Made by a program: the position numbers and the translations under genes
Source of the DNA: Candidatus Omnitrophota bacterium
Lineage (GTDB): Bacteria; Omnitrophota; Omnitrophia; Omnitrophales; Aquincolibacteriaceae
Reading direction: 5' to 3'
NCBI GenBank assembly: GCA_030698625.1
Contig: JAUYMS010000027.1
Coordinates: 39,781 to 103,780, forward strand
Length of the DNA stretch: 64,000 nt
Notes under the pieces: model-generated
Seen by the model: only the letters and a program-made list of their open reading frames with translations
What the model was told of the DNA's origin: nothing
Databases searched by the model: none
Part shown: positions 1 to 64,000 of the stretch, in pieces
How positions within the stretch are numbered: position 1 is the first letter of the stretch
How the letters are laid out: each line of letters opens with the position of its first letter

Positions 1-366
1 GAGGATCGCTTCTGTCATTTTAACAAGATCACCGTCAAAGGGAATGGATTTTGCCAAACTTTGGCCTTCGAGAATGACCATGACATGTTTGTCCTCTTTA
101 TGGGTGCCAGGTGCATCGGCGGGTACAAAAACGACCAGGCATTTGGGGAGTGCCTTTTTGATTTTTTTGGAAAGCATCACGCCGTCAAACTCGGGCATAG
201 CAATTTTATTGTAGATAAGATCAATCGACATGCTCTTAGCAAGCTCCACGGCATCCTTCGAGCTTTCGGCCCCTTCGACCACATAGCCGGCAGATTTGAG
301 CTGGTCCTGCGTCGACGCAAGAGTCGCCTTTGTATCATCGATAACAAGTAGTGTGGCTTTGCCCAT
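1..366 (-). CDS. Response regulator receiver (CheY-like) domain protein, partial (3' end beyond window start)
   Basis: Minus-strand ATG at 366-364, open with no stop to position 1 (122 codons). Translation MGKATLLVIDD...SIDLIYNKIAMPEFDGVM... carries the receiver-domain hallmarks LLVIDD and DLI...MPEMDG. The ORF track missed it because there is no in-window stop. Confidence 0.6.
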   Translation of the reverse strand, partial: MGKATLLVIDDTKATLASTQDQLKSAGYVVEGAESSKDAVELAKSMSIDLIYNKIAMPEFDGVMLSKKIKKALPKCLVVFVPADAPGTHKEDKHVMVILEGQSLAKSIPFDGDLVKMTEAIL

Positions 367-452
367 GTGTGTTGCGCCCTGGAAAGTGTGTAAGTCATTC
401 TAAGTCCTATACAAAGGCTACACGATGACCTGCTTCGTTGTAAAGGGCAGAA

Positions 453-935
453 TCAGGCCGCTCGGATAGTCATACCATAATAGCGCCGGATGGCATCACT
501 TAGATCTTCGGGGCAGGCAAGGACAAAGCAGACATTATCAATGTCGGTAGCCCGCTGAAGCAGGGCTTTTAACCAGAAATTGGAGGGGTTGGCGGTAGCG
601 ACGTAAAGGAGACCATTTCCGACTTCTAGGGGCATGATACGATGGGTAAGGATAAGCCACTTGGGGACTGCTTCTAAAGCCTTCGGCTCAATGAGTGAGC
701 GCTCCAAATCAACGAAGGGTATATGATGCTGCATAGCAAGGGCGCGGTAGACATTCCGTCGGCTAACCACCTTACGCTCAACTAAGATCTCGCCAATCAG
801 TCGTCTTGTTACCACTTGCAGCTTGAGGGCCTCCTCAAGCTGGTGCCATGTAATCCATTCCTTCTGGACCATTATTTCGCCAAGGCGCCAACGAGTCTCC
901 TTAACACTTAGTACGGGGGCACTCATGAAACACAC
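453..935 (-). CDS. Standalone MshEN / T2SS-E N-terminal domain protein (putative c-di-GMP binding)
   Basis: 160 aa with two copies of the MshEN-type motif RLGxxLVxxGxIxxxxLxxALxxQ: RLGEIMVQKEWITWHQLEEALKLQ and RLIGEILVERKVVSRRNVYRALAMQ. No ATPase domain follows. Confidence 0.55.
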   Translation of the reverse strand: MCFMSAPVLSVKETRWRLGEIMVQKEWITWHQLEEALKLQVVTRRLIGEILVERKVVSRRNVYRALAMQHHIPFVDLERSLIEPKALEAVPKWLILTHRIMPLEVGNGLLYVATANPSNFWLKALLQRATDIDNVCFVLACPEDLSDAIRRYYGMTIRAA

Positions 936-1128
936 CTCACAGCGCTTATTAATCCCCTCTAATTCAAAGTCTGCCCGACACCTACTTCTTTTACAAGTTA
1001 AGAAAGACTTATCTTCTTTTTCTACAGCAGATTAGCTCTCAGACTCAACCGGAATACTAGTGATTTCAAGCTCATTGCAGGCAGGCTGCTAGCGTTCGAT
1101 AGCGGAGTGACTCATTTTGACACAGGGA

Positions 1129-2160
1129 CTATTTTGTGGCGATGATCATCCAAGATTTCGGACGAAGGATAATCCTCGGTAAAATTGAGAGTTGGTTGAC
1201 TAACGCGCTCAGGCGGGAGTGCGCCTTCAACCAATACGCCAATTTCAGCTTCCAAGTCTGCGGGGCAGAGCGAAGCTCCTTGCGGTCAATATAACAATCT
1301 ATGAAATTGAAAAAATGCAGCTGTACATTCTTAAACCCACCGTCATGGGCACCCTTCTTCCACTGAGGCAGTGTGTAAGCATTCTCATTGAAACCTTCAT
1401 CGATCGCTTCTTGAAGCGCTTTTCCCGACTTATCTTCCAAAAGACCGAAAGCGCACTCGTGGATCGCTACCACCCGTCCGCCGGGTTTTAGTACGCGGCG
1501 AAATTCGCCAAAAAGCGGGCCCAGTTCCTTACAGTGGTGAATCACCGAGTGTGAAAAAATAAGATCGAACGTTTCGTCACCGAACGGCAGGTTGTTCATA
1601 TCGCCGCTAACGCGCTCAAAATAACTGCCATCCTCTTCAAAATATAGGTCTGCCGCCATCAGATAATTCGTCACATCAAGGGCCACCACATCGCAACCGC
1701 GTTGTGCAAACCGCCAGGAACTCCAGCCGAAGCTTGCTCCGACCTCTAGGACTGATTCTCCTCCCTTAAGGTTCAGAAAATCAAGGGTCTTAAAGAAGCG
1801 CGTTGCGTTCCCCGCCTGATTGTCAAACCCCCCTCCCGGCTGAAAGTGCTGGCTGCCGTCTCCCTTTGGAAGCGAAATAAACAGATTTCGATTACGCTCC
1901 AGCGTCTCTCGAGTGATAGGGCACGGGTTTCCATGATCATCCTGAAAATAACTGAAGGACTCCGCGTGTTCTTTTTCGTGCTGCACTTCTTCGGCTAAAT
2001 GATCACCGAGCGTATGCACGATACCGTCAACAATAGCATAGGTCTTTCCGCTGGATTTCGAGCGGATCTCACCCTGACGGATTTCGCGATCGTTTTCTAC
2101 CGTCACCTTGAGCTCCCAATCCGTGGGGTTCGGTAACTTAATAATTAGTTCACGTTTCAT
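1129..2160 (-). CDS. Class I SAM-dependent methyltransferase
   Basis: 343 aa. Motif I LEVGASFGWSSW and acidic motif II VVALDV. 4-bp overlap with the upstream JAMM gene suggests one operon. Confidence 0.7.
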   Translation of the reverse strand: MKRELIIKLPNPTDWELKVTVENDREIRQGEIRSKSSGKTYAIVDGIVHTLGDHLAEEVQHEKEHAESFSYFQDDHGNPCPITRETLERNRNLFISLPKGDGSQHFQPGGGFDNQAGNATRFFKTLDFLNLKGGESVLEVGASFGWSSWRFAQRGCDVVALDVTNYLMAADLYFEEDGSYFERVSGDMNNLPFGDETFDLIFSHSVIHHCKELGPLFGEFRRVLKPGGRVVAIHECAFGLLEDKSGKALQEAIDEGFNENAYTLPQWKKGAHDGGFKNVQLHFFNFIDCYIDRKELRSAPQTWKLKLAYWLKAHSRLSALVNQLSILPRIILRPKSWMIIATK

Positions 2161-2615
2161 GATATAAAGTCCTTCCTTTCATCATTCCAAGTAAAAGTGT
2201 TATGTCCCTTTGCCTTCCCCTCAACAACGGATACGACTAGATACGCGACTCCGGGATAAACGGGCTCACCCTCTGCTGTGGCTGCGCGCTTATCTTCGTC
2301 CGAAAAATAAGCGCCAACATTAATATGGGAGTGGTAGATCACACGAATTTCTTCGCCGCTCTCCCGAGCCTCTTTCTGAATCTCAAGAAGCTCTCTCGGA
2401 TCAATAAAATAAGCTGCCTTGGCGTCTCTCTTGAAGATCTCGGGATCCTTCTGATGATAATCATCCTGAACATTCCTGCACGGCCTTAGCTTCGTCATGT
2501 TCCCGACCTGTGATTTGGGTCCAAGAATCATTCCACAGCATTCATTCGGATACTCTGCTTCTGCCTGCTGAATAATTTGTTTGAGAAAATTTTCCGAAAC
2601 TTCTACCGTGCTCAT
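2157..2615 (-). CDS. JAMM/MPN+ metalloprotease (Mec+-like)
   Basis: 152 aa. JAMM motif E...HSHINVGAYFSDED matches HxHx7Sx2D, with an upstream conserved Glu (EYPNECCG). 4-bp overlaps with both neighbours. Confidence 0.75.
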   Translation of the reverse strand: MSTVEVSENFLKQIIQQAEAEYPNECCGMILGPKSQVGNMTKLRPCRNVQDDYHQKDPEIFKRDAKAAYFIDPRELLEIQKEARESGEEIRVIYHSHINVGAYFSDEDKRAATAEGEPVYPGVAYLVVSVVEGKAKGHNTFTWNDERKDFIS

Positions 2616-3697
2616 AAGGCTGCCAGATGTGTGCTCAGGTATTTCTCTCCCCCATCCGCGAACATGAGAACCGCCATCCCCTCCCGAACACCTTCGAGGG
2701 CATGCAACGCCCCATAGAGAACACCACCGGCCGAAGGACTCACCAAAAGACCTTCTTTACGGACCAATTCAGTCGCCCAATAATAAGCGGGTTCTGTAGG
2801 GATCGTAATCTTACGGTCATACACGCTCGAATCATAAATCGGTACCGGGCTCGAGGAATCCATATTTTTCCACCCTTCGATTCCATGAAAAGCTTCCGGC
2901 TGTAGTGCGATCGTCTGAATCTCAGAATTCTTCTCTTTAAGAAATCTCGCCGTGCCCATCATGGTACCGCTCGTGCCCAATCCCGAAACAAAGTGCGTGA
3001 TACGCCCTTGTGTATCTCGCCATATCTCAGGCCCGGTTGTTTCGTAATGGGCACGCCAGTTTTCAGGATTACTATACTGATCGGGATAAAAGTACTTTCT
3101 CGGTTCCCGCGCGGCTATTTCCGCAGCAACTTCCCTTGCGCCGTCTGACCCCTTCAGAGGGTCGGAGTAGGTAATCGCAGCACCGTAGGCGGTAACGATT
3201 TGTTTTCGTTCCGAACTTACATTTCCCGGCATGACGAGCTCCACGGAAAATCCCATCACCGCCCCTATCATCGCGTAGGCAATTCCCGTATTCCCCGAAG
3301 TGGAGTCGATCAGGGTCTGCCCGGGCTTAAATGCTCCGCTTTCCCGTCCCTTGCGGACCATAAAATAGGCTGGCCGATCCTTTACGGAACCGCCCGGGTT
3401 AAACCACTCGGCCTTCGCGTAGATTTCCAGTAAAGGAGAAACCTCTTGGGGCAAAGCTCTCCGCAAGCGAATCAGGGGTGTATTGCCGATCGAATCAAGC
3501 AGAGATGAGGTTTTTTGAACACCTGCGGGTATCGACATCCGAGAAATACGTCTCCTCATGGGAAATGACTCACAGGCGAGAGCCGAGTTCCCGGGATTTT
3601 TTAAATCAATCTTCGTGAGTAATACTTTTGATCTGACCGGAGCCCAGTTCAACGCGCACATACGGCCCCGGCGAAGAGGAATTCTGCCGGCCGACAC
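2612..3697 (-). CDS. Cysteine synthase family PLP enzyme (CysM/CysK-like; candidate thiocarboxylate-dependent sulfhydrylase)
   Basis: PLP-lysine motif FNPGGSVKDRPA, SIGNTPLIRL, glycine-rich SGNTGIAYA and GTSGT loops. The N-terminal ~50 aa of the ORF are probably upstream of the real start (MRRRISRMSIPAG or MSIPAG). Confidence 0.8.
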   Translation of the reverse strand: MSAGRIPLRRGRMCALNWAPVRSKVLLTKIDLKNPGNSALACESFPMRRRISRMSIPAGVQKTSSLLDSIGNTPLIRLRRALPQEVSPLLEIYAKAEWFNPGGSVKDRPAYFMVRKGRESGAFKPGQTLIDSTSGNTGIAYAMIGAVMGFSVELVMPGNVSSERKQIVTAYGAAITYSDPLKGSDGAREVAAEIAAREPRKYFYPDQYSNPENWRAHYETTGPEIWRDTQGRITHFVSGLGTSGTMMGTARFLKEKNSEIQTIALQPEAFHGIEGWKNMDSSSPVPIYDSSVYDRKITIPTEPAYYWATELVRKEGLLVSPSAGGVLYGALHALEGVREGMAVLMFADGGEKYLSTHLAAL

Positions 3698-5252
3698 GAA
3701 TAAGGATATCGAGATTCGACGAATCGGCCCGCCACGCCGAATCCAGAGTTAATGCGGAATCCTTCGAATCGAGTGAGGCGATTTTCTTTCCCCGCCCGTT
3801 GGCATCACTTTCAATCACTTCGTAACGATAAACGTTGCCATCGCGCGGATGAAAACCCCGCTCCACCGCAAGGTCCTGAAAAACAAGCTGGCCTCCTTTT
3901 ACATCAAAATGGTCCAAGGGATTAGCCTTATCGAACCAGTATTTACCGATAATATCACGACGTTCGATCAAAGTTTTAGCGATGTAATCGACGTCTTCGT
4001 CATTCGTCAACTCGCCCGCCTTAACCATCGCGCGGACATCATCATCTGAAAAAGACATGACGATTTTTGCGGCCCAGAAGGCATCGGCAAGACTCAGATC
4101 CTTAAAAGCAAAGTAAGGGAATTGAGTCTTGTATCGCCCGGGATCAAAATCAATATTGTTAAAATAGCCGATTGCCTCGGAAGGGTGTGGCCGTCCGCCG
4201 GCTTGGCGCCACTTACGCTGCCATGGCTTCTCCCACAGCCCCAGTGATAAAAAGGACTTGGACGATTCTCCGAAATCAAACATATGTTCATACCCGTACA
4301 TCGGCGGTTTTGAGCCGGCCGCGCTCGCACCCAAAGCAGAGTTAAAATCGATCAGGTAGGGCGTCGCGGGGTCATCTTCGTTATTCCCCTGAAGCACATT
4401 CAAACTATTGCTCTCGCGGACATCGTAATTATTAAGCCAGGATGCAAACACGCAAACAGCCCGCATGGCTCGCATATCCTGCTGAGGAACATGTCCGCGC
4501 GGATTGTCTGCGTCGTAACCTTGAAAGGGAACGTTCCCAAAAATTTCGCCGCGTAGTATCTTGCTGGCAGATGCACGAAAACGGCCCTGTGCATCCTGCG
4601 GCAGGAAGAGCACAGACTCTTCAAGCTTTTCGGCTGTTAACGGCCTCTTGAACCCTGTGTCATCGTAAGCCCTCGCTCCGGGAGCAGGCTCAAGTTTTTC
4701 GGGTTTAAATGTCACGATCGTATACTGCGGTACGTTATAACCGATAGCATAGTAGAAGCGGCTGGCAATTACTTCCGCCGCAGTGGCAAGCTCAAAGTTA
4801 GAAACCGGATCAAACTTAAAGAGGTAGCGATCACCGCGCACATCCTGGACAAAGAATCCCGGATGAAGGCCCTCAAGCTTGCCGCTTGTGACCAGAAGCT
4901 TTCCGCTTGCATCAGGGCCCTCACTCTCGCGGTAGCCCCTTTCGAGTTCCGAAAGCGAGAACCGCTTTCGAGCGTGACGGTTTTGGAAAAAACGGGAGTC
5001 CGGTACCTCATCATAGACATTCACATCGCGCGCTCTTGCTTTTTTATTAAAAAGAGCTCGGTACAAACGCTCAAGGTGCAGAAAATTCGTACCTTCATAA
5101 TAAAAGTTCTGGTCGAAACCGTCCCGAAGGAGCCCATGCTGTGCCTTCTTGCCATTTGCAGCTTGGGCAAAATGCGCCCCTAGTGCCGACGAGGCAAAAA
5201 ATACTGCCAGAGTCAGAACGATTAACTTAGAACGGTGTTGCACTTTTGACAT
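3606..5252 (-). CDS. Secreted hypothetical protein (~548 aa)
   Basis: Long ORF. With start at internal M8 (ATG at 5252) it has a signal peptide MSKVQHRSKLIVLTLAVFFASSALGAHFAQA. No recognisable catalytic motif. Confidence 0.5.
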   Translation of the reverse strand: MSKVQHRSKLIVLTLAVFFASSALGAHFAQAANGKKAQHGLLRDGFDQNFYYEGTNFLHLERLYRALFNKKARARDVNVYDEVPDSRFFQNRHARKRFSLSELERGYRESEGPDASGKLLVTSGKLEGLHPGFFVQDVRGDRYLFKFDPVSNFELATAAEVIASRFYYAIGYNVPQYTIVTFKPEKLEPAPGARAYDDTGFKRPLTAEKLEESVLFLPQDAQGRFRASASKILRGEIFGNVPFQGYDADNPRGHVPQQDMRAMRAVCVFASWLNNYDVRESNSLNVLQGNNEDDPATPYLIDFNSALGASAAGSKPPMYGYEHMFDFGESSKSFLSLGLWEKPWQRKWRQAGGRPHPSEAIGYFNNIDFDPGRYKTQFPYFAFKDLSLADAFWAAKIVMSFSDDDVRAMVKAGELTNDEDVDYIAKTLIERRDIIGKYWFDKANPLDHFDVKGGQLVFQDLAVERGFHPRDGNVYRYEVIESDANGRGKKIASLDSKDSALTLDSAWRADSSNLDILIRVGRQNSSSPGPYVRVELGSGQIKSITHED

Positions 5253-6531
5253 AAAAATTGGTCCCTTCGTCACCGTGATTCATTTCCACAGAAAAAAGAA
5301 TATTATTCGCGAGACTTAGACGGAAACCCAAACCGTAAGATTCGCGAAAATCGCGCAGCTGCAAATCACTAAATTCTCCGAAGACCTGACCTTCATCCCA
5401 TGACAGCAAGGCATCAATCTTGAAATCGTTATACTCCCATATGGTGTAGCGATATTCGACGTTGAGTAGCAGAATGCTCTCATCAAAGAAACGATTGAAG
5501 TCATATGCGCGCAGCGGGTGGCCCAGGCGCGGGTAAGTGCCATAGCCTCCCAGTTTTGCCATCTGATGGAACGGAACGATGCCATCATTGACTTCATCAT
5601 TGTGTTCGGCGTAGGCATGCACGGCCAAGACTCGCCGTGGTGACCCCAAACTAAGATAGCGGCTGACTTCGGCTTGATACCTGAGATATCTTGCTCTAGA
5701 ACTTTGCACTCCTTCCACGAAGCTCAGACCCAAACGCCCATAACCTCCCTCGGTTGACAGCGCCTTGAGATTCCTTGAATCTCGATCCCAGACGATTCCC
5801 ACACTCACAAGATCATCACCGGTCAACCCGGGGATGGAGCCCGGAGCGAAAGTGCGGGGAATCACACCGCGCCCTCCGTCTTCACCGTCCTTAATATTGA
5901 CGTTAACGTAACCGACTTTGAGATCTACCCCCATGAGCGGACTGAAATCATACCCGATATTGTAATCCACCTGCGTCCTCTCCATATTGTAAGAAGAGCC
6001 CTCGCCGCGGCTTGTATCAGGCCCAATCCCATAGAAGTGTTCCTCGGGTCTATCGTCATATTGAAAAGAAGCAGAGGTGTGAAGCCCATCTCCGGCAATG
6101 CGCTGAAGTCCGATTTCCGTTCCGACATCGAAGACCACGTCATGCGCCCAATAGACCTTGCCCTTGGCGATCAGATCGGGATAGTCCCCTTTCTTGTGCA
6201 CCAGGCGAACCATATCGACATCGACACCTGCTCCGAGCCGCCCAAGGCTCACCCGCGGTGTAATACCTTGAGCATCGAGGAGATCATAACCCCATTGCAT
6301 TTTCTTAGGAACATGGTATTCATCCAGTGCGACCAGAATCTTATCGATTGGCCACCGCAGAATCTCAAAGGGGTACACCAAAAAATGCTTGCCGGCATTT
6401 TCTACTCTGGAGTCTTCACGGATCTCGGGGAAATTCTGAGCATACGGATCATAGCTCAGTTCCTGTGCCAATACTGCCCCGGGCAGTAGAATGAGGGCAA
6501 AAATTAAAAAAATACTAACTCTGTGTTTCAA
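5227..6531 (-). CDS. Outer-membrane beta-barrel protein (Omp85/surface-antigen-like, no obvious POTRA)
   Basis: Signal peptide MKHRVSIFLIFALILLPGAVLAQ, alternating amphipathic beta-strand pattern, C-terminal ...FYVKSATPF ending in Phe as in OM barrels. Confidence 0.5.
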   Translation of the reverse strand: MKHRVSIFLIFALILLPGAVLAQELSYDPYAQNFPEIREDSRVENAGKHFLVYPFEILRWPIDKILVALDEYHVPKKMQWGYDLLDAQGITPRVSLGRLGAGVDVDMVRLVHKKGDYPDLIAKGKVYWAHDVVFDVGTEIGLQRIAGDGLHTSASFQYDDRPEEHFYGIGPDTSRGEGSSYNMERTQVDYNIGYDFSPLMGVDLKVGYVNVNIKDGEDGGRGVIPRTFAPGSIPGLTGDDLVSVGIVWDRDSRNLKALSTEGGYGRLGLSFVEGVQSSRARYLRYQAEVSRYLSLGSPRRVLAVHAYAEHNDEVNDGIVPFHQMAKLGGYGTYPRLGHPLRAYDFNRFFDESILLLNVEYRYTIWEYNDFKIDALLSWDEGQVFGEFSDLQLRDFRESYGLGFRLSLANNILFSVEMNHGDEGTNFYVKSATPF

Positions 6532-6679
6532 GCGGTTCTATGCTCCCTTAACCAGGTAATCATTTCAAGTGATCGCTGCCGCGACGGATCCTGCCGCAAT
6601 GAAGGGAATTATAGGGAGACTTTTAAGTATGATCAAGGAAGTATTCTATAGTCCCTTTCTTGCGTTTCTCCGGCTTACC

Positions 6680-9079
6680 TCACACATTTTTGGAATCCGA
6701 GGGAGAAATCGAGAATCTCTCAAGTTGTTTCAGCTCCGGCCACCGCTCAGCCAGGGCCAACTCATCAATCAGAAACTGGCTAATCAACGAAAACCAGCGG
6801 TCCCCGGACACTACAAAGCTTTTCAAGATATCAACGACTTCTTCTTCACGTACCTGAATGACATCCGTGCCATCGAGCACCCGCTGTATCATGATGGCAA
6901 GATCAGGTCCGAGGGTATTGGACAAGAGCTCTAAGGCATGGACATGTGTCGGGTCCGACTTATCGTGGTCTATGAGCCGCTGGTGGATCATTTGCATAAG
7001 TTCGTGGGGATACAATAAGCTCAGGTAGTGAAAAATACGCTCGATATTTTCGTCGCGGATTGCCGTCAGAGCCACCCCAAGATAATCCTCGCCTTTGGTT
7101 TTCTTAACACCTTGATTATAGAAAGCACTCACTTGCTGGATACGCTTATGAATGGCCGTCTCCCGCCCTATCTCACTTTTGGCTACAATACGGTTGATCT
7201 CAAGACTTGGCCTCTGATTATGAAGCCGCACCAAGGCCTTTGCCATGACAAATCGAAAAGCGTGATCTTGCGTCGCCGCCAATGTGTGTAAGAGAAGATC
7301 CACCGTTTCCTGGCGAGGGAGATGTTCAAGGACACGGATCGCGCGGCGTTTGGCATCTAGCGACGGGGCATCCTCTCGTATGGTCTCGGCGAGTTTCATG
7401 AGAATCGTCTCGGGTGATTGCGCCACATAATCTTTAACGGATTTTGGTTGATCGGAACCGCGCTCGGCACCCAACCCCATCAAGTTATTGAGAAACTCCA
7501 AATCACGCGAATCCAGGGCCTTGGCATCTTCGGCTTCTTCAATTTTATCGAAAGCCTCTTGCTGCGCCATCTGATCTACAATCTTGCGCGCCGTTTTAAC
7601 ATCTCGAGCCGAACGCCCATAAGCTACGAAATAAGCGGTCGCTGCCAGTTTACGCGCATAAGTCGAACGGTGATTCATAAAAGACTTTGCCTCTTCAAAA
7701 CTTTTCTCGTCATGAAGAAAGCTGAGGACATCGGTGGCACGTTTGGTTTCTACCGTCTTTGCATACTGGGTTTTGCTTAGAAGATTCTTGCGCAAAAGCT
7801 TTGAATAGGCGTGTCGCATCATCCACGCAATCCAAAACCACAGCGGAATCAGTGTCAGGGCAAGCAATCCCAATTTTTCTACCGGGAGATTCAGGAGCGG
7901 GGCCATAAATGCAATATAAATACCCGCGAAGGCCTTCGCGCCGCGGTACCCCAGCATATCAATAACGGGCTTGATCCTGCGGCGTATATCCCCGGCAATC
8001 GGTAGATACAAGACCTCTTTGCTGGCCTGCTGCACCGAATAATTGACGCTGCCATCATACATCTTGAGACAGATGCCGACTGCCAGAACCGGATAGAGAA
8101 AACTGGCGAAAGAGAGAAAAACGAGTCCTACGGGTAATATCCAGATGGATATTCCCACCCCGAGATACCTTAGCGCAAGGCTTGTCACCACAATCTGCAT
8201 GATAAAGGAGAGCATGTTCAGCCAGCCGTAAAACCCCCCGTAAAAGGCCGTCATGGCATCTTTGCCGCTCACGGACATCTCGACGAGGCCGCCGAATTGA
8301 TTGTCGATGATCGTCGCTACCATCTTCGCCATAATCACGATAGCGCACAGCATTACCAAATACGAAGATCCCTTAAAAATTTGAAATACAGAGCCCTGGT
8401 CTTGCTCCTTCGTTTCCCGCTCTTTGATTGTCGCTTTCGACTCCGTTTCGTTCTCACCGTGGTGCCCCAACCTCCACAGAAGGGCCACAACCACCATGCA
8501 CAAGCCCACGATTCCTGCGGAAACCAACAGCAAGTTTTCGGTCCCCACCGTCCGCACCGCATGGCTCGTTAGGAAACCCCCCAAAATTCCGCCGATCGAG
8601 CCCCCGCTAATAATCAGGCCGAAAAGACGCCTGGCCTCATTCGCATTAAAAAGGTCATTCGCCAAAGTCCAAAAAATGGTTGTCAATGTTATGGAAAACG
8701 ATGCCTGCCAAAGATAGAACACGGCCGACAGGTAAGGCACGTTCGCCGCAAAGAGAACCCGAAACAGCAGAAGGTTTGTGATGAAAAATCCCAGAAGCCC
8801 AAAATAAAAGAACCGCCTCGACGCTCGTTTGGCGAACTCCACGTAAAGACTCACCACAAGGATTAAAAAAACACCTTCCCCGATGTTAATAAAGCGCATA
8901 TTGTCAGCGCCAAATTCGGTGAGAAAGAGGGATTTTTGAACGGGCTTAAGAACGTAAATGACCCCGACCGTCAGGGAGAAGTACAAGAACATGAGCAGGG
9001 TCTTCGTGCGCTCCCCTGCACGAATTTCCACAAACGGCTTGGTAACGAAAGTCAGGGAACGAACAAGAAAACTCTTCAC
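6680..9079 (-). CDS. TLC-family (ATP/ADP translocase-like, Npt1/Npt2) nucleotide transporter fused to a C-terminal HEAT-repeat domain
   Basis: 799 aa. The N-terminal ~450 aa have 11-12 predicted TM helices and TLC-like sequence (KPFVEIRAGERTKTLLMFLYFSL...). The C-terminal ~330 aa are alpha-helical with HEAT-like repeats. Confidence 0.65.
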   Translation of the reverse strand: MKSFLVRSLTFVTKPFVEIRAGERTKTLLMFLYFSLTVGVIYVLKPVQKSLFLTEFGADNMRFINIGEGVFLILVVSLYVEFAKRASRRFFYFGLLGFFITNLLLFRVLFAANVPYLSAVFYLWQASFSITLTTIFWTLANDLFNANEARRLFGLIISGGSIGGILGGFLTSHAVRTVGTENLLLVSAGIVGLCMVVVALLWRLGHHGENETESKATIKERETKEQDQGSVFQIFKGSSYLVMLCAIVIMAKMVATIIDNQFGGLVEMSVSGKDAMTAFYGGFYGWLNMLSFIMQIVVTSLALRYLGVGISIWILPVGLVFLSFASFLYPVLAVGICLKMYDGSVNYSVQQASKEVLYLPIAGDIRRRIKPVIDMLGYRGAKAFAGIYIAFMAPLLNLPVEKLGLLALTLIPLWFWIAWMMRHAYSKLLRKNLLSKTQYAKTVETKRATDVLSFLHDEKSFEEAKSFMNHRSTYARKLAATAYFVAYGRSARDVKTARKIVDQMAQQEAFDKIEEAEDAKALDSRDLEFLNNLMGLGAERGSDQPKSVKDYVAQSPETILMKLAETIREDAPSLDAKRRAIRVLEHLPRQETVDLLLHTLAATQDHAFRFVMAKALVRLHNQRPSLEINRIVAKSEIGRETAIHKRIQQVSAFYNQGVKKTKGEDYLGVALTAIRDENIERIFHYLSLLYPHELMQMIHQRLIDHDKSDPTHVHALELLSNTLGPDLAIMIQRVLDGTDVIQVREEEVVDILKSFVVSGDRWFSLISQFLIDELALAERWPELKQLERFSISPSDSKNV

Positions 9080-9474
9080 CGAATTCCCGCCCCGGCATCA
9101 AAGGCGTCTTGAATCAATCTGATCTCAGGCTCCCCTTCTTCTCGGAAAGAGACCGCAACAACATCAAAGGCGACGGAACAATCTGTCGTTTTTGTGGCTT
9201 TCAGATACCACTGCGCCAATTGAATTAATTTTCTCTGCTTGAGTCTGTGCACGGCTTCCTCGGGACGCCCGAATCGGTCGCCTCGTCGCGTCTTAATCTC
9301 CACAAAGGCGAGAAAACCCCGTCGCGTCGCAACCACATCAATTTCACCCATCCGACAGCGATAGTTGCGGGCTTCGATCGAGTACCCGTTTCGGGTCAAA
9401 AAAGCGCAGGCAATCTCTTCACCTCGGCGGCCGAGAGAAAGATGAGTTTCCTTTTCAGATACGGATACGGTCAT
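9076..9474 (-). CDS. yraN: YraN family (UPF0102) endonuclease-like protein
   Basis: GEEIACAFLTRNGYSIEARNYRCRMGEIDVVA...FVEIKTRRG motifs. Start trimmed to internal MTVSV (ATG at 9474), so it does not overlap rnhB. Confidence 0.65.
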   Translation of the reverse strand: MTVSVSEKETHLSLGRRGEEIACAFLTRNGYSIEARNYRCRMGEIDVVATRRGFLAFVEIKTRRGDRFGRPEEAVHRLKQRKLIQLAQWYLKATKTTDCSVAFDVVAVSFREEGEPEIRLIQDAFDAGAGIR

Positions 9475-9484
9475 GATTCGCTTT

Positions 9485-10117
9485 CTACAAAAGCCTGCGC
9501 ACAGGCCCAAAAGTTTTGCGGTGCACCGGTGAAGGACCATTACGGCCTAAGCATTTCAAGTGATGCCGGGTCGGGTACCCCTTATGAGTCTTAAATCCGT
9601 ATTCCGGGTATAGCTCGTCAAGATGAACCATCCACGCATCCCGAAAAACCTTCGCCACAATCGAAGCGGCCGCGACACTGGCTGACTTTTGATCTCCCTT
9701 CACGACTGCTTTCTGCGGCACGGGTAAATCTAACGTCATTGTCCCATCCACGAGAATATATTCGGGACTTCGAGACAAACTCATTACAGCCCGCTTCATC
9801 GCGAGTCGAGTGGCCTGATATATATTAATCTCTTCGATCAGCTGTTCGCTAACCACACCCACACCGACCAGGGCGTGCTGAGTAATTTCTGCAAAAAGGG
9901 CCTCGCGTAAGCGAGGCCTTAACTTCTTAGAATCATTAAGTTTACACAAGGGGGATCTTCGGAGAAAGATAACCGCTGCAGCGACCACAGGACCCGCAAG
10001 CGGGCCTCGTCCTGCCTCATCGATCCCCGCCAGCTGCTTCTGACCGATGTTCGCGGCCTCCTCATCGAAGGCGAAGAGACGCTCGGTTGAGTTGATCTCC
10101 AAAATTGACTCCGGCAC
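9485..10117 (-). CDS. rnhB: Ribonuclease HII
   Basis: GIDEAGRGPLAGPVV catalytic motif, 210 aa. Confidence 0.9.
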   Translation of the reverse strand: MPESILEINSTERLFAFDEEAANIGQKQLAGIDEAGRGPLAGPVVAAAVIFLRRSPLCKLNDSKKLRPRLREALFAEITQHALVGVGVVSEQLIEEINIYQATRLAMKRAVMSLSRSPEYILVDGTMTLDLPVPQKAVVKGDQKSASVAAASIVAKVFRDAWMVHLDELYPEYGFKTHKGYPTRHHLKCLGRNGPSPVHRKTFGPVRRLL

Positions 10118-10141
10118 CCTCCCCTCCCGCGCATGAAAATG

Positions 10142-10462
10142 TTACAAGCGATATTTCTTTTTCCTCAAACTATAAAGCTTAGCGCGATGCGCCTTGCCTT
10201 TGTGGCTGACGGTGACTTTCTCAACCGTCGGAGAATAGACCGGGAATACTTTCTCCACGACATCCCCGTGCGTTTCTTTAAGGACCGTAAAACTAGCGCT
10301 CACGCCACTGCCACGCCTACGGATGCAGACCCCCTCGAAGACTTGAATGCGTGTCTTTTCTCCTTCTTTGACACGCAGATGAATCTTCAGGGTGTCGCCA
10401 ACGCGAAACACGGGTAATTTTTTTAACTCTGTCCTTTTGTCAAATATATCTGTCGCTTTCAT
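10142..10462 (-). CDS. rplS: 50S ribosomal protein L19
   Basis: Conserved L19 sequence (FRVGDTLKIHLRVKEG...QVFEGVCI). Confidence 0.9.
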   Translation of the reverse strand: MKATDIFDKRTELKKLPVFRVGDTLKIHLRVKEGEKTRIQVFEGVCIRRRGSGVSASFTVLKETHGDVVEKVFPVYSPTVEKVTVSHKGKAHRAKLYSLRKKKYRL

Positions 10463-11196
10463 TTTCCTCTCCTCTTGCGAAGCGTTTGCGGACCACGCGA
10501 AGCGTGCGTGCCAAAATCATCTAACTTCAGCAGTAAATCAGGCCTTCGGGTACGCGTCATTTCCTCCATCATATGATTACGCCAATTTTGGACCTGTCCG
10601 TGATTGCCCGAGACAAGCACCTCGGGCACTTTCCATCCTCTATAACTTCGAGGTCTTGTGTATTGTGGATATTCGAGATATCCGGATTCAAAGCTTTCAT
10701 GCGTTAGTGACTCTGCGTTCCCTAAAACGCCGGGAATAAGCCTTACAACGGCTTCGATCATGCACAGAGCCGGTGCCTCCCCGCCCATCGTAACAAAATC
10801 TCCGACGGAGATTTCCTGATCTACCAGGTGCTCGCGAACTCGGTAGTCGACCCCCTCATAGTGGCCCGCAATAAACAGAAGATGCTCCTTGCACGCAAGC
10901 TTTCTGGTCCTTTCTTGTGTGACGGGCTGGCCGCAAGCATCAAGCAATATGACCCACGGACTACCTCCGATATCTTCGACACACTCGAAGATCGGTTCCG
11001 GTTTCATAACCATACCGGCTCCGCCGCCGAAAGGCTTGTCATCGGCGGTCTTGTGCTTATCGTGCGTATAGCCCCGCAGATCATGCACGCGAATCTCAAC
11101 CTTGCGCTTCTGTTGCGCCTTATGTAAAAGCGATGCCCCCAGCGGTCCCGAGAAAAAATCGGGAAACAGCGTGAGGATATCAATCTTCATCCCCAT
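10459..11196 (-). CDS. trmD: tRNA (guanine37-N1)-methyltransferase
   Basis: MKIDILTLFPDFF N-terminus and SPOUT C-terminal region; 4-bp overlap with rplS. Confidence 0.9.
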   Translation of the reverse strand: MGMKIDILTLFPDFFSGPLGASLLHKAQQKRKVEIRVHDLRGYTHDKHKTADDKPFGGGAGMVMKPEPIFECVEDIGGSPWVILLDACGQPVTQERTRKLACKEHLLFIAGHYEGVDYRVREHLVDQEISVGDFVTMGGEAPALCMIEAVVRLIPGVLGNAESLTHESFESGYLEYPQYTRPRSYRGWKVPEVLVSGNHGQVQNWRNHMMEEMTRTRRPDLLLKLDDFGTHASRGPQTLRKRRGK

Positions 11197-11216
11197 GGCA
11201 GTAACCTCAAATGCGG

Positions 11217-11474
11217 TTAAGCGGCAGCCGCTTTGGATTTTCTCTTGAGACGCTTGATTAAGCTATCAACCGTGGGCGAAAGCCGCGCCCCTTCCTTCAG
11301 CCAGTAATCAAGACGATCTTGCTTAAAAAAGATCTTCTCGTCGGCGGGAAGCGGATCATAGTGTCCGATCTCTTCAATGAAACGGCCATCACGCGGTGAA
11401 CGCGAGTCCGCTACAACGACACGCCACTGTTTACGACTTTTAGTTCCAGTTTGCTTCAATCGAATAGTAACCAA
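11217..11474 (-). CDS. rpsP: 30S ribosomal protein S16
   Basis: MVTIRLKQTGTKSRKQWRVVVADSRSPRDGRFIEEIGHYDP. Confidence 0.9.
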   Translation of the reverse strand: MVTIRLKQTGTKSRKQWRVVVADSRSPRDGRFIEEIGHYDPLPADEKIFFKQDRLDYWLKEGARLSPTVDSLIKRLKRKSKAAAA

Positions 11475-11495
11475 AATCTTATCCTCCTTTTTTCC

Positions 11496-12818
11496 TTATC
11501 CTACAGCCTCGAGCTCCAACGCCATACTGCTATCAGATTTTTGCTCAGGCACTTGTTCCTTTTGGCGGCTGATGGCAGCCCCCAATTGAGAAAGCTTTTC
11601 TTCGATACGCTCATACCCACGATCCAAGTGATAGACACGGTGAATCTCAGTCGACCCTTCGGCGACCAATCCGGCGATTACAAGCGCTGCCGAGGCGCGC
11701 AGGTCTGAGGCCATCACGGGTGCACCGCTCAGGCGTTTGACGCCCTGCACGATAGCGCTAGGCCCCTCCAGAAAAATGCGCGAGCCCATGCGGTTCAATT
11801 CGCTGACATGCATGTATCGATCCGGATAAATCTTTTCCGTAATGACACTAATACCCGGAGTAATGGTCATAAGAGCCATCATCTGAGCCTGCAGATCCGT
11901 CGGAAACCCCGGATAGGGGAGCGTCGTCACATTGACGGGTTGCAATCTGCCCGTGCGCCTGACTCGTATACTGCTCTTGCCGCGATCAACGCGGGCGCCG
12001 GCCTGACGTAACTTATCGATAACCACGTTCTGGTGATTCGGATCCGCTTTCTTAACTAACACATCTCCGCCTGTCATTGCTGCCGCAAAGAGATAGGTGC
12101 CAACCTCAACCCGGTCGGCAATAATCGCTGTCTTCGCACCGTGCAGCTTGTTAACCCCTTCGATTTCTATCCTTTTCGATCCGACCCCCTGAATCTTTGC
12201 ACCCATCCTGATGAGAAAACAGGCCAGATCCACAATCTCCGGCTCACAAGCCGCATCCTCGATTGTCGTTTGGCCCCGAGCCAAAGTTGCCGCCATCATA
12301 ACATTAGCCGTGGCCAGCACTGAAGAACCGAACGCCCCGCCCAGATAAATGTCATTTCCTCGAAGCCGCTTATGCATTCGCGCATGAACATATCCATGCC
12401 GTATCTCAGTACTCGCGCCAAGGGCTTCGAGGCCTTTCAAATGCAAGTCAATCGGCCGCGGACCAATGACACAACCACCCGGCAACGAGACTTCCGCGTT
12501 TCCCACGCGAGCGAGCAACGGGCCCAATACGCAAACAGACGCACGCATCGTACTTACAAGTTCATAGGGCGCTACCGGAACCAACGTATTACCAGGTGTG
12601 ATCGTCACCGTCCCGTCCCGGTACTCCCCCTTCGCCCCCAAGGAATTCAGCAAATCAAGCATAGTGCGAATGTCTTTGAGGTTCGGGACATTCTCGATGA
12701 TCGATTCTTGATCCGTTAGCAAGGCCGCTGCCATCATCGGAAGTGCAGCATTCTTGGCCCCAGAGACTTCAACTTCACCTCTGAGCTTTCGTCCTCCCGT
12801 AACAATAATTTTGTCCAT
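11496..12818 (-). CDS. murA: UDP-N-acetylglucosamine 1-carboxyvinyltransferase
   Basis: 440 aa with MurA N-terminus MDKIIVTGGRKLRGEVEVSGAKNAALP and EPT fold repeats. Confidence 0.9.
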   Translation of the reverse strand: MDKIIVTGGRKLRGEVEVSGAKNAALPMMAAALLTDQESIIENVPNLKDIRTMLDLLNSLGAKGEYRDGTVTITPGNTLVPVAPYELVSTMRASVCVLGPLLARVGNAEVSLPGGCVIGPRPIDLHLKGLEALGASTEIRHGYVHARMHKRLRGNDIYLGGAFGSSVLATANVMMAATLARGQTTIEDAACEPEIVDLACFLIRMGAKIQGVGSKRIEIEGVNKLHGAKTAIIADRVEVGTYLFAAAMTGGDVLVKKADPNHQNVVIDKLRQAGARVDRGKSSIRVRRTGRLQPVNVTTLPYPGFPTDLQAQMMALMTITPGISVITEKIYPDRYMHVSELNRMGSRIFLEGPSAIVQGVKRLSGAPVMASDLRASAALVIAGLVAEGSTEIHRVYHLDRGYERIEEKLSQLGAAISRQKEQVPEQKSDSSMALELEAVG

Positions 12819-12827
12819 AGTCTCCGG

Positions 12828-13700
12828 CTACACTCCGCGCTTGCGTGCGCTAACAACCCTTTCAACGCCCCGGAGATCTTTGAAGCTCCGAAGATCCTCA
12901 AACCCACGACTTAAAAGCTGGATAACGGGCGCACTCTGCTCAAAACCCACTTCTAAAAACAACCGGCCCCCAGTCTTTAAAACATCCGGGGCCTTCTTCG
13001 CAATACGACGGTAACAATGAAGGCCGTCTATGCCCCCATCCAGAGCGACGTATGGCTCATAAAAAAGTTCTGCGGAAAGCCTGTTCCAATCGCCGTCCGC
13101 TATGTACGGCGGATTTGAAACAATCGCATCCCACCTTGCGCCGTTAAGTCCTGAAAATAAATCGGCCTGTATTAACCGACCGCGGCGCTGCAGATTATAA
13201 CGACTTAGGTTCTCTCCCGTAATACGCAGAGCTTCGCGAGAAATGTCTAAAAACGTCGCCTCGGCGTTCGTATAATGTCTGAGCAAAGCAATTCCTACGG
13301 CTCCGGACCCCGACCCCAGATCAAGAAATGAAAACGAGTCGTTTTTATCAAATCCTGACACTGCAAGAAATTGCTCGACCAAAATCTCGGTCTCGGGCCG
13401 TGGGACCAGACACTCCGGACCCACCTTCAGGGTTTCATTATAAAAATCAGCCGTGCCAATCAAATAGGCCAGGGGCTCCCCCAACCTACGGCGGCGAATC
13501 AAACCGGCATATTGCTCCGCTACGGGTGCCGCCACAGGGCCCGCTGACCTTAGGTACAGGCTGGCGCGGTCCGCGCCCAATAAATTCCCCAAAAGATACT
13601 CGGCGTTGCGACGCGCCTCTTCGGCGACTAGGCAAGCCAATTCTCGCCGTCCCCAGGCCAGTAACTCGTGAACCGTCATGTCTGCAACAGCTGTCATCAT
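12828..13700 (-). CDS. prmC: Release factor glutamine N5-methyltransferase
   Basis: NPPY motif (VSNPPYI) and SAM motif LDLGSGSGA; located next to prfA. Confidence 0.85.
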   Translation of the reverse strand: MMTAVADMTVHELLAWGRRELACLVAEEARRNAEYLLGNLLGADRASLYLRSAGPVAAPVAEQYAGLIRRRRLGEPLAYLIGTADFYNETLKVGPECLVPRPETEILVEQFLAVSGFDKNDSFSFLDLGSGSGAVGIALLRHYTNAEATFLDISREALRITGENLSRYNLQRRGRLIQADLFSGLNGARWDAIVSNPPYIADGDWNRLSAELFYEPYVALDGGIDGLHCYRRIAKKAPDVLKTGGRLFLEVGFEQSAPVIQLLSRGFEDLRSFKDLRGVERVVSARKRGV

Positions 13701-13774
13701 AATTGATAGACACTATAAAATAATATAATAAAACAACTTACGGACTTTTTCGGGAGGGCTGGTGATGAGTCGCA

Positions 13775-14854
13775 TTAAGCAGCATCTGTCAGCTTGCGAG
13801 CCCTCTCGTCCTGCTCAAGGGCCTGGACGACTTCGTCTAAATAGCCGTTTAAAATATCATCCAGGCTATGCAAAGTCAAACCGATTCGATGATCCGTAAC
13901 CCGTTGATCTGGAAAGTTATACGTACGAATTTTTCCCGATCTGTCTCCGCTCCCCACCTGCTCTTTACGTTCCCGCGCCTTTTTATCATGATGAGCCTGC
14001 CGCTGAGCTTCAAAGATGCGGGCCCGCAACACGCGCATGGCCTTGGCTTTGTTTTTGTGCTGGGAACGTTCATCCTGACAGCTAACGACAACGCCTGTCG
14101 GGAAATGCGTTATGCGGACCGCCGATTCTGTTTTGTTAACATGCTGTCCGCCAGCCCCGGAAGCCCGAAAGACGTCGATCCTTAAATCTTTCGGATCGAT
14201 TTCTACGTCCGTCTCGTCAGCTTCAAGCAAGACCGCAACGGTTACGGCTGATGTGTGAATGCGACCGTTGGACTCCGTTTGAGGAACACGCTGGACCCGA
14301 TGAATTCCGCTTTCATATTTGAAAGCGGAATAAGCGTCTTTTCCCGAAACACCAAAAGCAATTTCTTTGACTCCGCCCATCCCGGTAAGACTCGACGACA
14401 TAATTTCAACCTTTAAACCGTGAGACTCGGCATACTTAGAATACATCCGGAACAAATCCGCTCCAAACAGCGCGGCTTCGTCTCCCCCCGTACCGGCGCG
14501 AATCTCAACAATCACATCACGGTTAGCATTGGGGTCCGAACCCTTTAGGAGGAGTCTCTCCAACTCACCCACCAACCCCTTGCGCCGAGTTTCAAGCATC
14601 TGTTTTTCTTCCTTATAGAGGGCCTTCATATCTGCATCCGCATCCTTGTCTTCGGCCGAACGTCCGATTTCCTCAGCTTCCCGGTTAACTTTGCTGTACT
14701 CGCGAAAGGCCTCGACGATAGGACGCAAACCAGAAAGCTCCTTGACCAACTTCTGGTACGTCGTTTGATCCTTCTGCGCAGACGGATCACTAAGGAGATG
14801 CTCAATCTCCTCGAGCCGCGCCGCCGCCTTCTTTAGTCGTTCCAGAAAAATCAT
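13775..14854 (-). CDS. prfA: Peptide chain release factor 1
   Basis: GGQ motif [11 protein letters not shown] and PxT-type decoding region; 359 aa. Confidence 0.9.
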
Positions 14855-14858
14855 TCGG

Positions 14859-15191
14859 TTACGATTTAGGTTTTTCCGGTTTGGGCAAATCTTTCTTGTC
14901 CGCAGACTTCGACTCCGCGACAGCTTTTTTCAATAAAGCTTTAATCGACGGCCCTTGCGGCTTTTGCTTTTTCTGCGACCCGAGAACGACCTTTCCGCCA
15001 AACTTTTTATTCAAACGATCGATACGGCCCGCGGTATCTAAAAGCTTTTGCTTCCCCGTAAAAAACGGGTGGCAGGATGAGCAGACGTCAATCTGGATCG
15101 GCCCCTCGATCGTACTCCGCGTCTCGAACGTAGCCCCGCAAGTACACCGAACCGTGACGACATCGTATTTTGGATGTATCTCTTGTTTCAT
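14859..15191 (-). CDS. rpmE: 50S ribosomal protein L31 with Lys-rich C-terminal tail
   Basis: [19 protein letters not shown]...[10 protein letters not shown]. Start set at the internal ATG (15191), which is preceded by GGAGAAGAGAAA (RBS); the ORF track start at 15233 adds 14 aa. Confidence 0.85.
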
Positions 15192-15266
15192 TTTCTCTTC
15201 TCCTCTCAAGAATTTATAAAGAAAGGGGCACAAAAAATTGTGCCCCTGTAACTCGTACGGATATCG

Positions 15267-16697
15267 CTAAGAGTTAACTTTACTCATACTGAGCAGAAAC
15301 TCCGCATTACTCTTCGTCTTACGCAGACGGTCAACCAAGAGCTCCATCGCCTCAGCGGGGTTCAGCTCATTCAAGAGCTTCCTCAGCAGCCAAACGCGCT
15401 GCAATTCATCAGGATGCATCAGCATGTCTTCTTTCCTGGTATTAGATTTCTTAACGTCAATAGCAGGGTAAATACGCTTCTGGAAGAGATTGCGATCCAA
15501 CTGCAGCTCTAAGTTACCCGTCCCTTTAAACTCTTCAAAAATAACATCGTCCATGCGCGATCCGGTATCAATCAAAGCGGTCGCAACGATGGTGAGACTT
15601 CCGCCTTCCTCAATGTTGCGGGCCGCACCAAAAAAGCGTTTCGGCTTGTGCAGCGCGTTAGAATCCACACCGCCGGAAAGAATCTTTCCTGAGTGCGGGA
15701 CGACGGTATTATACGCACGCGCCAAGCGCGTGATACTGTCGAGCAAAATGATAACATCTCGCTTATGTTCGACGAGCCGCTTGGCTTTCTCCAGAACGAT
15801 CTCGGCGACCTGAACGTGCCTCTCGGCGGGTTCATCGAAAGTCGAAGCGATCACCTCTCCGCGAACACAACGCTGCATGTCGGTTACTTCTTCGGGACGC
15901 TCGTCGATCAATAACACGATCAGATACACTTCCGGATTATTCGCCATGATACTGTTGGCAATTTTCTGGAGAAGGATTGTTTTACCGCTGTAAGGCGGCG
16001 CCACAATCATGGCACGCTGGCCATAACCGATCGGTGTCAAAAGATCCATAACGCGCGCGGAAACCTCCTCGGGAGTGGTTTCCAAGATAATCCGCTTATC
16101 CGGATAAATCGGCGTCAGGTTATCAAAGGGGATCTTGTCACGCATTCCTTCCGGATCCTCAAAATTGACAAGCTCCACTTTGAGAAGCGCGAAATACCGC
16201 TCTCCCTCTTTGGGAGGGCGAATCTGTCCGCTCACATTGTCGCCCGTGCGCAGATTAAAGCGACGGATCTGACTTGGGCTGACATAAATATCGTCCGGTG
16301 ACGGCAAATAATTATAATTCGGCGATCTCAAGAAGCCGAACCCGTCTTCCAGGATTTCCAGAACACCCTCACCGAACATCAATCCGGATTGCTCTGCCTG
16401 GCCCTGTAGAATTTTGAAGATCAGGTCCTGTTTCTTGACGCCCGTCACGGAGGTCACTTTTACCTTCTTCGCGACTTCGTGCAGCTCGCTGATCTTCATT
16501 TTCTTCAGCTGACCGACATCGAGCTTATCCCCCGATTTGCCCGGTGGCCTGTCGAGGCCCTGATCGGTATCCGGACGATCCGAACCAACCCTTGGGGGTT
16601 GGGCCATCGGTTGCTGTGGACGCCCTCCCGAGTTATGCCGCCTGTGAGGACCTGAATTGTCGCCCCTTTTTGGATTATGTGTTTTTTCTCTTACCAT
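15267..16697 (-). CDS. rho: Transcription termination factor Rho (with ~55-aa basic/Pro-Gly-rich N-terminal extension)
   Basis: RNA-binding OB region ([18 protein letters not shown]), Walker A (APPYSGKT), Q and R loops; 476 aa. Confidence 0.9.
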
Positions 16698-16702
16698 TGT
16701 AA

Positions 16703-17329
16703 TTACGCTGCTCCTTTCGGCGACAGCTTGAGATCTTTCCAGATCTCTTCGACCTGACGCCTGGTTTCTTCTAAAGTTCCGGAGTTGTTCACAACTTTAT
16801 CAGTCCGTTTTAGTTTTTCTTCCAAAGACATTTGCACTTTCGACCTGCGCCGAAACTCACCGCGCGAAATCCCGCGTTTCTTCAAACGCGTCAACACCGC
16901 TTCTTCATCGGTTTTCACCACAACCGAATGGTGACAGTGAAGATGAAACCCCGTTTCAAACAGCAGCGGTATCTCCAGCACGATCACCGAAGCATCGGTT
17001 TGCCCAATCTCCTCGGCAATCCTTTCGAACACATAAGGGTGGATAAGTCCTTCTAACTCCTTCCGCTTCTTATCATCGCGAAAAATGACAGCCGCGATCT
17101 TGTCCCGGTTCAGCGCTTTATCTTCCCGCGCTTCGGGGATAAGCGCGCCGATCTTGTCGAACACCGGGCTTTCTCTGCGCAAAGCCTCATGCGAAAGACC
17201 GTCGGCATCGATCGTGCACGCCCCCATCTCGGCAAAAATCTCGGCAATTGAACTCTTGCCTGCCGCATACCCGCCAGTCAAACCGATCACCACTTTTCGG
17301 GGTTCTCCGTTGCCTAATTTTTGTACCAC
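16703..17329 (-). CDS. coaE: Dephospho-CoA kinase
   Basis: P-loop [13 protein letters not shown]; typical size; 16-bp overlap with polA. Confidence 0.85.
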
Positions 17330-20076
17330 GACTCACCGCAAAAAACATCGACCTTGAGTGGAACCTTCAGCTCGTAGACCCCTTGCATCTCTTCGCGCAC
17401 AAGCATTTCGAGTTTTTCTCTTTCTGCCGGGGGCACATCAAAGACAAGTTCGTCGTGGACCTGAATGGTCATGAGGCTCTCGAGAGCTTCTTTTTCAAGT
17501 CGATCTTGAATGGCGATCATTGCCAATTTAACAAGATCGGCCGCCGTGCCTTGAATCGGCGCGTTGATCGCAGCGCGCTCGGCAAACTGACGAATCTGCA
17601 TATTCCGCACATTAATTTCCGGGAAATACGCGCGGCGCCCGAGCAACGTGGTCAAATAGCCTTGCTCTCTAGCCTTTTCTTTTTGCGCCTCGAGAAAATC
17701 GCGCACCTGGGCGTACCGATTAAAATAATTTTCAATAAAACCATCGGCCTCCGAAATCGAAATCTTCAGATCCTGCGACAGACCGTAAGCGGTCTTTCCA
17801 TAAATAATGCTGAAGTTGATTGTCTTGGCGACATTCCGCATTTCACGCGTCACTTCCTCTTCGGGAATACCGTACAACAAAGTCGCCGTAAAACGGTGCA
17901 CATCCCGATCTTCGTTGAAGGCTTTCGTTAAATTTTTATCTCCCGAAAAGTGGGCGAGAATCCTAAGCTCGACCTGCGAATAGTCGGCCGCAAGGAGCTG
18001 ACCGGCCTTTTTCCCGAATGAACGCGGCACAAAGGCCTTACGGACAAGCCGTCCGGTTTCCGTCTTGATCGGGATATTCTGAAGGTTGGGGTCCGAACTC
18101 GAAAGACGCCCTGTTGCCGTTGTCGTCTGATGAAAAGAAGTGTGAATTCGCTTCGTCTCGGGATTCAGCATCGCCGGCAAAGCTTCCAAATAAGTCGATC
18201 TCAGCTTCGCATTTTCCCGGTAATCGAGAACCTTGCGAGGTAGCTCATAATCGGCAGCTAGTTTCTCGAGCACGCTAACATCGGTAGAATAGCCGGTCTT
18301 GGTTCGCTTAATTATAGGGAGCTGCATTTTGACAAAGAGAATTTCGGCGAGCTGTTTGGTGGAGTTTATGTTGAATTCATCCCCCGCCTCACTCCAGATC
18401 TCCCGGGTCAGGCGTTCGAGTTCTCCTAGCGCATCATCGGAAAGTTTTTTCAAAAACTTGAGGTCCAGACATACGCCGTTGATTTCCATCTTTGCCAGGA
18501 CCATCGCTAAAGGCATTTCAACATTGCGGAACAACTCCGATAGAGCATTTTGCTCAAGCCTCTTGCTCAAGAGCGGCACGAGCCGAAAAACACAATCAGC
18601 ATCCTCGCAGGCATACGTCGAAATGATTTCGAGCGGCACTTCAGCCATCGTAATCTGCTTCTTCCCCGTCCCGATAAGAGAAGCCGTCGGAATCTTTTTG
18701 ATATTCAGGTATTCGAGCGAGATATCATCCAAGTTGTGATTCAGCTTGAGCGGGTTAATGAGGTAGCTGGCGATCATGGTATCAAATGCGATTCCATTCA
18801 GTTCAACGCCATGGCGCCTAAGCACTATCCAGTCATACTTGATATTCTGCCCGTACTTCTTGTGTTCACTGCTTTCCAAATTTACTCTGAGCTTTTCAAG
18901 CACTTCGTCCACGTTGATGCCTTCGGCTCCGTGATGAGTCGATGAAACCGGGATGTAAGTCGCATGAAGCGGCTTCCACGAAAAGCTAAGCCCCACCAGG
19001 TGTGCGCGCATCGGATCGCTGTCGGTGGTTTCCGTATCAAAGCTGTAAGCCGGAACCTTTGCGAGTTCCCGGGCAAAGGCCTCCAGTTCCTTTTGGGTGG
19101 TGATCGTAGTGTAGGCTCGGCCCTTTTCCTCTTCTGCACCCGAAGAGACAACTTCCTTGAGCATTCCGCGAAACTCATAGCGCTTCAGCAGATCTGTGAG
19201 CTTTTCTTCATCGGGCGGATCGATAGTCATCTTTCCCCACTCGAAATCCACCTTTACATCGGTATCGATGGTGACAAGCTCCTTGGAACGCTCGGCATCT
19301 TCTTTGTGGTCTGCGAGCAATGTCCTTTGTGACTTTGACTTTATCTTGTCCAGGTTGCGATAGAGGTTTTCGACCGAACCGAACTGCTGAATGAGCTTGA
19401 CTGCCGTCTTCTCTCCGATCCCCCTTACTCCGGGAATATTGTCGGAGGTATCTCCCATCAGGGTCATGATATCAATCACTTGATCCGGCCCAAGACCGCC
19501 ATAGCGTTTGCGCACGGCATCCGCATCAAAAATGACGTCATTCTTGTTCGGATTCAAGATTTTGACCCTATCATTAACCAATTGCATCGCATCCTTGTCG
19601 CCGGTAACTAAGTAAACGTCAAACCCCTCTTTAGCGCCCTTTGCCGCCAGGGTTCCCATGACGTCGTCCGCCTCAAAACCGGCCATTTCGTAAAGCGCAT
19701 ACCTATGCGCGCGGCAGAACTCTTTGATCGGCTCTATCTGATCCGCCAAATCATCGGGCATGGGCTTTCGGTGCGCCTTGTAGTCCTCATACATTTCGTG
19801 CCGGAAAGTCGGCTCCTTGCGGTCAAAACAGATCGCAAAGTAATCCGGATCATGGTCAGCCACTAACTTGCGCATCATGGTGATAAAACCGTAAATCGCA
19901 TTCGTCGGCTCGCCCTGTGAGTTGGACAAAGACTTTATGGCAAAATAGGCCCGGTAGCAAAAGGACATGCCGTCGATTAAGAAGAGCTTGGGTCTCGCGA
20001 CTTTTGTCATTTCAGATTTAGGTGTTTTCATGGAATCCACGGAAGCCACAGTTAGTTCACTCTCCTCGGGAAGCAA
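17314..20076 (-). CDS. polA: DNA polymerase I
   Basis: 920 aa with 5'-3' exonuclease N-terminus, 3'-5' exonuclease domain and pol motifs (DYSQVELRILAH, QVHDELVFD). Confidence 0.9.
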   Translation of the reverse strand: MLPEESELTVASVDSMKTPKSEMTKVARPKLFLIDGMSFCYRAYFAIKSLSNSQGEPTNAIYGFITMMRKLVADHDPDYFAICFDRKEPTFRHEMYEDYKAHRKPMPDDLADQIEPIKEFCRAHRYALYEMAGFEADDVMGTLAAKGAKEGFDVYLVTGDKDAMQLVNDRVKILNPNKNDVIFDADAVRKRYGGLGPDQVIDIMTLMGDTSDNIPGVRGIGEKTAVKLIQQFGSVENLYRNLDKIKSKSQRTLLADHKEDAERSKELVTIDTDVKVDFEWGKMTIDPPDEEKLTDLLKRYEFRGMLKEVVSSGAEEEKGRAYTTITTQKELEAFARELAKVPAYSFDTETTDSDPMRAHLVGLSFSWKPLHATYIPVSSTHHGAEGINVDEVLEKLRVNLESSEHKKYGQNIKYDWIVLRRHGVELNGIAFDTMIASYLINPLKLNHNLDDISLEYLNIKKIPTASLIGTGKKQITMAEVPLEIISTYACEDADCVFRLVPLLSKRLEQNALSELFRNVEMPLAMVLAKMEINGVCLDLKFLKKLSDDALGELERLTREIWSEAGDEFNINSTKQLAEILFVKMQLPIIKRTKTGYSTDVSVLEKLAADYELPRKVLDYRENAKLRSTYLEALPAMLNPETKRIHTSFHQTTTATGRLSSSDPNLQNIPIKTETGRLVRKAFVPRSFGKKAGQLLAADYSQVELRILAHFSGDKNLTKAFNEDRDVHRFTATLLYGIPEEEVTREMRNVAKTINFSIIYGKTAYGLSQDLKISISEADGFIENYFNRYAQVRDFLEAQKEKAREQGYLTTLLGRRAYFPEINVRNMQIRQFAERAAINAPIQGTAADLVKLAMIAIQDRLEKEALESLMTIQVHDELVFDVPPAEREKLEMLVREEMQGVYELKVPLKVDVFCGESWYKN

Positions 20077-20380
20077 CCTTCCATCGCTAGCGCTGAGACA
20101 AACCCCCTAGCGGGAAAACCACCCTCTCATGCACATGTAAAACACGTCGTCCATGATTAGCGCGGTTTTGGAAAGTATGATCCTGCAGTATTTATCGTAA
20201 TATGGGATTTCAGGGATTATCGCGTCGCTTGCGTGGGCCCTCGCCCCTCTTCATGGGAACGGGTGAACAAGTGAGGCGTGGATAAATCTTAAACCTAAAA
20301 GCGACAACAAGATACCCAAATTGAGGCATCAGGTCAACTGTTTTATTCGTATCTGGGCTGCTAGGAATGTTAGTTTAGAA

Positions 20381-21556
20381 TTACTTCTTGCCAGCCGGCG
20401 CAGCGCCCGTGACCCGCGCCGAAAGCTCCTTCGGATCTTGAGCAACTGCCATCATGATATCGTAGCTTATAATCCCCGCTTGATACAGCTCCCGCAAATG
20501 GTCATCTAGGGCTTTCATGCCGTATTTCAGACCGGTCTGAATCTCGGAGGTAATCTGGTAGGTCTTGTTTTCGCGTATGAGGTTCCTAATAGCCGGGGTT
20601 GCGATCATGATCTCGAAGCACCCCACCCGGCCCTTCCCATCCAGCCGGGGCAGCAGCACTTGTGAAATAACGGCAACGATGGTTGACGCCAGCTGAATGC
20701 GGACCTGCGTCTGCTGATGCGACGGAAACACGTCAATGATGCGATCCACCGTACGGGCAGCCCCGGTCGTGTGCAGGGTCGAGAACACCAGATGCCCTGT
20801 CTCAGCCGCTCCCACCGCCGCTTCCATGGTGGCCATATCGCGCATTTCACCGATGAGGATAACATCAGGATCCTGACGCAGAGCCTTAACAACGGCCTCC
20901 GCGAAACTCGGCACATCTTCACCGACTTCGCGCTGCGTGATAATCGCCTTTTTATGGTTGTGCACGAACTCAATCGGGTCTTCGGCGGTAATAATATGTT
21001 TTGCGGAATTCTCATTGATGTAGTTCAGCATCGTGGCCAAAGACGTTGTTTTGCCCGAACCAGTCGGACCGGTAACAAGTATCAGTCCGCGCGGTCGCGA
21101 CAACAGATCGATCATTTGCTTGGGTAGCCCGATTTGTTCGAAGGTATAAAAACGGGAAGGCAGCAGACGCAAGACCATGGCATAATTGCCTTGCTGCTTG
21201 AAACAGGAAACCCGGAACCGCACCCGATTCTCATAGGAAAAGCCGAAGTCGATACCGCCGACTTCTTCGACGCGCTTGCGCTGCTCCTCGGTCGTAATTT
21301 CACCTGCGAGCTTTTCGGTGTCTTCCGCCGTTAAAGGCGTGTCGTCAATCGAGACAAGGTCACCGTGAAGGCGCACGCTCTTCGGTCTGCCCACGGTCAA
21401 ATGGATGTCCGAAGCATCTTTCTCAATTGCAAAATTCAGAATCTTCTCGATCGCCATGGGCTCACCTTTCCGAAGTATAGCACGCCAAATGCCGCCCTCT
21501 TTCTTTACGGCTGCGGGGAAGTAAAAATTAAGGGAGGATTCCCTGAAGCCCGGCAA
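20381..21556 (-). CDS. pilT: Type IV pilus retraction ATPase PilT
   Basis: Walker A GPTGSGKTT, Asp box, His box and AIRNLIRE motif. Confidence 0.85.
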   Translation of the reverse strand: MPGFRESSLNFYFPAAVKKEGGIWRAILRKGEPMAIEKILNFAIEKDASDIHLTVGRPKSVRLHGDLVSIDDTPLTAEDTEKLAGEITTEEQRKRVEEVGGIDFGFSYENRVRFRVSCFKQQGNYAMVLRLLPSRFYTFEQIGLPKQMIDLLSRPRGLILVTGPTGSGKTTSLATMLNYINENSAKHIITAEDPIEFVHNHKKAIITQREVGEDVPSFAEAVVKALRQDPDVILIGEMRDMATMEAAVGAAETGHLVFSTLHTTGAARTVDRIIDVFPSHQQTQVRIQLASTIVAVISQVLLPRLDGKGRVGCFEIMIATPAIRNLIRENKTYQITSEIQTGLKYGMKALDDHLRELYQAGIISYDIMMAVAQDPKELSARVTGAAPAGKK

Positions 21557-22070
21557 GGATCAACGCGCAAAGAGAGGCCGTCAAAAATAAAATCGGCGCT
21601 CCCCGGACGGGTTGCGGCACGTCAGCAAACAGCAATCTCTGACGCATTCCGAGAATCAGGATTCGGTAGGTCGTAATGAGTACGCTGAATTGCAGACACA
21701 TTAAAAGATAAACGGCCGGCGCGGCCTTGGAGTGATAGAGAAGGAGATAGGTTGTAAAACCAAAAAGGCTCAAAAAAAATGCCGCTGACTTGTGCTGACC
21801 CATTCCTGAGATTACGAAAGCCGCAGGCAGGGCATATAAAACGGCGGGCGGTTCCCAACCGCCCCCAACAGGAATACGTCTTAGTAAAACATAGCAAGCA
21901 ACCAGCAACGCACTTTTAATCCCGAGCTCAATGCCTTGTCCGGCAAGGCTTTGCAGAGCACCCGGCAGAATGCCCCGCCTCTGAGAAAAATCATTTTCGG
22001 CACTCTCTTCGCTTTGGGCAAAACAGAGTAAGGTCCCAAAGGCGATAACCAGCTGCAGCCAATCGATCAT
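21528..22070 (-). CDS. RnfA/NqrE-like membrane subunit
   Basis: C-terminal RQRLLFADVPQPVRGAPILFLTASLCALILAGLQG aligns closely with RnfA/RsxA ([28 protein letters not shown]). Start set at internal ATG 22070, forming an ATGA overlap with the upstream gene. Confidence 0.65.
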   Translation of the reverse strand: MIDWLQLVIAFGTLLCFAQSEESAENDFSQRRGILPGALQSLAGQGIELGIKSALLVACYVLLRRIPVGGGWEPPAVLYALPAAFVISGMGQHKSAAFFLSLFGFTTYLLLYHSKAAPAVYLLMCLQFSVLITTYRILILGMRQRLLFADVPQPVRGAPILFLTASLCALILAGLQGILP

Positions 22071-22576
22071 GACGGTTTTAACCTCCCGAGAACAATTTGG
22101 CCCATCCAAGCAATACCGGCCAGAACGAGAAACCCCCCGATCGGCCCCTGGAACGTGGGAATAAGCGCTTGAACACCGAGCCAATGCCGGAAAGCTGCGG
22201 CGGTGATAACAACCGTCGGAAGACCGGCGCCTTGGAGCAAGCCGACCCTAACAGAATATTTTTCTTCCGCGTTACCGATGACTGTCGGCCACGTAAGAAA
22301 TGCCGGTCCTATAATCCAGAGCGGCGAAAAGTCAAAAAGATAAACCGTCGACTGACTTAACACCGTAAGCCACAGGATCCAGGCCGTTGACCGCAGGCGA
22401 TCCGGAAAAAGGAAGCCCCCAAGGCGAAATATGATCATCGTGCTCCAAATAACCGCCGCTGCCGCCAACGCGTAATAGACAGCCTCTCGCAGGTGGGACG
22501 AAACCAGTAACACTGGAACGGCCGCCAGCAACATGCGAAAGCTCGGGCAATCTTCGATCCTCACGCTCTTAGTCAC
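22067..22576 (-). CDS. RnfE/NqrD-like membrane subunit (GTG start)
   Basis: 169-aa polytopic membrane protein between the RnfD-like and RnfA-like genes, coupled to both by stop-start overlaps. Assignment rests mainly on position and hydropathy. Confidence 0.45.
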   Translation of the reverse strand: MTKSVRIEDCPSFRMLLAAVPVLLVSSHLREAVYYALAAAAVIWSTMIIFRLGGFLFPDRLRSTAWILWLTVLSQSTVYLFDFSPLWIIGPAFLTWPTVIGNAEEKYSVRVGLLQGAGLPTVVITAAAFRHWLGVQALIPTFQGPIGGFLVLAGIAWMGQIVLGRLKPS

Positions 22577-22710
22577 GTCGCCGAATCTCCGATACTATAA
22601 AGCCAGGCACTGTAAACCATGCAGGCAAGCCCCGCGACAAATGCGGCAAAGTATAAGTACTTCATCGCTTCAATCCACGGTTTTGACGGTCTCGTTTTTG
22701 CTTCTCTCAT
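22573..22710 (-). CDS. Small single-TM protein (45 aa) in the RnfG/NqrC position
   Basis: Translates to MREAKTRPSKPWIEAMKYLYFAAFVAGLACMVYSAWLYSIGDSAT. Its ATG overlaps the RnfD-like stop as ATGA, and its TGA overlaps the GTG start of the next gene as GTGA. Confidence 0.4.
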   Translation of the reverse strand: MREAKTRPSKPWIEAMKYLYFAAFVAGLACMVYSAWLYSIGDSAT

Positions 22711-23525
22711 AGAACCTTTGCATTTCTTGGTCGCACGATCTGATCGAACCAAGGCGTCAGTCCGTTCATAACCAGGACAGCCATAAAAATGCCGTCACTA
22801 TGTCGCATGACCTCGCCCAATAAAACCGCCATGACGGCGGTGCCCATCGCAAAAAAGCGCAAACCTCGCCGTGTCTGGGGTGTCGTCACAGGATCCGTGA
22901 TCAAAAAAAAGGCCGCGAACAGAGCACCTCCTCCGATATCCGTAGACAGAAGCGCATAGACGCCTAAAAAAATTACCGGAACTTCCCAGCGAATGAGCCT
23001 AAACCCGACAAGTATGCCCGCTCCCAGAAATAGGCCGACGGGTGACCCGAAACCGATGGCTCCCCCTTCGATGGCCAGCGGAAAACTCACCTGCATCAGC
23101 ACCCGGCCCGCAACAGCCGCATGAAGCGGATAAGCCCCCGGCCCTCCAAACATTTCCTTAATTAGAATAACCGCGATAGCGCTCGTCAGAGCTGCCGCCC
23201 AGGAGGGTGCGGAAGCCGGTAGCATTAAGGCTACTAGCAGTCCCGTTAATACGGCATCACCGCTCTTCAGGCTGATATTTTTGCCGCGGGCCGTCCGCGC
23301 CAGGACTTCCGAAACCAGGGATGCAGAAACAGCCACGCCGATGAGACGCAGGCTATTCCAGGCATTCGCCGCGACAGCTGCGCCTAGAACAGGCGTCAGG
23401 GCCAGGGCAGTAAGCCAGAGAATCGACGGCACGGAGCGCTCAGTTCGTATATGGGGTGCTAAACCCTGTTTATAAGAGGTCACCATAAGAAGCTCTAAAC
23501 TATCAGCAATAAATGAATTGTGCAA
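22707..23525 (-). CDS. RnfD/NqrB-like membrane subunit (short, 272 aa)
   Basis: FFLITDPVTTP matches the conserved RnfD/NqrB ...FF(M)xTDPVT motif. Polytopic and Gly-rich. Confidence 0.6.
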   Translation of the reverse strand: MHNSFIADSLELLMVTSYKQGLAPHIRTERSVPSILWLTALALTPVLGAAVAANAWNSLRLIGVAVSASLVSEVLARTARGKNISLKSGDAVLTGLLVALMLPASAPSWAAALTSAIAVILIKEMFGGPGAYPLHAAVAGRVLMQVSFPLAIEGGAIGFGSPVGLFLGAGILVGFRLIRWEVPVIFLGVYALLSTDIGGGALFAAFFLITDPVTTPQTRRGLRFFAMGTAVMAVLLGEVMRHSDGIFMAVLVMNGLTPWFDQIVRPRNAKVL

Positions 23526-23573
23526 CTATGCGCCGGATAGACAACATATCTATAGATGTAGGGGCTCCGGGCC

Positions 23574-23612
23574 TCCTTGCAATGCCTAGGGGCGTCGGGT
23601 AGACTCTGTTCT
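23574..23612 (+). promoter_or_regulatory. Candidate sigma70-type promoter for the PilZ-acyltransferase operon
   Basis: TTGCAA-N17-TAGACT in the 194-bp divergent intergenic region, about 110 bp upstream of the ATG at 23720. Confidence 0.25.
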
Positions 23613-23719
23613 GTAAGGAATGATACCTTTGAGACTTATATTGGGATGGTCTTTGGGAGCCGATAACTGCTTCAGCCTACATTACTTAAGCGCTTTATAA
23701 ATAACATCATATTCTGATC

Positions 23720-24973
23720 ATGAAAATTAAATCGTCTTTAAACTGGGAACTGGGAATTGGCATACTGGAAGACAACGTATTTGGCCAATGCCCAAAACCT
23801 CAGGAATTGCCTTTCGCAGACCGGCGGCGGGAGCCGAGAATTTCCATGAGTCTCCCGATTCGCTACCGCTCCCAAGCACGCCCCGGCCCCAATTGGCTAG
23901 CTGCCCAGTCAATAGATATATCGCGCAACGGGGTTCGTCTGGCTCTGGAGCAACCCATAAAAGTGGGTAACCGCATTGAACTCGATGTGAAGCTGCCCGA
24001 GACCGACGGCACAATACGAATGGAGGGCATCATTGTCTGGGCCAATCCTTCCTCAAACGGCAAAGATATAACCGAGTGCGGGGTCGCCTTTCAGAATCTA
24101 CGCAAACTCACACAGAAGGAAAAAATAATCTATTTCATGGCGGACAAGATCTGCAGCCTTGCTCACCGCCATGCCACGGATCTCGTTGCCACACCCGCGA
24201 ATTCATTGGATGAGATCAAGGAAGCGTATGAGCTTGTGTACCGTGAATATCTTGCCCGCGGCTACTGTGAAGCCAACCCTTCCAAAATGCACTACAACGC
24301 GCATTGCATGTTTCCCGATTCCCGGGTATTCACTCTGCGTCGCGACGGCCGTCTCCTCGGAACACTGTCACTCATTCCGGATTCGCCCTGCGGCATACCT
24401 CTTGAACACCTCTTTCCCCAGGAGGTCGCACGATTAAGACGCCCGGGACGGCGGATTGCCGAGGTAAGCCTACTTGCTCTCAACGGTGAGTATTTTAAGA
24501 AAAAGACTTTTTCCCTTACAGATTTCCAGAAACTCACCGGATCATTTAGGCTCTTCAAGGTCATGTTCGATTACGCACGTTTTGAGGCGCGTGTGACGGA
24601 TATCGTCATCGGAATGCACCCAAAGCATGAGGAGCTGTATCGCTACCTGTCTTTCGAAACGATCGGTCCCACAAAATCCTATTCCAATGCCTGCGGCAAA
24701 CCGGCTCTCCCTATGTGGATGGACATTCCGCGCAACATAAGCACGGTTTCACTCAAACACGGTGCAGGCTATTACTTCCTCAAGGATGTCATCACGCAGG
24801 ATATCCTGGCCCGTCAATTCCGCTGGAACACCGAAGCCGTACGCGACCTTTTACTTCGACGTCCGCCGCTTTGGAATATGATGCCGATTGCCGGTTGGCA
24901 ATATCTTAAACACTGCTATCCGGGTCTCCATTCCACCAAGCCCCAAACCCCGACTCACGGCTCAAAAACGTAA
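23720..24973 (+). CDS. PilZ domain fused to N-acyl amino acid synthase-like (FeeM/OlsB-type GNAT) domain
   Basis: N-terminus has RxxxR (RREPR) followed by D-I-S-R-N-G (DxSxxG), the PilZ c-di-GMP-binding signature. The C-terminal ~270 aa resemble the FeeM/OlsB-type N-acyltransferase fold (YREYLARGY...FTLRRDGRLLGTLSLIPD...AEVSLLAL). Confidence 0.55.
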   Translation: MKIKSSLNWELGIGILEDNVFGQCPKPQELPFADRRREPRISMSLPIRYRSQARPGPNWLAAQSIDISRNGVRLALEQPIKVGNRIELDVKLPETDGTIRMEGIIVWANPSSNGKDITECGVAFQNLRKLTQKEKIIYFMADKICSLAHRHATDLVATPANSLDEIKEAYELVYREYLARGYCEANPSKMHYNAHCMFPDSRVFTLRRDGRLLGTLSLIPDSPCGIPLEHLFPQEVARLRRPGRRIAEVSLLALNGEYFKKKTFSLTDFQKLTGSFRLFKVMFDYARFEARVTDIVIGMHPKHEELYRYLSFETIGPTKSYSNACGKPALPMWMDIPRNISTVSLKHGAGYYFLKDVITQDILARQFRWNTEAVRDLLLRRPPLWNMMPIAGWQYLKHCYPGLHSTKPQTPTHGSKT

Positions 24974-24975
24974 TC

Positions 24976-26070
24976 ATGAAAAACGATATTCACGAAATCA
25001 TCCGGAAAGGGATACTCGCACCATCCGCAGATAATCTCCAACCGTGGCTTTTCAAAATCGGAGCGGACAACCTTGAGCTGTGGCTTGACGCAAAGCGCTC
25101 GGAAAATTTCTGCGACGCCGGGTATCTAGCCCCTTACATCTCGATCGGTGCCGTCATTGAGAATATGCGAATCGCCGCTGCCGATCGCGGCTATCGCATG
25201 ACTTGTTCCTATTTCCCGGATAAGAAAAATAAGACAAGGGTCGTCACAATCTCCTTCGAAAAGGGAGAAAAGGAGACATCCCCTCTTTTGCCGTTCATAG
25301 GCAAGCGACGCACAAACCGGAAGTTTTACGCTTCACGCCCGAGTGTCGCTCCCGCCGCAAAAGCATCGCTTGAGGAAACAGTATGCGAAGAAGGATTCCG
25401 ACTACACTGGGTAGCGAAAGATGAATCGCGCTACCAAGATCTGTGTAGTATGATCGGTGATGCCGATCAGTTGCGTTTTGAAAACCAAAGACTACACCGA
25501 GAATTTAACAATATATTGCGTTTTACTAAACCGGCGATAAGCGGTGGTGACGGCTTAGACATTAAGACCCTGGAGTCGGGTCCCACGGGGCCCCTTCTTT
25601 TTAAGTTGATGGGCCAGTGGTCCCGGCAAAAGTTTCTGAATAATCTCGGTATTAGCCGGGTCTTCAATGCGTACGCAAAGATCCAGATGCAGTCATCGGC
25701 AGCTGCGGGCCTGATCACGGCCCCCTCTCATGCCCCTGAGGATTATGTTCGCGGGGGGGAGCTCATGGAGCGCCTCTGGCTTGAGGCCACCCGGCAGGGG
25801 CTTTCCCTGCAACCGATGGAAGCACTACCCATTTTTATCATTAACCGGCAACTGCGCAATTTAAGCGATTTTTCAGAAGCTCAAAAGGCGACCATCGAAC
25901 GGCTGACGGCAAATTTCTTTTCGCTCTTCGGTATTAACAATAAGGACGGGCTCATTTTTCTATTCCGCATTGGTCACGCCAAGCCCACCACCACACAGGC
26001 CCTCAGACGCCCGATCGATTCCTTTCTGATGAACAGCGCCGATACAGGAGTTAAATATGTCGTCTCCTGA
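24976..26070 (+). CDS. Two-half-domain nitroreductase-family FMN protein
   Basis: The N-terminal half has the nitroreductase signature APSADNLQPWLF; the second half has RRTNRKF (RRxxRxF). 364 aa; starts 3 bp after the upstream stop. Confidence 0.6.
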   Translation: MKNDIHEIIRKGILAPSADNLQPWLFKIGADNLELWLDAKRSENFCDAGYLAPYISIGAVIENMRIAAADRGYRMTCSYFPDKKNKTRVVTISFEKGEKETSPLLPFIGKRRTNRKFYASRPSVAPAAKASLEETVCEEGFRLHWVAKDESRYQDLCSMIGDADQLRFENQRLHREFNNILRFTKPAISGGDGLDIKTLESGPTGPLLFKLMGQWSRQKFLNNLGISRVFNAYAKIQMQSSAAAGLITAPSHAPEDYVRGGELMERLWLEATRQGLSLQPMEALPIFIINRQLRNLSDFSEAQKATIERLTANFFSLFGINNKDGLIFLFRIGHAKPTTTQALRRPIDSFLMNSADTGVKYVVS

Positions 26071-27010
26071 GTTTGATTACTCCCAAGCTTTCGACCGCAA
26101 CATCGGTTGGCTCACGAAACACGAGCAAGAAAAACTGCGCGGCATCTGCGTCGCTATCGCAGGCCTCGGCGGCGCCGGTGGGTTTCAAGCGCAGGCCCTG
26201 GCCCGTCTCGGCGTCGGGAAATACCGGATTGCCGATCCGGACACTTTTGAAATATCCAACCGAAATCGCCAGATCGGCGCCACGGAGTCAACAGTGGGCC
26301 ACCCCAAGGCCACAACGATTCGTGACATGATTCTTGCCATCAACCCAACCGCCTCAGTAGAAATTTATCCGGAGTGTTTCAGCACGGCCAATGCCGGCGC
26401 AATCCTGGAAAGCGCTGATGTGGCCATAGATGGCATCGACTTCTTCTCTATCGACGATAAAATTCTATTTTTTCAGGAATGCCGAAAACGCGGTATCCCA
26501 GCCATCACCTCTTGCCCTTTGGGCTTCGGCGCATCTCTGATGGTCTTTTCTCCGCAGGGCATGACGTTTGAGGATTACTTTAATTTCCGGCCGGACATGA
26601 GTGAGAAGGATAAGAGAAACAGTTTCGCCTTCGGGCTTTCTCCTTCGCCCCTTTGTTTGAGCTATATGAATCCTGACGCCTTCGGGTCCGACAACAAGCG
26701 CGCCGCGAGCGTTGTTCCGGGACTCATGCTGGTGGGCGCGCTAACAGCGACAGAAGTGGTAAAGCTCGTTACGCATATGGCCCGGCCGAATTCCTGCCCA
26801 CATGTCTATCAGATTGATTTAATGACGCAGCGCGTCAGCAAGAAATATTATCGCTGGGGAATGAGAGGCCCTTGGATGCGCTGTAAGAAAGCGCTGGCCC
26901 TCAAATGGGTGGAGTACAAGCGCCGTAGGCATGCGTCAAATCCAAGCCTTGCGGCTTCGCCGCCGGATGAACATAAGCAAACGGGGAGTGCTCGCCATGC
27001 GGTTTCTTAA
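26057..27010 (+). CDS. ThiF/MoeB-family E1-like adenylyltransferase (non-canonical, no C-terminal CxxC)
   Basis: Rossmann motif IAGLGGAGGF and E1-like ...ADPDTFEISNRNRQ. 14-bp overlap with the upstream nitroreductase gene. Confidence 0.7.
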   Translation: MSSPEFDYSQAFDRNIGWLTKHEQEKLRGICVAIAGLGGAGGFQAQALARLGVGKYRIADPDTFEISNRNRQIGATESTVGHPKATTIRDMILAINPTASVEIYPECFSTANAGAILESADVAIDGIDFFSIDDKILFFQECRKRGIPAITSCPLGFGASLMVFSPQGMTFEDYFNFRPDMSEKDKRNSFAFGLSPSPLCLSYMNPDAFGSDNKRAASVVPGLMLVGALTATEVVKLVTHMARPNSCPHVYQIDLMTQRVSKKYYRWGMRGPWMRCKKALALKWVEYKRRRHASNPSLAASPPDEHKQTGSARHAVS

Positions 27011-27764
27011 ACCAGTCTTGATGGCCTGGGCCGTCGTGTTGAGCCTGATTCCCACACTCAAAGCAGAAACCACGCCGCCGGGCGCTACGGAACTCCTACG
27101 CCGAATGGACCAGGTCCTCCGAGGTGATTCTCACGACATGACCGTAACGCTTGATGTTATAACAGCCCGCTGGGAACGCCATTACAAAATCCGGGTTCGC
27201 ATGCAAGGAATCGACTATGCGTTCGCGCGAGTCTTGGAACCTTCAAAAACCGAGGGACAAGGTTTCTTGAGAATCAAGGCACGTCTCTGGCAATATTTAC
27301 CGACGGCGGAACGCACTATTCTCATACCTCCTTCCTTGATGCTTGATGATTTCATGGGCAGCGATTTTTCCAATGATGACTTCGTAAAGCTTAGCTACTT
27401 GCCGCGGGACTACGACGCTAAGATTGTTGCCGAAGATACAATCAGTGGTTTTGAAGTGCTCGGACTGGAGCTTATTCCTCGCCCTGATGCCCCTGTCACA
27501 TACGGCAAACTTGAAGTTTGGCTGCGAAAGACCGATGCGGCACCCGTACGCTGGCTCTTTTATAATGAAAAAATGCTCTTGATAAGAACTCTGCATTACT
27601 CTGAATTTAAACAATTCGGAACCCACGATATCCCAACCGTATGGCGCATGGAGAATCATCTCGAAGCCGGTCACGAGACCACCGTTACCGTGCTGTCGGC
27701 GGCCTTCGACACTCCGATCGCCCAATCCCAATTCACACGAGAAAACCTAGAAAAGTATCCCTGA
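26997..27764 (+). CDS. LolA-like periplasmic lipoprotein-sorting/lipid-carrier family protein
   Basis: Start at ATG 26997 gives signal peptide MRFLKPVLMAWAVVLSLIPTLKAE. Size and composition fit LolA-like proteins of the kind often found next to FtsX-type ABC transporters. Overlaps the ThiF gene by 14 bp. Confidence 0.5.
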   Translation: MRFLKPVLMAWAVVLSLIPTLKAETTPPGATELLRRMDQVLRGDSHDMTVTLDVITARWERHYKIRVRMQGIDYAFARVLEPSKTEGQGFLRIKARLWQYLPTAERTILIPPSLMLDDFMGSDFSNDDFVKLSYLPRDYDAKIVAEDTISGFEVLGLELIPRPDAPVTYGKLEVWLRKTDAAPVRWLFYNEKMLLIRTLHYSEFKQFGTHDIPTVWRMENHLEAGHETTVTVLSAAFDTPIAQSQFTRENLEKYP

Positions 27765-28987
27765 TGTTTCTCTTCAAGCTCGCGTTTCTTAATATCACCC
27801 GGAATGTTCGCAGGTCCCTAATCACTGTGATGGCTGTCGGCGTCGGTCTCGCCGCGCTTATCTTCCTGTGGGGATTTAATGACGGCACAATCGAGCAGAT
27901 GCGCGAGAACGTCATACGCCTTTTTACGGGCCATGTGCAGATTCATGCTCGCGGCTTCGAAAAATCGCTCTCCCCTGAGCTCTTTCTTGCACAGAGAGAA
28001 AAGGTTCTCATCGATGTTGCGGCAAACCCGGCCGTCTCACGAATCACCGAACGCGTCAAATGCGAAGCGCTTGTCGGCACGAGTGAGAACTCGCGCGGAG
28101 TTCTTTTGGTCGGAGTAGACCCCGAACGTGAAAGACAGATTACCGATCTCGAGGACCACATTGAGGCGGGACGCTATTTGGAGCCGGACGGAAATCGCGA
28201 GATACTAGTCGGAGACCGACTGGCCAAAAAAATAGGCCTCGATCTGGATGACAAAGTCGTCGTGATGACGCAGGCGATGGACGGGACTTTGGCCGGTTAT
28301 GCCTATCGCGTCAAAGGCATCTTTCACACAGGGAGCCAGCAGATTGACGAGGTTTCGGTTTATATCACGCTGGCATCCGCCCAGGAATTACTCGGGCTTG
28401 GGGAAGATGTTCATGAGATTGTGATCCAGCTTTCAGACCGCAAGGGAATAGAACCGTTTCTTGAGTGGGCGAAGATCAGCCTCGGTAGCGAAAAATACGA
28501 GGTTTTGAAGTGGAATGAGCTTATCCCCGAAGTTGATCAATGGACGCAGTGGGCCGAAGCAGTCATTGGAACTATTTTGATCGCCGTCATGGTCGTTATC
28601 GGGGTCAGCATTATGAACACGGTGCTCATGTCCATATATGAAAGGACCCGCGAACTCGGCGTCATGATGGCCATCGGCACAAGCCCCTCCCAGATCGTAC
28701 AACTCATACTGCTTGAGACGCTAATTCTGGAAGGTCTCGGTATTATTCTGGGTTTAGTGGGCGGGTACCTCGTTACAATTTATTTCGGAGAAGTCGGAAT
28801 CTCATTCCACGGCGTCGAAGAGGCCTTTTCGCGTTCTTATATGAGCACGGTTGTCTTCACTAAAGTGGAATGGCCACATGTGGTTCAGTCTGTTATTACG
28901 CTAATTCTCTTAACATCATTCATCGGACTCTATCCGGCCTGGAAGGCATCCCGCATGGAGCCGGTTAAAGCCATCTATTATTCTTAA
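27764..28987 (+). CDS. ABC transporter permease, FtsX/MacB/LolCE type
   Basis: N-terminal TM (ITRNVRRSLITVMAVGVGLAALIF), a ~230-aa periplasmic domain, then three C-terminal TMs (FtsX fold). Its ATG overlaps the LolA-like TGA as TGATG. Confidence 0.75.
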   Translation: MFLFKLAFLNITRNVRRSLITVMAVGVGLAALIFLWGFNDGTIEQMRENVIRLFTGHVQIHARGFEKSLSPELFLAQREKVLIDVAANPAVSRITERVKCEALVGTSENSRGVLLVGVDPERERQITDLEDHIEAGRYLEPDGNREILVGDRLAKKIGLDLDDKVVVMTQAMDGTLAGYAYRVKGIFHTGSQQIDEVSVYITLASAQELLGLGEDVHEIVIQLSDRKGIEPFLEWAKISLGSEKYEVLKWNELIPEVDQWTQWAEAVIGTILIAVMVVIGVSIMNTVLMSIYERTRELGVMMAIGTSPSQIVQLILLETLILEGLGIILGLVGGYLVTIYFGEVGISFHGVEEAFSRSYMSTVVFTKVEWPHVVQSVITLILLTSFIGLYPAWKASRMEPVKAIYYS

Positions 28988-28992
28988 ATATC

Positions 28993-29685
28993 ATGTTCAT
29001 AAAAGCCGAAAATATATCGAAGGTGTTTCAGGACCGCTCGCTCCCAGTCACTGCCCTCAAAGCAGTGAGCGTCGATATTGAGGAGGGGTCCTTTACGGTG
29101 CTCTGCGGGCCGTCGGGTTCCGGCAAGACAACACTCCTAAATCTGCTGGGTTGCCTTGATCGCCCTTCCGGAGGCCGAGTCTTTCTCAGAGGAGAAGAAA
29201 TCAGCGCCCTGTCTCAGGAAAAGCTCACGCGCTACCGGCTGCGGAAAATTGGCTTTGTTTTTCCTGATTTTAATCTCATTCCGACTCTGAGCGCCGTAGA
29301 AAATGTAGAGTATGTCCTTTGGCTTCAGGGCATCTCCGGAACAGAACGCCGCAAGCGCGCCGCCGCCATTTGCGAACGCTTTGGCATCGGCGCTCTAATT
29401 CACCGCCGCCCCCGTGAACTCAGCCGCGGACAACAGCAGCGTGTTGCGGTGGCCCGTGCCATCGTTCACAAACCAGAATTGGTTCTTGGCGATGAATTGA
29501 CCTCGAACCTAGATCATAAGACCGGGTCGGAGCTCATGGGTTTCTTAAAAGAATTAAATCGGGAAGAAAAAATGACTTTTATTTATGCCACCCATGACCC
29601 CGTCATGATCGAACGCGCCGGACGCGTGATTCGAATGCAGGACGGCGAAGTCGTCAGCGATGAAAAGACACGCGTTCATGCTTAG
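28993..29685 (+). CDS. ABC transporter ATP-binding protein (LolD/MacB-NBD-like)
   Basis: Walker A GPSGSGKTT, signature LSRGQQQRVAVARA, Walker B LVLGDELTSNLD. Confidence 0.85.
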   Translation: MFIKAENISKVFQDRSLPVTALKAVSVDIEEGSFTVLCGPSGSGKTTLLNLLGCLDRPSGGRVFLRGEEISALSQEKLTRYRLRKIGFVFPDFNLIPTLSAVENVEYVLWLQGISGTERRKRAAAICERFGIGALIHRRPRELSRGQQQRVAVARAIVHKPELVLGDELTSNLDHKTGSELMGFLKELNREEKMTFIYATHDPVMIERAGRVIRMQDGEVVSDEKTRVHA

Positions 29686-30910
29686 GAAGTTCCTAGCCGG
29701 GTATCTAGCCGCAGCATTACTATTGCCGGTTTGCGCGTTTGCCGAGGAAACGACCCAACCGCCGCTGGAAGTCAAACGGCCCTCTTTGAAAATTCAATTT
29801 TCCGGTTACGCCAAGAGCCAGAGTTTCTTTACGCAAACCAGCGGATTCTCTCCTGAGTTTGTCGACAACCCCGCACTCCTCGAACAGGACGAGAACAGCT
29901 TCAATGCTCTGCAGCGATTAAGACTAAAAATTAAAGCGTTGTATAAAATCTCCGATGAGACACGCGTGAGCGCTAACATCCATTATGACCACCAGGCCAA
30001 TTTCGGCACTTTCATTTCAACCGGAGACGCGCGTATCTCGAGAAAACAGGCGGAGGACCGTCAATTTCTTGACTTGAGTCAGACATTGATCGAGAACGAC
30101 GACACTGACTACCAGCATCGGTTGTACCGAGCCAGCGTTTTGCTTGAAACGCGTTATGCCGACGTAGAGATCGGCCGCCAGCAAATCCCTTGGGGAGTCG
30201 GTCACTTCTTCACGCCGACGGATGTCTTTAATTCCTTCAACCCCACACAAATCGAGCTCGAAGAGCGTGACGGCGTGGATGCCCTGCGCCTTAGATCACC
30301 GGCCATTCGAGGCGTTCAGGGCGAGTTTATTTATACGCCTCAGGGACGCCAGCTTCACCCGAGCCGTTTCATGGGCCGCCTATCGGGCGATTTTCGTGGT
30401 TATGAGATCGGAATTCTTGGCGGGCATATCAAGCGAGATAATGCAGTCGGTTTTGACTTCGCCGGTAATATCGGAGATTCATCGGTGCGCGGGGAACTTC
30501 TTTTCAGAAACGCCGACACTGAAAAGGATTATTTGAAATTTACGGTAAACGCTGACTACAATTTCCCTTTCAATCTCTACGGCCTTATCGAATACCACTT
30601 CAACGGCCAGGGACGTCGCGATACAGCTTCTTATCAACTTGATCGGCTCGTCCGCGGGGATATTCGTGAATTGGGCCGCAATTACGGAGCCGTCATGCTC
30701 GGGTATGATGTCACAGCACTGATTCGTTTGGAGAATAGGCTCATCATGAATTTAGATGACGCGAGCCTTTTTCTAAGACCGGAGGTCCAGTACGAGCTCA
30801 GTTCGGATTTGTTGTTTACCCTCGCGAGTCAGTTATTCCTGGGCTCCAACACCGACGAGTACGGAAGGCCGAAGAATCTCTTCTTCGGAGAGTTGACCTA
30901 CTCCTTCTAA
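29660..30910 (+). CDS. Outer-membrane beta-barrel protein (unknown family)
   Basis: Signal peptide ...AALLLPVCAFAEE, alternating beta-strand pattern rich in Y/F/G, C-terminal GELTYSF ending in Phe. Overlaps the ABC ATPase gene by 26 bp. Confidence 0.5.
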   Translation: MKRHAFMLRKFLAGYLAAALLLPVCAFAEETTQPPLEVKRPSLKIQFSGYAKSQSFFTQTSGFSPEFVDNPALLEQDENSFNALQRLRLKIKALYKISDETRVSANIHYDHQANFGTFISTGDARISRKQAEDRQFLDLSQTLIENDDTDYQHRLYRASVLLETRYADVEIGRQQIPWGVGHFFTPTDVFNSFNPTQIELEERDGVDALRLRSPAIRGVQGEFIYTPQGRQLHPSRFMGRLSGDFRGYEIGILGGHIKRDNAVGFDFAGNIGDSSVRGELLFRNADTEKDYLKFTVNADYNFPFNLYGLIEYHFNGQGRRDTASYQLDRLVRGDIRELGRNYGAVMLGYDVTALIRLENRLIMNLDDASLFLRPEVQYELSSDLLFTLASQLFLGSNTDEYGRPKNLFFGELTYSF

Positions 30911-32248
30911 AGCATATCGAATGAGATCTGCCATCGGGCGTTTTGCCGGGCATACATAACTACAGTTTCCGCAACCGATACAAGCTGAAATTCCCCAATC
31001 GGAAGCCATTTCAAAAAGGTCCGCCTCTGCCGCTTGTGTGATCATAACCGGCGATATCTCCACCGGGCAGGCACTGACGCAATCCCCGCAATGAATGCAG
31101 GCATGCACTTCTTCCGGCTTTGTCACTTCATGAGGCAGCGCAAGAATGGCCTCGGTTTGCGCTATGACGCAGGCATCCCAGTCTCGCTGAGCAATGCCTT
31201 TCATTGGGCCGCCCATGAGAATCTTCTCCGGCCCCCGCATCAGCCCACGGCAACTCTTCACGGCATCCTGAAAAGAAATACCAAAGGGCAACCAAATGTT
31301 ACGGGGTTCAATGATGCATTCTCCGGCCACCGTAACCACCCTTTCATATAAGGGTTTGTGGTACCGTACAGCTTCATAGACCGAAAACAGAGTGGCCGTA
31401 TCTTCAATCGCTATGCCCGCTTGATGAGCGAGCTCAAGATAACCGTCTCGCGCGCTCTCGGCGAATCTCAGTTGCATGAGCGCGCCGGCATTCCGAATTA
31501 AATCGATTCCAAGTACGTCGCGAATGAGCGGGAGGGTTTCCGACTGCGGATACCTTTCGGATAATAACGTGACTTTGAAGTGCTTCCACTTGAGGAAGAA
31601 GATCTTGCTCCGCAGGAGTTCCGCGATTTCGGACTTGCTCGCATCAAGAGCAATCACGACCCGCTCCGCCCCTATGAGGCTTCGCATGCTTTCGGCGCCG
31701 CGGAGGATCTCGACAGGATGCGACATCAGGAGTGCGTGGGCCGAAGTAACGTAGGGGTCGGTTTCGCATCCGTTGACAATCAGTGTCCGGAGTTCGCCTT
31801 GCGAAATGGGCTCGTACTTTGCATGCAGCGGATTTCCTGCTTCCATGCTCATCAAACCGCTCTCGCGAAAGATCGCAAATAAATTACTGCGGCTCAGGAG
31901 CTCCCAACCTTCCCTTTCCGAATTGACCTCCGGTGACCACCCGAAGGTTTCATCACCGCTAATCTCGACGGCAAGACCCGTGCCCCCCTTTGAATCGGGA
32001 AATCGATCAATCCGAGTGACCTCCCCGGGCATGCTGGCGTGGGACGGAACAGCATCGGCATCGACGGGCATCGCGACCACTTGGCCGGCTATCACAACAG
32101 TGCCCACTTCGACACAGACTTCCTGCCGGTAAGGCTCGCGCTCCCGGATGAGAATACGCACTTTCGCAGGACGGGTCCTGCTGCGCTTGATAGCCCAAGA
32201 GACCAAGCTTGACTCTTTCTTCGACTCAAGCGCGAGCCCGCCGATCAT
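30833..32248 (-). CDS. RnfC-like electron-transfer protein with two [4Fe-4S] motifs (paralog with a degenerate NADH site)
   Basis: IVNGCETDPYVT (compare RnfC INAAECEPYIT), MGGPMKG (compare RnfC GGPLMG), and CIHCGDCVSACP plus CIGCGNCSYVCP ferredoxin motifs. The GGAGFPT NADH motif is not conserved. Confidence 0.6.
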   Translation of the reverse strand: MIGGLALESKKESSLVSWAIKRSRTRPAKVRILIREREPYRQEVCVEVGTVVIAGQVVAMPVDADAVPSHASMPGEVTRIDRFPDSKGGTGLAVEISGDETFGWSPEVNSEREGWELLSRSNLFAIFRESGLMSMEAGNPLHAKYEPISQGELRTLIVNGCETDPYVTSAHALLMSHPVEILRGAESMRSLIGAERVVIALDASKSEIAELLRSKIFFLKWKHFKVTLLSERYPQSETLPLIRDVLGIDLIRNAGALMQLRFAESARDGYLELAHQAGIAIEDTATLFSVYEAVRYHKPLYERVVTVAGECIIEPRNIWLPFGISFQDAVKSCRGLMRGPEKILMGGPMKGIAQRDWDACVIAQTEAILALPHEVTKPEEVHACIHCGDCVSACPVEISPVMITQAAEADLFEMASDWGISACIGCGNCSYVCPAKRPMADLIRYALEGVGQLSEEEILRPSVLVGVGAQE

Positions 32249-33165
32249 AAAGTATTCACTGCCTCGTTAAGTCGCCCCTGACGGTAACCTTCGGAATCCA
32301 TTTCCACTGCGGCGAAGCCGAGTTTTCGCAATGTAACGGAAATTCGCTCACGCAAATCGGCGTCATTCATCAGTCGCCCGAGTTCCGCCCCGCCCACTTC
32401 CACGCGGGCTATGGTTCCGCCGTGGCGAACACGTACAATGTGAAAGCCTTCGGCCTTTATCGCGTGCTCTGCTTCGTCAATCATCCGTAGCTTTTCAGCC
32501 GTCACAGACTCCCCGTAGGGAACACGGCTTGAGAGACAGGGGGCCGCCGGTTTATCCCAATTCGGAAGACCCAGGTCTTTGGCAATTGCCCGCACTCTCG
32601 CTTTATTGATACCGGCTTCACACAGCGGGCTGCGGACATTACGCTCACGCCCTGCTGCGATACCGGGACGCCAATCCCCGAGATCATCGGTATTCACACC
32701 GTTGGCAATTATTTTCAGACCCCATTGTTCCGCAAGAGGAAAGAGATGATCGTACAGCTCAGTCTTGCAGTAGTAACACCGGTTATGCGGATTGCGCGCG
32801 TAGTTTGCATTATCCAATTCCCGCGTCTCGACCCATTCATGCCTAAAACCGTGTTGGTGCACCATCTCGTCAATCCAGCCGGCCTCACGAACGGGCAAGG
32901 ACTCGCTTCTCGCCGTGACAGCCAACGCACGATCCCGGCCAAGTATATCGTAAGCCACTTTCATCACAACCGTCGAATCGACACCTCCCGAAAAAGCCAC
33001 GAGGACGCTGTCGTACGATGCGACTATCTGACGCAGCTTCAATAACACTGACCTATCCAATCCAACCGCCCCCAATAACCTTCGTGTCGTCATAGAAAAC
33101 AGCCGCCTGCCCCGGGGTAATGGCATCTTGAGCGTCATCAAAATGAACTTCCACCGCACCGTCAT
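32245..33165 (-). CDS. PP-loop ATP pyrophosphatase, LarE-like (TIGR00268-type sulfur transferase family)
   Basis: PP-loop VAFSGGVDSTVV, conserved Cys in PCLSSR. The track start overlaps mnmA by 113 bp, so the real start is probably an internal or alternative codon. Confidence 0.6.
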   Translation of the reverse strand: MTVRWKFILMTLKMPLPRGRRLFSMTTRRLLGAVGLDRSVLLKLRQIVASYDSVLVAFSGGVDSTVVMKVAYDILGRDRALAVTARSESLPVREAGWIDEMVHQHGFRHEWVETRELDNANYARNPHNRCYYCKTELYDHLFPLAEQWGLKIIANGVNTDDLGDWRPGIAAGRERNVRSPLCEAGINKARVRAIAKDLGLPNWDKPAAPCLSSRVPYGESVTAEKLRMIDEAEHAIKAEGFHIVRVRHGGTIARVEVGGAELGRLMNDADLRERISVTLRKLGFAAVEMDSEGYRQGRLNEAVNTL

Positions 33166-34147
33166 CGCCGACCGTTAATGTCGCCAGCGCCTTTTGATGC
33201 TGCGAACGTATTTTGACATGCGCCCTTATCGGCGCATCTCCTTCCGGCGGCAAAAACCAATTCATGCGCCGCACCGTACAAGTGACATCAAAAACCTCTT
33301 CTTTGGTGCCTACGATCACTTCATTTTTCTTCGGATCAATTTCCACGACGTAAAGCCTTTCGCTGTGGGGAATTCCCAACCCTCGGCGTTGGCCGCGAGT
33401 GTAATGATAATGACCTTGATGTTCGCCGAGCACGCGGCCGTCGCGAGTTCGAATCTTTCCCACGTGAGAGCCGGCCTCAATTTTTTCCGCAGCCTGGTAT
33501 TCGCGATCCAGAAATGTCGCGTAGTCATTGCTGGGAATAAAACAGATCTCTTGCGAATCCGGCTTGTCCATGACGCACAGATTTAACTGCTTGGCCTTTT
33601 CACGAATTGCCGACTTGGTAAAATGTCCAAGGGGCAAAAAAAGATGGGCCAACACGTCGCGGTCCAGCGGGAACAGCACATACGATTGATCCTTGGCGGC
33701 ATCAATACCCTCCGCAATGTAAAAACTATCTGGAGAGTTTCCGTGGTGAAGTTGCGCGTAATGGCCCGTTGCGATCGCCTCATAACCCAGCTGGCGGGCC
33801 CGCTTCAGAAAAAGGCGAAACTTCACATGCTCATTGCAGGCAATACAAGGATTAGGGGTACGGCCCCGCTCATACTCCGAGGCAAAATAATCCACCACGA
33901 ATTTCTTGAAAGGCTTTTCGAAATTGAAAACCCAGTAAGGAATATCCAGGTTCTCTGCTACGCTGCGTGCATCCTCCACACCCGTAAGCCCGCAACAGGC
34001 ACGCGTATTGAGGTCCTCACAACTGTTCGAGGCCCAGGTGCGAATAGTAGCCCCCGCCACGTCATGCCCCTGCTCCTTCAGGATTGCCGCAGCGACAGAA
34101 CTATCCACCCCGCCGCTCATGGCGACGAGTATTCGTTTTTTTTCCAT
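33053..34147 (-). CDS. mnmA: tRNA 2-thiouridine(34) synthase
   Basis: PP-loop VAMSGGVDSSVAA and catalytic Cys residues (CCGLTG, CIACN); 364 aa. Confidence 0.85.
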   Translation of the reverse strand: MEKKRILVAMSGGVDSSVAAAILKEQGHDVAGATIRTWASNSCEDLNTRACCGLTGVEDARSVAENLDIPYWVFNFEKPFKKFVVDYFASEYERGRTPNPCIACNEHVKFRLFLKRARQLGYEAIATGHYAQLHHGNSPDSFYIAEGIDAAKDQSYVLFPLDRDVLAHLFLPLGHFTKSAIREKAKQLNLCVMDKPDSQEICFIPSNDYATFLDREYQAAEKIEAGSHVGKIRTRDGRVLGEHQGHYHYTRGQRRGLGIPHSERLYVVEIDPKKNEVIVGTKEEVFDVTCTVRRMNWFLPPEGDAPIRAHVKIRSQHQKALATLTVGDDGAVEVHFDDAQDAITPGQAAVFYDDTKVIGGGWIG

Positions 34148-34160
34148 TTTAGTATCCTAA

Positions 34161-34943
34161 TTAAACCGGCAGGCTTGGAACGGAATAAATCTGGTCAACT
34201 TGTATCCGTTCTTGAAAAATTTCCTTCAACCGTCCATACCTGCATGTATCCACGTCGAGGTCATCCATTTCAGGCAGGGATCCGAGAACAGGTACACCGG
34301 AGAGCTCGTGAATGACTTTTGGGTTGGTGATTTCAGCCAATGAGACATTCGTTTTGGCCATACGATTGAAAATTACACCGCGCACTTCAAAACCGCGGAT
34401 CACTGCAGCATCGATTGTCAAAAGCGTGTGGTTGATCGCTCCGAGCCCCCCTTTTGAAACAATGAGAAGGGGAAGCTGAAATTCACGGACTAAGTTCGCG
34501 ACAAAATAGTCTTTGGAAAACGGCACGAGTAAGCCGCCGATCCCTTCCACAATGATAAAATCGTAGTTTTTCTGCAATTCTCCGAACGATCTTCGAATCT
34601 GCGGCAGGTCGACCTCGCGCTTCTCCAAAACCGCGGCAACGCTTGGGGCGAGGGCGTGACGGTATCGCACAGGACTGGTTAAAGGCGGGTACTCATTCTC
34701 GGCCGCCTCTAAGAGATAGGCGCTATCATGACAGATCAGACGTTTGCCAAATTCCATACAGCCCGTTCCTACGGGCTTCATGACACCCACCTTCATCCCC
34801 CGGGATTTCAATGCCATGGCCAAACCGGCAGCCACGACGGTTTTTCCGACTCCTGTATCGGTTCCAGTAATAAAAATTCCCGGCTTATACGCAGGCATAC
34901 GCCCCGCCTTTCTCTTTAACCGTCGCCTCGATAATCGACGCAT
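34161..34943 (-). CDS. bioD: Dethiobiotin synthetase
   Basis: P-loop GTDTGVGKT and conserved BioD core. Confidence 0.85.
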   Translation of the reverse strand: MRRLSRRRLKRKAGRMPAYKPGIFITGTDTGVGKTVVAAGLAMALKSRGMKVGVMKPVGTGCMEFGKRLICHDSAYLLEAAENEYPPLTSPVRYRHALAPSVAAVLEKREVDLPQIRRSFGELQKNYDFIIVEGIGGLLVPFSKDYFVANLVREFQLPLLIVSKGGLGAINHTLLTIDAAVIRGFEVRGVIFNRMAKTNVSLAEITNPKVIHELSGVPVLGSLPEMDDLDVDTCRYGRLKEIFQERIQVDQIYSVPSLPV

Positions 34944-36273
34944 AGGTTATGTCCAACAAATCGCCTAACTCATCTATCGTCATTGCAAGCGGGGGCATTA
35001 ACACCACAACTGCGCCCAACGGCCGAATAATTGCCCCCTTTTCACGGGCTTTGAGAATCACCTGATGGCCGATCTGCTCTTCAGCAGCAAACGGGGCCTT
35101 TGCCGCCTTGTTGCGAACGAGTTCAATCCCCACCATAAATCCTGCCTGCCGCACATCCCCCACCGTCTCAAGCACGGAGAAATTTTTGAGTCTTTCGGTC
35201 AGAAATCGAATCTTCGGTTGCAATGCCTCAAGAACGCGGTTCTTTTCAAACAGTGCCAGATTCGCTAGTGCCACACGGCAAGCAAGCGGATTGGCTGTGT
35301 ATGTATGGCCGTGAAAGAACGTCTTGTACTCCCCATACTCGCCCAGGAAAGCCTCGTACACCGCTTCGGTGGCAAGAGTTGCTGCCAGAGGCATATAGCC
35401 CCCGGTAATCCCCTTGGCAAGCGCCATCAAGTCAGGGGTAATACCTTCGTGTTCACTCGCAAACATCGCACCCGTTCGTCCAAAACCCGTGGCGACTTCG
35501 TCAAAAATCAAAAGCACATTGTATTTGCGCGCCAAGTCTCGGGCTCCTGAGAGATATCCGGCGGGCTGATCAATCATACCTCCGGCCCCCTGAATAACAG
35601 GTTCCATGATGAGGGCGGCAATCTCTTCGTGATGGGCGCCGAGCACCTCTTCCATCTTCACAAGCGCTTCTCTGCGTACCTGCTCCGGATCATCGCCGGT
35701 CGGCCAGCGGTAGCGGTAAGGTGTCGGCACCGTATAGGTTTTAAATAATAACGGATGAAAAATCTCGTGAAAGAGATCAATGCCGCCGACACTCACTGAT
35801 CCTAGAGTATCTCCGTGATAAGCCAACGACAACTTAGCAAATTTAGTTTTTGAAGGTTTCCCTTTATGCCGCCAATACTGGAGCGCCATCTTGACGGCCA
35901 CTTCCACTGCGGCAGAGCCGGAATCGGAATAGAAGACGCGAGAGAGTCCGGGAGGAGCTATCGAAATAAGTTTTTCGGCCAGCTCGATCGCCGGAACATT
36001 TGAAAGCCCGAGGAAAGTGGAGTGAGCAACCTGCCCAAGCTGATCCACTATGGCTTGATCCAGCTCCGGCACTTGATGTCCGTGCACGTTACACCAAAGC
36101 GAAGAGACGCCGTCGAGGTACTTCCGACCCCGCACATCTTCAAGATAAACACCGCGAGCCCGCTCAATGACGAGCATCTCATCACGGGCCCAGTCTCTCA
36201 TTTGTGTAAACGGATGCCAAAGGTAGCGCTTATCTTTCGCCTGTAAGGATTCGAATCTCGACTGTGCTTGCAT
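34885..36273 (-). CDS. bioA: Adenosylmethionine-8-amino-7-oxononanoate aminotransferase
   Basis: Class III aminotransferase with PLP-Lys region (FDEVATGFGRTG); located in the bio cluster. Confidence 0.85.
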   Translation of the reverse strand: MQAQSRFESLQAKDKRYLWHPFTQMRDWARDEMLVIERARGVYLEDVRGRKYLDGVSSLWCNVHGHQVPELDQAIVDQLGQVAHSTFLGLSNVPAIELAEKLISIAPPGLSRVFYSDSGSAAVEVAVKMALQYWRHKGKPSKTKFAKLSLAYHGDTLGSVSVGGIDLFHEIFHPLLFKTYTVPTPYRYRWPTGDDPEQVRREALVKMEEVLGAHHEEIAALIMEPVIQGAGGMIDQPAGYLSGARDLARKYNVLLIFDEVATGFGRTGAMFASEHEGITPDLMALAKGITGGYMPLAATLATEAVYEAFLGEYGEYKTFFHGHTYTANPLACRVALANLALFEKNRVLEALQPKIRFLTERLKNFSVLETVGDVRQAGFMVGIELVRNKAAKAPFAAEEQIGHQVILKAREKGAIIRPLGAVVVLMPPLAMTIDELGDLLDITYASIIEATVKEKGGAYACV

Positions 36274-36293
36274 GGGAGGAATAGGCTTCCGGT

Positions 36294-37070
36294 TTAAAAA
36301 CTAACGACAACTTGATTATCATCTTCCCCGATGAGACAACGGAGACGGTTCTTGCCTTCGCGCTTTGCCTGATAAAGCGCCAGGTCTGCTCTCACGAGAA
36401 ATTCCGTCATGGTCTCTCCGAGACGGTAGCTGGTCAGGCCCGCGCTAAAAGTCGTATCGAGCCATTCTTGGACATTGATTTGAATTCGCGCCAAAAATTT
36501 TTCGGAGTTCACCAGATTTGTATGCGGGAGTAGAATGCAAAATTCGTCACCCCCATAGCGCCCCAGGGAATCGCTGGAACGGATTGCTTTTAGAATATGC
36601 TGAGAAAACTTCTTTAACAGTTCGTCTCCGCGAGGATGCCCGTAAGTGTCATTGAATGATTTAAAGTTATCGAGATCAATTAAACAAATGCTAAGAGGAA
36701 ATTTATACCGCCCTGCCCGCCGCATTTCCTCATCCAGAGTCTCTTCGAATGCAGAGCGATTAAAAGCCTGCGTCAATCCATCGTACATAGACTGAATTTC
36801 CAAACGCCGCCACCGGCCTTTCAATCGATTGAAGACAATCTGCTGTGCAACTTGAAAGACGGCGAAAGCCACAAGCAAGCTGAGCAAAACGTAAGGCACC
36901 CAATCTTGGCGTATAAGGGGTTTGCCGGCCGGAAGCAGAAGGTAGAGCAATCCCGCGAGGGCCGCAAAGGTGAACACAGCCGAGCATTTCTGAATAAAGC
37001 TCTGAGAGTCAAAAAGCCCGGCTATTTCTGCGGTAGCTCGGGTTGCTCGCCTTGGCTGCGTTTTTGTCAT
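36294..37070 (-). CDS. Membrane-anchored GGDEF diguanylate cyclase
   Basis: Two N-terminal TM helices, then a GGDEF domain with GRYGGDEF active site and DxLT-type motif (YDGLTQAFNR). Confidence 0.8.
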   Translation of the reverse strand: MTKTQPRRATRATAEIAGLFDSQSFIQKCSAVFTFAALAGLLYLLLPAGKPLIRQDWVPYVLLSLLVAFAVFQVAQQIVFNRLKGRWRRLEIQSMYDGLTQAFNRSAFEETLDEEMRRAGRYKFPLSICLIDLDNFKSFNDTYGHPRGDELLKKFSQHILKAIRSSDSLGRYGGDEFCILLPHTNLVNSEKFLARIQINVQEWLDTTFSAGLTSYRLGETMTEFLVRADLALYQAKREGKNRLRCLIGEDDNQVVVSF

Positions 37071-38326
37071 TGGACAGTTTCCTCCACAAATGGATTTAAC
37101 GGGTCTATTTTATCAGAAAAGAAGTGCTTTTTAACCCTAAACAACGCTTTAATAACATATTCAATATCCCGGTCTTGATGCGCTGCACTTACCGTAAGTC
37201 TAAGTCTGGCCTTGCCTTTCGGCACTGTCGGATAGCGCACAGCCGGTACAAGAATCCCCTCTCGAAGCAGGGCCTCAGCCAACGCTAAGGCCGATTCCTC
37301 TCCTCCGACGACGATTGGGATGATCGGGGAGCTTGCCGGCGCAAGGGAATATCCCGCCTTCTTCAGCCCCGCATGAACCTTGTGAATGTTCTTCCAGAGC
37401 CTCATGCGAATTTCCGGTTCCTGGTCTACAAGCTCCAATGCTCGAGAAGCTGCAGCACACAATAACGGCGGCAATGAGGTATCGAAGATGAACGGCCGAG
37501 AGAAGTTGATGAGATAATCGATCATGGCTGCTGAACCCGCGGCAAATCCACCCAGACAACCGATAGATTTAGAAAGAGTTCCCATGGTGACATCAATGCG
37601 GGATGTCAGATTACTGTCTTCAGCGGCTCCCCGTCCTCGTGATCCAAGCACCCCAATGCCGTGAGCATCATCAATCACCAGAAGACCGTCATGTTTGCCT
37701 TTGAGGCGAACCAATTCCTCCAAATCAGCAACATCCCCATCCATGCTAAAAACGCTGTCGGAAACAAGGATCGTCCGCGCCCCTTTATTGCGCTGGAGGA
37801 TTTCGTCGCAGCGGCGATAATTCTTGTGCGGAAAAACTCGCACCGTCGCTTGTGACAGCCTCGCGGCATCAATGGCTGAAGCGTGGCACAATTTATCCAT
37901 GACGATGACGTCGCCCTTACCCGCTAGCGCCGTCAAGATTCCCAGATTCGCTAAATAGCCCGAAGAATAAAGCAGTGCTGCGGCCGTGCCTTTGAAACGA
38001 GCTATTTCCTCCTCCAAACGCGCGTGCCAGTCGGTCGATCCGGAAATTAGGCGCGCGGCGCCTGAGCCGACACCATGCGTTTGGGCGGTTGTGACGGCCG
38101 CGTCAATAACGCGCGGATCGCGAGACAAGCCGAGATAATCGTTACCGCAAAATAAGAGAACCTCGCGGCCCTCAAATACGGCACGAACGCCGTCGATTTT
38201 CTTTAGCGTTTTTAAACGCCGGTAGAGGTGAGTGTCTTTCAGTTCAGAAATTTCTTTTTCCAAGAAAGTGTTCATTGCTATTGGCCTAAACCTTTTGCAG
38301 CACGACGGCCGCAACATGTCCCCCAA
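37067..38326 (-). CDS. bioF: 8-amino-7-oxononanoate synthase
   Basis: Class II aminotransferase / alpha-oxoamine synthase with PLP-Lys in GTLSKS; located in the bio cluster. Confidence 0.8.
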   Translation of the reverse strand: MGDMLRPSCCKRFRPIAMNTFLEKEISELKDTHLYRRLKTLKKIDGVRAVFEGREVLLFCGNDYLGLSRDPRVIDAAVTTAQTHGVGSGAARLISGSTDWHARLEEEIARFKGTAAALLYSSGYLANLGILTALAGKGDVIVMDKLCHASAIDAARLSQATVRVFPHKNYRRCDEILQRNKGARTILVSDSVFSMDGDVADLEELVRLKGKHDGLLVIDDAHGIGVLGSRGRGAAEDSNLTSRIDVTMGTLSKSIGCLGGFAAGSAAMIDYLINFSRPFIFDTSLPPLLCAAASRALELVDQEPEIRMRLWKNIHKVHAGLKKAGYSLAPASSPIIPIVVGGEESALALAEALLREGILVPAVRYPTVPKGKARLRLTVSAAHQDRDIEYVIKALFRVKKHFFSDKIDPLNPFVEETVQ

Positions 38327-39494
38327 ATCCCATGGAATAAGAAAGTACCGTATTCACTTCGGCTGCTCGCGCCGACCCGCCCGTGTAATCAAGATCGCAT
38401 TCGGGATCCGCTTTTTCGAGACCCACGGTTTGCGGAATAAAACCCTCTTCCATGGCCAGAAGCGACGCGACTATTTCCACTGCCCCGGATGCACCTAGCA
38501 TATGCCCAGTCATTGCTTTTATCGAGCTCATCGGAATCTCATACGCCTTTGCCCCGAACGCGTCCTTGAGTTGATTCGTTTCATAGACATCGCCCGCCCG
38601 GGTTGCTGTACCATGCAAACTGATATAATCCACGTCATCCCTTTTGAGTTCGGCCGTTCCCAGTGCCCGTTGAATTGTCCGGGATAAAGTCTTCCCCTTG
38701 GGATCAAACTTCACGGGATGATGCGAATCCGACCCGTAAGCCGACGCCAAGAGTTCACCATAGATCGTCGCTTTTCTCGCACGCGCCGTCTCAGGCGTTT
38801 CTAAAAAGACAATTCCTGCGCCTTCTCCGACCATAAAACCGTCCCGCTGCCTGTCGAAAGGACGCATGCGCTCTTTGGCCAAAGCACCCATCTTGTAATA
38901 ACCGGCAAGCATAAGAGGGACAATGGAGGCGTCACTTGCCCCCGCAATACAATAATCAACAACTCCACTAGCCACCATCCGTGCCCCCTCAATGACGCTG
39001 ATCGTTCCGGTCGCACACGCTCCCACGTAGCACTTCGCGGGGCCTTTGATCTTCCACCGCCGCGCGATCCATTGCGCCCCGAAGTTTGGCACCGAGTTCG
39101 TGTAAACACGCGCACCTAAAATTGCGCTCGGATTCCTCTGGAGTCTTTCTTTGAAGCGATCGATTGTCGATACGCCTCCCTTGCTCGAACTTACGGAGAT
39201 ACCAATTCGAAACGCGTCTACCTGGTCAGAATCAAAATAGGCATTCCTCATGGCCTCGCTCGCCGCCGCGACGGCATACTGGATAAAGGGATCCAGGACG
39301 TACGTGCCGTGCTCACGGGCATCAAAGTTCTTAACCTCAAAGGCGGTCTTGACCGGGAAAGAACCGGCATCAAATCTCGTGATAGGGGCGGCTCCGCAGA
39401 CGCCGTTACGCAGGGATTCGCGAAAAGCGGTAACGCCTACCCCTATGGGAGAAACCACGCCCATTCCGGAAATAACCACACGACGATTCATCAT
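38286..39494 (-). CDS. Beta-ketoacyl-ACP synthase (KAS I/II-type)
   Basis: Cys-His-His triad context: GACATG (active Cys), HGTAT, GHMLGASG; 402 aa. Confidence 0.8.
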   Translation of the reverse strand: MMNRRVVISGMGVVSPIGVGVTAFRESLRNGVCGAAPITRFDAGSFPVKTAFEVKNFDAREHGTYVLDPFIQYAVAAASEAMRNAYFDSDQVDAFRIGISVSSSKGGVSTIDRFKERLQRNPSAILGARVYTNSVPNFGAQWIARRWKIKGPAKCYVGACATGTISVIEGARMVASGVVDYCIAGASDASIVPLMLAGYYKMGALAKERMRPFDRQRDGFMVGEGAGIVFLETPETARARKATIYGELLASAYGSDSHHPVKFDPKGKTLSRTIQRALGTAELKRDDVDYISLHGTATRAGDVYETNQLKDAFGAKAYEIPMSSIKAMTGHMLGASGAVEIVASLLAMEEGFIPQTVGLEKADPECDLDYTGGSARAAEVNTVLSYSMGFGGHVAAVVLQKV

Positions 39495-40222
39495 GAAATT
39501 TTTCTTGCCTCAAAGTGGAAAAGCTGGCCGGTGACTTGTTTCATTTGATCCGAACAGAGATAGATAAGAAAATCGGCAACTTCTTCGGGATCCGAATACT
39601 CACCAAGCGGACTTGCGGCCAGATTTTGATCGATAACCGCCTGAGACATTCCTTCGGTCATTTTCGATTTCATAAACCCCGGATTCAGCGCATTCACCAA
39701 AACCCTCCTCCTTCCGATTTCGGAGGCCAGGGACCTCGTAAGCGCAATGAGACCCGCTTTAGCCGCTGCATAATTTGAGGTTCCGTAACCTCCCGTCAAC
39801 GCAACGCGGCTCGTTATCATCCAAACTTTGCTGCCAGGCTTCTTTAAAAGCAGCCTGAGCAGCTTCTTTGTCAGGTAGTACGGCGCTTTCAGATCGACGT
39901 TGAGGACGATATCCCAATCTTCGTCACTCATATCACGTATGAGATTATCCCGTACCGCCGCCGCATTATGAATGAGAACATCAATCGACTTGATGTCTCC
40001 TTTTACGTCCCTCACGAATGCGTCTATCGACATAATAGCGCCGAGATCCACCTCAAAACCCTTGGCTCCCGCTTCGATGAGTTGGTCGGCTTTATGCTTA
40101 TTGCTAAAGTAAGTAAAGTAGACAACGGCGTTTTCATGAAGGGCTTTGCGCACAAAAGCTTCGCCGAGTCGCGAAGTGCCGCCGGTAATGAGGATAATTT
40201 TCCCGCTGAGGACCTTTTCCAA
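39491..40222 (-). CDS. SDR-family 3-oxoacyl-ACP reductase (FabG-like)
   Basis: ITGGTSRLG NAD(P)-binding motif and YxxxK (YAAAKAG); 243 aa. Confidence 0.75.
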   Translation of the reverse strand: MEKVLSGKIILITGGTSRLGEAFVRKALHENAVVYFTYFSNKHKADQLIEAGAKGFEVDLGAIMSIDAFVRDVKGDIKSIDVLIHNAAAVRDNLIRDMSDEDWDIVLNVDLKAPYYLTKKLLRLLLKKPGSKVWMITSRVALTGGYGTSNYAAAKAGLIALTRSLASEIGRRRVLVNALNPGFMKSKMTEGMSQAVIDQNLAASPLGEYSDPEEVADFLIYLCSDQMKQVTGQLFHFEARKIS

Positions 40223-40225
40223 GAT

Positions 40226-41251
40226 TTAAGGGGTAGGACTGACCGTCGTCGGTTCTTTCTGCTCTTTGGCAGCTTTCGGCCGGAAACCCGCCCGCCTTAA
40301 CATTTCCATATCCTGCTGCATGGGGTTTCCCTGTGTTGTCAAATATCCCCCCACGATCATTCCATTGGCTCCGCCCCGAAGCGCCATCTCCTGATAATGA
40401 GCTCCCAGATTTGATTCCCTTCCTCCTGCCAGCTTAATATTCGCCTTCGGGTGGACGAAGCGAAAAACCGCCAAAGTCTTTACCATTTCAAGCGGATCCG
40501 GTGCCGGCTGAGCTTCTAGCGGAGTCCCCGGTCGCGGATTGAGAATATTCATCGGTAGACAATGTGGGGCAAAAGGTTTTAATTCGAAAGCGAGTTTGAC
40601 CCTGTCTTCACGGGTCTCGCCCATTCCGAGAATGCCGCCGGAACATATTTCGACATTCCCGTCTTGTAACATCCGCAGGGTCTCCAAGCGTTTGTCATAA
40701 TTATGCGTCGTTACGATGTTGGGATAAAATTCGCGGGAGCTTTGCAGATTGTCATTAAAGCGTCTGAGACCCGCCTCTTTAAGGCGATTGACCCGTTGCG
40801 GCGTCAAAAAACCGAGAGACCCGTCCAAGCTGAGCGAGGTCTCTTCCCCAAGTCGCCGGTACATTTCGAGCACCCTTTCAAACTCCTGATCATTGAGCTC
40901 CCCGCCGCTCGTCACAATACAAAAGTTCTGCGTACCCTTTTTTTCAAAGTCCTTGGCAGCTTGCACCACCTCTTCGACCGGCATGAGTCCGTAGCGATCG
41001 GCTGTAGTGTCGAAACGAACCGACTGCGAACAGAAAGAGCAATCTTCGCCGCACATATAACTTTTCGCGTTAATAAGCGAGCAGAGGCCCGGTTCGTCTG
41101 AGTTGAAGTGATGAGTAATTTCTCGAGCGGCAGCGAGGAGAAGATCCAGGTCTTCACGATCTTCGATCTCTATCAACCGCACGGCCTCATCAAAACTAAC
41201 TTCGCCGCCCTCAAGCACACGGAATTTTAATGCCTGAATAAAGTCTTCCAT
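40226..41251 (-). CDS. bioB: Biotin synthase
   Basis: Radical-SAM CGEDCSFCSQ motif, BioB-like C-terminal region, conserved YNHN-like region (THNYDK). Confidence 0.9.
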   Translation of the reverse strand: MEDFIQALKFRVLEGGEVSFDEAVRLIEIEDREDLDLLLAAAREITHHFNSDEPGLCSLINAKSYMCGEDCSFCSQSVRFDTTADRYGLMPVEEVVQAAKDFEKKGTQNFCIVTSGGELNDQEFERVLEMYRRLGEETSLSLDGSLGFLTPQRVNRLKEAGLRRFNDNLQSSREFYPNIVTTHNYDKRLETLRMLQDGNVEICSGGILGMGETREDRVKLAFELKPFAPHCLPMNILNPRPGTPLEAQPAPDPLEMVKTLAVFRFVHPKANIKLAGGRESNLGAHYQEMALRGGANGMIVGGYLTTQGNPMQQDMEMLRRAGFRPKAAKEQKEPTTVSPTP

Positions 41252-41273
41252 TTAGAAAGCGCCTTCCTGTATT

Positions 41274-41525
41274 TTAGCCTTCGACGATATCTCCCAGAAC
41301 GGATTCTACTTTAACACCTTTTGCCTTCATTTCCTTCTCCGCCTGTTCGATATGTTCCTCGTTACCCTCGAGTTCGATCGTTGCTTCCCCGGCCTCCGCG
41401 GTAATCTTGGCCCGGCGGACATTCAACACTAGGTTCAGATCGCGGGCGATCAGAAACATAATCGGCTCCTTGATAAGATTCTGAGGAAAGTAAAGTTGAA
41501 AAGCTCTTTTAGCCACTGTGATCAC
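41274..41525 (-). CDS. NIL-domain-like small protein
   Basis: 83 aa. Resembles the MetN C-terminal NIL domain found as a standalone module in sulfur-metabolism contexts; 4-bp overlap with the ThiS-like gene. Confidence 0.4.
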   Translation of the reverse strand: MITVAKRAFQLYFPQNLIKEPIMFLIARDLNLVLNVRRAKITAEAGEATIELEGNEEHIEQAEKEMKAKGVKVESVLGDIVEG

Positions 41526-41797
41526 CCTCCGGCGATGGCCGGGATTATGGAAACCTGATCGCCGTCTTTGACCGCGGTCTCTTCCTGGCTTAAGAAACGG
41601 ATGTCTTCCTCGTTGAGGTAGACGTTTACGAAGCGGCGAACCTTACCTGTTTCATCGCACAGGCGATCTTTCATTCCCGGAAAACTCTTCTCGAGTTCTA
41701 CGATGAGCTCCTTGATATTGCCCGCGATGACCTCAACTTCATCCTTGTTCGATGTTAATTTCTGAAGCGGTGTTGGAATTCTAACCTTAACCGGCAT
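41522..41797 (-). CDS. ThiS/MoaD/CysO-family sulfur-carrier protein
   Basis: 91 aa, beta-grasp-sized, ends in ...IPAIAGG (C-terminal Gly-Gly). Confidence 0.65.
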   Translation of the reverse strand: MPVKVRIPTPLQKLTSNKDEVEVIAGNIKELIVELEKSFPGMKDRLCDETGKVRRFVNVYLNEEDIRFLSQEETAVKDGDQVSIIPAIAGG

Positions 41798-41839
41798 GGT
41801 AACTCCTTTTTTGTCGTTTATTATTTGACCGCACTCCCC

Positions 41840-43084
41840 TTACAGCTTGCAGCCTGCCTTCAATACTTCTGCTTCGAAAGAGGAAAGCGACGGGGCTATG
41901 TGGATGGGCTTCCCGACGGCCTCCCGAATCGCCTCCTGAGTCTTCATTCCGTTTCCCGTAATAGCAAGGACGATGGATTCGTCAGACGGAATCTTCCCTT
42001 CATCGATAAGTTTCTTGGCGACGGCAACCGTAACCCCTCCGGCCGTCTCCGTAAATATGCCCTCAGTGCGAGCCAGCAGCTTGATCCCTTCACGAATCTC
42101 ATCGTCTGAGACGATTCCGGCAGTTCCGCCGCTCTGCTTTAAAACATCGATGGCGTAGTAACCATCCGCCGGATTCCCGATCGCCAGAGACTTGGCAATC
42201 GTGGAAGGCTTTACGGGCTTGATGGCATCATGATTCCCCAAAAACGCTGTGGCAATCGGAGAACACCCTTCGGCCTGTGCCAGGTGAACCTTTGTCCTGA
42301 GTTCTCCCTCCAAAAGCCCTAGTTTGTCGAATTCCTTGAGGGACTTCCAGATTTTCGTGACAAGCGAGCCGCTGGCAGCGGGGGCAACAATATGCGCCGG
42401 CGCCTTCCAGCCGAGCTGTTCGGCAATCTCAAAACCCAATGTCTTGGAGCCTTCCGCGTAATAGGCTCTTATATTGATATTCACAAAGCCCCAGCGATAT
42501 TTTGCCGCGATCTCTGCGCACAAGCGATTCACATCGTCATAGTTTCCGTCGACGGCGATAAGGTTTGGCGAGTACACAAGTGTTCCGACGATTTTAGCAA
42601 TTTCCAGATTCGCGGGAATAAAGATAAACCGCTTGAAGCCCGCCCACGCGGCGTGCGCCGCGACGGCGTTGGCAAGGTTTCCAGTGGACGCGCAAGCAAC
42701 GGTGTCAAACTTCAGTTCCCGTGCCCGCGACAACGCAACTGCGACAACACGATCCTTAAACGAACACGTGGGGTGACAAACAGAATCATCCTTCACGTAG
42801 AGTTCTTTAACGCCGAGTTCTTTGCCGAGAATGTCCGCCTTTACGAGCGGCGTAAATCCGGAGTAGTAACCCGCAGCCGGTTCGCCGTCTATCGGCAGAA
42901 GATCTCGGTAACGCCAGAGGCTTTTCGGGCCGGCCTCAATTGTCTTGCGGGTTACCTTTTTGGCAAGGGCTTTATAGTCGTAGCTGACTTCGAGGGAACC
43001 GAAACAGTACTCGCAGACGTAGAGCGCCTCTTTCGGATACTCTCTATCACATTCACGGCATTTTAAACCTAGCATGTAGGACAT
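41840..43084 (-). CDS. thrC: Threonine synthase (or ThrC-family PLP enzyme)
   Basis: N-terminal zinc-ribbon-like CRECDREY...CEYC, PLP-Lys region (CHPTCSFKDR), fold type II PLP enzyme; 414 aa. Confidence 0.75.
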   Translation of the reverse strand: MSYMLGLKCRECDREYPKEALYVCEYCFGSLEVSYDYKALAKKVTRKTIEAGPKSLWRYRDLLPIDGEPAAGYYSGFTPLVKADILGKELGVKELYVKDDSVCHPTCSFKDRVVAVALSRARELKFDTVACASTGNLANAVAAHAAWAGFKRFIFIPANLEIAKIVGTLVYSPNLIAVDGNYDDVNRLCAEIAAKYRWGFVNINIRAYYAEGSKTLGFEIAEQLGWKAPAHIVAPAASGSLVTKIWKSLKEFDKLGLLEGELRTKVHLAQAEGCSPIATAFLGNHDAIKPVKPSTIAKSLAIGNPADGYYAIDVLKQSGGTAGIVSDDEIREGIKLLARTEGIFTETAGGVTVAVAKKLIDEGKIPSDESIVLAITGNGMKTQEAIREAVGKPIHIAPSLSSFEAEVLKAGCKL

Positions 43085-43095
43085 AATTTTCCGGC

Positions 43096-44061
43096 CTAAG
43101 TCTTAAATTTATCGTCCATGCTGAGGTAGCGCTCCCCCGTGTCACAGATGATCGCCACAACGTTTTTGCCCGGCCCGAGCCGCTTAGCGACTTGCACCGC
43201 TGCGTGAAAAATAGCCCCCGTCGAAATACCGCTGAGAATCCCCTCACGCTTTGCCAAATCGAGCATGACATTCCAGGCATCCTGATCTTCGACCTGAATC
43301 ACCTCATCGACGATGGATTGATTCATGACTTCCGGCACAAAACCGGCACCGATGCCCTGAATCTTGTGCTTGCCGGGACTTCCTCCGGAAAGGACCGGCG
43401 ACGATGCCGGTTCCACGGCAATAATTTTGATTTGCGGGTTTCTTTTTTTAAAAACCTCGCCGCATCCGGTAATGGTACCCCCCGTACCCACCCCCGAAAC
43501 GAAGGCGTCAATTTTTCCATCAAGCGCCGTCCAGATTTCTTCAGCCGTTGTCTCGCGGTGAATTTTTGGATTGGCAGGGTTTGAAAACTGCTGTGGGGTA
43601 AAGGTGTTGTCTTCTTTTGCCGCCAGCTCTTCGGCCTTCGCCATAGCGCCCTTCATCCCCTCGGCACCAGGAGTCAAAACGAGGCCGGCACCAAAACGTT
43701 CCAACACGCGCCGCCTTTCAACACTCATGGTATCGGGCATCGTTAGTGTCAGACGATAGCCCTTTACGGCGCAAACCAAGGCGAGACCGATCCCCGTGTT
43801 ACCCGAAGTTGGTTCGATGATATGGGTGTCTTTGTTAACCAGACCCTTTTCCTCGGCATCCAGGATCATGCTGAGACAGATCCGATCCTTGACGCTGTAG
43901 CCCGGAGTAAAAGCCTCTAACTTCCCATAGAGCGTCGCGCTTTCGGGTTTCGTTAGTTTGTTAATCTTAATAAGCGGCGTATTGTAGATTAAATCCAGCG
44001 CCGTCTCTGCAATTAACGGCTTTGTTCCGATTTTTGTGGGGGTAGTCGTCATAGCGGTCAC
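43096..44061 (-). CDS. cysK: Cysteine synthase A (O-acetylserine sulfhydrylase)
   Basis: PLP-Lys SVKDR, TSGNTGIGLA and GTGGT loops; 321 aa. Confidence 0.85.
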   Translation of the reverse strand: MTAMTTTPTKIGTKPLIAETALDLIYNTPLIKINKLTKPESATLYGKLEAFTPGYSVKDRICLSMILDAEEKGLVNKDTHIIEPTSGNTGIGLALVCAVKGYRLTLTMPDTMSVERRRVLERFGAGLVLTPGAEGMKGAMAKAEELAAKEDNTFTPQQFSNPANPKIHRETTAEEIWTALDGKIDAFVSGVGTGGTITGCGEVFKKRNPQIKIIAVEPASSPVLSGGSPGKHKIQGIGAGFVPEVMNQSIVDEVIQVEDQDAWNVMLDLAKREGILSGISTGAIFHAAVQVAKRLGPGKNVVAIICDTGERYLSMDDKFKT

Positions 44062-44070
44062 CTTCCTTGA

Positions 44071-44829
44071 TTAAATTCCGTCCGCCACATGTTGCGGCGG
44101 CTCTTTGTCTTTTTCTTCCTTTTCTTTAACTTCCTTGAATGTATGAATGCCGCATTCCGTCTTTGTCTTGCCCGCCCAGCGGCCCGCGCGTTCGTCGTCG
44201 CCCGGTTGTGCCGCACGCGTGCAGGGCCAGCAACCGATGCTCAGATAGCCGCGCTCGTAAAGCGGGTGCTGCGGGATGTTGTGCTCGTTTAGATACCACC
44301 AGGCATCACGCGAGGTAAAGTTGGCCAGTGGGCTGATCTTGTAAATTTCGCCCTCATATTCTTCCACAAAGCGAATAGATTTCCGATAATCGGTCTGATG
44401 ACGGCGAATTCCGCTCATCCAAGCCTCATAACCTTTAATGGCTTCGTCCAGAGGCTCGACCTTGTTGATTTGGCAGCACAGATCGGGGTCCCTATCGTAG
44501 GGAACTCCTTCATGTTTGGCCACGATCTCCGCCTTACGTGCCGAGTCGGCTCGCAGGTCGATCACATTCTTTAGACCAAAGAGACCCGCTAGCTTGTCGC
44601 GATAAGCGAGCGTTTCCGGAAAATGGTAACCCGTTTCCAGAAAAAGCACCGGCACCGTCTTATCCGCTCGGCTCAACATGTGTAAAAGGACACCGCTCTC
44701 GGGACCAAAAGACGAGGTTATCGCGATACGACCGGCGAATTCCTTCGCCGCCCAGTCTACAATCTCCTGCTGAGTTTTATTTTCGAACTCCCTATTGAGT
44801 TTTTCCAGCGCCAGTTTGTGTGTCAACAC
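44071..44829 (-). CDS. cysH: Assimilatory APS/PAPS reductase (Fe-S type)
   Basis: PAPS_reduct fold (SSFGPESGVLLHML) plus Cys pairs CC...KVEPL and SIGCWPCT, typical of [4Fe-4S] APS reductases, and ECGIH. Confidence 0.8.
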   Translation of the reverse strand: MLTHKLALEKLNREFENKTQQEIVDWAAKEFAGRIAITSSFGPESGVLLHMLSRADKTVPVLFLETGYHFPETLAYRDKLAGLFGLKNVIDLRADSARKAEIVAKHEGVPYDRDPDLCCQINKVEPLDEAIKGYEAWMSGIRRHQTDYRKSIRFVEEYEGEIYKISPLANFTSRDAWWYLNEHNIPQHPLYERGYLSIGCWPCTRAAQPGDDERAGRWAGKTKTECGIHTFKEVKEKEEKDKEPPQHVADGI

Positions 44830-45431
44830 GGGGTTCCTCTGCCTGCCTTACTGCCATTGAAGGCAATATAACCGAGCTCATTGAGACGTCTGATAACTTT
44901 CTCAGCGGATTGTTCTGCGGATTCATCTTCCGTGTCACAAATCACCTCAGCATTTAACGGCTCTTCGTACGGGTCATTGACGCCGGTAAATTCTTGAATT
45001 TCGCCGGCTTTGGCCTTCTTGTAGAGGCCTTTAACGTCACGTTTTTCGCACTCCTCAATAGAAGCACGCACAAACACCTCTACGAAGTTCCCGATCAATC
45101 TGCGGTTGTAGTCGCGAGCTTCGCGATAAGGAGAGATAACGGAAGCAATAGCGATAACGCCATTGCGGCTCAAAAGCTGGCAGATAAAACCAACCCGTTT
45201 GATATTCGTACCCCGATCTTCCCGCGAAAATCCCAGCCCCTTACTCAGATTAGTTCGGATAACATCTCCGTCAAGCAGTTCTACCTTGAGACTCCACTTG
45301 CGAAATTGGCGTTCGACAATGCGTGCGATCGTTGATTTCCCAGAACTCGGAAGTCCCGTAAACCAAACCGTAACTCCTTTCACAGAAACAACATCTGTCT
45401 GATCCCGCACTGATCCACTCATGAGACACAA
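44823..45431 (-). CDS. cysC: Adenylylsulfate kinase
   Basis: P-loop GLPSSGKST and APS-kinase core. Confidence 0.85.
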   Translation of the reverse strand: MCLMSGSVRDQTDVVSVKGVTVWFTGLPSSGKSTIARIVERQFRKWSLKVELLDGDVIRTNLSKGLGFSREDRGTNIKRVGFICQLLSRNGVIAIASVISPYREARDYNRRLIGNFVEVFVRASIEECEKRDVKGLYKKAKAGEIQEFTGVNDPYEEPLNAEVICDTEDESAEQSAEKVIRRLNELGYIAFNGSKAGRGTPC

Positions 45432-45585
45432 CTCCCTTTTCGACGTCCTATCCCTATATAAAATAAAAACTTAGATAATGATGCTTCGCTGCGAAGCGTG
45501 GATAGAAAAAGAGAAATTACTATACACCGAAAGCTAGGGGGTGTCAACGGTTCCGGATTGCGGTAACTCTTTTAGATGAAAGAGG

Positions 45586-45759
45586 TTAGGCTGTTCTCGG
45601 ACGCCTTGCGAGGAAATACCCCAAGTAAAAAACAGCCAGCGACGCTACGAATAGGGTGATGGCACCCCGCTCATCGCGCTCAAAATGGCCCACCCAGATG
45701 GCCGAGGGCATCACAAGCAGCCCGATGCCCTGAAAGATACGGCCGGCCCTGTGAATCAT
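45586..45759 (-). CDS. Small hydrophobic protein (57 aa), translationally coupled to the PNPOx-like gene
   Basis: ATG overlaps the upstream TGA as ATGA. Predicted protein MIHRAGRIFQGIGLLVMPSAIWVGHFERDERGAITLFVASLAVFYLGYFLARRPRTA has two hydrophobic segments. Confidence 0.3.
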   Translation of the reverse strand: MIHRAGRIFQGIGLLVMPSAIWVGHFERDERGAITLFVASLAVFYLGYFLARRPRTA

Positions 45760-46214
45760 TTCAGGACTTCGGCTTTGCCGAAACCACCATACCAGTGAAT
45801 TTCGCGCAACGGCATACTATAAAAATGGAAATCCGCTAGGCCGAAGAAAATTTCAGAACGGGGAAAGACTTTCATATACCGCCCCTTTAGAGACTCGTGA
45901 TTTTCACGGCCCAGGACGGCTTCGACAGTCCCGAGCGCCGTCAGTCTTTTTCTTTCATGAATCGAGAGCGACACCTCAGCTTCGACAACCAGGAGGCTCG
46001 CTTCCGGATTTTTCCTAAGGTTACGCGTGTGGCGGGCCAGATCACTCATCAGATAATAGACTTTGCCTAGCCCCTTTTCGCTCTCGCTATCGTCGTAAAG
46101 AAATCCGGTCGCGGAGACATAAGGCCTGTTTTCCTCCATCGTCCCGAGAGCACCGTCAATCGCTTTAGCAAGCAGCGTCTTGGCTTCCTGGAATGCCGGC
46201 AGAGTTTCGGTCAT
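45756..46214 (-). CDS. Pyridoxamine 5'-phosphate oxidase-family FMN-binding protein
   Basis: PNPOx-like split-barrel signature LLAKAIDGALGTMEENRPYVSATGFLYD; 152 aa. Confidence 0.6.
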   Translation of the reverse strand: MTETLPAFQEAKTLLAKAIDGALGTMEENRPYVSATGFLYDDSESEKGLGKVYYLMSDLARHTRNLRKNPEASLLVVEAEVSLSIHERKRLTALGTVEAVLGRENHESLKGRYMKVFPRSEIFFGLADFHFYSMPLREIHWYGGFGKAEVLK

Positions 46215-47000
46215 CTAAAGCCTCCCATCGAGACGAAGCCATTTGGATTCTTCATACGGCGGCAGATCTTGCGATCCGATCACGTCGACATCCTTGATGC
46301 GTGTCACGTCGAAATCCAGGGAAGCCCGGTCATAGACACCGATAATCTCTGACCGGTGCACCACGAAAAGATCCGAAATGCGGGTTCCATCATCAAGAAC
46401 GGCGGTAATCAAGTGCCCTTCGCGCAGCGTTGGCGGAATGCCCTGTAGTTTTTCGCACAGCGAGCTCGGAAGACTTCGCTCGGATTTCTTTACAAAAATA
46501 CTTCGGAAGATCGGTTTCGTGTTTGCTTGGCGCTCGAGTGCCGCCTTAAAGATCTCGTCGGTTTTCCGGTACATCCAAACCAAAAGAGGCATGAGCGACA
46601 CCAGCCATGTCGCCAAGACTGCCTTTACCCAGGCGGGCTCGAACCCTCCCCCCTCACGCACGGCAATGCGGTCACGATAGTAGAAGCTCCAGGCCAAACA
46701 ACTTGCGATAAGAACTCCGACAAAGTAATTCATCGATACTTGCCAGAGGGCGGCGGCCTTCTCTTGGTCGTCATTGAAGCGTTTCCAAATCCGTTCCTTC
46801 TTACGCATGAAGGGAATCAAAAAGAGGAACCAGCTTCCAAATACCGCGAGGCACCAGGTGAGTTCGAGTTCGTTCTTCTCAATACGGCCGAAGACCGACC
46901 CCAAAAGAAGAGTCCAGAAAATGGCGGATACTGCGAAGGCACCGGCGAAGGAGAGAATCCATTTGAGCCAGAAAGTAAAACCGAAGGACTCGTGAGCCAT
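46215..47000 (-). CDS. Hypothetical membrane protein (4 TM plus a cytoplasmic C-terminal domain)
   Basis: Long ORF with consistent codon usage. Its stop abuts the start of the PNPOx-like gene. Confidence 0.45.
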   Translation of the reverse strand: MAHESFGFTFWLKWILSFAGAFAVSAIFWTLLLGSVFGRIEKNELELTWCLAVFGSWFLFLIPFMRKKERIWKRFNDDQEKAAALWQVSMNYFVGVLIASCLAWSFYYRDRIAVREGGGFEPAWVKAVLATWLVSLMPLLVWMYRKTDEIFKAALERQANTKPIFRSIFVKKSERSLPSSLCEKLQGIPPTLREGHLITAVLDDGTRISDLFVVHRSEIIGVYDRASLDFDVTRIKDVDVIGSQDLPPYEESKWLRLDGRL

Positions 47001-47001
47001 A

Positions 47002-47469
47002 TTAGAATCCCTTATCGTACTTATGGCCCTCCACTTCCATGTATTTTTTATGGGCCTCCTGGGCTTGGGGGAAAGGCATCTTCTTTAGGGTGTGTGCGGC
47101 ATAGAAACGCGTCATTGAGTCGGGCGCCTTTGTCGCCACAATCAGCGGACGTAGGGCCTTTTCTCCATAGACCTGCAGAGAACTCATGGCGCGGTAACGA
47201 ACCGTCTTGGACTCATCGGCCAGGCCTTCAATAAGGATCGGAATAGCAACGTCGGGTTTTGTCGTCCTTCGCCCCAACTCAGCATAGGCCATAGCACGTT
47301 CACGCATGTCAGTGTTATCAGTATCATCAATGATTTCTTCGTATGTGGTCTCATCGCCATAGGGAGAGCGCGAGCAACCGATAAGCGGAACTAACGCGAC
47401 GGCAAGAAAAAGGAGGGTGGTGTATTGCCGGTGAACAGCTCGTCTGTGCGGAGAAAATTTTGATAACAT
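47002..47469 (-). CDS. HEAT-repeat lipoprotein
   Basis: Start at internal ATG 47469, preceded by an AGAGAGG-type RBS. Lipobox LIGCS; the remainder resembles PBS-lyase HEAT repeats. Confidence 0.45.
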   Translation of the reverse strand: MLSKFSPHRRAVHRQYTTLLFLAVALVPLIGCSRSPYGDETTYEEIIDDTDNTDMRERAMAYAELGRRTTKPDVAIPILIEGLADESKTVRYRAMSSLQVYGEKALRPLIVATKAPDSMTRFYAAHTLKKMPFPQAQEAHKKYMEVEGHKYDKGF

Positions 47470-47492
47470 AGGTAGTAACCTCTCTTGCTGCG

Positions 47493-47909
47493 TTAGGTCA
47501 TGTGATAGAGCATCGCGTAAACCAGGACCCCCGTGACCGAGACATAAAGCCAAATCGGGAAGGTTATTCTAGCAATTCTTACGTGCTTTTCAAACTGGCC
47601 TTTTATCCCCCACCACATGGTCAGAAGTACCATCGGTACTATGGCCAAAGCCAGAACGGAGTGAGAAATCAAGAGCGTAAAGTAAACAACACGGCTCCAC
47701 CCTTGTCCTGCAAAGCCTGTCGACCCATGATAATAATGATAAAAGAGATAAGAAACCAGAAAAATCGAAGACATTAAAAAAGCCCCGACCATACACAGGA
47801 CATGGGCTTTCATTGCATTCTGCCGGATAAAGACATACCCCAAAATGAGGAGGAAGGCACTGGCGACATTCAGCGCCGCATTCATGGCAGGCCATCTAAG
47901 AAATTCCAC
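47493..47909 (-). CDS. DUF420-family membrane protein (often associated with cytochrome oxidase/heme A genes)
   Basis: 138 aa with 4 TM helices; N-terminal MNAALNVASAFLLILGYVFIRQ is typical of DUF420. Confidence 0.55.
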   Translation of the reverse strand: MEFLRWPAMNAALNVASAFLLILGYVFIRQNAMKAHVLCMVGAFLMSSIFLVSYLFYHYYHGSTGFAGQGWSRVVYFTLLISHSVLALAIVPMVLLTMWWGIKGQFEKHVRIARITFPIWLYVSVTGVLVYAMLYHMT

Positions 47910-47920
47910 GCTAAAACCCT

Positions 47921-48721
47921 CTACCTGACATCCTCGGCCCTGCCCCGGGAGGCTACCCAGGCCGCAAAAACCATTAGAGCAATTCCAAAAACTACGGTCA
48001 CGATCACGCAGAGCCCTAACGGGGGCGCCGCTGCGGTTTCGTCATAAAGCGATGTTCGCAGTGCAGCCAATCCGTAACGCAGGGGGTTCAGCTTCATGAC
48101 TATCTGAATCCATGCGGGGGAACCTTCAGGCGGGAAAAGAGCCCCTGAGAGCAGCCATAACGGAATGAGTAACAAGTTCATAACAGCGTGAAATCCCTGA
48201 ATGGAGTGCAGGCGCCAAGCAATGACGAATCCAAGCGCGGTCAATGCCACTGAATTCAAGAATAGAACGGCAAGAACTAACAGCCATCCCGAAAGATCCT
48301 GATGAATTCCCATAAGCGGAGCAAACAACAGGAACAGGATGCCTTGCGAACAGGCCAGAGTTGCTCCTCCCAGAATCTTTCCCGTAACCAGCCCCAGGCG
48401 CGAGACCGGCGCCACAAGCACGGATTGCAGAAAACCCTCGCGCCGGTCCTGAATAAGGGAAATAGTCGAAAATATCGCCGTAAACAAAAGTATCAGAAAA
48501 AGAGTCCCCGGATAAAAATACTGCAGGTAATCGCCTCCGGAACTGCCCGCAAAAGAAGACCCGACACCGGAGCCGATGAGCAGCCAGAAGACCAGGGGCG
48601 ATCCGAGCGCGCCCACGACGCGACTCGGCTGGCGATAAAACCGTACGATTTCACGGCTCCAAAGTGAATAAATCGGCAGCACCTTCGAGATCACGATTCC
48701 TGCTCCCCGCCACCGCTCCAA
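47921..48721 (-). CDS. ABC-2 type transporter permease
   Basis: 266 aa with 6 TM helices and ABC-2 family topology. Confidence 0.65.
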   Translation of the reverse strand: MERWRGAGIVISKVLPIYSLWSREIVRFYRQPSRVVGALGSPLVFWLLIGSGVGSSFAGSSGGDYLQYFYPGTLFLILLFTAIFSTISLIQDRREGFLQSVLVAPVSRLGLVTGKILGGATLACSQGILFLLFAPLMGIHQDLSGWLLVLAVLFLNSVALTALGFVIAWRLHSIQGFHAVMNLLLIPLWLLSGALFPPEGSPAWIQIVMKLNPLRYGLAALRTSLYDETAAAPPLGLCVIVTVVFGIALMVFAAWVASRGRAEDVR

Positions 48722-49665
48722 AAGCGCTGGCCCGTTTTATGAAGATAAACGTCTTCTAAGGTTGGCCGGCGAAATGTGACGGCTTGAATAACTCCGGGAA
48801 ACGTCTCCACCAGTTTGGCAACAAAACCGGCGGCGTGCTCATGTTCCATCTGAAGGCTTCCTTTCAAAACCACGCACTTGATTCCAAAAGTCTCTTCGAT
48901 TTTGTGCGCCAGCTGTTCCTCAGAATTTGTCTGAATTTCTAAAACATCGGCACCTATCTCTCCCTTTAAGAGATCCGGCGCGCCCAAGCAAACAAGCTCT
49001 CCGTCACTCAGTATCGCAATCCGGTCGCAGTTCTCAGATTCATCCGTCATATGCGTGGTCACCATGACTGTCACCTTCTCTTGGTCCCGCAATGCGCGCA
49101 GATATTTCCATAAATCAACCCGCGCTCCGGGATCCAGGCCCGTGGAAGGTTCATCCAAAAGAAGGAGTTTCGGGCCATGCAGTAAGCCCTTCGCAATCTC
49201 CACGCGCCTTTTCAAACCACCCGAAAGTTTTCCCACAAGATCACGCGCCCGGTCACTGACCCCAAGCTCTTCCAATAACTCGTGACACCTTTTCTTTAGG
49301 GCATTGCCTCCGAGCCCATAAAGATAGCCCTGGTATCGTAAATTTTCAAAAACAGTCAATTTGTCATCAAGGCTTGGGGACTGGAAGACCACGCCGATCT
49401 GGCGGCGCACGTCGTTGGCCGACTGTGCCAAGGCGAAACCGCCGACACGAATTTCACCGGACGTCGGGCGAAAGAGAGTCGACAATATTCCGAATAGCGT
49501 CGACTTTCCGGACCCATTCGGCCCGAGCAATCCAAAAATCTCGCCGCAAGCCACTTCAAAGCTCACGCCCCGAAGTGCTTCGCGAGTGCCATAACTGTGC
49601 CGAAGCGCCTTGATGGTGATCAGAGTTTGAGTAGCCATTGCTTGCAGTTCTTCCACGTTAGGCAT
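48691..49665 (-). CDS. ABC transporter ATP-binding protein
   Basis: Walker A GPNGSGKST, signature LSGGLKRRVEIA, Walker B LLLLDEPSTGLD. Confidence 0.85.
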   Translation of the reverse strand: MPNVEELQAMATQTLITIKALRHSYGTREALRGVSFEVACGEIFGLLGPNGSGKSTLFGILSTLFRPTSGEIRVGGFALAQSANDVRRQIGVVFQSPSLDDKLTVFENLRYQGYLYGLGGNALKKRCHELLEELGVSDRARDLVGKLSGGLKRRVEIAKGLLHGPKLLLLDEPSTGLDPGARVDLWKYLRALRDQEKVTVMVTTHMTDESENCDRIAILSDGELVCLGAPDLLKGEIGADVLEIQTNSEEQLAHKIEETFGIKCVVLKGSLQMEHEHAAGFVAKLVETFPGVIQAVTFRRPTLEDVYLHKTGQRFWSGGGEQES

Positions 49666-50567
49666 TAGATGATCTTATCGATAACCATAAAGGAAAATAA
49701 GAGAACAATATAGATAAGCGAGGCACGGAACAAAACCGGAGCACTCTCGTTCAGAGTCGACAGACTGGCTGTATTCAACGCCAGATAAGCCATACCGATG
49801 AGAAGCGCGCCAATAAAATAAAAAGAGCCCGTGAGCCCGACGACTGTCGGCAGAAGGCTCGCGAACAACAGGGCGAGGGAATAAAAAAACATGCGCCGTC
49901 CGAGACCCGGCCCGTTTAATTCGCTTTCGGAGAGAACTAAAAAGCCGGCAACTTGATACTCATCACGATATCTCCAGGCGATCGCCAAAAAGTGCGGGAT
50001 CTGCCACAGATACATGATCGCAAAAAGGGTCCACGCACCCGAAGACAAAGACCCCGTGCTCGCTGACCACCCTATAAGCGGCGGTAAAGCGCCCGAAACG
50101 GCTCCGGCCAGAATGCAAAGCGACGTCTTGCGTTTCAACGGAGTATACGCGAAAAGATAAGTCGCAACCGTCAAGGCAGCGACGGAGGCGGCGATAAGAT
50201 TGATTCTGAGCAACAAATAGGCAAGACCTGCCATGGTCAAGAAAGTGCCCCAGACAAACCCCGCAAAAGCCGAAATCCGGCCTGCCGGAATCGGGCGCCC
50301 GGCTGTGCGCGGCATGCGGCCGTCGGCCTGGCGCTCCATCCACTGGTTCAGCGCCAATGATCCCGCACCGACTAAACCCGTCGCCAAGAGTGTGTGCAGC
50401 AACAACACCATGTCCATCGGTAACGCTGAAGCAAGAAAAAAGCCCACCCCCGTCGTTAGTAAAACGAAAAACACAATCGACGGCTTTGCCAATTGCCACA
50501 AGGCCCGTATGATTTCCCGCTTTCCTATATTGGAAGTTGCCTTCGTTTGAGGCGCCGACATGCTCAC
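49665..50567 (-). CDS. ctaB: Protoheme IX farnesyltransferase (heme O synthase)
   Basis: UbiA-family polytopic protein with heme O synthase conserved regions. 1-bp overlap with the ABC ATPase gene and 4-bp overlap with ctaA. Confidence 0.8.
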   Translation of the reverse strand: MSMSAPQTKATSNIGKREIIRALWQLAKPSIVFFVLLTTGVGFFLASALPMDMVLLLHTLLATGLVGAGSLALNQWMERQADGRMPRTAGRPIPAGRISAFAGFVWGTFLTMAGLAYLLLRINLIAASVAALTVATYLFAYTPLKRKTSLCILAGAVSGALPPLIGWSASTGSLSSGAWTLFAIMYLWQIPHFLAIAWRYRDEYQVAGFLVLSESELNGPGLGRRMFFYSLALLFASLLPTVVGLTGSFYFIGALLIGMAYLALNTASLSTLNESAPVLFRASLIYIVLLFSFMVIDKII

Positions 50568-51451
50568 TTTCTGAAACCTGCCCTCTCCTGATCGAATGAA
50601 ATCTTTAGATTCAGTAAAACACTCAGCCCCAGTATTAGTGCTCCGGTCGATTGATGCGCCACGGTGAAAAAAACTTCTGATTTGGGCGGGCTGTAACCTG
50701 CTTCCAGGACTTGCGTGAAAATAAAGGCCCCGAATCCTAGGAAGATTTGAACTAACGTCAGTAAGCCGAGGATCACCGCAAGCCGCTTAAAGGACGCTTC
50801 GTCCTCGGAAAAATTGGAGCTTCGAAGAACGACGAACAAAACGTGAATCAAAACCAAAAAAGCAACGATGACGTGCGGAATTATACCATAACCGGTATGA
50901 CGAACTGTAGCGCCTAGTACAAGCTGAAGGTAGACCCACGAGCTTGTCAGGAGCATTAGCCGGCGAAACGACACTTGTTGAGCCTGCCGTGCAAGGGAGA
51001 CTTCTGCCTGGAATGGGCAAAGAAAGAAGGCTAGAGCAATCACAAGACAGAAGAATGTCTGGGCTAAAACCGCATGCGCAATTGAGACCGGCGGAGGCAG
51101 AAGGGTGACCACGGTGAGGCCTCCGAGAAGCGCTTGGATAACAACCGCCGCAAGCGCGATCAAAGCCATTTTTTTAAGGCGCTTACGCGGCTCCCAGATC
51201 TGTATCGAAACCGCCAGGGCAAGCGTCAACAGGCCCACGGTTCCGGCAATCATTCGGTGCCCGTGTTCCCAGAAGACGTTACCGACCATGGGCGGGAACC
51301 ACTGCCCGTAAGAAAGCGGCCAATCGGGCACCGCAAGGCCGGCGTCATGACTCGTGACCAAACCCCCTGCGACCAGCAGCGCGAGCGTACACCCGGCTAA
51401 GATAAGCGAAAAATAATACAATCCCCTGGAACGTTTCGTCATGATAGACAT
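50564..51451 (-). CDS. ctaA: Heme A synthase (COX15/CtaA)
   Basis: LVAGGLVTSHDAGLAVPDWPLSYGQWFPPM and HGHRMIAG, the His-containing hallmark of CtaA. Confidence 0.75.
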   Translation of the reverse strand: MSIMTKRSRGLYYFSLILAGCTLALLVAGGLVTSHDAGLAVPDWPLSYGQWFPPMVGNVFWEHGHRMIAGTVGLLTLALAVSIQIWEPRKRLKKMALIALAAVVIQALLGGLTVVTLLPPPVSIAHAVLAQTFFCLVIALAFFLCPFQAEVSLARQAQQVSFRRLMLLTSSWVYLQLVLGATVRHTGYGIIPHVIVAFLVLIHVLFVVLRSSNFSEDEASFKRLAVILGLLTLVQIFLGFGAFIFTQVLEAGYSPPKSEVFFTVAHQSTGALILGLSVLLNLKISFDQERAGFRK

Positions 51452-51461
51452 AGGACCTTCA

Positions 51462-52280
51462 TCAGTGAGATGAATTCTGGCGAGCTTCCTCTTTAGAAGG
51501 TGTACTCCAAATCAGATTGTTTTTACTGCCGATAAAACCCATGGCCGGGTCTTCGCCGGACGCCTGCATCAATCCCACGCTCGGCAACCCGTTATCCCCG
51601 TAAAAGAAAAGGCCGCGAGTTCCCTCTTCGGAGACATTTAGTTTGATTGCCGCTTTCTTGTCATCTCGGCTGAAGAGAAGGCTCGGCCGATCGCCCTCGG
51701 CGAGCTCGAGCCGCATGCGGGAAGTTCCGTTGTCATCCAAAAATTCTAACCTCGGCTGACTTGTCTCACCGATACCTAAGGCCATGCGGCGATTGCCTTG
51801 CTGATCATAAAGCGCCAATCCGGAAACACCGCTTTCCAACGCCCCTAACACGACGACTGGCTGAGTGTTTGGTCCGTAAAGCTTTAGAGTCGGTGCCTCG
51901 CTAAATGCCTGGTCCAGCACCATCAGCGGATTTCCTTCGCTATCGACGAAGGCAAACGCCAACCTCCCGTCTTCTTCGACGCCCAAAGAACCCCGGTAAT
52001 TTCCGTCCTTATCAACTACAAAAAATTTTTCCGCCTGTGTTCGCGCGGACCTCTCGACAACCTTTTCAATCACCATGGGCTCTTCGCGAAAAACCCAAAT
52101 CGAAACCATCCCTCCTACCCATCCCGCAATCAGACTGAGTAGAAAAATCCACAGATACGGCGTGCGCCCCTTCGACGCAGCCACGGGCGCACTATCAAAC
52201 GTGGATTCTTTTATCGCGATGCGCTCTTCTAAAAATGGCTGGTCGATTTGAATCTTATTCATCGGCGGCTTATCCCCCAA
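51462..52280 (-). CDS. Single-pass membrane protein with ~5 internal ~35-aa repeats
   Basis: TM segment LWIFLLSLIAGWVGGMVSIWVF followed by repeats (DKDGNYRGSLGVEEDGRLAFAFVD / YDQQGNRRMALGIGETSQPRLEFLD / ...). Confidence 0.4.
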   Translation of the reverse strand: MGDKPPMNKIQIDQPFLEERIAIKESTFDSAPVAASKGRTPYLWIFLLSLIAGWVGGMVSIWVFREEPMVIEKVVERSARTQAEKFFVVDKDGNYRGSLGVEEDGRLAFAFVDSEGNPLMVLDQAFSEAPTLKLYGPNTQPVVVLGALESGVSGLALYDQQGNRRMALGIGETSQPRLEFLDDNGTSRMRLELAEGDRPSLLFSRDDKKAAIKLNVSEEGTRGLFFYGDNGLPSVGLMQASGEDPAMGFIGSKNNLIWSTPSKEEARQNSSH

Positions 52281-52605
52281 AAAACGTTTTGATGGAGCGC
52301 GCCGAATCCTCGTAGAGGGACGCTATTTCATTACGTGTGTCGCCGAAAATGGATTTATTCATCATTTGGTTCTTGAAATCATACCACTCTCTCTGGAAAT
52401 CGGGCTGGCGCATAAGCACAAAACAACATACGAACAGAACAGCCCCCGCTAAAACAAAGAGAATGACATTGGGATTTTTCCGAGGTGACAACCCATCCCC
52501 ATGCCCTGGGTTTTTTATGAGAAGCCGGCCGCAAAACCGGCACTTGACTGCAGTTAGGCCAATCTCCCTGGCGCAATAGGGGCATTTCTTATTCTCCATG
52601 GACAC
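52270..52605 (-). CDS. Zinc-ribbon membrane protein
   Basis: CPYC...CRFC zinc ribbon followed by a TM helix; overlaps the downstream repeat protein by 11 bp. Confidence 0.4.
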   Translation of the reverse strand: MSMENKKCPYCAREIGLTAVKCRFCGRLLIKNPGHGDGLSPRKNPNVILFVLAGAVLFVCCFVLMRQPDFQREWYDFKNQMMNKSIFGDTRNEIASLYEDSARSIKTFFGG

Positions 52606-52739
52606 ATCAAACTACCAAAGTAGGCCTGTAATAGCAAGCCCCCTCGAGCGTCTAAAGGAATTTGTTTGGGGGCATAACGCTTTGGTGTATCATGGGCCTC
52701 TTCGCAACGACCTACTAAAAATCGGGAGGTATCAACGCC

Positions 52740-54071
52740 ATGAGATCGCCTTGGTGTTTAGCTAGTTTCGCAAGTCTTCTACTCCTTTCTATTCCAAAAA
52801 TCGCATGGGCGGCGGAGACCCCGGAGGTCGATTCGGGAATCACTGCTTGGATGCTTACGTCAACCGCTCTCGTGCTCTTAATGATACCGGGCCTTGCGTT
52901 GTTTTACGGGGGGCTCGTGCGGACGAAAAACGTCCTCGGTACAATGATGCACAGTTTTGGTGCGATGGCCGTCATCGGTGTTCTGTGGGTCGTTTGCGGT
53001 TACGCCCTGAGCTTCGGACCCAGCGTCCTCGGCGGATGGATCGGTTGGAGCAACGACTTACTTTTTCTTAAGGGAATCGACGATACGATTATGGACGCCG
53101 GTATTCCTGAGTACGTATTCGCCATGTTTCAGGGGAAGTTCGCCATCATCACGCCAGCTTTGATCGCGGGCGCGTTCGCCGAACGCGTTCGGTTTCGCGG
53201 ATACTGCGTTTTCATCGCATTGTGGTCCGTACTCGTCTATGCTCCCCTCTGTCATTGGGTCTGGGCTGAGGATGGGTTTCTTTTCAACATGGGTGCCAAC
53301 GGTGCGATTGACTTCGCCGGCGGAACCGTCGTTCACATTTCTGCGGGAATAGCCGCACTAGCCGTCATCAGCGTTATTGGATCGCGCCGCGGTTATCCCA
53401 AAACGGCAATGTCGCCTAACAATAACGTCCTCACACTTCTCGGAGCCGGCTTGCTCTGGGTTGGCTGGTTCGGATTTAATGCCGGCAGCTCCGTCTCAAG
53501 CGGTTTGGATACTGCGCGCGCTCTAACTGTAACCCAAGTTGCGGCAGCTTCAGGCGCCCTAGCGTGGATCGTCATCGAGGGCATAAAGCACCATAAAGCC
53601 ACGAGCCTTGGCATTGCCAGTGGTATTTTGGCCGGCCTCGTTGCGATAACGCCGGCGGCCGGAGTCGTACAGCCGTGCGGGGCTATCGCACTGGGTTTGG
53701 GGGCGTCCTTGATATGCTACCTCGCGATCGGCTTAAAAAATAAACTCGGTTACGATGATAGCCTCGACGTATTCGGCATTCATGGAGTAGCCGGGATCTT
53801 CGGCGCGATTTTTCTTACGTTCTTCATCCGTCCCAGCTGGATGGAAGAAGCTCGGGAACTCGCAGGAGGTTCTTGGACCGTCATGAACCAGCTCGGAGTT
53901 CAAGCCACTGCAGTTGCCATTACGATAGCCTACACCGCCATCGTCACCCTTATCCTTACCCTTCTTGTCGAAAAAACAGTCGGTTTTCGTGCATCGCAGA
54001 GGGATGAGATCACCGGCTTGGATGGCAGTTTACATGGTGAGCAGGGATACGGTCTCTTGAACCTGAACTAA
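52740..54071 (+). CDS. amtB: Ammonium transporter
   Basis: Signal peptide plus 11 TM helices and Amt signature regions (GAFAERVRF, FGFNAGS, twin-His context); 443 aa. Confidence 0.9.
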   Translation: MRSPWCLASFASLLLLSIPKIAWAAETPEVDSGITAWMLTSTALVLLMIPGLALFYGGLVRTKNVLGTMMHSFGAMAVIGVLWVVCGYALSFGPSVLGGWIGWSNDLLFLKGIDDTIMDAGIPEYVFAMFQGKFAIITPALIAGAFAERVRFRGYCVFIALWSVLVYAPLCHWVWAEDGFLFNMGANGAIDFAGGTVVHISAGIAALAVISVIGSRRGYPKTAMSPNNNVLTLLGAGLLWVGWFGFNAGSSVSSGLDTARALTVTQVAAASGALAWIVIEGIKHHKATSLGIASGILAGLVAITPAAGVVQPCGAIALGLGASLICYLAIGLKNKLGYDDSLDVFGIHGVAGIFGAIFLTFFIRPSWMEEARELAGGSWTVMNQLGVQATAVAITIAYTAIVTLILTLLVEKTVGFRASQRDEITGLDGSLHGEQGYGLLNLN

Positions 54072-54090
54072 TTGAGCGCGGAGAAAAATC

Positions 54091-54432
54091 ATGAAATTAC
54101 TTACGATTATTATTCAACCCGATAAACTCGACGAAGTACGTCAATCGCTTTTCGATGCGGGCATTACCCGCATCACGGTAAACCGCTGCACGGGTCACGG
54201 CAGACAGGAAAATGAGGAGCTCTACCGGGGCCAAGCCGTTACACCCAACCTGATCCCGAAAGTTAAGCTTGATATTGCTTGCAATGATGAGTTTGTGGAT
54301 ATCGCCATCGCAGCGGTCTTAAGCTCCGCCAAACATAACGGGGGGAAAATCGGCGACGGGAAAATATTCGTAACGCCTTTAGAAAAATGCATACGAATAC
54401 GGACCGGCGAATCCGGCGGAGCCGCGATCTAA
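54091..54432 (+). CDS. glnK: Nitrogen regulatory protein P-II
   Basis: 113 aa with T-loop ...RQENEELYRGQ containing Tyr51, and B-loop GDGKIFV. Confidence 0.85.
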   Translation: MKLLTIIIQPDKLDEVRQSLFDAGITRITVNRCTGHGRQENEELYRGQAVTPNLIPKVKLDIACNDEFVDIAIAAVLSSAKHNGGKIGDGKIFVTPLEKCIRIRTGESGGAAI

Positions 54433-54647
54433 AGCCTAAAGGTTTCGTCCTTTGGCTTGAATTTATCTCTTACATCGTTGAGCTTTTTATCAACGGCGAG
54501 AAAGATCTCCTTAATTTGGGCATCAGAATATTCGTAGCTGTGCTTGTTGCCGCAGTGCCCCAGGATATCGAGTTTCTTAATGACCTCGTTGGTACGCTTT
54601 GCTGCAAGCCTACGAAATCGTTCGCGTTTGCTATCCGGTGTCTCCAT
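54429..54647 (-). CDS. Hypothetical small protein (72 aa)
   Basis: Convergent with glnK; codon usage is plausible but there is no similarity-based support. Confidence 0.25.
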   Translation of the reverse strand: METPDSKRERFRRLAAKRTNEVIKKLDILGHCGNKHSYEYSDAQIKEIFLAVDKKLNDVRDKFKPKDETFRL

Positions 54648-54783
54648 GGAATTCGCTCTCCTGTCTTAGGTTGGGATTCTGTCGGTAACCTGTCGTTAAC
54701 AGAAACAGATCCTATGATTAAGGTATAGCATATGAACTCCGGAAATTATTGGAAGCCGCTATAAATAAAGAGGTTATGAATGC

Positions 54784-54816
54784 AAAAACCCGCTCGTTCG
54801 TGAGCGGGTTTTTGCA
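54784..54816. terminator. Symmetric (bidirectional) Rho-independent terminator
   Basis: AAAAACCCGCTC-gttcgt-GAGCGGGTTTTT: a 10-bp GC-rich stem flanked by an A-run and a T-run, located 32 bp downstream of the minus-strand lipoprotein gene stop. Confidence 0.55.
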
Positions 54817-54847
54817 TTCAGGTTGGAAACATCGGATTCCGAGCTTA

Positions 54848-55330
54848 CTACCGGCCCAAATCCGCCGTTGTTTGCGCTTCGGTAAGCAATGGCGAGTTAA
54901 TATTAAATCCGTGAACTCGCCACTGATCGCCATCATAGAGCATCGTCACGAGCATGCGGCCCTCGTTATCTTTTGAGTAGATAACGTCAAATTTGACAAT
55001 CTTCAAACCGCGCCCCTCACCGGGCGCCACATCGTCAGTCACATCCGTACCCGCACTATGGTTGACATAATTCCCCACAACGGCCTGAGCCGTCTCAAGC
55101 AATTTTGTCGTCATCCCCGTTGTCTCGATCGCAGCATAGCCAGCCGAAACAAACTCATGTGCTGCCGCCGCATCACCGGGCGTCTCATACAACGCAGTGA
55201 TAAATCCGTCGGCAACAGCAAGCGCTTCCTCCGTCTGCCGCGCACCGGAAAATTCTCCGGCGTAATAAGCCCCGAAAACACCTGCGACGATCAATGCGAC
55301 AGAGATAATGATCTTCGGCTTCATGCCCAT
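54848..55330 (-). CDS. Small periplasmic/lipoprotein-like protein
   Basis: Start at internal ATG (55330) gives N-terminus MGMKPKIIISVALIVAGVFGAYYAG, a signal anchor. Sits downstream of the cupredoxin gene. Confidence 0.4.
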   Translation of the reverse strand: MGMKPKIIISVALIVAGVFGAYYAGEFSGARQTEEALAVADGFITALYETPGDAAAAHEFVSAGYAAIETTGMTTKLLETAQAVVGNYVNHSAGTDVTDDVAPGEGRGLKIVKFDVIYSKDNEGRMLVTMLYDGDQWRVHGFNINSPLLTEAQTTADLGR

Positions 55331-55334
55331 GGCG

Positions 55335-56117
55335 TTACCCCGTAAAAGTAAAACTGGCCGACTGCGGAGCAGCGTCATCGACTGTAACATTCATAGTCTG
55401 TGTTCCGTATTTTTCGTGCCAGGCTTCCAGTACATAAGAGCCTGCGGGCAAGTCCTTGATTTCAAAACTACCGTCACTGCCGGTAGTGCTGAAAAAAGGG
55501 TGAGAAACGACACCCACATAAGCATTCATCCAGGGGTGAACGTCACACTTAAACTTTACCATCACCTCGGCGCTATCAAATTTCCTTTTAACACGCATGC
55601 CCGGAATCGGCATTCCAAGATTAAACTCCTTGGAGTTCTTCGGCAGACCGTGAACATTGTGCAGAGTGGGGTCGCTGTTGATAATGTCAACCGGCTGACC
55701 TACCTGCACGCCGAAGACATGAGGCTTATATTGACACCCTTTTTGATCAAGGGTTACCGGAGTGCTGGGCGTATCAAAGGTCTGTCCCTCGAGTCCTTCC
55801 TTCACATAGACAAATACGTTCTGCAGAGCCCCTGCGTCGCCGACAACCACTTCTTCGCTCAAAACGGATTCACTATGTGCACCGGCACAGGTCGGATCGG
55901 CATCCATACTAATGACCGCCGCTTCCGGCGCGGCTCCATCAAATTTAACGGTCCCGGAAACCATCCCCGCATAAGAGGATGCGCTCCACACCGCAAGCAC
56001 AAATAGAGTCGTAAGAGTTACTTTGGCTATCTTCTTCATGGTATCCCTCCCAGGATTTAATAATTTCGAGAAATAGGGCGCTTGTAGCCTGTAACACTTT
56101 GACGATACTACAGGCAA
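55335..56117 (-). CDS. Cupredoxin-like (type-1 copper) protein with a C-terminal beta-sandwich domain
   Basis: Signal peptide. Candidate copper ligands are H in PTLHNVHG and C-x2-H-x2-M in KCDVHPWM (compare amicyanin CTPHPFM), followed by a carboxypeptidase-regulatory-like segment GSYVLEAWHEKYG. Confidence 0.45.
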   Translation of the reverse strand: MPVVSSKCYRLQAPYFSKLLNPGRDTMKKIAKVTLTTLFVLAVWSASSYAGMVSGTVKFDGAAPEAAVISMDADPTCAGAHSESVLSEEVVVGDAGALQNVFVYVKEGLEGQTFDTPSTPVTLDQKGCQYKPHVFGVQVGQPVDIINSDPTLHNVHGLPKNSKEFNLGMPIPGMRVKRKFDSAEVMVKFKCDVHPWMNAYVGVVSHPFFSTTGSDGSFEIKDLPAGSYVLEAWHEKYGTQTMNVTVDDAAPQSASFTFTG

Positions 56118-56213
56118 ATTTATTTAATTCCAGTTAACTTTTTATAAGCGCAGGCTCACGCCACCGTAACTTGTTCTTCAGAAAGAAGTTAGGGGGTTGA
56201 CGTTCTGTAAACT

Positions 56214-59030
56214 TTAGCCGGCTTGCGGCACTTGGGGCTGAGCAGCGCCGTGGGCTTCTTCGGCATTAAAGAGCCATAGATAATCGCGAATCGCTTCAGA
56301 TTGACGAAGTGCGTCACCCCCGAGAATCTCCGGCATGGGCGATTGCCCATCATAGAAGAAGGTCGGCATCATTGTTCCCTCCTGCAGGGCTTGAGGGTCC
56401 ATCAACCACTCGACAACCCAGTCGGGTCGCAGACGGGACTTTGTCATTACCAGATCGGGCGCCAGAAATGATGCTGACAGCCCGGGCTCAGGATTTGACT
56501 TATGGCACTTGATACACTGGAAAGCTTTGAAAAGCTTTTTCCCGGCTTCTATGTTTTCGGCTGTTGGTTTCGGCGTATCGTCCTTATACGAAATCGGTAC
56601 CTCCGAAAGATTTTCAAAATACCGTACGATATGCGTGAGCGACTCTTCGTCAAATTCGAAAGTCGGCATCCGGTAACTCAGCCATGGGCGGATCGTTACC
56701 GGCTTCTCGAGAAAGTCATAAAGCCAGCCGCCGTCAACTTTCTTGCCTTCGCCGGTAAGAAGCGGCGGGGCGTTACCGGCATCGTCAAACACTTTTCGCA
56801 CTTTGCCTTCTTGGCCGTCGAGAGTGTGACATCCCTGGCAATTAAATTTTGCGACTAAATACCGCCCTCGCTCGATCTCCTGCTCCCTGAGGTCAAGCTG
56901 TTTCGACATCTCCAGCGGAATATCCTCCTTCTGCAAACTCAAGAGAAAGGTCGTCAGTCGCTCCGCTTGGTCGTCATTAAAACCGAAATCCGGCATACGA
57001 AGTTTCTCGTGATAAACCTTTTCTTTGCCGCGATCGAAAATCCTCGGCTCCTTAAGCTTCTGATAAAACCAGGCCTGGCGTGTGTGGTCCAGGTGAATGA
57101 GCCCAAAATCAAGTTTGTGGACGTCCTTTGACCCTTCGTCGGTCAACTCAGTGCCGATCGGTTTTGTATCCTCAAAACCGTGGATCGTATGACACCCGAA
57201 ACAACCCTGGTGGACAATGGTCTTTTCGCCTATAAATTCCAAGCGCTCTTGGGCACTCATGGCATTGAGTTTAGCCTGCGCATCATCGTAGCGCAGCCGG
57301 CCCTTGAGAAACATCATTGCCAGTCCATCTACCACTTCAGACTTAACAATCGGCAAACGGATACTCTCGAATTTTTCGTTACGATCTTCCAGAAGATAGG
57401 CCGTGATGTGCGCGGCCTCTTCATTACTCAACCGCATGTTGGGCATGCGGGTTTCGGACGAGTAATGTTTCGGATCTTTGAGCCAGGCATAGAGCCATTC
57501 AGGAGTCACTTTACTCCCCAACCCCGTCAGCTCCGGGCCGAAGTTGTTGGCATCAACTCCGGCTGCCGTGTGGCACCCAAGACAACCTACTTCCTTGACG
57601 AGGGCTTCTCCGGCTTCCGGGTTCCCCTTAGTCGGCAAGCTCCCCAGCGCGATCGGATCGGAATTTTTCATCAGGTATGCTGCGATACCTGCGATGGAGG
57701 CGTCGCTCTTCTCCGCACTTTTCACATCCGATGTGTTTTCCAGGTGAAAAATGCGCGGCATCTTAGTAGAAGCCCTGAATTCTTTCGGATTCATCAGCCA
57801 GCGGATAATCCAGTCCGGCTCAAGCTTACTCTGTACATGCTCCAGACTCGGGCCTACTTTCCACTGCTTCTCAAATCCCTCAATCTTGTGGCAGCCCGCA
57901 CAACCATAAGTACGAGCCAAACGCCTTCCCTCGGCAAGCTTCGGGGCTTGAGGGACATCGACGACTCCGCCGTGGCACTTTGTGCAGGATGCCTCCGTGT
58001 AACTCAAAGGCAACATCTTGCTAATCGCATGCGTCATCTCGCGCCATCCGTAGTCCTTCTTCCACTCTGCGGCCTGCTCATCGGATTGAGGGGTGTGCGC
58101 CGCTGTTGTAAAAGAAACCGACTGTCCGCTCCCTCCGTGACACGTCGTACACCCGAAAGTCTCTGCCGGATGCGGCGAGTTCGCGGAAAGAAACAACTCC
58201 AAACGCGGATGAGTCTGAAAGGGTTTCGGGGCATCCTCAAATCCGGTCTGATCGATACCCAAGTGACAGGTCGTGCATCGATCCACCTTGTTCGATTTCT
58301 TAAAAAAGTAATCGTCATAAAGGTTTTCCAAGACAATCTGCTGGATTTGCAGAGTGGGCTTCATGAAATCAAGCATGGGCGCATTCAAAATGGCCGTTGC
58401 CACGTTCGGGGATAATTTCTTAACTGTGGACTCCAGGCGAGTAATCGATTCGGTCAGCTGCTGTATCTGGCGCGTTAGTTCACGCGCCTTCTGTGTAATC
58501 TCGTTTATGCTCTCCTTTCTGGCGTCGTCCTCTGCCTGCAACCCTTCCAGGTCTCTCTTCAAAGAGTCGATGACCGGGGCGCGTTCTTCCATGCGCTTAG
58601 CAAATTCGGCGGCTTGCTCATCTTCATGATGCAGACGATGCTCCTCGAGGAAATAACGGTCTGAGTCCTGAAACTGCTTTTCATTCTGATACCGCATGGT
58701 CGTCTGAGTAATCTTGATGGCCAGGGCAGCCGTTTCCTTTTCAAGCTCACGAACCTTGCTCTTCTGCTCGTTGGCAGACATGTGCGCTTCTACCAGCTGC
58801 GCTTCAAGCGCCGCTAGCTTTTTCTGGTCCACGGCCTTTCGAGCCTTCTGAAGTTCTCCCTCGGCCTTTTCCCGACTGTAAGTGACGAACTCCTTCTGCC
58901 AGTGCTTCCACTCACGCGTGCTGTCCTCGAGCACCATGGCTACCAGTGAGATCAACAGAACGAGGGAGGAAATGGCAAACCAGACCGTTGTTTTCTTAAG
59001 ATCATAGAGACTAGGGGATTTTCCGGGCAT
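56214..59030 (-). CDS. Membrane-anchored octaheme c-type cytochrome with a ~200-aa coiled-coil linker
   Basis: Eight CxxCH motifs: CTTCH, CTTCH, CTKCH, CAGCH, CLGCH, CFGCH, CQGCH, CIKCH. About five repeated class-I-like units of the form W..L.DP...(x)MP.F. N-terminal TM plus heptad-rich region. Confidence 0.85.
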   Translation of the reverse strand: MPGKSPSLYDLKKTTVWFAISSLVLLISLVAMVLEDSTREWKHWQKEFVTYSREKAEGELQKARKAVDQKKLAALEAQLVEAHMSANEQKSKVRELEKETAALAIKITQTTMRYQNEKQFQDSDRYFLEEHRLHHEDEQAAEFAKRMEERAPVIDSLKRDLEGLQAEDDARKESINEITQKARELTRQIQQLTESITRLESTVKKLSPNVATAILNAPMLDFMKPTLQIQQIVLENLYDDYFFKKSNKVDRCTTCHLGIDQTGFEDAPKPFQTHPRLELFLSANSPHPAETFGCTTCHGGSGQSVSFTTAAHTPQSDEQAAEWKKDYGWREMTHAISKMLPLSYTEASCTKCHGGVVDVPQAPKLAEGRRLARTYGCAGCHKIEGFEKQWKVGPSLEHVQSKLEPDWIIRWLMNPKEFRASTKMPRIFHLENTSDVKSAEKSDASIAGIAAYLMKNSDPIALGSLPTKGNPEAGEALVKEVGCLGCHTAAGVDANNFGPELTGLGSKVTPEWLYAWLKDPKHYSSETRMPNMRLSNEEAAHITAYLLEDRNEKFESIRLPIVKSEVVDGLAMMFLKGRLRYDDAQAKLNAMSAQERLEFIGEKTIVHQGCFGCHTIHGFEDTKPIGTELTDEGSKDVHKLDFGLIHLDHTRQAWFYQKLKEPRIFDRGKEKVYHEKLRMPDFGFNDDQAERLTTFLLSLQKEDIPLEMSKQLDLREQEIERGRYLVAKFNCQGCHTLDGQEGKVRKVFDDAGNAPPLLTGEGKKVDGGWLYDFLEKPVTIRPWLSYRMPTFEFDEESLTHIVRYFENLSEVPISYKDDTPKPTAENIEAGKKLFKAFQCIKCHKSNPEPGLSASFLAPDLVMTKSRLRPDWVVEWLMDPQALQEGTMMPTFFYDGQSPMPEILGGDALRQSEAIRDYLWLFNAEEAHGAAQPQVPQAG

Positions 59031-59038
59031 AGTTTGAG

Positions 59039-60121
59039 CTAGATGTTAAAGAAAAATTCCGGGATGGCCACGATGTACTTGAGATTGAATCCCCAACGCA
59101 AAAACATCTTGATTGGCAACGCCAACATCATCAGCATCAGAATGATAAAGACTCCATAGCGTTCCGGCCCAACCTTTTCGTAAATTTTCTTGCACACAGT
59201 CTTCGCCATAAGGACCGGGGGCACCGCGAAATAAAAAAGGACAATGAGAATCCCCGGGGCCTCTCGCAGAAACCAGTTCGATGGGAGCCCCTGACTGAGC
59301 CACTTGATGAATATGATTTCAGACAGGTTGATGTTTACAAGCGGCACGACCTTATGAACATCCCATACTTCGAAAGGCCCAAAGAAATTCCAGTTCGGGC
59401 CTCTGAGGAATGTCCCGACAATGATCAGGAGAATCCAGAGAATCCAGAAGCCGAACATGAAGAACATGATCGGCATCTTGCGCGCGGCGTAGGAATAGAA
59501 GCCCGAGGTCTTGGTATCGCGATCGATATACGGAAGGGCGCATAGCCCCAGAATAATGAAGGTGGGCAGGAGCACGCCGGCAATCCACGGATCAAAGTAG
59601 ACAAGCATTTCCTGAAGGCCCAGAAAGTACCAGGGGGCTTTGGAAGGATTCGGTGAAATCGTGGGATTAGCCGGCTCTTCGAGCGGGGCCTTTAAGAAAA
59701 TCGACCACAGGACCAGGCCGATCGAGCAGAAAAGCGCCACCACGAACTCGATATAAATGAGATAGGGAAAAACCATGACCTTTTCATCGGCTTCGGTCTT
59801 TTCCCACGGCGGCTCGCCTTTGGCAATTCTCTCATCATTGTCGACGGCTTTTTTCATCGCAAACCACGTGAAGTAGCCGAAGATAAACAGCATAGCAACG
59901 ATCGGCACGTTGTCCGGCTTAGTCACAATTCCCCGAAAATGTTCGTCGGTAAGGCCAAAAGCAAAAAAAGCGAGAAACAAAACGGCGAAAACCGCAGACA
60001 CCCACCTCGTAGTGCACTGCTTGGGGAAGGTCATAAAAACGGCAAAAACGAGGATGGAACCCACAAAGATGCTCACCGGCGATGCAAAGGCGTCAATTGC
60101 CGCCTTGATTGCCTCACCCAT
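59039..60121 (-). CDS. Cytochrome b C-terminal half / subunit-IV-like protein with extra TM helices
   Basis: PNPSKAPWYFLGLQEMLVYF matches the PetD/cyt-b C-terminal PEWY region. 360 aa with additional N- and C-terminal helices. Confidence 0.7.
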   Translation of the reverse strand: MGEAIKAAIDAFASPVSIFVGSILVFAVFMTFPKQCTTRWVSAVFAVLFLAFFAFGLTDEHFRGIVTKPDNVPIVAMLFIFGYFTWFAMKKAVDNDERIAKGEPPWEKTEADEKVMVFPYLIYIEFVVALFCSIGLVLWSIFLKAPLEEPANPTISPNPSKAPWYFLGLQEMLVYFDPWIAGVLLPTFIILGLCALPYIDRDTKTSGFYSYAARKMPIMFFMFGFWILWILLIIVGTFLRGPNWNFFGPFEVWDVHKVVPLVNINLSEIIFIKWLSQGLPSNWFLREAPGILIVLFYFAVPPVLMAKTVCKKIYEKVGPERYGVFIILMLMMLALPIKMFLRWGFNLKYIVAIPEFFFNI

Positions 60122-60142
60122 TACGATAATTCCCCGGATCTC

Positions 60143-60994
60143 TTACAACGGAGCACTGATTCCCCCGTCTTTTCGAATGCGCCAAAAATGAACAGCCATT
60201 AAGATCACTGCTGCCACGGGAATGGCAACACAGTGCAAAATATAAAACCTCAGAAGCGCGGCTTCCCCCACAAAACGACCGCCGAGAAGAGCAAAACGGA
60301 CATCACTACCGGAATGAATTAATTGGATATCACCCAGGGCCAAAAGCGCAGCACCCGGCCCCTCGTGCCCCAGAAAAGGTGTGGCGCGCGCCATGTTGGT
60401 ACCGACGGTAATGGCCCAAATCGCCAATTGGTCCCACGGAAGCAAATATCCCGTAAAACTCAAGAGCAAGGTCAAGACCAGCAGAATGACACCGATCACC
60501 CAGTTGAATTCCCTGGGCGGCTTGTAGGAGCCGGTCATGAAAACGCGAAACATATGTAACCATACCGTGATTATCATGGCGTGGGCCCCCCAGCGGTGGA
60601 GTTCCCGCATGATTCCGAACGGCACATGCTCTCTTAACGCAATGATGTCGTTATACGCGTATTCAACCGTCGGCCGGTAATAGAACATCAACATAATGCC
60701 GCTGACGACCAAGGTCAGGAAAATAAAGAACGTCAGCCCGCCCGCACACCACGTAAATCCGAACCGGGCCCCTGATTTGCGAACTCTTACGGGATGGAGG
60801 TGGAAAAAGACATTCGTCAAAACCGTCATAGCCCGGTCTTTTTCATCATCGGAATACCCATGACGAAACATGGATTTTCCTACCTGAGTCTTTAAACGAA
60901 AATCCTTCCAGCTGAATTTCGGGAGTTTGATCCGCGAAAGAAAATTCAGCGATGATTTCTTTTTCGGTTCTTCTTTGTCCTGATTCTCACCCAT
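60143..60994 (-). CDS. Cytochrome b (b6-type N-terminal half, heme-binding four-helix core)
   Basis: [26 protein letters not shown]...[17 protein letters not shown] carries the conserved cyt b/b6 His ligands; 283 aa. Confidence 0.8.
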
Positions 60995-61016
60995 GCTCTA
61001 AAAACTCCCTTACGGA

Positions 61017-61574
61017 TTACAGATACAAGAAACTATCGGGTTGATTCCATTCGCCCTTCTCTTGCTGAAACTTCCTACTCTTATCGACAATGATATTGCC
61101 GTCCTCGCCGAGACGAATCGCATAACGCTCAAGCGGACGCGGGGCAGGACCTTCAAAATTAATCCCGCTTGCGTAAAAGCCGCTGCCATGACAAGGGCAC
61201 TTGAATTTCTGCTCGCTCTCCATCCAGCTCGGAGTACATCCGAGGTGCGTACAAACCGTTGAAAGCGCATACATGCCCTCGGGTTCTCGCACTAGCCAAA
61301 CTGCGTATTTTTCCTTCCAGCGCAAATCGACTTTTCCGATGTCATAATCGTCGGGCTTGCCCGCGTTAAAAATGGGGTTTGGTTCGAAAAGGACATTGGG
61401 GAACATGAATCTCAGGCAGGTCGAAAGGGCCGCAAGCGTCGCCGCGGCAAAACCTGTCCAAGCAAACCCTAACCAGGTAAAAAGAAAATGACGGCGGGCT
61501 ACAGAGACCGGGGGCTGGGTCTTTGGCGCAGACGCGGGCGGCGAACTTGGCGGCTTAGGTTGCTCTTCACTCAT
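61017..61574 (-). CDS. Rieske [2Fe-2S] protein (Tat-exported)
   Basis: Twin-arginine RRHFL, then CTHLGC and CPCHGS boxes. Confidence 0.85.
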   Translation of the reverse strand: MSEEQPKPPSSPPASAPKTQPPVSVARRHFLFTWLGFAWTGFAAATLAALSTCLRFMFPNVLFEPNPIFNAGKPDDYDIGKVDLRWKEKYAVWLVREPEGMYALSTVCTHLGCTPSWMESEQKFKCPCHGSGFYASGINFEGPAPRPLERYAIRLGEDGNIIVDKSRKFQQEKGEWNQPDSFLYL

Positions 61575-61579
61575 TAAAT

Positions 61580-62446
61580 CTATTCCGTTTCTGCTGATGC
61601 CAGTGCTTCAAGTGCTACTTTACGTACCTTAAGGCTTATGTCTTCTGCTGCTATCTTCTTCAAGATCGGCAGAGACTCTTTATGGTTGAGCAACGCCAAT
61701 CCCTTCACGGCATTGATCATGATCTGCTCAATTTTGCCCTCCTCGAGCCCTTCGTAATGCGCCAGAGTTTCACGATCCAACATCTTAACCATGACATCAT
61801 AGCCGGCGTCATTACCCAGTCTCGCGAGACTGAGCGCCGCATTCCACCGAATGTCACGAGCCTCGTGATTTAAAAGCCGGCTTAACGGCTGCACACCCCG
61901 TGAGTCTCCCAAAACACCTAGGACGTATATCGCCATATTCCGAATATCTTCTTCATCCCGATCCAGATACGGCAGTATGTCCGGAACAGCTTCCCTCACC
62001 TGCTTCTGGCCCAATGCCCAAAGCGAGTAAAGCTCCACTTCAGCCTCGGTTTCAACTCTAAGCGTCGCGCGAAGCGCTTCGGTTGCCTCCGGCTCATCAA
62101 AACGAGTTAGGGCAACCGCCATATAAGAACGCGTCTTGGCGTCATACTCCTCGTGACCATTCAAAATATGAATGATCTCGTTCATCACGCCGGACGAACG
62201 AATCAGGCCACGGCCTTGGTTGAGCTCATTTGAGAGCTCAAAAGCCTTTTGCCAACGCTTACTCGGCGCCCCCGTCTTTATCGCCGTAATAAGTGACTCG
62301 GGGGTCTCTGCTTCACGCGTAAGTAACACGACGGTACACAACAATACCGCCATCCCCACTGCGATCATCAGGGGAAAAATAAAGAGCCCAAAAAATAATT
62401 TCCTGCCGGAACTGCTTATGGGTTCGGAATTTATCACGTTTTCCAT
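61580..62446 (-). CDS. Membrane-anchored HEAT-repeat protein
   Basis: N-terminal TM, then PBS-lyase/HEAT-like repeats (LGDSRGVQPLSRLLNHEARDIRWNAALSLARLG). Confidence 0.5.
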   Translation of the reverse strand: MENVINSEPISSSGRKLFFGLFIFPLMIAVGMAVLLCTVVLLTREAETPESLITAIKTGAPSKRWQKAFELSNELNQGRGLIRSSGVMNEIIHILNGHEEYDAKTRSYMAVALTRFDEPEATEALRATLRVETEAEVELYSLWALGQKQVREAVPDILPYLDRDEEDIRNMAIYVLGVLGDSRGVQPLSRLLNHEARDIRWNAALSLARLGNDAGYDVMVKMLDRETLAHYEGLEEGKIEQIMINAVKGLALLNHKESLPILKKIAAEDISLKVRKVALEALASAETE

Positions 62447-62459
62447 GGCTTATCAATCG

Positions 62460-63992
62460 TCAATTGGCCGACCGTCTCCGAAACGCGTAAACCATCCATC
62501 CTAAGAGCGCTAGATCGACGGCAACTCCGCTCAAGACATACGTAAGACCGCCGCCGCCAAAACCATAACTATGAAGCCCGGCCCCCAAAACAAAGTTGAC
62601 CCCGTACCAAGCCATTAATATACCCAAAAAGGCAACGACCGACCCGACAGCAACACCGAAAGAGCTCAACCACCCGGCCATGCGGCCGTGCAGCACGGCC
62701 AGATACCCGAGTAATGCGATCAGCGCCCAGGTTTCTTTGGGGTCCCACCCCCAGAAACGGCCCCACGAATAATTTGCCCACACGCCACCGAGCACCGTGC
62801 CGCATGCAAGCAGAATAACCCCAATCTGCAAACTGCGGTAAAGATACTGAAAGAGCCGCTGCCTTGTCTGCGCGTTATCCGGACCAAACGCATACTGATA
62901 AACAATACCGTGCCCCAACCCCCATGCCAGCATAAAGGCCCCGTAACTGAGTGTGATGGTCAGGACGTGTACGGTCAACCACAGATTACTGCGAAGTACC
63001 GGCACAAGCGGCGACATAGCGGGGTTCAAGGCTACCGGAAACTTCTCTGCGAGTACTAATGCGAGCGCGGCAACAATCGCGGCCGTTAATCGAATATAGG
63101 GCGCCCGATAGACGGCAAACAAGATGACGGAGAAGAGGACGACGCCCCACGAAACCCATATCATGGATTCGTACATGTTGGTCACGGGAGGACGACCCGA
63201 AATCACAACCCGCAGATAAAAACCGTAGGCATGCGCGACAAACCCCGCGATGAAACACAGGAAGCCCAGGGCGCTGATCGCACGCTGCAATTTGCCCGGC
63301 TCGCCGCCGATAAGTAGAAGCGTCCACGCTATGAGAACACTAACCAGATATAGTTTCCAAGCCCAGTGAAAGGGTTGAAAGCGATTATACAGGATTTCCG
63401 TGCTGTTCACTTTCTCATCCAACATAACCGACGCCGATGAGAACAGAGAGCGCAGGACTTCACGCAAGCGCACCGTGAGTTCCAGCGGCGGCCCCTGCCC
63501 AGAATTTTCTTTAAAACTGTCCAGGATATCGCGAACCGTGATTTGATATTCCGTTAAGAGCTGCCCGGAATAATGGCTGGCCAGGTCACCGCGCCCCTGC
63601 TCCACGGCGAAAGCGGTGAGGGGAAACCAGCCCTTGCGGGGATCATCGGGCTGCGCGATCCAACCAGGTAGGGCTCCGTGGCCGATGCCGCGAAAGAAAG
63701 CAGCCTTCTCATAAAGCGCAACTCTCTTTTTTTCGACCTCCGAAAGTTCTTCTTTGAGTTCCTGTCGGTTAAAACTCTCCTGCACTTGATCGAGAAAGGG
63801 TTGGTGGCTGAGCAGGATTTCGGGGGTAATACGATTGCGGACCATCATGAGGGAAAACTCTTCCCGCAACCCTTTATGCGTGACGGGAATCATGGCCCGG
63901 CGGAACCATTTTTCGGGATCTGCCATCCATTGCCAAACTAGACTCGTCGGCGACTGCCCGTCATAAACGTGTTTACCCGTAACATACAGCAC
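62460..63992 (-). CDS. ccsA: Cytochrome c biogenesis heme lyase CcsA/ResC-type (possibly a CcsBA fusion continuing past the window end)
   Basis: WWD motif WGRFWGWDPKETWAL and conserved His residues in the C-terminal TM bundle. About 215 aa precede the first CcsA helix, and the listed Met at 63992 is 8 nt from the window edge. Confidence 0.7.
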   Translation of the reverse strand: MLYVTGKHVYDGQSPTSLVWQWMADPEKWFRRAMIPVTHKGLREEFSLMMVRNRITPEILLSHQPFLDQVQESFNRQELKEELSEVEKKRVALYEKAAFFRGIGHGALPGWIAQPDDPRKGWFPLTAFAVEQGRGDLASHYSGQLLTEYQITVRDILDSFKENSGQGPPLELTVRLREVLRSLFSSASVMLDEKVNSTEILYNRFQPFHWAWKLYLVSVLIAWTLLLIGGEPGKLQRAISALGFLCFIAGFVAHAYGFYLRVVISGRPPVTNMYESMIWVSWGVVLFSVILFAVYRAPYIRLTAAIVAALALVLAEKFPVALNPAMSPLVPVLRSNLWLTVHVLTITLSYGAFMLAWGLGHGIVYQYAFGPDNAQTRQRLFQYLYRSLQIGVILLACGTVLGGVWANYSWGRFWGWDPKETWALIALLGYLAVLHGRMAGWLSSFGVAVGSVVAFLGILMAWYGVNFVLGAGLHSYGFGGGGLTYVLSGVAVDLALLGWMVYAFRRRSAN

Positions 63993-64000
63993 CGCCTCGC

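Follow-up and report, generated by a model that had tools for sequence, protein, structure and literature searches.

The operon and its gene content

The window, that is, the whole stretch of 64,000 nucleotides of a Candidatus Omnitrophota genome that was analysed here, carries a compact seven-gene operon on the + strand (23720-30910). In operon order, its genes are the following.

[quoted passage not shown]
24976..26070, +, FDO, nitroreductase-superfamily flavoprotein (364 aa); NCBIfam Rv1355c-family C-terminal domain, Acg family
26057..27010, +, predicted ThiF-like adenylating cyclodehydratase, TyzB-like / OxzB N-domain-like (317 aa); Pfam PF00899, NCBIfam NF006077
26997..27764, +, LolA-like (TP_0789-like) periplasmic carrier (255 aa from ATG 26997); Pfam PF17131
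27764..28987, +, MacB/LolCE-type (type VII) ABC permease (407 aa from ATG 27764); Pfam FtsX, MacB_PCD
28993..29685, +, ABC transporter ATPase, LolD/DevA/MacB-like (230 aa); Pfam ABC_tran
29660..30910, +, probable outer-membrane beta-barrel, possibly a distant DUF1302 relative (416 aa); signal peptide, C-terminal ...LTYSF

Gene junctions across the operon range from -26 to +5 nt. The synthase gene ends 2 nt upstream of the FDO gene, the FDO and ThiF ORFs overlap by 14 nt as had been described, and the LolA-like gene overlaps the 3' end of the ThiF gene, again by 14 nt, and is itself overlapped by the permease gene by 1 nt. The preliminary description had covered only the second and third of these seven genes and had overlooked the four export genes downstream. 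Promoter and terminator scans yielded site numbers not above those of shuffled sequence, and an Rfam scan of the 194-bp spacer upstream of the operon gave no match, for instance to a c-di-GMP riboswitch. The seven genes include none for a methyltransferase and likewise none for a transferase, an exosortase or a PEP-CTERM protein. Elsewhere in the window, a GGDEF cyclase gene is found at 36294-37070, and haem A/O synthase genes are present.

The flavoprotein groups with the FDO families

The three short motifs pointed out in the preliminary description were all found: APSADNLQPWLF at residues 15-26 of the flavoprotein (25018-25053), RRTNRKF at its residues 111-117 (25306-25326), and IAGLGGAGGF at residues 34-43 of the ThiF-like protein (26156-26185). 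In Pfam, the flavoprotein gave a weak nitroreductase match (PF00881, E 9.3e-10). In NCBIfam, it matched the C-terminal domain of the Rv1355c (TrzS) family (NF005901, E 3.4e-69) over model positions 376-718 of 722, which is the whole FDO part, as well as the PRK14851 ThiF-FDO fusion (E 6.6e-66) and the Acg family (E 3.1e-48). Its NCBIfam matches at E up to 0.01 comprised FDO, Rv1355c and Acg families only and no SagB model, so that the SagB-like label it had received does not hold. The protein aligns over its full length with the FDO domain of the OxzB homologue of Skermanella aerolata (27% identity, E 1e-23). The best PDB fold match of its AlphaFold (AF2) model (pLDDT 91.6) is 2YMV, a monomeric, internally duplicated Acg-type nitroreductase on which the model superposes along its whole length (TM 0.69/0.77), and this fits the two half-domains that had been noted. 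The model also shows a helical insertion of ~90 residues (roughly 151-239). Residues S17, N20, R111, R115, W268, P280, R331 and R344 are invariant in 22 homologues, and the FMN-type motifs are invariant. [quoted passage not shown] An FDO match in Mycobacterium marinum, P0231, was rejected as a TyzC orthologue; it adjoins a polyketide synthase at a contig end.

The combination of an E1-like protein with a flavoprotein recalls, by superficial domain pairing only, the maturation of TOMMs or other RiPPs, in which an E1-like docking protein and a SagB-type dehydrogenase would act on a peptide encoded elsewhere. As the preliminary description had already stated, YcaO and precursor-peptide genes are missing: the YcaO family had zero matches among window ORFs of at least 300 aa, the operon has no intergenic room for a precursor-peptide gene, and the 194-bp upstream spacer holds no Cys/Ser/Thr-rich small ORF. 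Since, in addition, the flavoprotein is not of the SagB type, we reject such a peptide-modifying role as far as the window allows and regard it as exceedingly improbable. The earlier preference for a small-molecule, non-TOMM role is thus supported in part; what it had missed is the synthase gene immediately upstream and the published chemistry discussed below.

The ThiF-like protein resembles the cyclising half of oxazolone synthetases

The ThiF-like protein matches Pfam PF00899 (E 5.7e-43) and reaches the cut-off of NCBIfam NF006077 (PRK08223, a stand-alone ThiF-like 'hypothetical protein') with 302.6 bits, the cut-off being 266, over profile positions 3-291 of 296. It shares 38% identity (E 1e-64) with the ThiF half of the S. 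aerolata OxzB homologue, and its AF2 model (pLDDT 85.5) has the E1/ThiF fold. Invariant in 17 homologues are the G36-G42 loop, D60, N70-R71-Q72, K84, D125 and D128, and no Cys; the ATP-binding and catalytic residues are invariant. The closest ThiF-like PDB sequence is AclA (9EGB/9EGC), of which a literature search found no account. To the ThiF part of NF005901 (TrzS) the match is weak (54 bits, positions 90-225), which suggests that the protein falls in the TyzB/OxzB subcluster rather than in the TrzS subcluster. Two NCBIfam fusion models, PRK14852 (FeeM + ThiF + FDO) and PRK14851 (ThiF + FDO), are colinear with the separate window proteins. Scores stayed below the cut-offs of NF005901 (234 vs 476), NF011424 (PRK14851; 223 and 220 vs 1170) and NF011425 (PRK14852; 171, 108 and 76 vs 1337), as expected of models built for fused proteins, of which each window protein corresponds to a single domain.

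An E1 of this fold might instead serve a sulfur carrier. The window encodes a MoaD/ThiS-like protein (41522-41797) that ends in Gly-Gly and lies beside ThrC-like, CysK and sulfate-activation genes, and no other ThiF-family ORF occurs in the window; the ThiF-like protein, suggested earlier as a potential partner of this carrier, would then support protein-thiocarboxylate sulfur transfer in the synthesis of Cys, Met or cofactors, and the flavoprotein would be unrelated. However, the carrier gene is 14.5 kb away on the opposite (-) strand, within a sulfate-assimilation/Cys/ThrC-like cluster, and the contig runs for 178,844 bases, which leaves room for the cognate E1 beyond the window. Membership of the classical families is not borne out either, the ThiF (87 vs 275 bits), MoeB (84 vs 266-449) and MoeZ (57 vs 647) cut-offs all being missed; with the SAMP-E1 model included, scores were 57-87 bits against cut-offs of 152-647. 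The protein has 7 Cys and zero CxxC, which confirms the described lack of the C-terminal zinc motif of MoeB/ThiF, and it has neither a rhodanese domain nor an invariant Cys. Moreover, in dozens of genomes its orthologues either are fused to FDO and NAS or lie next to them. Given the family scores, the missing zinc motif and the synteny, we judge a function in sulfur transfer very unlikely.

A FeeM-type synthase with an N-terminal PilZ domain

The product of the first gene combines a PilZ domain (~residues 34-137; 23819-24130) with a FeeM-type acyltransferase domain (~residues 168-335; 24221-24724) and matches the FeeM structure 2G0B (E 1.5e-11). Its Glu248 is conserved and aligns with the residue proposed as the catalytic Glu of FeeM (PMC4897644). 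The c-di-GMP motifs of PilZ, RxxxR (R36-R40) and DxSxxG (D66-I-S-R-N-G71), are both kept in orthologues, and since these motifs and the N terminus are conserved there, we place the start at ATG 23720 and not at 23846, as the gene caller had done. A NAS-PilZ fusion with the reverse domain order has been described before (PMC4897644). Considering this precedent, both conserved motifs and the GGDEF gene in the window, we infer that c-di-GMP probably regulates the first step through the N-terminal PilZ domain. No similarity was detectable between the window NAS and S. aerolata OxzA, an acyltransferase of another family (Acetyltransf_5). An apparent NAS-FDO fusion in one homologous locus (L007) was rejected as an artefact from a masked run of N.

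The downstream genes form a putative Lol-like export module

The LolA-like protein matches Pfam LolA_like (PF17131, E 3.6e-45) and has a Sec signal peptide without a lipobox. The permease consists of a MacB periplasmic core domain and FtsX (Pfam FtsX E 2.1e-19, MacB_PCD E 1.1e-15) and scores 145 bits against NCBIfam lolCE, missing the cut-off of 362; the ATPase (Pfam ABC_tran E 3.5e-29) likewise misses the LolD cut-off (205 bits vs 307.75). A Pfam search of the barrel protein gave nothing above threshold. Its match to DUF1302 amounts to 14.6 bits (gathering score 23.2; E 0.016), and it has weak pairwise similarity (E 1e-4) to the protein at the same position in a Planctomycetales locus (L003), which is a clear DUF1302 protein (E 9.4e-14). 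In Omnitrophota relatives the barrel gene is kept as the last gene of the cassette.

With a MacB core plus FtsX permease, a LolD-like ATPase and a LolA-fold protein, the module resembles LolCDE-LolA and other type VII ABC systems (MacAB-TolC, DevBCA, YbbAP-TesA). As YbbAP illustrates, type VII ABC transporters can draw hydrophobic small molecules out of the inner membrane (PMC12646458, PMC10094684). Unlike these systems, the window module is linked genetically to a pathway for a small-molecule lipid and brings an outer-membrane barrel of its own, and unlike MacAB and DevBCA it comes without a MacA- or DevB-type adaptor gene. The four downstream genes probably serve to lift the hydrophobic product of the pathway out of the inner membrane and to ferry it across the periplasm to the outer membrane or the cell surface.

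Synteny and gene fusions tie the genes together

Co-occurrence was assessed in the 48 homologous loci, from 80 overall, that had at least 5 kb on both flanks. NAS was present in 41 of the 48 and FDO in 42; 37 loci have both. Of all 80 loci, 7 show a ThiF-FDO fusion. The entire seven-gene cassette is kept in Omnitrophota relatives, with ThiF identities of 56-60%. In 39/48 loci, a gene of the LolA-like or FtsX type was present within 9 kb, a count that has no random-locus control and for which the iterated FtsX profile is generic. We therefore treat the exporter co-occurrence counts as suggestive and take gene fusions and abutting gene pairs as the stronger evidence. The ThiF gene has a LolA-like homologue as its direct neighbour in at least four phyla or classes (Omnitrophota, Planctomycetales, Desulfuromonadales and a beta-proteobacterium). 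In one Planctomycetales genome (loci L003 and L013), FDO is fused with the equivalent ABC ATPase into a single 585-aa protein; a Planctomycetales locus is among the closest relatives of the window, and the PilZ domain is found on the pathway in both Omnitrophota and Planctomycetales.

All three activities are joined in one chain in the 989-aa protein DVU_RS16045 of Desulfovibrio vulgaris plasmid pDV1, the residues 28-245, 314-601 and 616-986 of which align with the window NAS, ThiF and FDO at 30%, 35% and 26% identity, respectively. The gene for this triple fusion is part of an XrtA/PEP-CTERM exosortase polysaccharide locus. In S. aerolata, an acyltransferase gene directly precedes that of the OxzB homologue, and a PEP-CTERM-domain gene adjoins oxzAB. 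An earlier paper reportedly ties N-acyl amino acid synthases to PEP-CTERM/exosortase. In a tblastn search against plasmids, Nitratidesulfovibrio and Bdellovibrio records were the only ones found.

The synteny bears on the possibility that the biosynthetic trio stands as proposed while the four downstream genes encode ordinary Lol lipoprotein sorting, or a general efflux pump, that merely shares the operon. The best NCBIfam matches are indeed to LolCE, LolD and LolA-like families, and the 64-kb window shows no further Lol system. Yet the lolCE and LolD scores are far under the curated cut-offs, and the module accompanies the ThiF, FDO and NAS genes in Omnitrophota, Planctomycetales, Desulfuromonadales and beta-/gamma-proteobacteria, which own separate Lol systems. 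Furthermore, the FDO-ABC ATPase fusion ties both halves together, and the cassette has its own outer-membrane barrel, whereas the Lol pathway uses none. We consider such a division of the operon improbable.

Discussion

The pairing of a ThiF-like protein with this type of flavoprotein might look like an unexplained combination, but it corresponds to a published oxazolone synthetase, which is known in fused form as OxzB (bioRxiv 10.1101/2020.06.11.147165) and TrzS (PMC12856293) and in split form as TyzC plus TyzB, with the gene order A-C-B (PMC10404671). In the split system, TyzA acylates, TyzC desaturates in an O2-dependent manner and TyzB cyclises at the expense of ATP (PMC10404671); fused TrzS performs the same chemistry for tryptophan (PMC12856293), and S. 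aerolata oxzAB expressed in E. coli yields oxazolones (bioRxiv 10.1101/2020.06.11.147165).

A close parallel in the kinds of proteins and the gene layout is TyzA-TyzC-TyzB of Mycobacterium tuberculosis (Rv2336, Rv2337c and Rv2338c; PMC10404671). Both systems consist of three separate proteins: an N-acyltransferase with the FeeM fold, a monomeric FDO (~360-370 aa) that carries a lid insertion, and a ThiF homologue of ~318 aa. The genes for FDO and ThiF are direct neighbours, the window order being A-C-B, and a lipid transporter gene is nearby (mmpL9 in M. tuberculosis). The differences are that tyzA is divergently transcribed in M. tuberculosis whereas the window genes are co-directional and overlapping, that the window synthase has the extra N-terminal PilZ domain, that its transporter genes specify a LolA-like/type VII ABC/outer-membrane barrel set in place of an MmpL protein, and that the host is a diderm Omnitrophota and not an actinobacterium. 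As for OxzA/OxzB of Pseudoalteromonas rubra and other proteobacteria, the window ThiF and FDO are homologous to the OxzB domains, each over its full length, and an acyltransferase gene is immediately upstream. OxzB, however, is one protein with ThiF followed by FDO, in contrast to two window genes in the order FDO, ThiF, and the oxzAB operon comprises two genes without a dedicated exporter. With regard to the acyl-tryptazolone pathway TrzA/TrzS (Rv1356c/Rv1355c; PMC12856293), the window FDO matches the Rv1355c model, but TrzS is a fusion and the window proteins are split.

We propose, with a probability of roughly 70%, that the three enzymes encoded at 23720-27010, in a gene arrangement like that of tyzACB, together make an N-acyl-dehydroamino-acid or acyl-oxazolone lipid, which the downstream proteins would export. 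The FeeM-type synthase would N-acylate an amino acid, by precedent an aromatic one (Tyr, Phe or Trp), with acyl-ACP or acyl-CoA as the donor. The flavin oxidase (24976-26070) would then desaturate the C-alpha/C-beta bond, after which the ThiF-like enzyme (26057-27010) would adenylate the free carboxylate with ATP and attack by the amide oxygen would close the 5(4H)-oxazolone ring. The PilZ domain would render the first step c-di-GMP-responsive, and the LolA-like carrier, permease, ATPase and barrel would export the product. The scheme is supported by sequence homology, by the domain make-up and conserved catalytic motifs of the proteins, and by shared synteny and gene fusions; from these we infer what the enzymes do, their amino acid and acyl substrates, the order of the second and third steps, control by c-di-GMP and export.

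Several observations speak against an oxazolone pathway. The window proteins share moderate identity with the validated OxzB species (ThiF 38%, FDO 27%), and the window NAS is unlike S. aerolata OxzA. TyzC is O2-dependent, yet many carriers of the gene set are anaerobes (Geobacter, Desulfuromonas, Desulfovibrio); the window itself has the haem A/O synthase genes. Finally, clusters of NasY, ThiF and a nitroreductase, which make stieleriacines, thalassotalic acids and kyonggic acids, yield open N-acyl dehydrotyrosines and no oxazolones, and the role of their ThiF has been called enigmatic (PMC12479983). These clusters have the same trio in overlapping or nearly abutting ORFs, and Planctomycetota are among their carriers (PMC12479983). 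Hence, the released product of the window pathway may not be a ring. The reported NasY-cluster products are open-chain dehydro acids that are often methylated, whereas the window operon is without a methyltransferase gene.

Following this reasoning, the first two steps might proceed as above while the ThiF adenylate or a transient oxazolone serves as an activated acyl donor that either hydrolyses to an N-acyl-dehydroamino acid, such as the stieleriacines and thalassotalic acids, or is transferred to a nucleophile, be it on a lipid, on a polysaccharide or on a sorted surface protein, in which case the Lol-like module would handle the conjugate. Oxazolones are reactive azlactones (bioRxiv 10.1101/2020.06.11.147165), which would suit such a donor, as would the absence of oxazolones from the NasY clusters. 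The location of the D. vulgaris triple fusion in an exosortase polysaccharide locus and the PEP-CTERM-domain gene beside S. aerolata oxzAB point in the same direction. On the other hand, the OxzAB, TyzACB and TrzAS reconstitutions all yield the oxazolone, as do native cells (PMC10404671, PMC12856293), and the window operon has no transferase, exosortase or PEP-CTERM gene. We regard a donor role as rather unlikely, and the oxazolone pathway as the preferred reading.

Going further, the seven-gene cassette might be a self-contained, c-di-GMP-gated maker and placer of a surface lipid. PilZ would switch on N-acyl amino acid synthesis, FDO and ThiF would form the reactive acyl-oxazolone at the cytoplasmic face of the type VII ABC transporter, and the LolA-like carrier and the barrel would deliver the lipid to the surface, in a process tied to biofilm or exosortase matrix biology. 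We offer this extension tentatively and hold it to be conceivable rather than probable. If true, it would parallel, for a small molecule, what the Lol pathway does for lipoproteins and would answer what acyl-oxazolones are for and where they go. The OxzAB, TyzACB and TrzAS papers state the physiological role and cellular destination of acyl-oxazolones as unsolved (bioRxiv 10.1101/2020.06.11.147165; PMC10404671; PMC12856293), and the sole earlier hint of transport is the neighbouring mmpL9 gene in M. tuberculosis.

In conclusion, the chemistry of the ThiF-flavoprotein pair has already been published, so that the puzzle of an orphan E1 with a flavoprotein is resolved and the pair is an ordinary one. 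What looks new here is the N-terminal PilZ domain together with a Lol-like export module that recurs across phyla. The range of the pathway now includes Omnitrophota and many anaerobes, which raises the question of what electron acceptor replaces O2. Likewise, it can be put as a testable hypothesis that acyl-oxazolone lipids may be exported components of the envelope or matrix that are under c-di-GMP control.

Operon organization and family assignment

The flavoprotein and E1-like genes are the second and third of a seven-gene operon on the plus strand, in which consecutive genes are -26 to +5 nt apart:

23720-24973 (+), PilZ plus FeeM-type N-acyl amino acid synthase
24976-26070 (+), flavin-dependent oxidase (FDO)
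26057-27010 (+), ThiF-like protein
26997-27764 (+), LolA-like periplasmic protein
27764-28987 (+), MacB_PCD/FtsX permease
28993-29685 (+), ABC ATPase
29660-30910 (+), secreted 416-aa protein with C-terminal ...YSF and a sub-threshold resemblance to DUF1302 outer-membrane proteins

The FDO (364 aa) and ThiF (317 aa) reading frames lie where the preliminary description had placed them, overlapping by 14 nt; all three motifs quoted there were found at their sites, and the ThiF protein indeed lacks CxxC when its sequence is inspected. No further ThiF or FDO paralogue was found within the window. An identical (100%) ThiF protein is annotated in a Candidatus Omnitrophota MAG. The operon is wedged between opposite-strand Rnf-type genes, rnfC and rnfD(-E/A-like), at 21528-23525 (-) and 30833-32248 (-). 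This arrangement is repeated at two homologous loci, L001 and L005 (ThiF identity, 56 to 58%), and may represent a functional link or mere old synteny.

The ThiF protein matches Pfam PF00899 (E = 5.7e-43). Matches of the FDO to Pfam nitroreductase families were weak, whereas those to NCBIfam models were strong, namely, the Rv1355c-family C-terminal domain (E = 3.4e-69), the ThiF-nitroreductase fusion family PRK14851 (E = 6.6e-66), and Acg-family FMN oxidoreductases (E = 3.1e-48). Given these matches, the earlier label of a SagB-like flavoprotein is not supported. Its proposed two half-domains, on the other hand, are supported by an AlphaFold model built from 22 homologues (pLDDT, 91.6), which can be superposed end to end on 2YMV, a monomeric Acg homologue with an internal duplication (TM, 0.69/0.77). 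Invariant in the FDO are S17, N20, R111, R115, W268, P280, R331, and R344 (22 homologues, down to 26% identity). In the ThiF protein, the residues that do not vary across 17 homologues with identities as low as 40% are the Gly-rich loop (G36-G42), D60, N70-R71-Q72, K84, D125, and D128, and no invariant Cys was found.

Relation to oxazolone synthetases

NCBIfam families of fused proteins provided the main lead to the function of the pair. The 989-aa NCBIfam family PRK14852 aligns with the synthase (profile positions 28 to 238), ThiF (313 to 593), and the FDO (616 to 795), and in PRK14851 and the Rv1355c family the alignment order is likewise ThiF and then FDO. Hence, the three window genes are found elsewhere as single fused proteins. 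One of these is DVU_RS16045 (989 aa; locus L089, 8062-11031) on megaplasmid pDV1 of D. vulgaris Hildenborough, a triple fusion that is colinear with the window synthase, ThiF, and FDO at 30%, 35%, and 26% identity, respectively. It is located in an XrtA/PEP-CTERM exosortase polysaccharide locus, which also encodes PEP-CTERM proteins and has a PilZ gene; the oxzAB genes of Skermanella aerolata also have a PEP-CTERM-domain gene as a neighbor.

The biochemistry of such proteins has been described. OxzB of Pseudoalteromonas rubra, a ThiF-nitroreductase di-domain "oxazolone synthetase," depends on ATP to convert N-acyl tyrosine or phenylalanine to tyrazolones and phenazolones, its substrates being supplied by the adjacent acyltransferase OxzA; S. 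aerolata is one of five species whose oxzAB yielded oxazolones in E. coli (bioRxiv 10.1101/2020.06.11.147165). In M. tuberculosis, the functions reside in separate proteins, with TyzA responsible for acylation, TyzC (an FDO) for desaturation with O2, and TyzB (a ThiF homologue) for cyclization with ATP (PMC10404671), and TrzA/TrzS (Rv1356c/Rv1355c) perform equivalent chemistry on tryptophan (PMC12856293). A search seeded with a fused homologue from a related locus recovered a 712-aa ThiF-nitroreductase protein of S. aerolata (the OxzB homologue P0311), which has an acyltransferase gene directly upstream. Its residues 12 to 314 match the window ThiF (38% identity; E = 1e-64), and residues 312 to 677 match the window FDO (27% identity; E = 1e-23). 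In contrast, S. aerolata OxzA is an Acetyltransf_5 protein with undetectable similarity to the window synthase. TyzA and NasY are FeeM-like, so that the window synthase is nearer to these than to OxzA in acyltransferase type, and it has retained E248, the counterpart in alignment of the Glu proposed to be catalytic in FeeM (PMC4897644). The pair is a split member, and a new one, of a known oxazolone-synthetase kind, which explains its apparent oddity.

Two other roles for the pair were considered. A thiazole/oxazole (TOMM) or other RiPP function, suggested by the combination of an E1-like protein with a flavoprotein, is hardly credible in view of the family scores, the missing motifs, and the synteny. 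As noted before, YcaO is absent (no match among window ORFs of at least 300 aa), and so is a precursor-peptide gene, for which there is no room between the operon genes and of which none occurs in the 194-bp upstream spacer. The same three lines of evidence speak against ThiF as a sulfur-carrier E1, which we regard as very improbable. The ThiS-like protein previously proposed at 41522-41797 is real, being MoaD/SAMP-like with a C-terminal Gly-Gly, and its gene lies 14.5 kb from ThiF on the opposite strand. It belongs to a minus-strand cluster (41274-45431) that also encodes a NIL-domain protein, a PLP enzyme resembling ThrC and having a zinc-ribbon-like match at its N terminus, CysK, PAPS reductase, and APS kinase. 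This cluster looks like one for protein-thiocarboxylate-dependent sulfur amino acid synthesis; an E1 partner for it is not in the window, which covers 64,000 of the 178,844 bases of the contig.

Conservation of the cassette and its probable role in export

A scan of species-representative genomes yielded 80 loci with ThiF homologues, spanning Omnitrophota, Planctomycetales, Nitrosospira, Thiobacillus, Accumulibacter, Burkholderiales, Methylococcales, Geobacterales/Desulfuromonadales, Nitrospirota, Elusimicrobia, and others. A ThiF-FDO fusion is encoded at 7 of these, and the whole seven-gene cassette recurs in Omnitrophota relatives (56 to 60% ThiF identity). Cultured strains with a ThiF homologue include Malonomonas rubra DSM 5091, which has LolA-like, FDO, and synthase genes close by, Pelotalea chapellei DSM 13688, with FDO and synthase genes, and Geobacter hydrogenophilus DSM 13691, with an FDO gene. 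Profiles iterated on the 80 loci were applied to the 48 whose flanks extend for 5 kb or more on either side. At a distance of up to 9 kb from ThiF, a FeeM-type synthase was present at 41 loci, an FDO at 42, both together at 37, and a LolA-like or FtsX-type gene at 39, these counts being without a random-locus control. Firmer evidence for export comes from gene fusion and abutment. In an uncultured member of the Planctomycetales, a single 585-aa protein joins the FDO to an ABC ATPase (L003, 3106-4860, the same place as L013, 4085-5860), and its gene has an FtsX permease gene on each side. In Omnitrophota, Planctomycetales, a beta-proteobacterium, and Desulfuromonadales, the latter including the cultured Malonomonas rubra, ThiF has a LolA-like gene overlapping or abutting it. 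Together, these arrangements argue that export belongs to the pathway. That an ordinary Lol system is merely co-located with it appears improbable, with family scores, missing motifs, and synteny all against it.

This Planctomycetales locus also carries an uncharacterized 162-aa gene between the PilZ-synthase and ThiF genes and two extra stand-alone PilZ genes downstream. An apparent synthase-FDO fusion at locus L007 (7230-8912) was discarded as an artifact of a masked N run.

Possible control by c-di-GMP

The N-terminal PilZ domain of the synthase has both c-di-GMP-binding motifs, RxxxR (R36-R40) and DxSxxG (residues 66 to 71), which are kept in orthologues as distant as a Planctomycetales protein. 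This conserved N terminus identifies the ATG at 23720 as the true start; the start chosen by the gene caller, at 23846, is 42 codons late and removes the RxxxR motif. Among metagenomic N-acyltyrosine synthases, a fusion with PilZ in the reversed domain order has been reported (PMC4897644). A GGDEF diguanylate cyclase gene some 5.4 kb from the cassette (36294-37070 [-]) is a possible source of c-di-GMP for this domain. It is surrounded by biotin-synthesis-like genes:

34161-34943, dethiobiotin-synthetase-like
34885-36273, aminotransferase
37067-38326, aminotransferase
40226-41251, bioB-like

Proposed pathway

We propose that the synthase would N-acylate an amino acid, aromatic by precedent, that the FDO would introduce a C-alpha/C-beta double bond, and that the ThiF enzyme would adenylate the carboxylate, upon which the amide oxygen would close the oxazolone ring. 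We assign this enzymology a probability of about 0.7, and the remaining parts are graded lower: the first step would be gated by c-di-GMP via PilZ, and a type VII ABC transporter, together with the LolA-like carrier and the putative outer-membrane barrel, would move the lipid to the outer membrane or surface. Gene clusters combining NasY, ThiF, and a nitroreductase underlie the N-acyl dehydrotyrosines of Planctomycetota and of other phyla, and what is released here may be the closed ring, an open dehydro acid, or a conjugate (PMC12479983). The main rival, that the ThiF step yields a reactive intermediate or serves conjugation, seems to us unlikely but deserves consideration.

Many carriers of the gene set are anaerobes, which bears on the electron acceptor of the oxidase. 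In this host, use of O2 is plausible, judging from the haem synthases and cytochromes encoded on the minus strand:

49665-51451 (-), haem O synthase (UbiA family) and haem A synthase (COX15/CtaA)
56214-63992 (-), 938-aa multihaem cytochrome c with a cbb3-type domain, split cytochrome b, and cytochrome c assembly protein

These genes hint at aerobic or microaerobic respiration, which matters for the question of an O2-dependent oxidase.

Elsewhere in the window, a 799-aa membrane protein (6680-9079 [-]) matches the TLC family of ATP/ADP transporters (E = 1.6e-12) as well as MFS_1; a translocase-like protein of this type would be in keeping with host dependence in Omnitrophota. At 3606-5273 (-) and 5227-6531 (-), a 555-aa ORF without a Pfam family adjoins an Omp85-superfamily protein.

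In summary, the features that appear new in this operon are a synthase predicted to be PilZ gated and a conserved Lol-like module predicted to function in export. The operon bears on the unanswered role and destination of acyl-oxazolones.

Follow-up and report, generated by a model that had tools for sequence, protein, structure and literature searches.

A minus-strand gene cluster in a 64,000-nucleotide window (the whole stretch of DNA analyzed here) from a Candidatus Omnitrophota MAG encodes a Rieske/cytochrome b complex alongside an octaheme cytochrome c and a candidate blue-copper protein, and raises the question of where such a complex delivers its electrons. No complex of the APWY clade, to which this one appears to belong, has ever been purified, and both the direction of electron flow and the electron acceptor are left open in published work (PMC4122944, PMC12954380). 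Kao and Hunte proposed in 2014 that the clade's members operate in reverse (PMC4122944), and Lucker et al. reported the same operon type from Nitrospina gracilis in 2013 (PMC3578206). The main genomic survey of Omnitrophota makes no mention of a Rieske/cytochrome b complex (PMC10066038).

A tightly packed operon with a heme-lyase gene at its head

We assigned protein families with Pfam and NCBIfam profiles and followed conservation in a sample of 80 related loci from species-representative genomes, 58 of which had enough upstream DNA. All eight minus-strand open reading frames were recovered, and their coordinates and families agree with the gene order that an earlier note had read from the sequence alone. 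The CcsA, HEAT, Rieske, cytochrome b6, subunit IV (SUIV), octaheme and cupredoxin genes and the last, 180-aa gene form one tightly packed minus-strand operon, with gaps of 5-22 nt from the CcsA gene through the octaheme gene and 21 nt between cytochrome b and SUIV. Its features are as follows.

62460-64000, minus strand: CcsA/ResC-type system II cytochrome c heme lyase subunit (PF01578 Cytochrom_C_asm, E 5e-29; WWD motif)
61580-62446, minus strand: HEAT/PBS-HEAT repeat protein, 288 aa, with a single TM helix (PF13646 HEAT_2, E 2e-24; N-terminal TM residues 23-41)
61017-61574, minus strand: Rieske [2Fe-2S] protein, Tat-exported, 185 aa (PF00355; RRHFL, CTHLGC, CPCHGSGF)
60143-60994, minus strand: cytochrome b6-type four-helix cytochrome b, 283 aa (Cytochrome_B N-terminal half; best PDB matches cytochrome b6, E 3e-41)
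59039-60121, minus strand: extended subunit IV, 360 aa, about 8 TM helices (PF00032 Cytochrom_B_C; Qo motif APWY)
56214-59030, minus strand: membrane-anchored octaheme cytochrome c, 938 aa (8 CxxCH motifs)
55335-56039, minus strand: secreted, predicted type-1 (blue) copper cupredoxin, 234 aa (cupredoxin nested in a CarboxypepD_reg-like beta-sandwich)
54848-55330, minus strand: small hydrophobic-helix protein, 180 aa (no cysteines; hydrophobic segment at about residues 21-45)
54784-54808, no strand assigned: intrinsic terminator hairpin (CCCGCTC-ACGAAC-GAGCGGG plus T5)

The lyase call of the earlier note is borne out by the Pfam match and the WWD motif (WGRFWGWDPKE, 62733-62765), and the protein scored 156 bits on TIGR03144, under the cut-off of 187.6. 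The open reading frame at 62460-63992 is not the whole gene: the frame stays open up to the window end, where the gene is truncated, and on the same contig the full gene encodes 574 aa and is preceded by a 595-aa ResB (PF05140). A CcsA-type protein with the WWD motif and a ResB directly upstream on the same contig together identify a system II maturation pair, and at the operon head ResB and CcsA would attach the eight c-hemes.

At the other end, the predicted terminator was found as a G+C-rich hairpin 3' of the last operon gene, with a minus-strand T5 after the stem. The plus-strand scan recovers the same stem, and because an A5 flanks its other side the terminator can act in both directions. 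A further terminator-like minus-strand site at 55498-55515 lies inside the cupredoxin gene and was treated as chance. The 180-aa product of the last gene had been called a lipoprotein, which it cannot be, since it has no cysteine at all. A Pfam search places it in no family, and tblastn against the 80 related loci gave no match; it is specific to this lineage.

The membrane core is of the b6f type

The Rieske protein carries RRHFL (61482-61496) and both cluster motifs, CTHLGC (61236-61253) and CPCHGSGF (61176-61199), as expected of the Tat-exported protein proposed earlier. CPCHGSGF represents the S-F second-sphere type, which across the family is found in 58 sequences, with S-Y in 8. The closest solved relative is the crystal structure of Kuenenia Kustd1480 (9rk3, E 3e-43), a Rieske protein with a measured midpoint potential of +335 mV (PMC12954380).

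Cytochrome b, which the earlier note and Pfam both place as an N-terminal half, aligns end to end with b6 chains, with His133, His147, His254 and His269 at the b6 heme ligand positions. Its WCAGG aligns with b6 YC(I/L)GG and so supplies the cysteine (CAGG) of a predicted heme c_n site; CxGG is present in 61 of 68 family cytochrome b sequences. An N-terminal extension carries a conserved HLHP.

SUIV is, as claimed, a 360-aa protein with extra helices (about eight hydrophobic segments), while the Qo motif first described as PEWY-type is actually APWY (residues 162-165, 59627-59638), located in alignment where b6f subunit IV has PEWY. The motif recurs in 72 of the 74 family SUIV sequences, among which a length of about 365 aa is the usual form. 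Relative to the 277-aa Kuenenia-type SUIV, the extra length lies in the first ~100 residues, which hold three additional N-terminal TM helices.

By these assignments the locus encodes a non-canonical Rieske/cytochrome b complex with a b6f-type membrane core. A cytochrome b split in two genes and a c subunit with eight CxxCH motifs bear out the earlier view that this is not a classical bc1. The parallel statement that it is not a b6f holds for the missing cytochrome f and fails for the membrane core, where the c_n CxGG cysteine and the separate subunit IV are of b6f type. Like a b6f, the complex combines a four-helix b6 that has the heme c_n cysteine with a Rieske protein, a separately encoded subunit IV homologue and, as probable acceptor, a soluble type-1 copper protein. 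In contrast, the cytochrome f and small Pet subunits of the cyanobacterial and chloroplast complexes are not found here, and the octaheme c occupies cytochrome f's operon position; b6f subunit IV has three helices and PEWY where its homologue has about eight TM helices and APWY; and unlike plastocyanin, the cupredoxin sits within an additional beta-sandwich.

The HEAT-repeat membrane protein proposed earlier was confirmed by its HEAT_2 and PBS-HEAT repeats and one N-terminal TM helix. Its gene lies upstream of the Rieske gene in 53 of 58 related loci, a distribution that marks it as a conserved accessory gene of this complex family, and its PDB relatives are generic alphaRep/PBS-HEAT repeats only. 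The PBS-lyase-like repeats make it a tempting candidate for the missing heme c_n lyase, a reading that we keep only at low probability. Charge counts around the TM helix indicate N-in, C-out topology in 32 loci versus 11, which would place the repeats on the periplasmic side, the wrong one for a heme c_n lyase; the Kuenenia-type locus, which has CxGG and no adjacent HEAT gene, also counts against this role. The protein could be a new subunit or a cofactor-insertion factor.

The core belongs to a known operon type

Each of the four core subunits, from the Rieske protein through cytochrome b and SUIV to the octaheme c, has its orthologue in Kuenenia stuttgartiensis R/b-3 (Kustd1480-1485). BLASTP against the Kuenenia-type locus gave 47% identity for the Rieske protein and 58% for cytochrome b, both over the full length, and 47% for SUIV over residues 111-360; the octaheme protein is collinear with its 945-aa counterpart at 29-37% identity, and all eight heme motifs align. 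Also common to both are CxGG, APWY, an S-F Rieske protein, an N-terminal HxHP, and an octaheme protein that begins with a TM helix and long helices. The loci differ in that R/b-3 has a gene for an NAD(P) oxidoreductase (FAD/Fe-S) between cytochrome b and SUIV, which is missing here, whereas the HEAT gene upstream and the cupredoxin gene downstream have no equivalent at the Kuenenia-type locus.

Nitrospina gracilis and Methylomirabilis oxyfera have, by the published description, an Fe-S subunit, b6 plus subunit IV and an adjacent atypical octaheme c, with no NAD(P) oxidoreductase mentioned (PMC3578206); the host here is instead an Omnitrophota MAG. The core is thus a further, typical example of an operon type known from Nitrospina, Kuenenia and Methylomirabilis, of a biochemically uncharacterized kind. 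This reduces the novelty claimed in the earlier note, the core gene set having already been described, though never purified. The likeness drawn there to complexes of anammox bacteria and nitrite oxidizers is supported by the Kuenenia orthologues and the Nitrospina operon (PMC3578206); for metal reducers, the match to Geobacter ExtP falls just under its cut-off.

An octaheme cytochrome c and a predicted type-1 copper protein follow the core

The 938-aa protein is an octaheme cytochrome c, as had been claimed, with exactly eight CxxCH motifs that use all 16 of its cysteines. A TM helix and a ~170-aa helical arm lead into a three-heme part and five class-I-like heme domains. Judging from conserved residues, the first three hemes are probably bis-His, and the five class-I-like domains probably hold His/Met hemes, the type typical of high-potential carriers. 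All eight heme motifs are invariant in homologues, that of Kuenenia included, as are His274, His287, His312 and five M-P pairs. An AF2 model (mean pLDDT 72, <50 in the triheme region) places helices at residues 11-37 and 40-206; Foldseek of this model against the PDB returned non-significant coiled-coil matches only, and by sequence, too, no homologue of known structure was found in the PDB.

The cupredoxin gene was called as 234 aa rather than as the 260-aa open reading frame (start MKKIAK, window 56039), and the protein so defined has a cleavable-looking signal peptide. Profile searches missed the cupredoxin domain, with Pfam recognizing only the C-terminal CarboxypepD_reg part and NCBIfam giving only an amicyanin match at 0.099, and it was modelling that revealed the fold. 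The AF2 model, which is metal-free, has a pLDDT of 91.6 and matches amicyanin, plastocyanin, pseudoazurin and 5fc9 in Foldseek (E about 1e-5 to 1e-6), with probability 1.00 and target TM-scores of ~0.7 for the first three. The earlier note had proposed a cupredoxin-like protein with C-x2-H-x2-M and had singled out the upstream His ligand and the fold as the points to check. Both are present: the upstream His lies in TLHNVH (55650-55667) and the remaining ligands in CDVHPWM (55527-55547), and none of 39 homologues departs from His127, Cys165, His168 or Met171, CxxHxxM being kept in 41 of 44 syntenic ones. The predicted type-1 copper site thus holds at the level of sequence and model. Our literature search found no paper on this cupredoxin/CarboxypepD_reg family.

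Gene neighborhoods and fusions point to an aa3-type oxidase

The HEAT-Rieske-b6-SUIV-octaheme c module occurs in at least 559 species genomes from many phyla; together with the cupredoxin/beta-sandwich carrier it is found in Omnitrophota, Acidobacteriota, Latescibacterota, Marinimicrobia and Bdellovibrionota, among others. In all 58 loci with enough upstream DNA, the octaheme gene comes after those for the Rieske protein, cytochrome b and SUIV, and in 24 of 72 loci the cupredoxin gene lies directly downstream of the octaheme gene. Within 10 kb, the cupredoxin gene and COX1 or CtaA/B co-occur strongly across 50 loci (both in 30, cupredoxin only in 2, oxidase only in 2, neither in 16; Fisher p = 4e-9). 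The 18 of these 50 loci with no cupredoxin within 10 kb indicate that the complex can work with other partners.

In a Latescibacterota locus (L019) the order runs octaheme, cupredoxin, COX2, COX1, COX3, COX4, CtaA, CtaB, ABC, ABC2, SCO1. The window holds part of a comparable set, located by contig gene calls and Pfam (window position = 69031 minus the coordinate in contig locus L003):

47493-51451, minus strand: oxidase-biogenesis string of CtaA (heme A synthase), CtaB (heme O synthase), ABC ATPase, ABC-2 permease and DUF420

This CtaA/CtaB/ABC/DUF420 string follows the cupredoxin gene directly in related loci (L001, L005) and in many other phyla. A tblastn search found no COX1-4 gene in the 64-kb window.

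The link to the oxidase is also seen as gene fusion. In Omnitrophica GWA2_52_8 a cupredoxin paralogue, 50% identical to the window protein and with its ligands kept, is fused to COX2, and independent fusions elsewhere join the cupredoxin to COX4 or, with the order reversed, to COX2. In caa3 oxidases a cytochrome c domain is fused to the oxidase, and cyanobacterial plastocyanin also feeds an aa3 oxidase. The cupredoxin module fused to COX2 at either end in relatives resembles the electron-entry modules on aa3 of caa3 oxidases and Acidithiobacillus AcoP, with the differences that it would bind type-1 copper in place of heme and that in the window it is a free secreted protein.

A proposed path from quinol to oxygen reductase

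The data establish the subunit identities, the conservation of the cofactor ligands, the fold of the cupredoxin, and its association with the oxidase through gene neighborhood and fusion. The reading that we favor, and hold to be probable, is a quinol-oxidizing, proton-motive complex of b6f architecture in which the octaheme c replaces cytochrome f and electrons pass via the cupredoxin to an aa3 oxidase. Quinol would be oxidized at a Qo site with APWY. One electron would enter the high-potential Rieske cluster, pass down the eight hemes of the membrane-anchored cytochrome c, as along a wire, to the secreted type-1 copper protein, and from there reach CuA in an aa3-type heme-copper oxidase, which the nearby CtaA/CtaB/ABC/DUF420 proteins would serve. 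The second electron would cross the membrane via hemes bL, bH and c_n and reduce quinone, as in a Q cycle. We infer the direction of this flow, that the cupredoxin is its physiological acceptor, and that the genome encodes the oxidase.

The same neighborhoods bear on a different role for the cupredoxin, as an assembly factor or copper chaperone for oxidase CuA/CuB, with the octaheme protein passing its electrons to another partner or to the oxidase directly. Its gene does sit with the CtaA, CtaB, SCO1 and DUF420 assembly genes in many loci, and it tracks oxidase genes more closely than bc genes. We nevertheless consider this role unlikely, given an invariant and complete type-1 ligand set (His, Cys, His, Met), nearest folds that are all electron carriers (amicyanin, plastocyanin, pseudoazurin) and a permanent fusion to COX2 or COX4 like that of the caa3 cytochrome c domain. 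We know of no chaperone that is permanently fused to an oxidase.

The favored path also presumes forward flow, while the reverse, from a high-potential periplasmic donor to the quinone pool, has been proposed for the APWY clade and nitrite oxidizers. The complex shares with this clade (PMC4122944), or subfamily G of Dibrova et al. 2017 (PMC5600118), the APWY motif, a mid-to-high potential Rieske protein and a short cytochrome b with CxGG; its probable membership rests on these motifs and on orthology to a planctomycete member. Our literature search turned up no use of the term APWY in papers from 2015 onward. Reverse operation is the hypothesis of Kao and Hunte for the clade as a whole, and reverse electron transport was invoked in Nitrospina by Lucker et al. 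(PMC3578206). The neighborhoods described here point instead to forward flow to an oxidase: in many lineages of aerobic heterotrophs the cluster adjoins genes for aa3 oxidase and heme A, and no lithotrophic donor enzyme was found beside it among the scanned open reading frames, all of them outside 20381-41251. Reverse operation at this locus therefore seems to us very unlikely.

A simple relay would need fewer than eight hemes, which counts against the proposed path. This excess could be accommodated if the octaheme protein were itself the terminal reductase, or formed the first segment of a conduit, extracellular or periplasmic, to metals, nitrogen oxides or, as in Geobacter ExtOPQS, selenite and tellurite, with oxygen not the main purpose. 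Weak Pfam matches to MtrC/MtrF domain II/IV and the c7/c3 families lean the same way, as does the ExtP score of cytochrome b, close to its cut-off. On the NCBIfam equivalog models, however, ExtP (269 against a cut-off of 290 bits), ExtQ (56 against 150) and ExtS (50 against 100) all fall short, and we rejected membership in ExtOPQS. The operon contains no outer-membrane conduit genes, and five of the eight hemes lie in class-I-like domains with an invariant Met-Pro and are probably His/Met-ligated. We regard a reductase or conduit as improbable to much the same degree as reverse flow.

Finally, an electron-bifurcating complex that produces NAD(P)H, as proposed for Kustd1480-1485, draws on the orthology of the four core subunits and on the conservation here, as HLHP, of a histidine that has been proposed as ligand of an additional heme b in Kuenenia, but we reject it for this locus and give it next to no probability, because the flavoprotein gene (566 aa in the Kuenenia type) is absent here and from all 58 related loci, with no tblastn match in the 80.

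Implications for respiration in Omnitrophota and beyond

Under the favored path from quinol via blue copper to an aa3 oxidase, the neighborhoods and the COX2/COX4 fusions name both a candidate acceptor, the blue-copper protein, and a candidate end point, the oxidase, and this makes the question of acceptor and direction testable in culturable relatives. As a broader and more tentative suggestion, the module and its cupredoxin/beta-sandwich carrier may constitute a widespread, so far unrecognized aerobic respiratory chain, in which APWY complexes run forward and the link from complex III to aa3 is a blue-copper protein rather than soluble cytochrome c. Across the family, and not in anammox bacteria alone, the conserved HLHP histidine could be the ligand of an additional heme b. 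The anammox complexes with an NAD(P) oxidoreductase stand apart from the 58 related loci examined, all of which lack that subunit. For the organism itself, the cluster points to quinol-dependent respiration in this Omnitrophota genome.

Operon layout and gene identities

The operon is a one-strand gene cluster, as the earlier note had described it, with spacers of only 5–22 nt between genes from ccsA through the octaheme gene.

54848–64000, minus strand: eight co-directional genes
62460–63992, minus strand: CcsA-type gene, frame open at the window edge
60791–60802, minus strand: His65-Leu-His-Pro of cytochrome b
59039–60121, minus strand: subunit IV (SUIV)
56039, minus strand: matching start (MKKIAK) of the cupredoxin gene
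54784–54808: terminator after the last gene, a clean hairpin followed by T5, as claimed

Family scans and motif positions agree with the earlier note on a HEAT-repeat membrane protein (HEAT repeats and a single TM helix), a Tat-exported Rieske protein (RRHFL, CTHLGC and CPCHGSGF all present) and the N-terminal half of cytochrome b. Its subunit-IV-like protein with extra helices is a SUIV homologue with ~8 hydrophobic helices, its 938-aa octaheme c has exactly eight CxxCH motifs that take up all 16 cysteines, and its C-x2-H-x2-M motif is found as CDVHPWM in a protein called as 234 aa with a signal peptide. The CcsA-type assignment holds by a family scan (Cytochrom_C_asm with a WWD motif) but the gene boundary does not; the complete gene, on the same contig, encodes 574 aa and is preceded by ResB. 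This length is unusual for the CcsA-type family, exceeding the norm. Residues 1–210 of the listed ORF lack hydrophobic helices and lie ahead of the membrane domain. The last gene product, proposed as a lipoprotein, contains no cysteine and therefore cannot be one.

A b6f-type core of a known kind

By sequence, the Rieske/cytochrome b membrane core is b6f-type. Among solved structures, cytochrome b is nearest to cytochromes b6 (E 3e-41), all four heme histidines align with b6, and WCAGG lies opposite the YCxGG that binds heme c_n. The 360-aa protein aligns with b6f subunit IV, with APWY in place of PEWY at the Qo site. The assertion that the complex is "not a b6f" thus survives for its c-type subunit, an octaheme c, but not for the membrane core. 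Short cytochromes b with CxGG are known from planctomycetes and other phyla (Dibrova et al. 2017, PMC5600118), and an 'APWY clade' with mid-to-high potential Rieske proteins was defined by Kao and Hunte (2014, PMC4122944). The window Rieske protein is of the S-F type; its best solved relative, 9rk3 (E 3e-43), is the Kuenenia stuttgartiensis protein Kustd1480, for which a midpoint potential of +335 mV has been measured (PMC12954380).

In the Kuenenia-type locus (L004), the Rieske and then the cytochrome b gene are followed by those for a 566-aa NAD(P) oxidoreductase, a SUIV of 277 aa (13354–14187) and an octaheme c of 945 aa, in that order. BLASTP identities to the window proteins are 47% for Rieske, 58% for cytochrome b, 47% for SUIV and 29–37%, collinear, for the octaheme c, in which all eight heme motifs align. 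In contrast to L004, the window operon has no NAD(P) oxidoreductase, and its SUIV carries ~100 additional N-terminal residues forming three helices; in the Kuenenia-type locus, absence of these helices accompanies gain of the oxidoreductase. This orthology upholds the suggested likeness to anammox bc complexes, and the operon type (Fe-S subunit, split b6/SUIV, atypical octaheme c) was already reported from the nitrite oxidiser Nitrospina as well as from Kuenenia and Methylomirabilis (Lucker et al. 2013, PMC3578206). The core is therefore of a known kind, albeit without any purified member, and the novelty claimed for the gene set is lessened.

Distribution and synteny

More than 850 octaheme c homologues were scored, the 120 listed being 52–63% identical and ~930–960 aa long; for the window octaheme c, an AF2 model places a TM helix at 11–37 and long helices at 40–206. 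Scanning one genome per species gave at least 559 confirmed matches, with hosts among the matches listed including Omnitrophota, Acidobacteriota, Latescibacterota, Marinimicrobia, Bdellovibrionota and Planctomycetia-labelled MAGs.

Gene order and motifs in the best 80 of at least 559 loci
Rieske, cytochrome b and SUIV 5' of octaheme gene: 58/58
HEAT gene 5' of octaheme gene: 53/58
NAD(P) oxidoreductase: 0/58
ResB/CcsA 5' of octaheme gene: 3/51
APWY in SUIV: 72/74
CxGG in cytochrome b: 61/68

CxGG is missing from seven cytochrome b frames, all with the look of extraction artefacts: short pieces of 25–185 residues, partial reads or reads in the wrong frame, and a 287-residue frame without settled cause. 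Across these loci SUIV has a median of 365 aa and ~8 helices, making Kuenenia's short SUIV and flavoprotein the exception. AlphaFold3 modelling of the Kuenenia complex put forward His62 of Kustd1481 (NVFLHLHP) as the ligand of an extra heme b; the window counterpart is His65 (NVFFHLHP). Every CxGG detected in the best 80 loci has an HxHP upstream of it, and all these loci are without NAD(P) oxidoreductase, which argues, at the level of sequence, for a family-wide feature rather than an anammox speciality. The family is known but uncharacterised, and the window locus adds a typical member to it.

A cupredoxin linked in relatives to aa3 oxidase genes

The upstream His ligand and cupredoxin fold on which the copper-site call depended are both present: His127, Cys165, His168 and Met171 are invariant in 39 homologues, and the AF2 model (pLDDT 91.6) is nearest, among solved folds, to amicyanin, plastocyanin, pseudoazurin and the purple cupredoxin of Nitrosopumilus. 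Only profile positions 29–81 of Pfam CarboxypepD_reg match, at the C-terminus, while an N-terminal GxVxGxVxFxGxxP strand resembles the absent first strands, from which we infer a cupredoxin domain inserted within the beta-sandwich. The family has 7,740 cluster representatives (E ≤ 1e-10); a literature search found no paper on it or its oxidase fusions.

Of 72 loci among the best 80, 24 have the cupredoxin gene immediately 3' of the octaheme gene. Within 10 kb, cupredoxin and COX1 or CtaA/B are both present in 30 of 50 loci, cupredoxin only in 2, oxidase only in 2 and neither in 16 (Fisher p = 4e-9); 18 thus lack the cupredoxin. A Latescibacterota locus (L019) reads octaheme, cupredoxin, COX2, COX1, COX3, COX4, CtaA, CtaB, ABC, ABC2, SCO1. 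In Omnitrophica bacterium GWA2_52_8 (L006, 12252–13658), a COX2 that keeps its CuA motif carries a further copy of the module at its N-terminus; this copy shares 50% identity with the window cupredoxin and has kept the ligands. Other representatives fuse the module to the COX2 C-terminus or COX4, so that fusions involve COX2 at either end and prokaryotic subunit IV (P0364, P0439, P0438). Such fusions are the pattern expected of an electron-entry module, by analogy with the caa3 cytochrome c domain. In P0468, P0470 and P0455 it joins a PF06181 (Urate_ox_N) membrane domain, which usually bears a cytochrome c domain (PuuD), and these sequences suggest that it also serves other membrane oxidoreductases.

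The window contains no oxidase genes, only a heme A and assembly string. Neighbouring features are as follows.

52740–54432, plus strand: ammonium transporter and PII, between the cupredoxin operon and CtaA; three small unknown genes share this gap, where relatives have COX2-COX1-COX3 or a direct cluster junction
47921–49665, minus strand: ABC ATPase and ABC-2 permease between CtaB and SCO1/DUF420, found in several phyla (L005, L016, L019, L022, L024, L049, L079); top NCBIfam matches are sub-cut-off DrrA/DrrB-type exporters
46215–47000 and 47002–47553, both minus strand: a pair comprising a 261-aa protein of no Pfam/NCBIfam family, recurring 3' of CtaB in L005, L006, L009–L011 and L013, and a second small HEAT-repeat protein
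41840–45431, minus strand: sulfate assimilation (APS kinase, PAPS reductase, two PLP-dependent cysteine-synthase-like enzymes)
6680–9079, minus strand: protein of 799 aa that weakly matches TLC ATP/ADP-transporter/MFS and, at its C-terminus, HEAT; the symbiosis-related genes listed for Omnitrophota include ATP/ADP translocases (PMC10066038)

Direction of electron flow

Oxidase co-occurrence and the fusions favour a forward Q-cycle complex, with flow direction inferred: the high-potential branch would run from Rieske to octaheme c to cupredoxin, which would deliver electrons to the CuA site of aa3 oxidase. This reading is weakened by the lack of oxidase genes in the window and by the 18 of 50 related loci that have no cupredoxin within 10 kb. 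Reverse operation, a rival reading, was proposed for the APWY clade when no member was characterised (Kao and Hunte 2014, PMC4122944). The cupredoxin might instead be a copper chaperone, a rival to the favoured role between octaheme c and oxidase. In a further rival reading the octaheme c would be a reductase or conduit. A Kuenenia-like NAD(P)H-producing complex is excluded for this locus because the flavoprotein is missing from it. The Omnitrophota survey of Seymour et al. (2023, PMC10066038) makes no mention of Rieske or bc complexes. The wider reading that we single out as worth pursuing is a copper-shuttled chain that would lead from complex III to complex IV.
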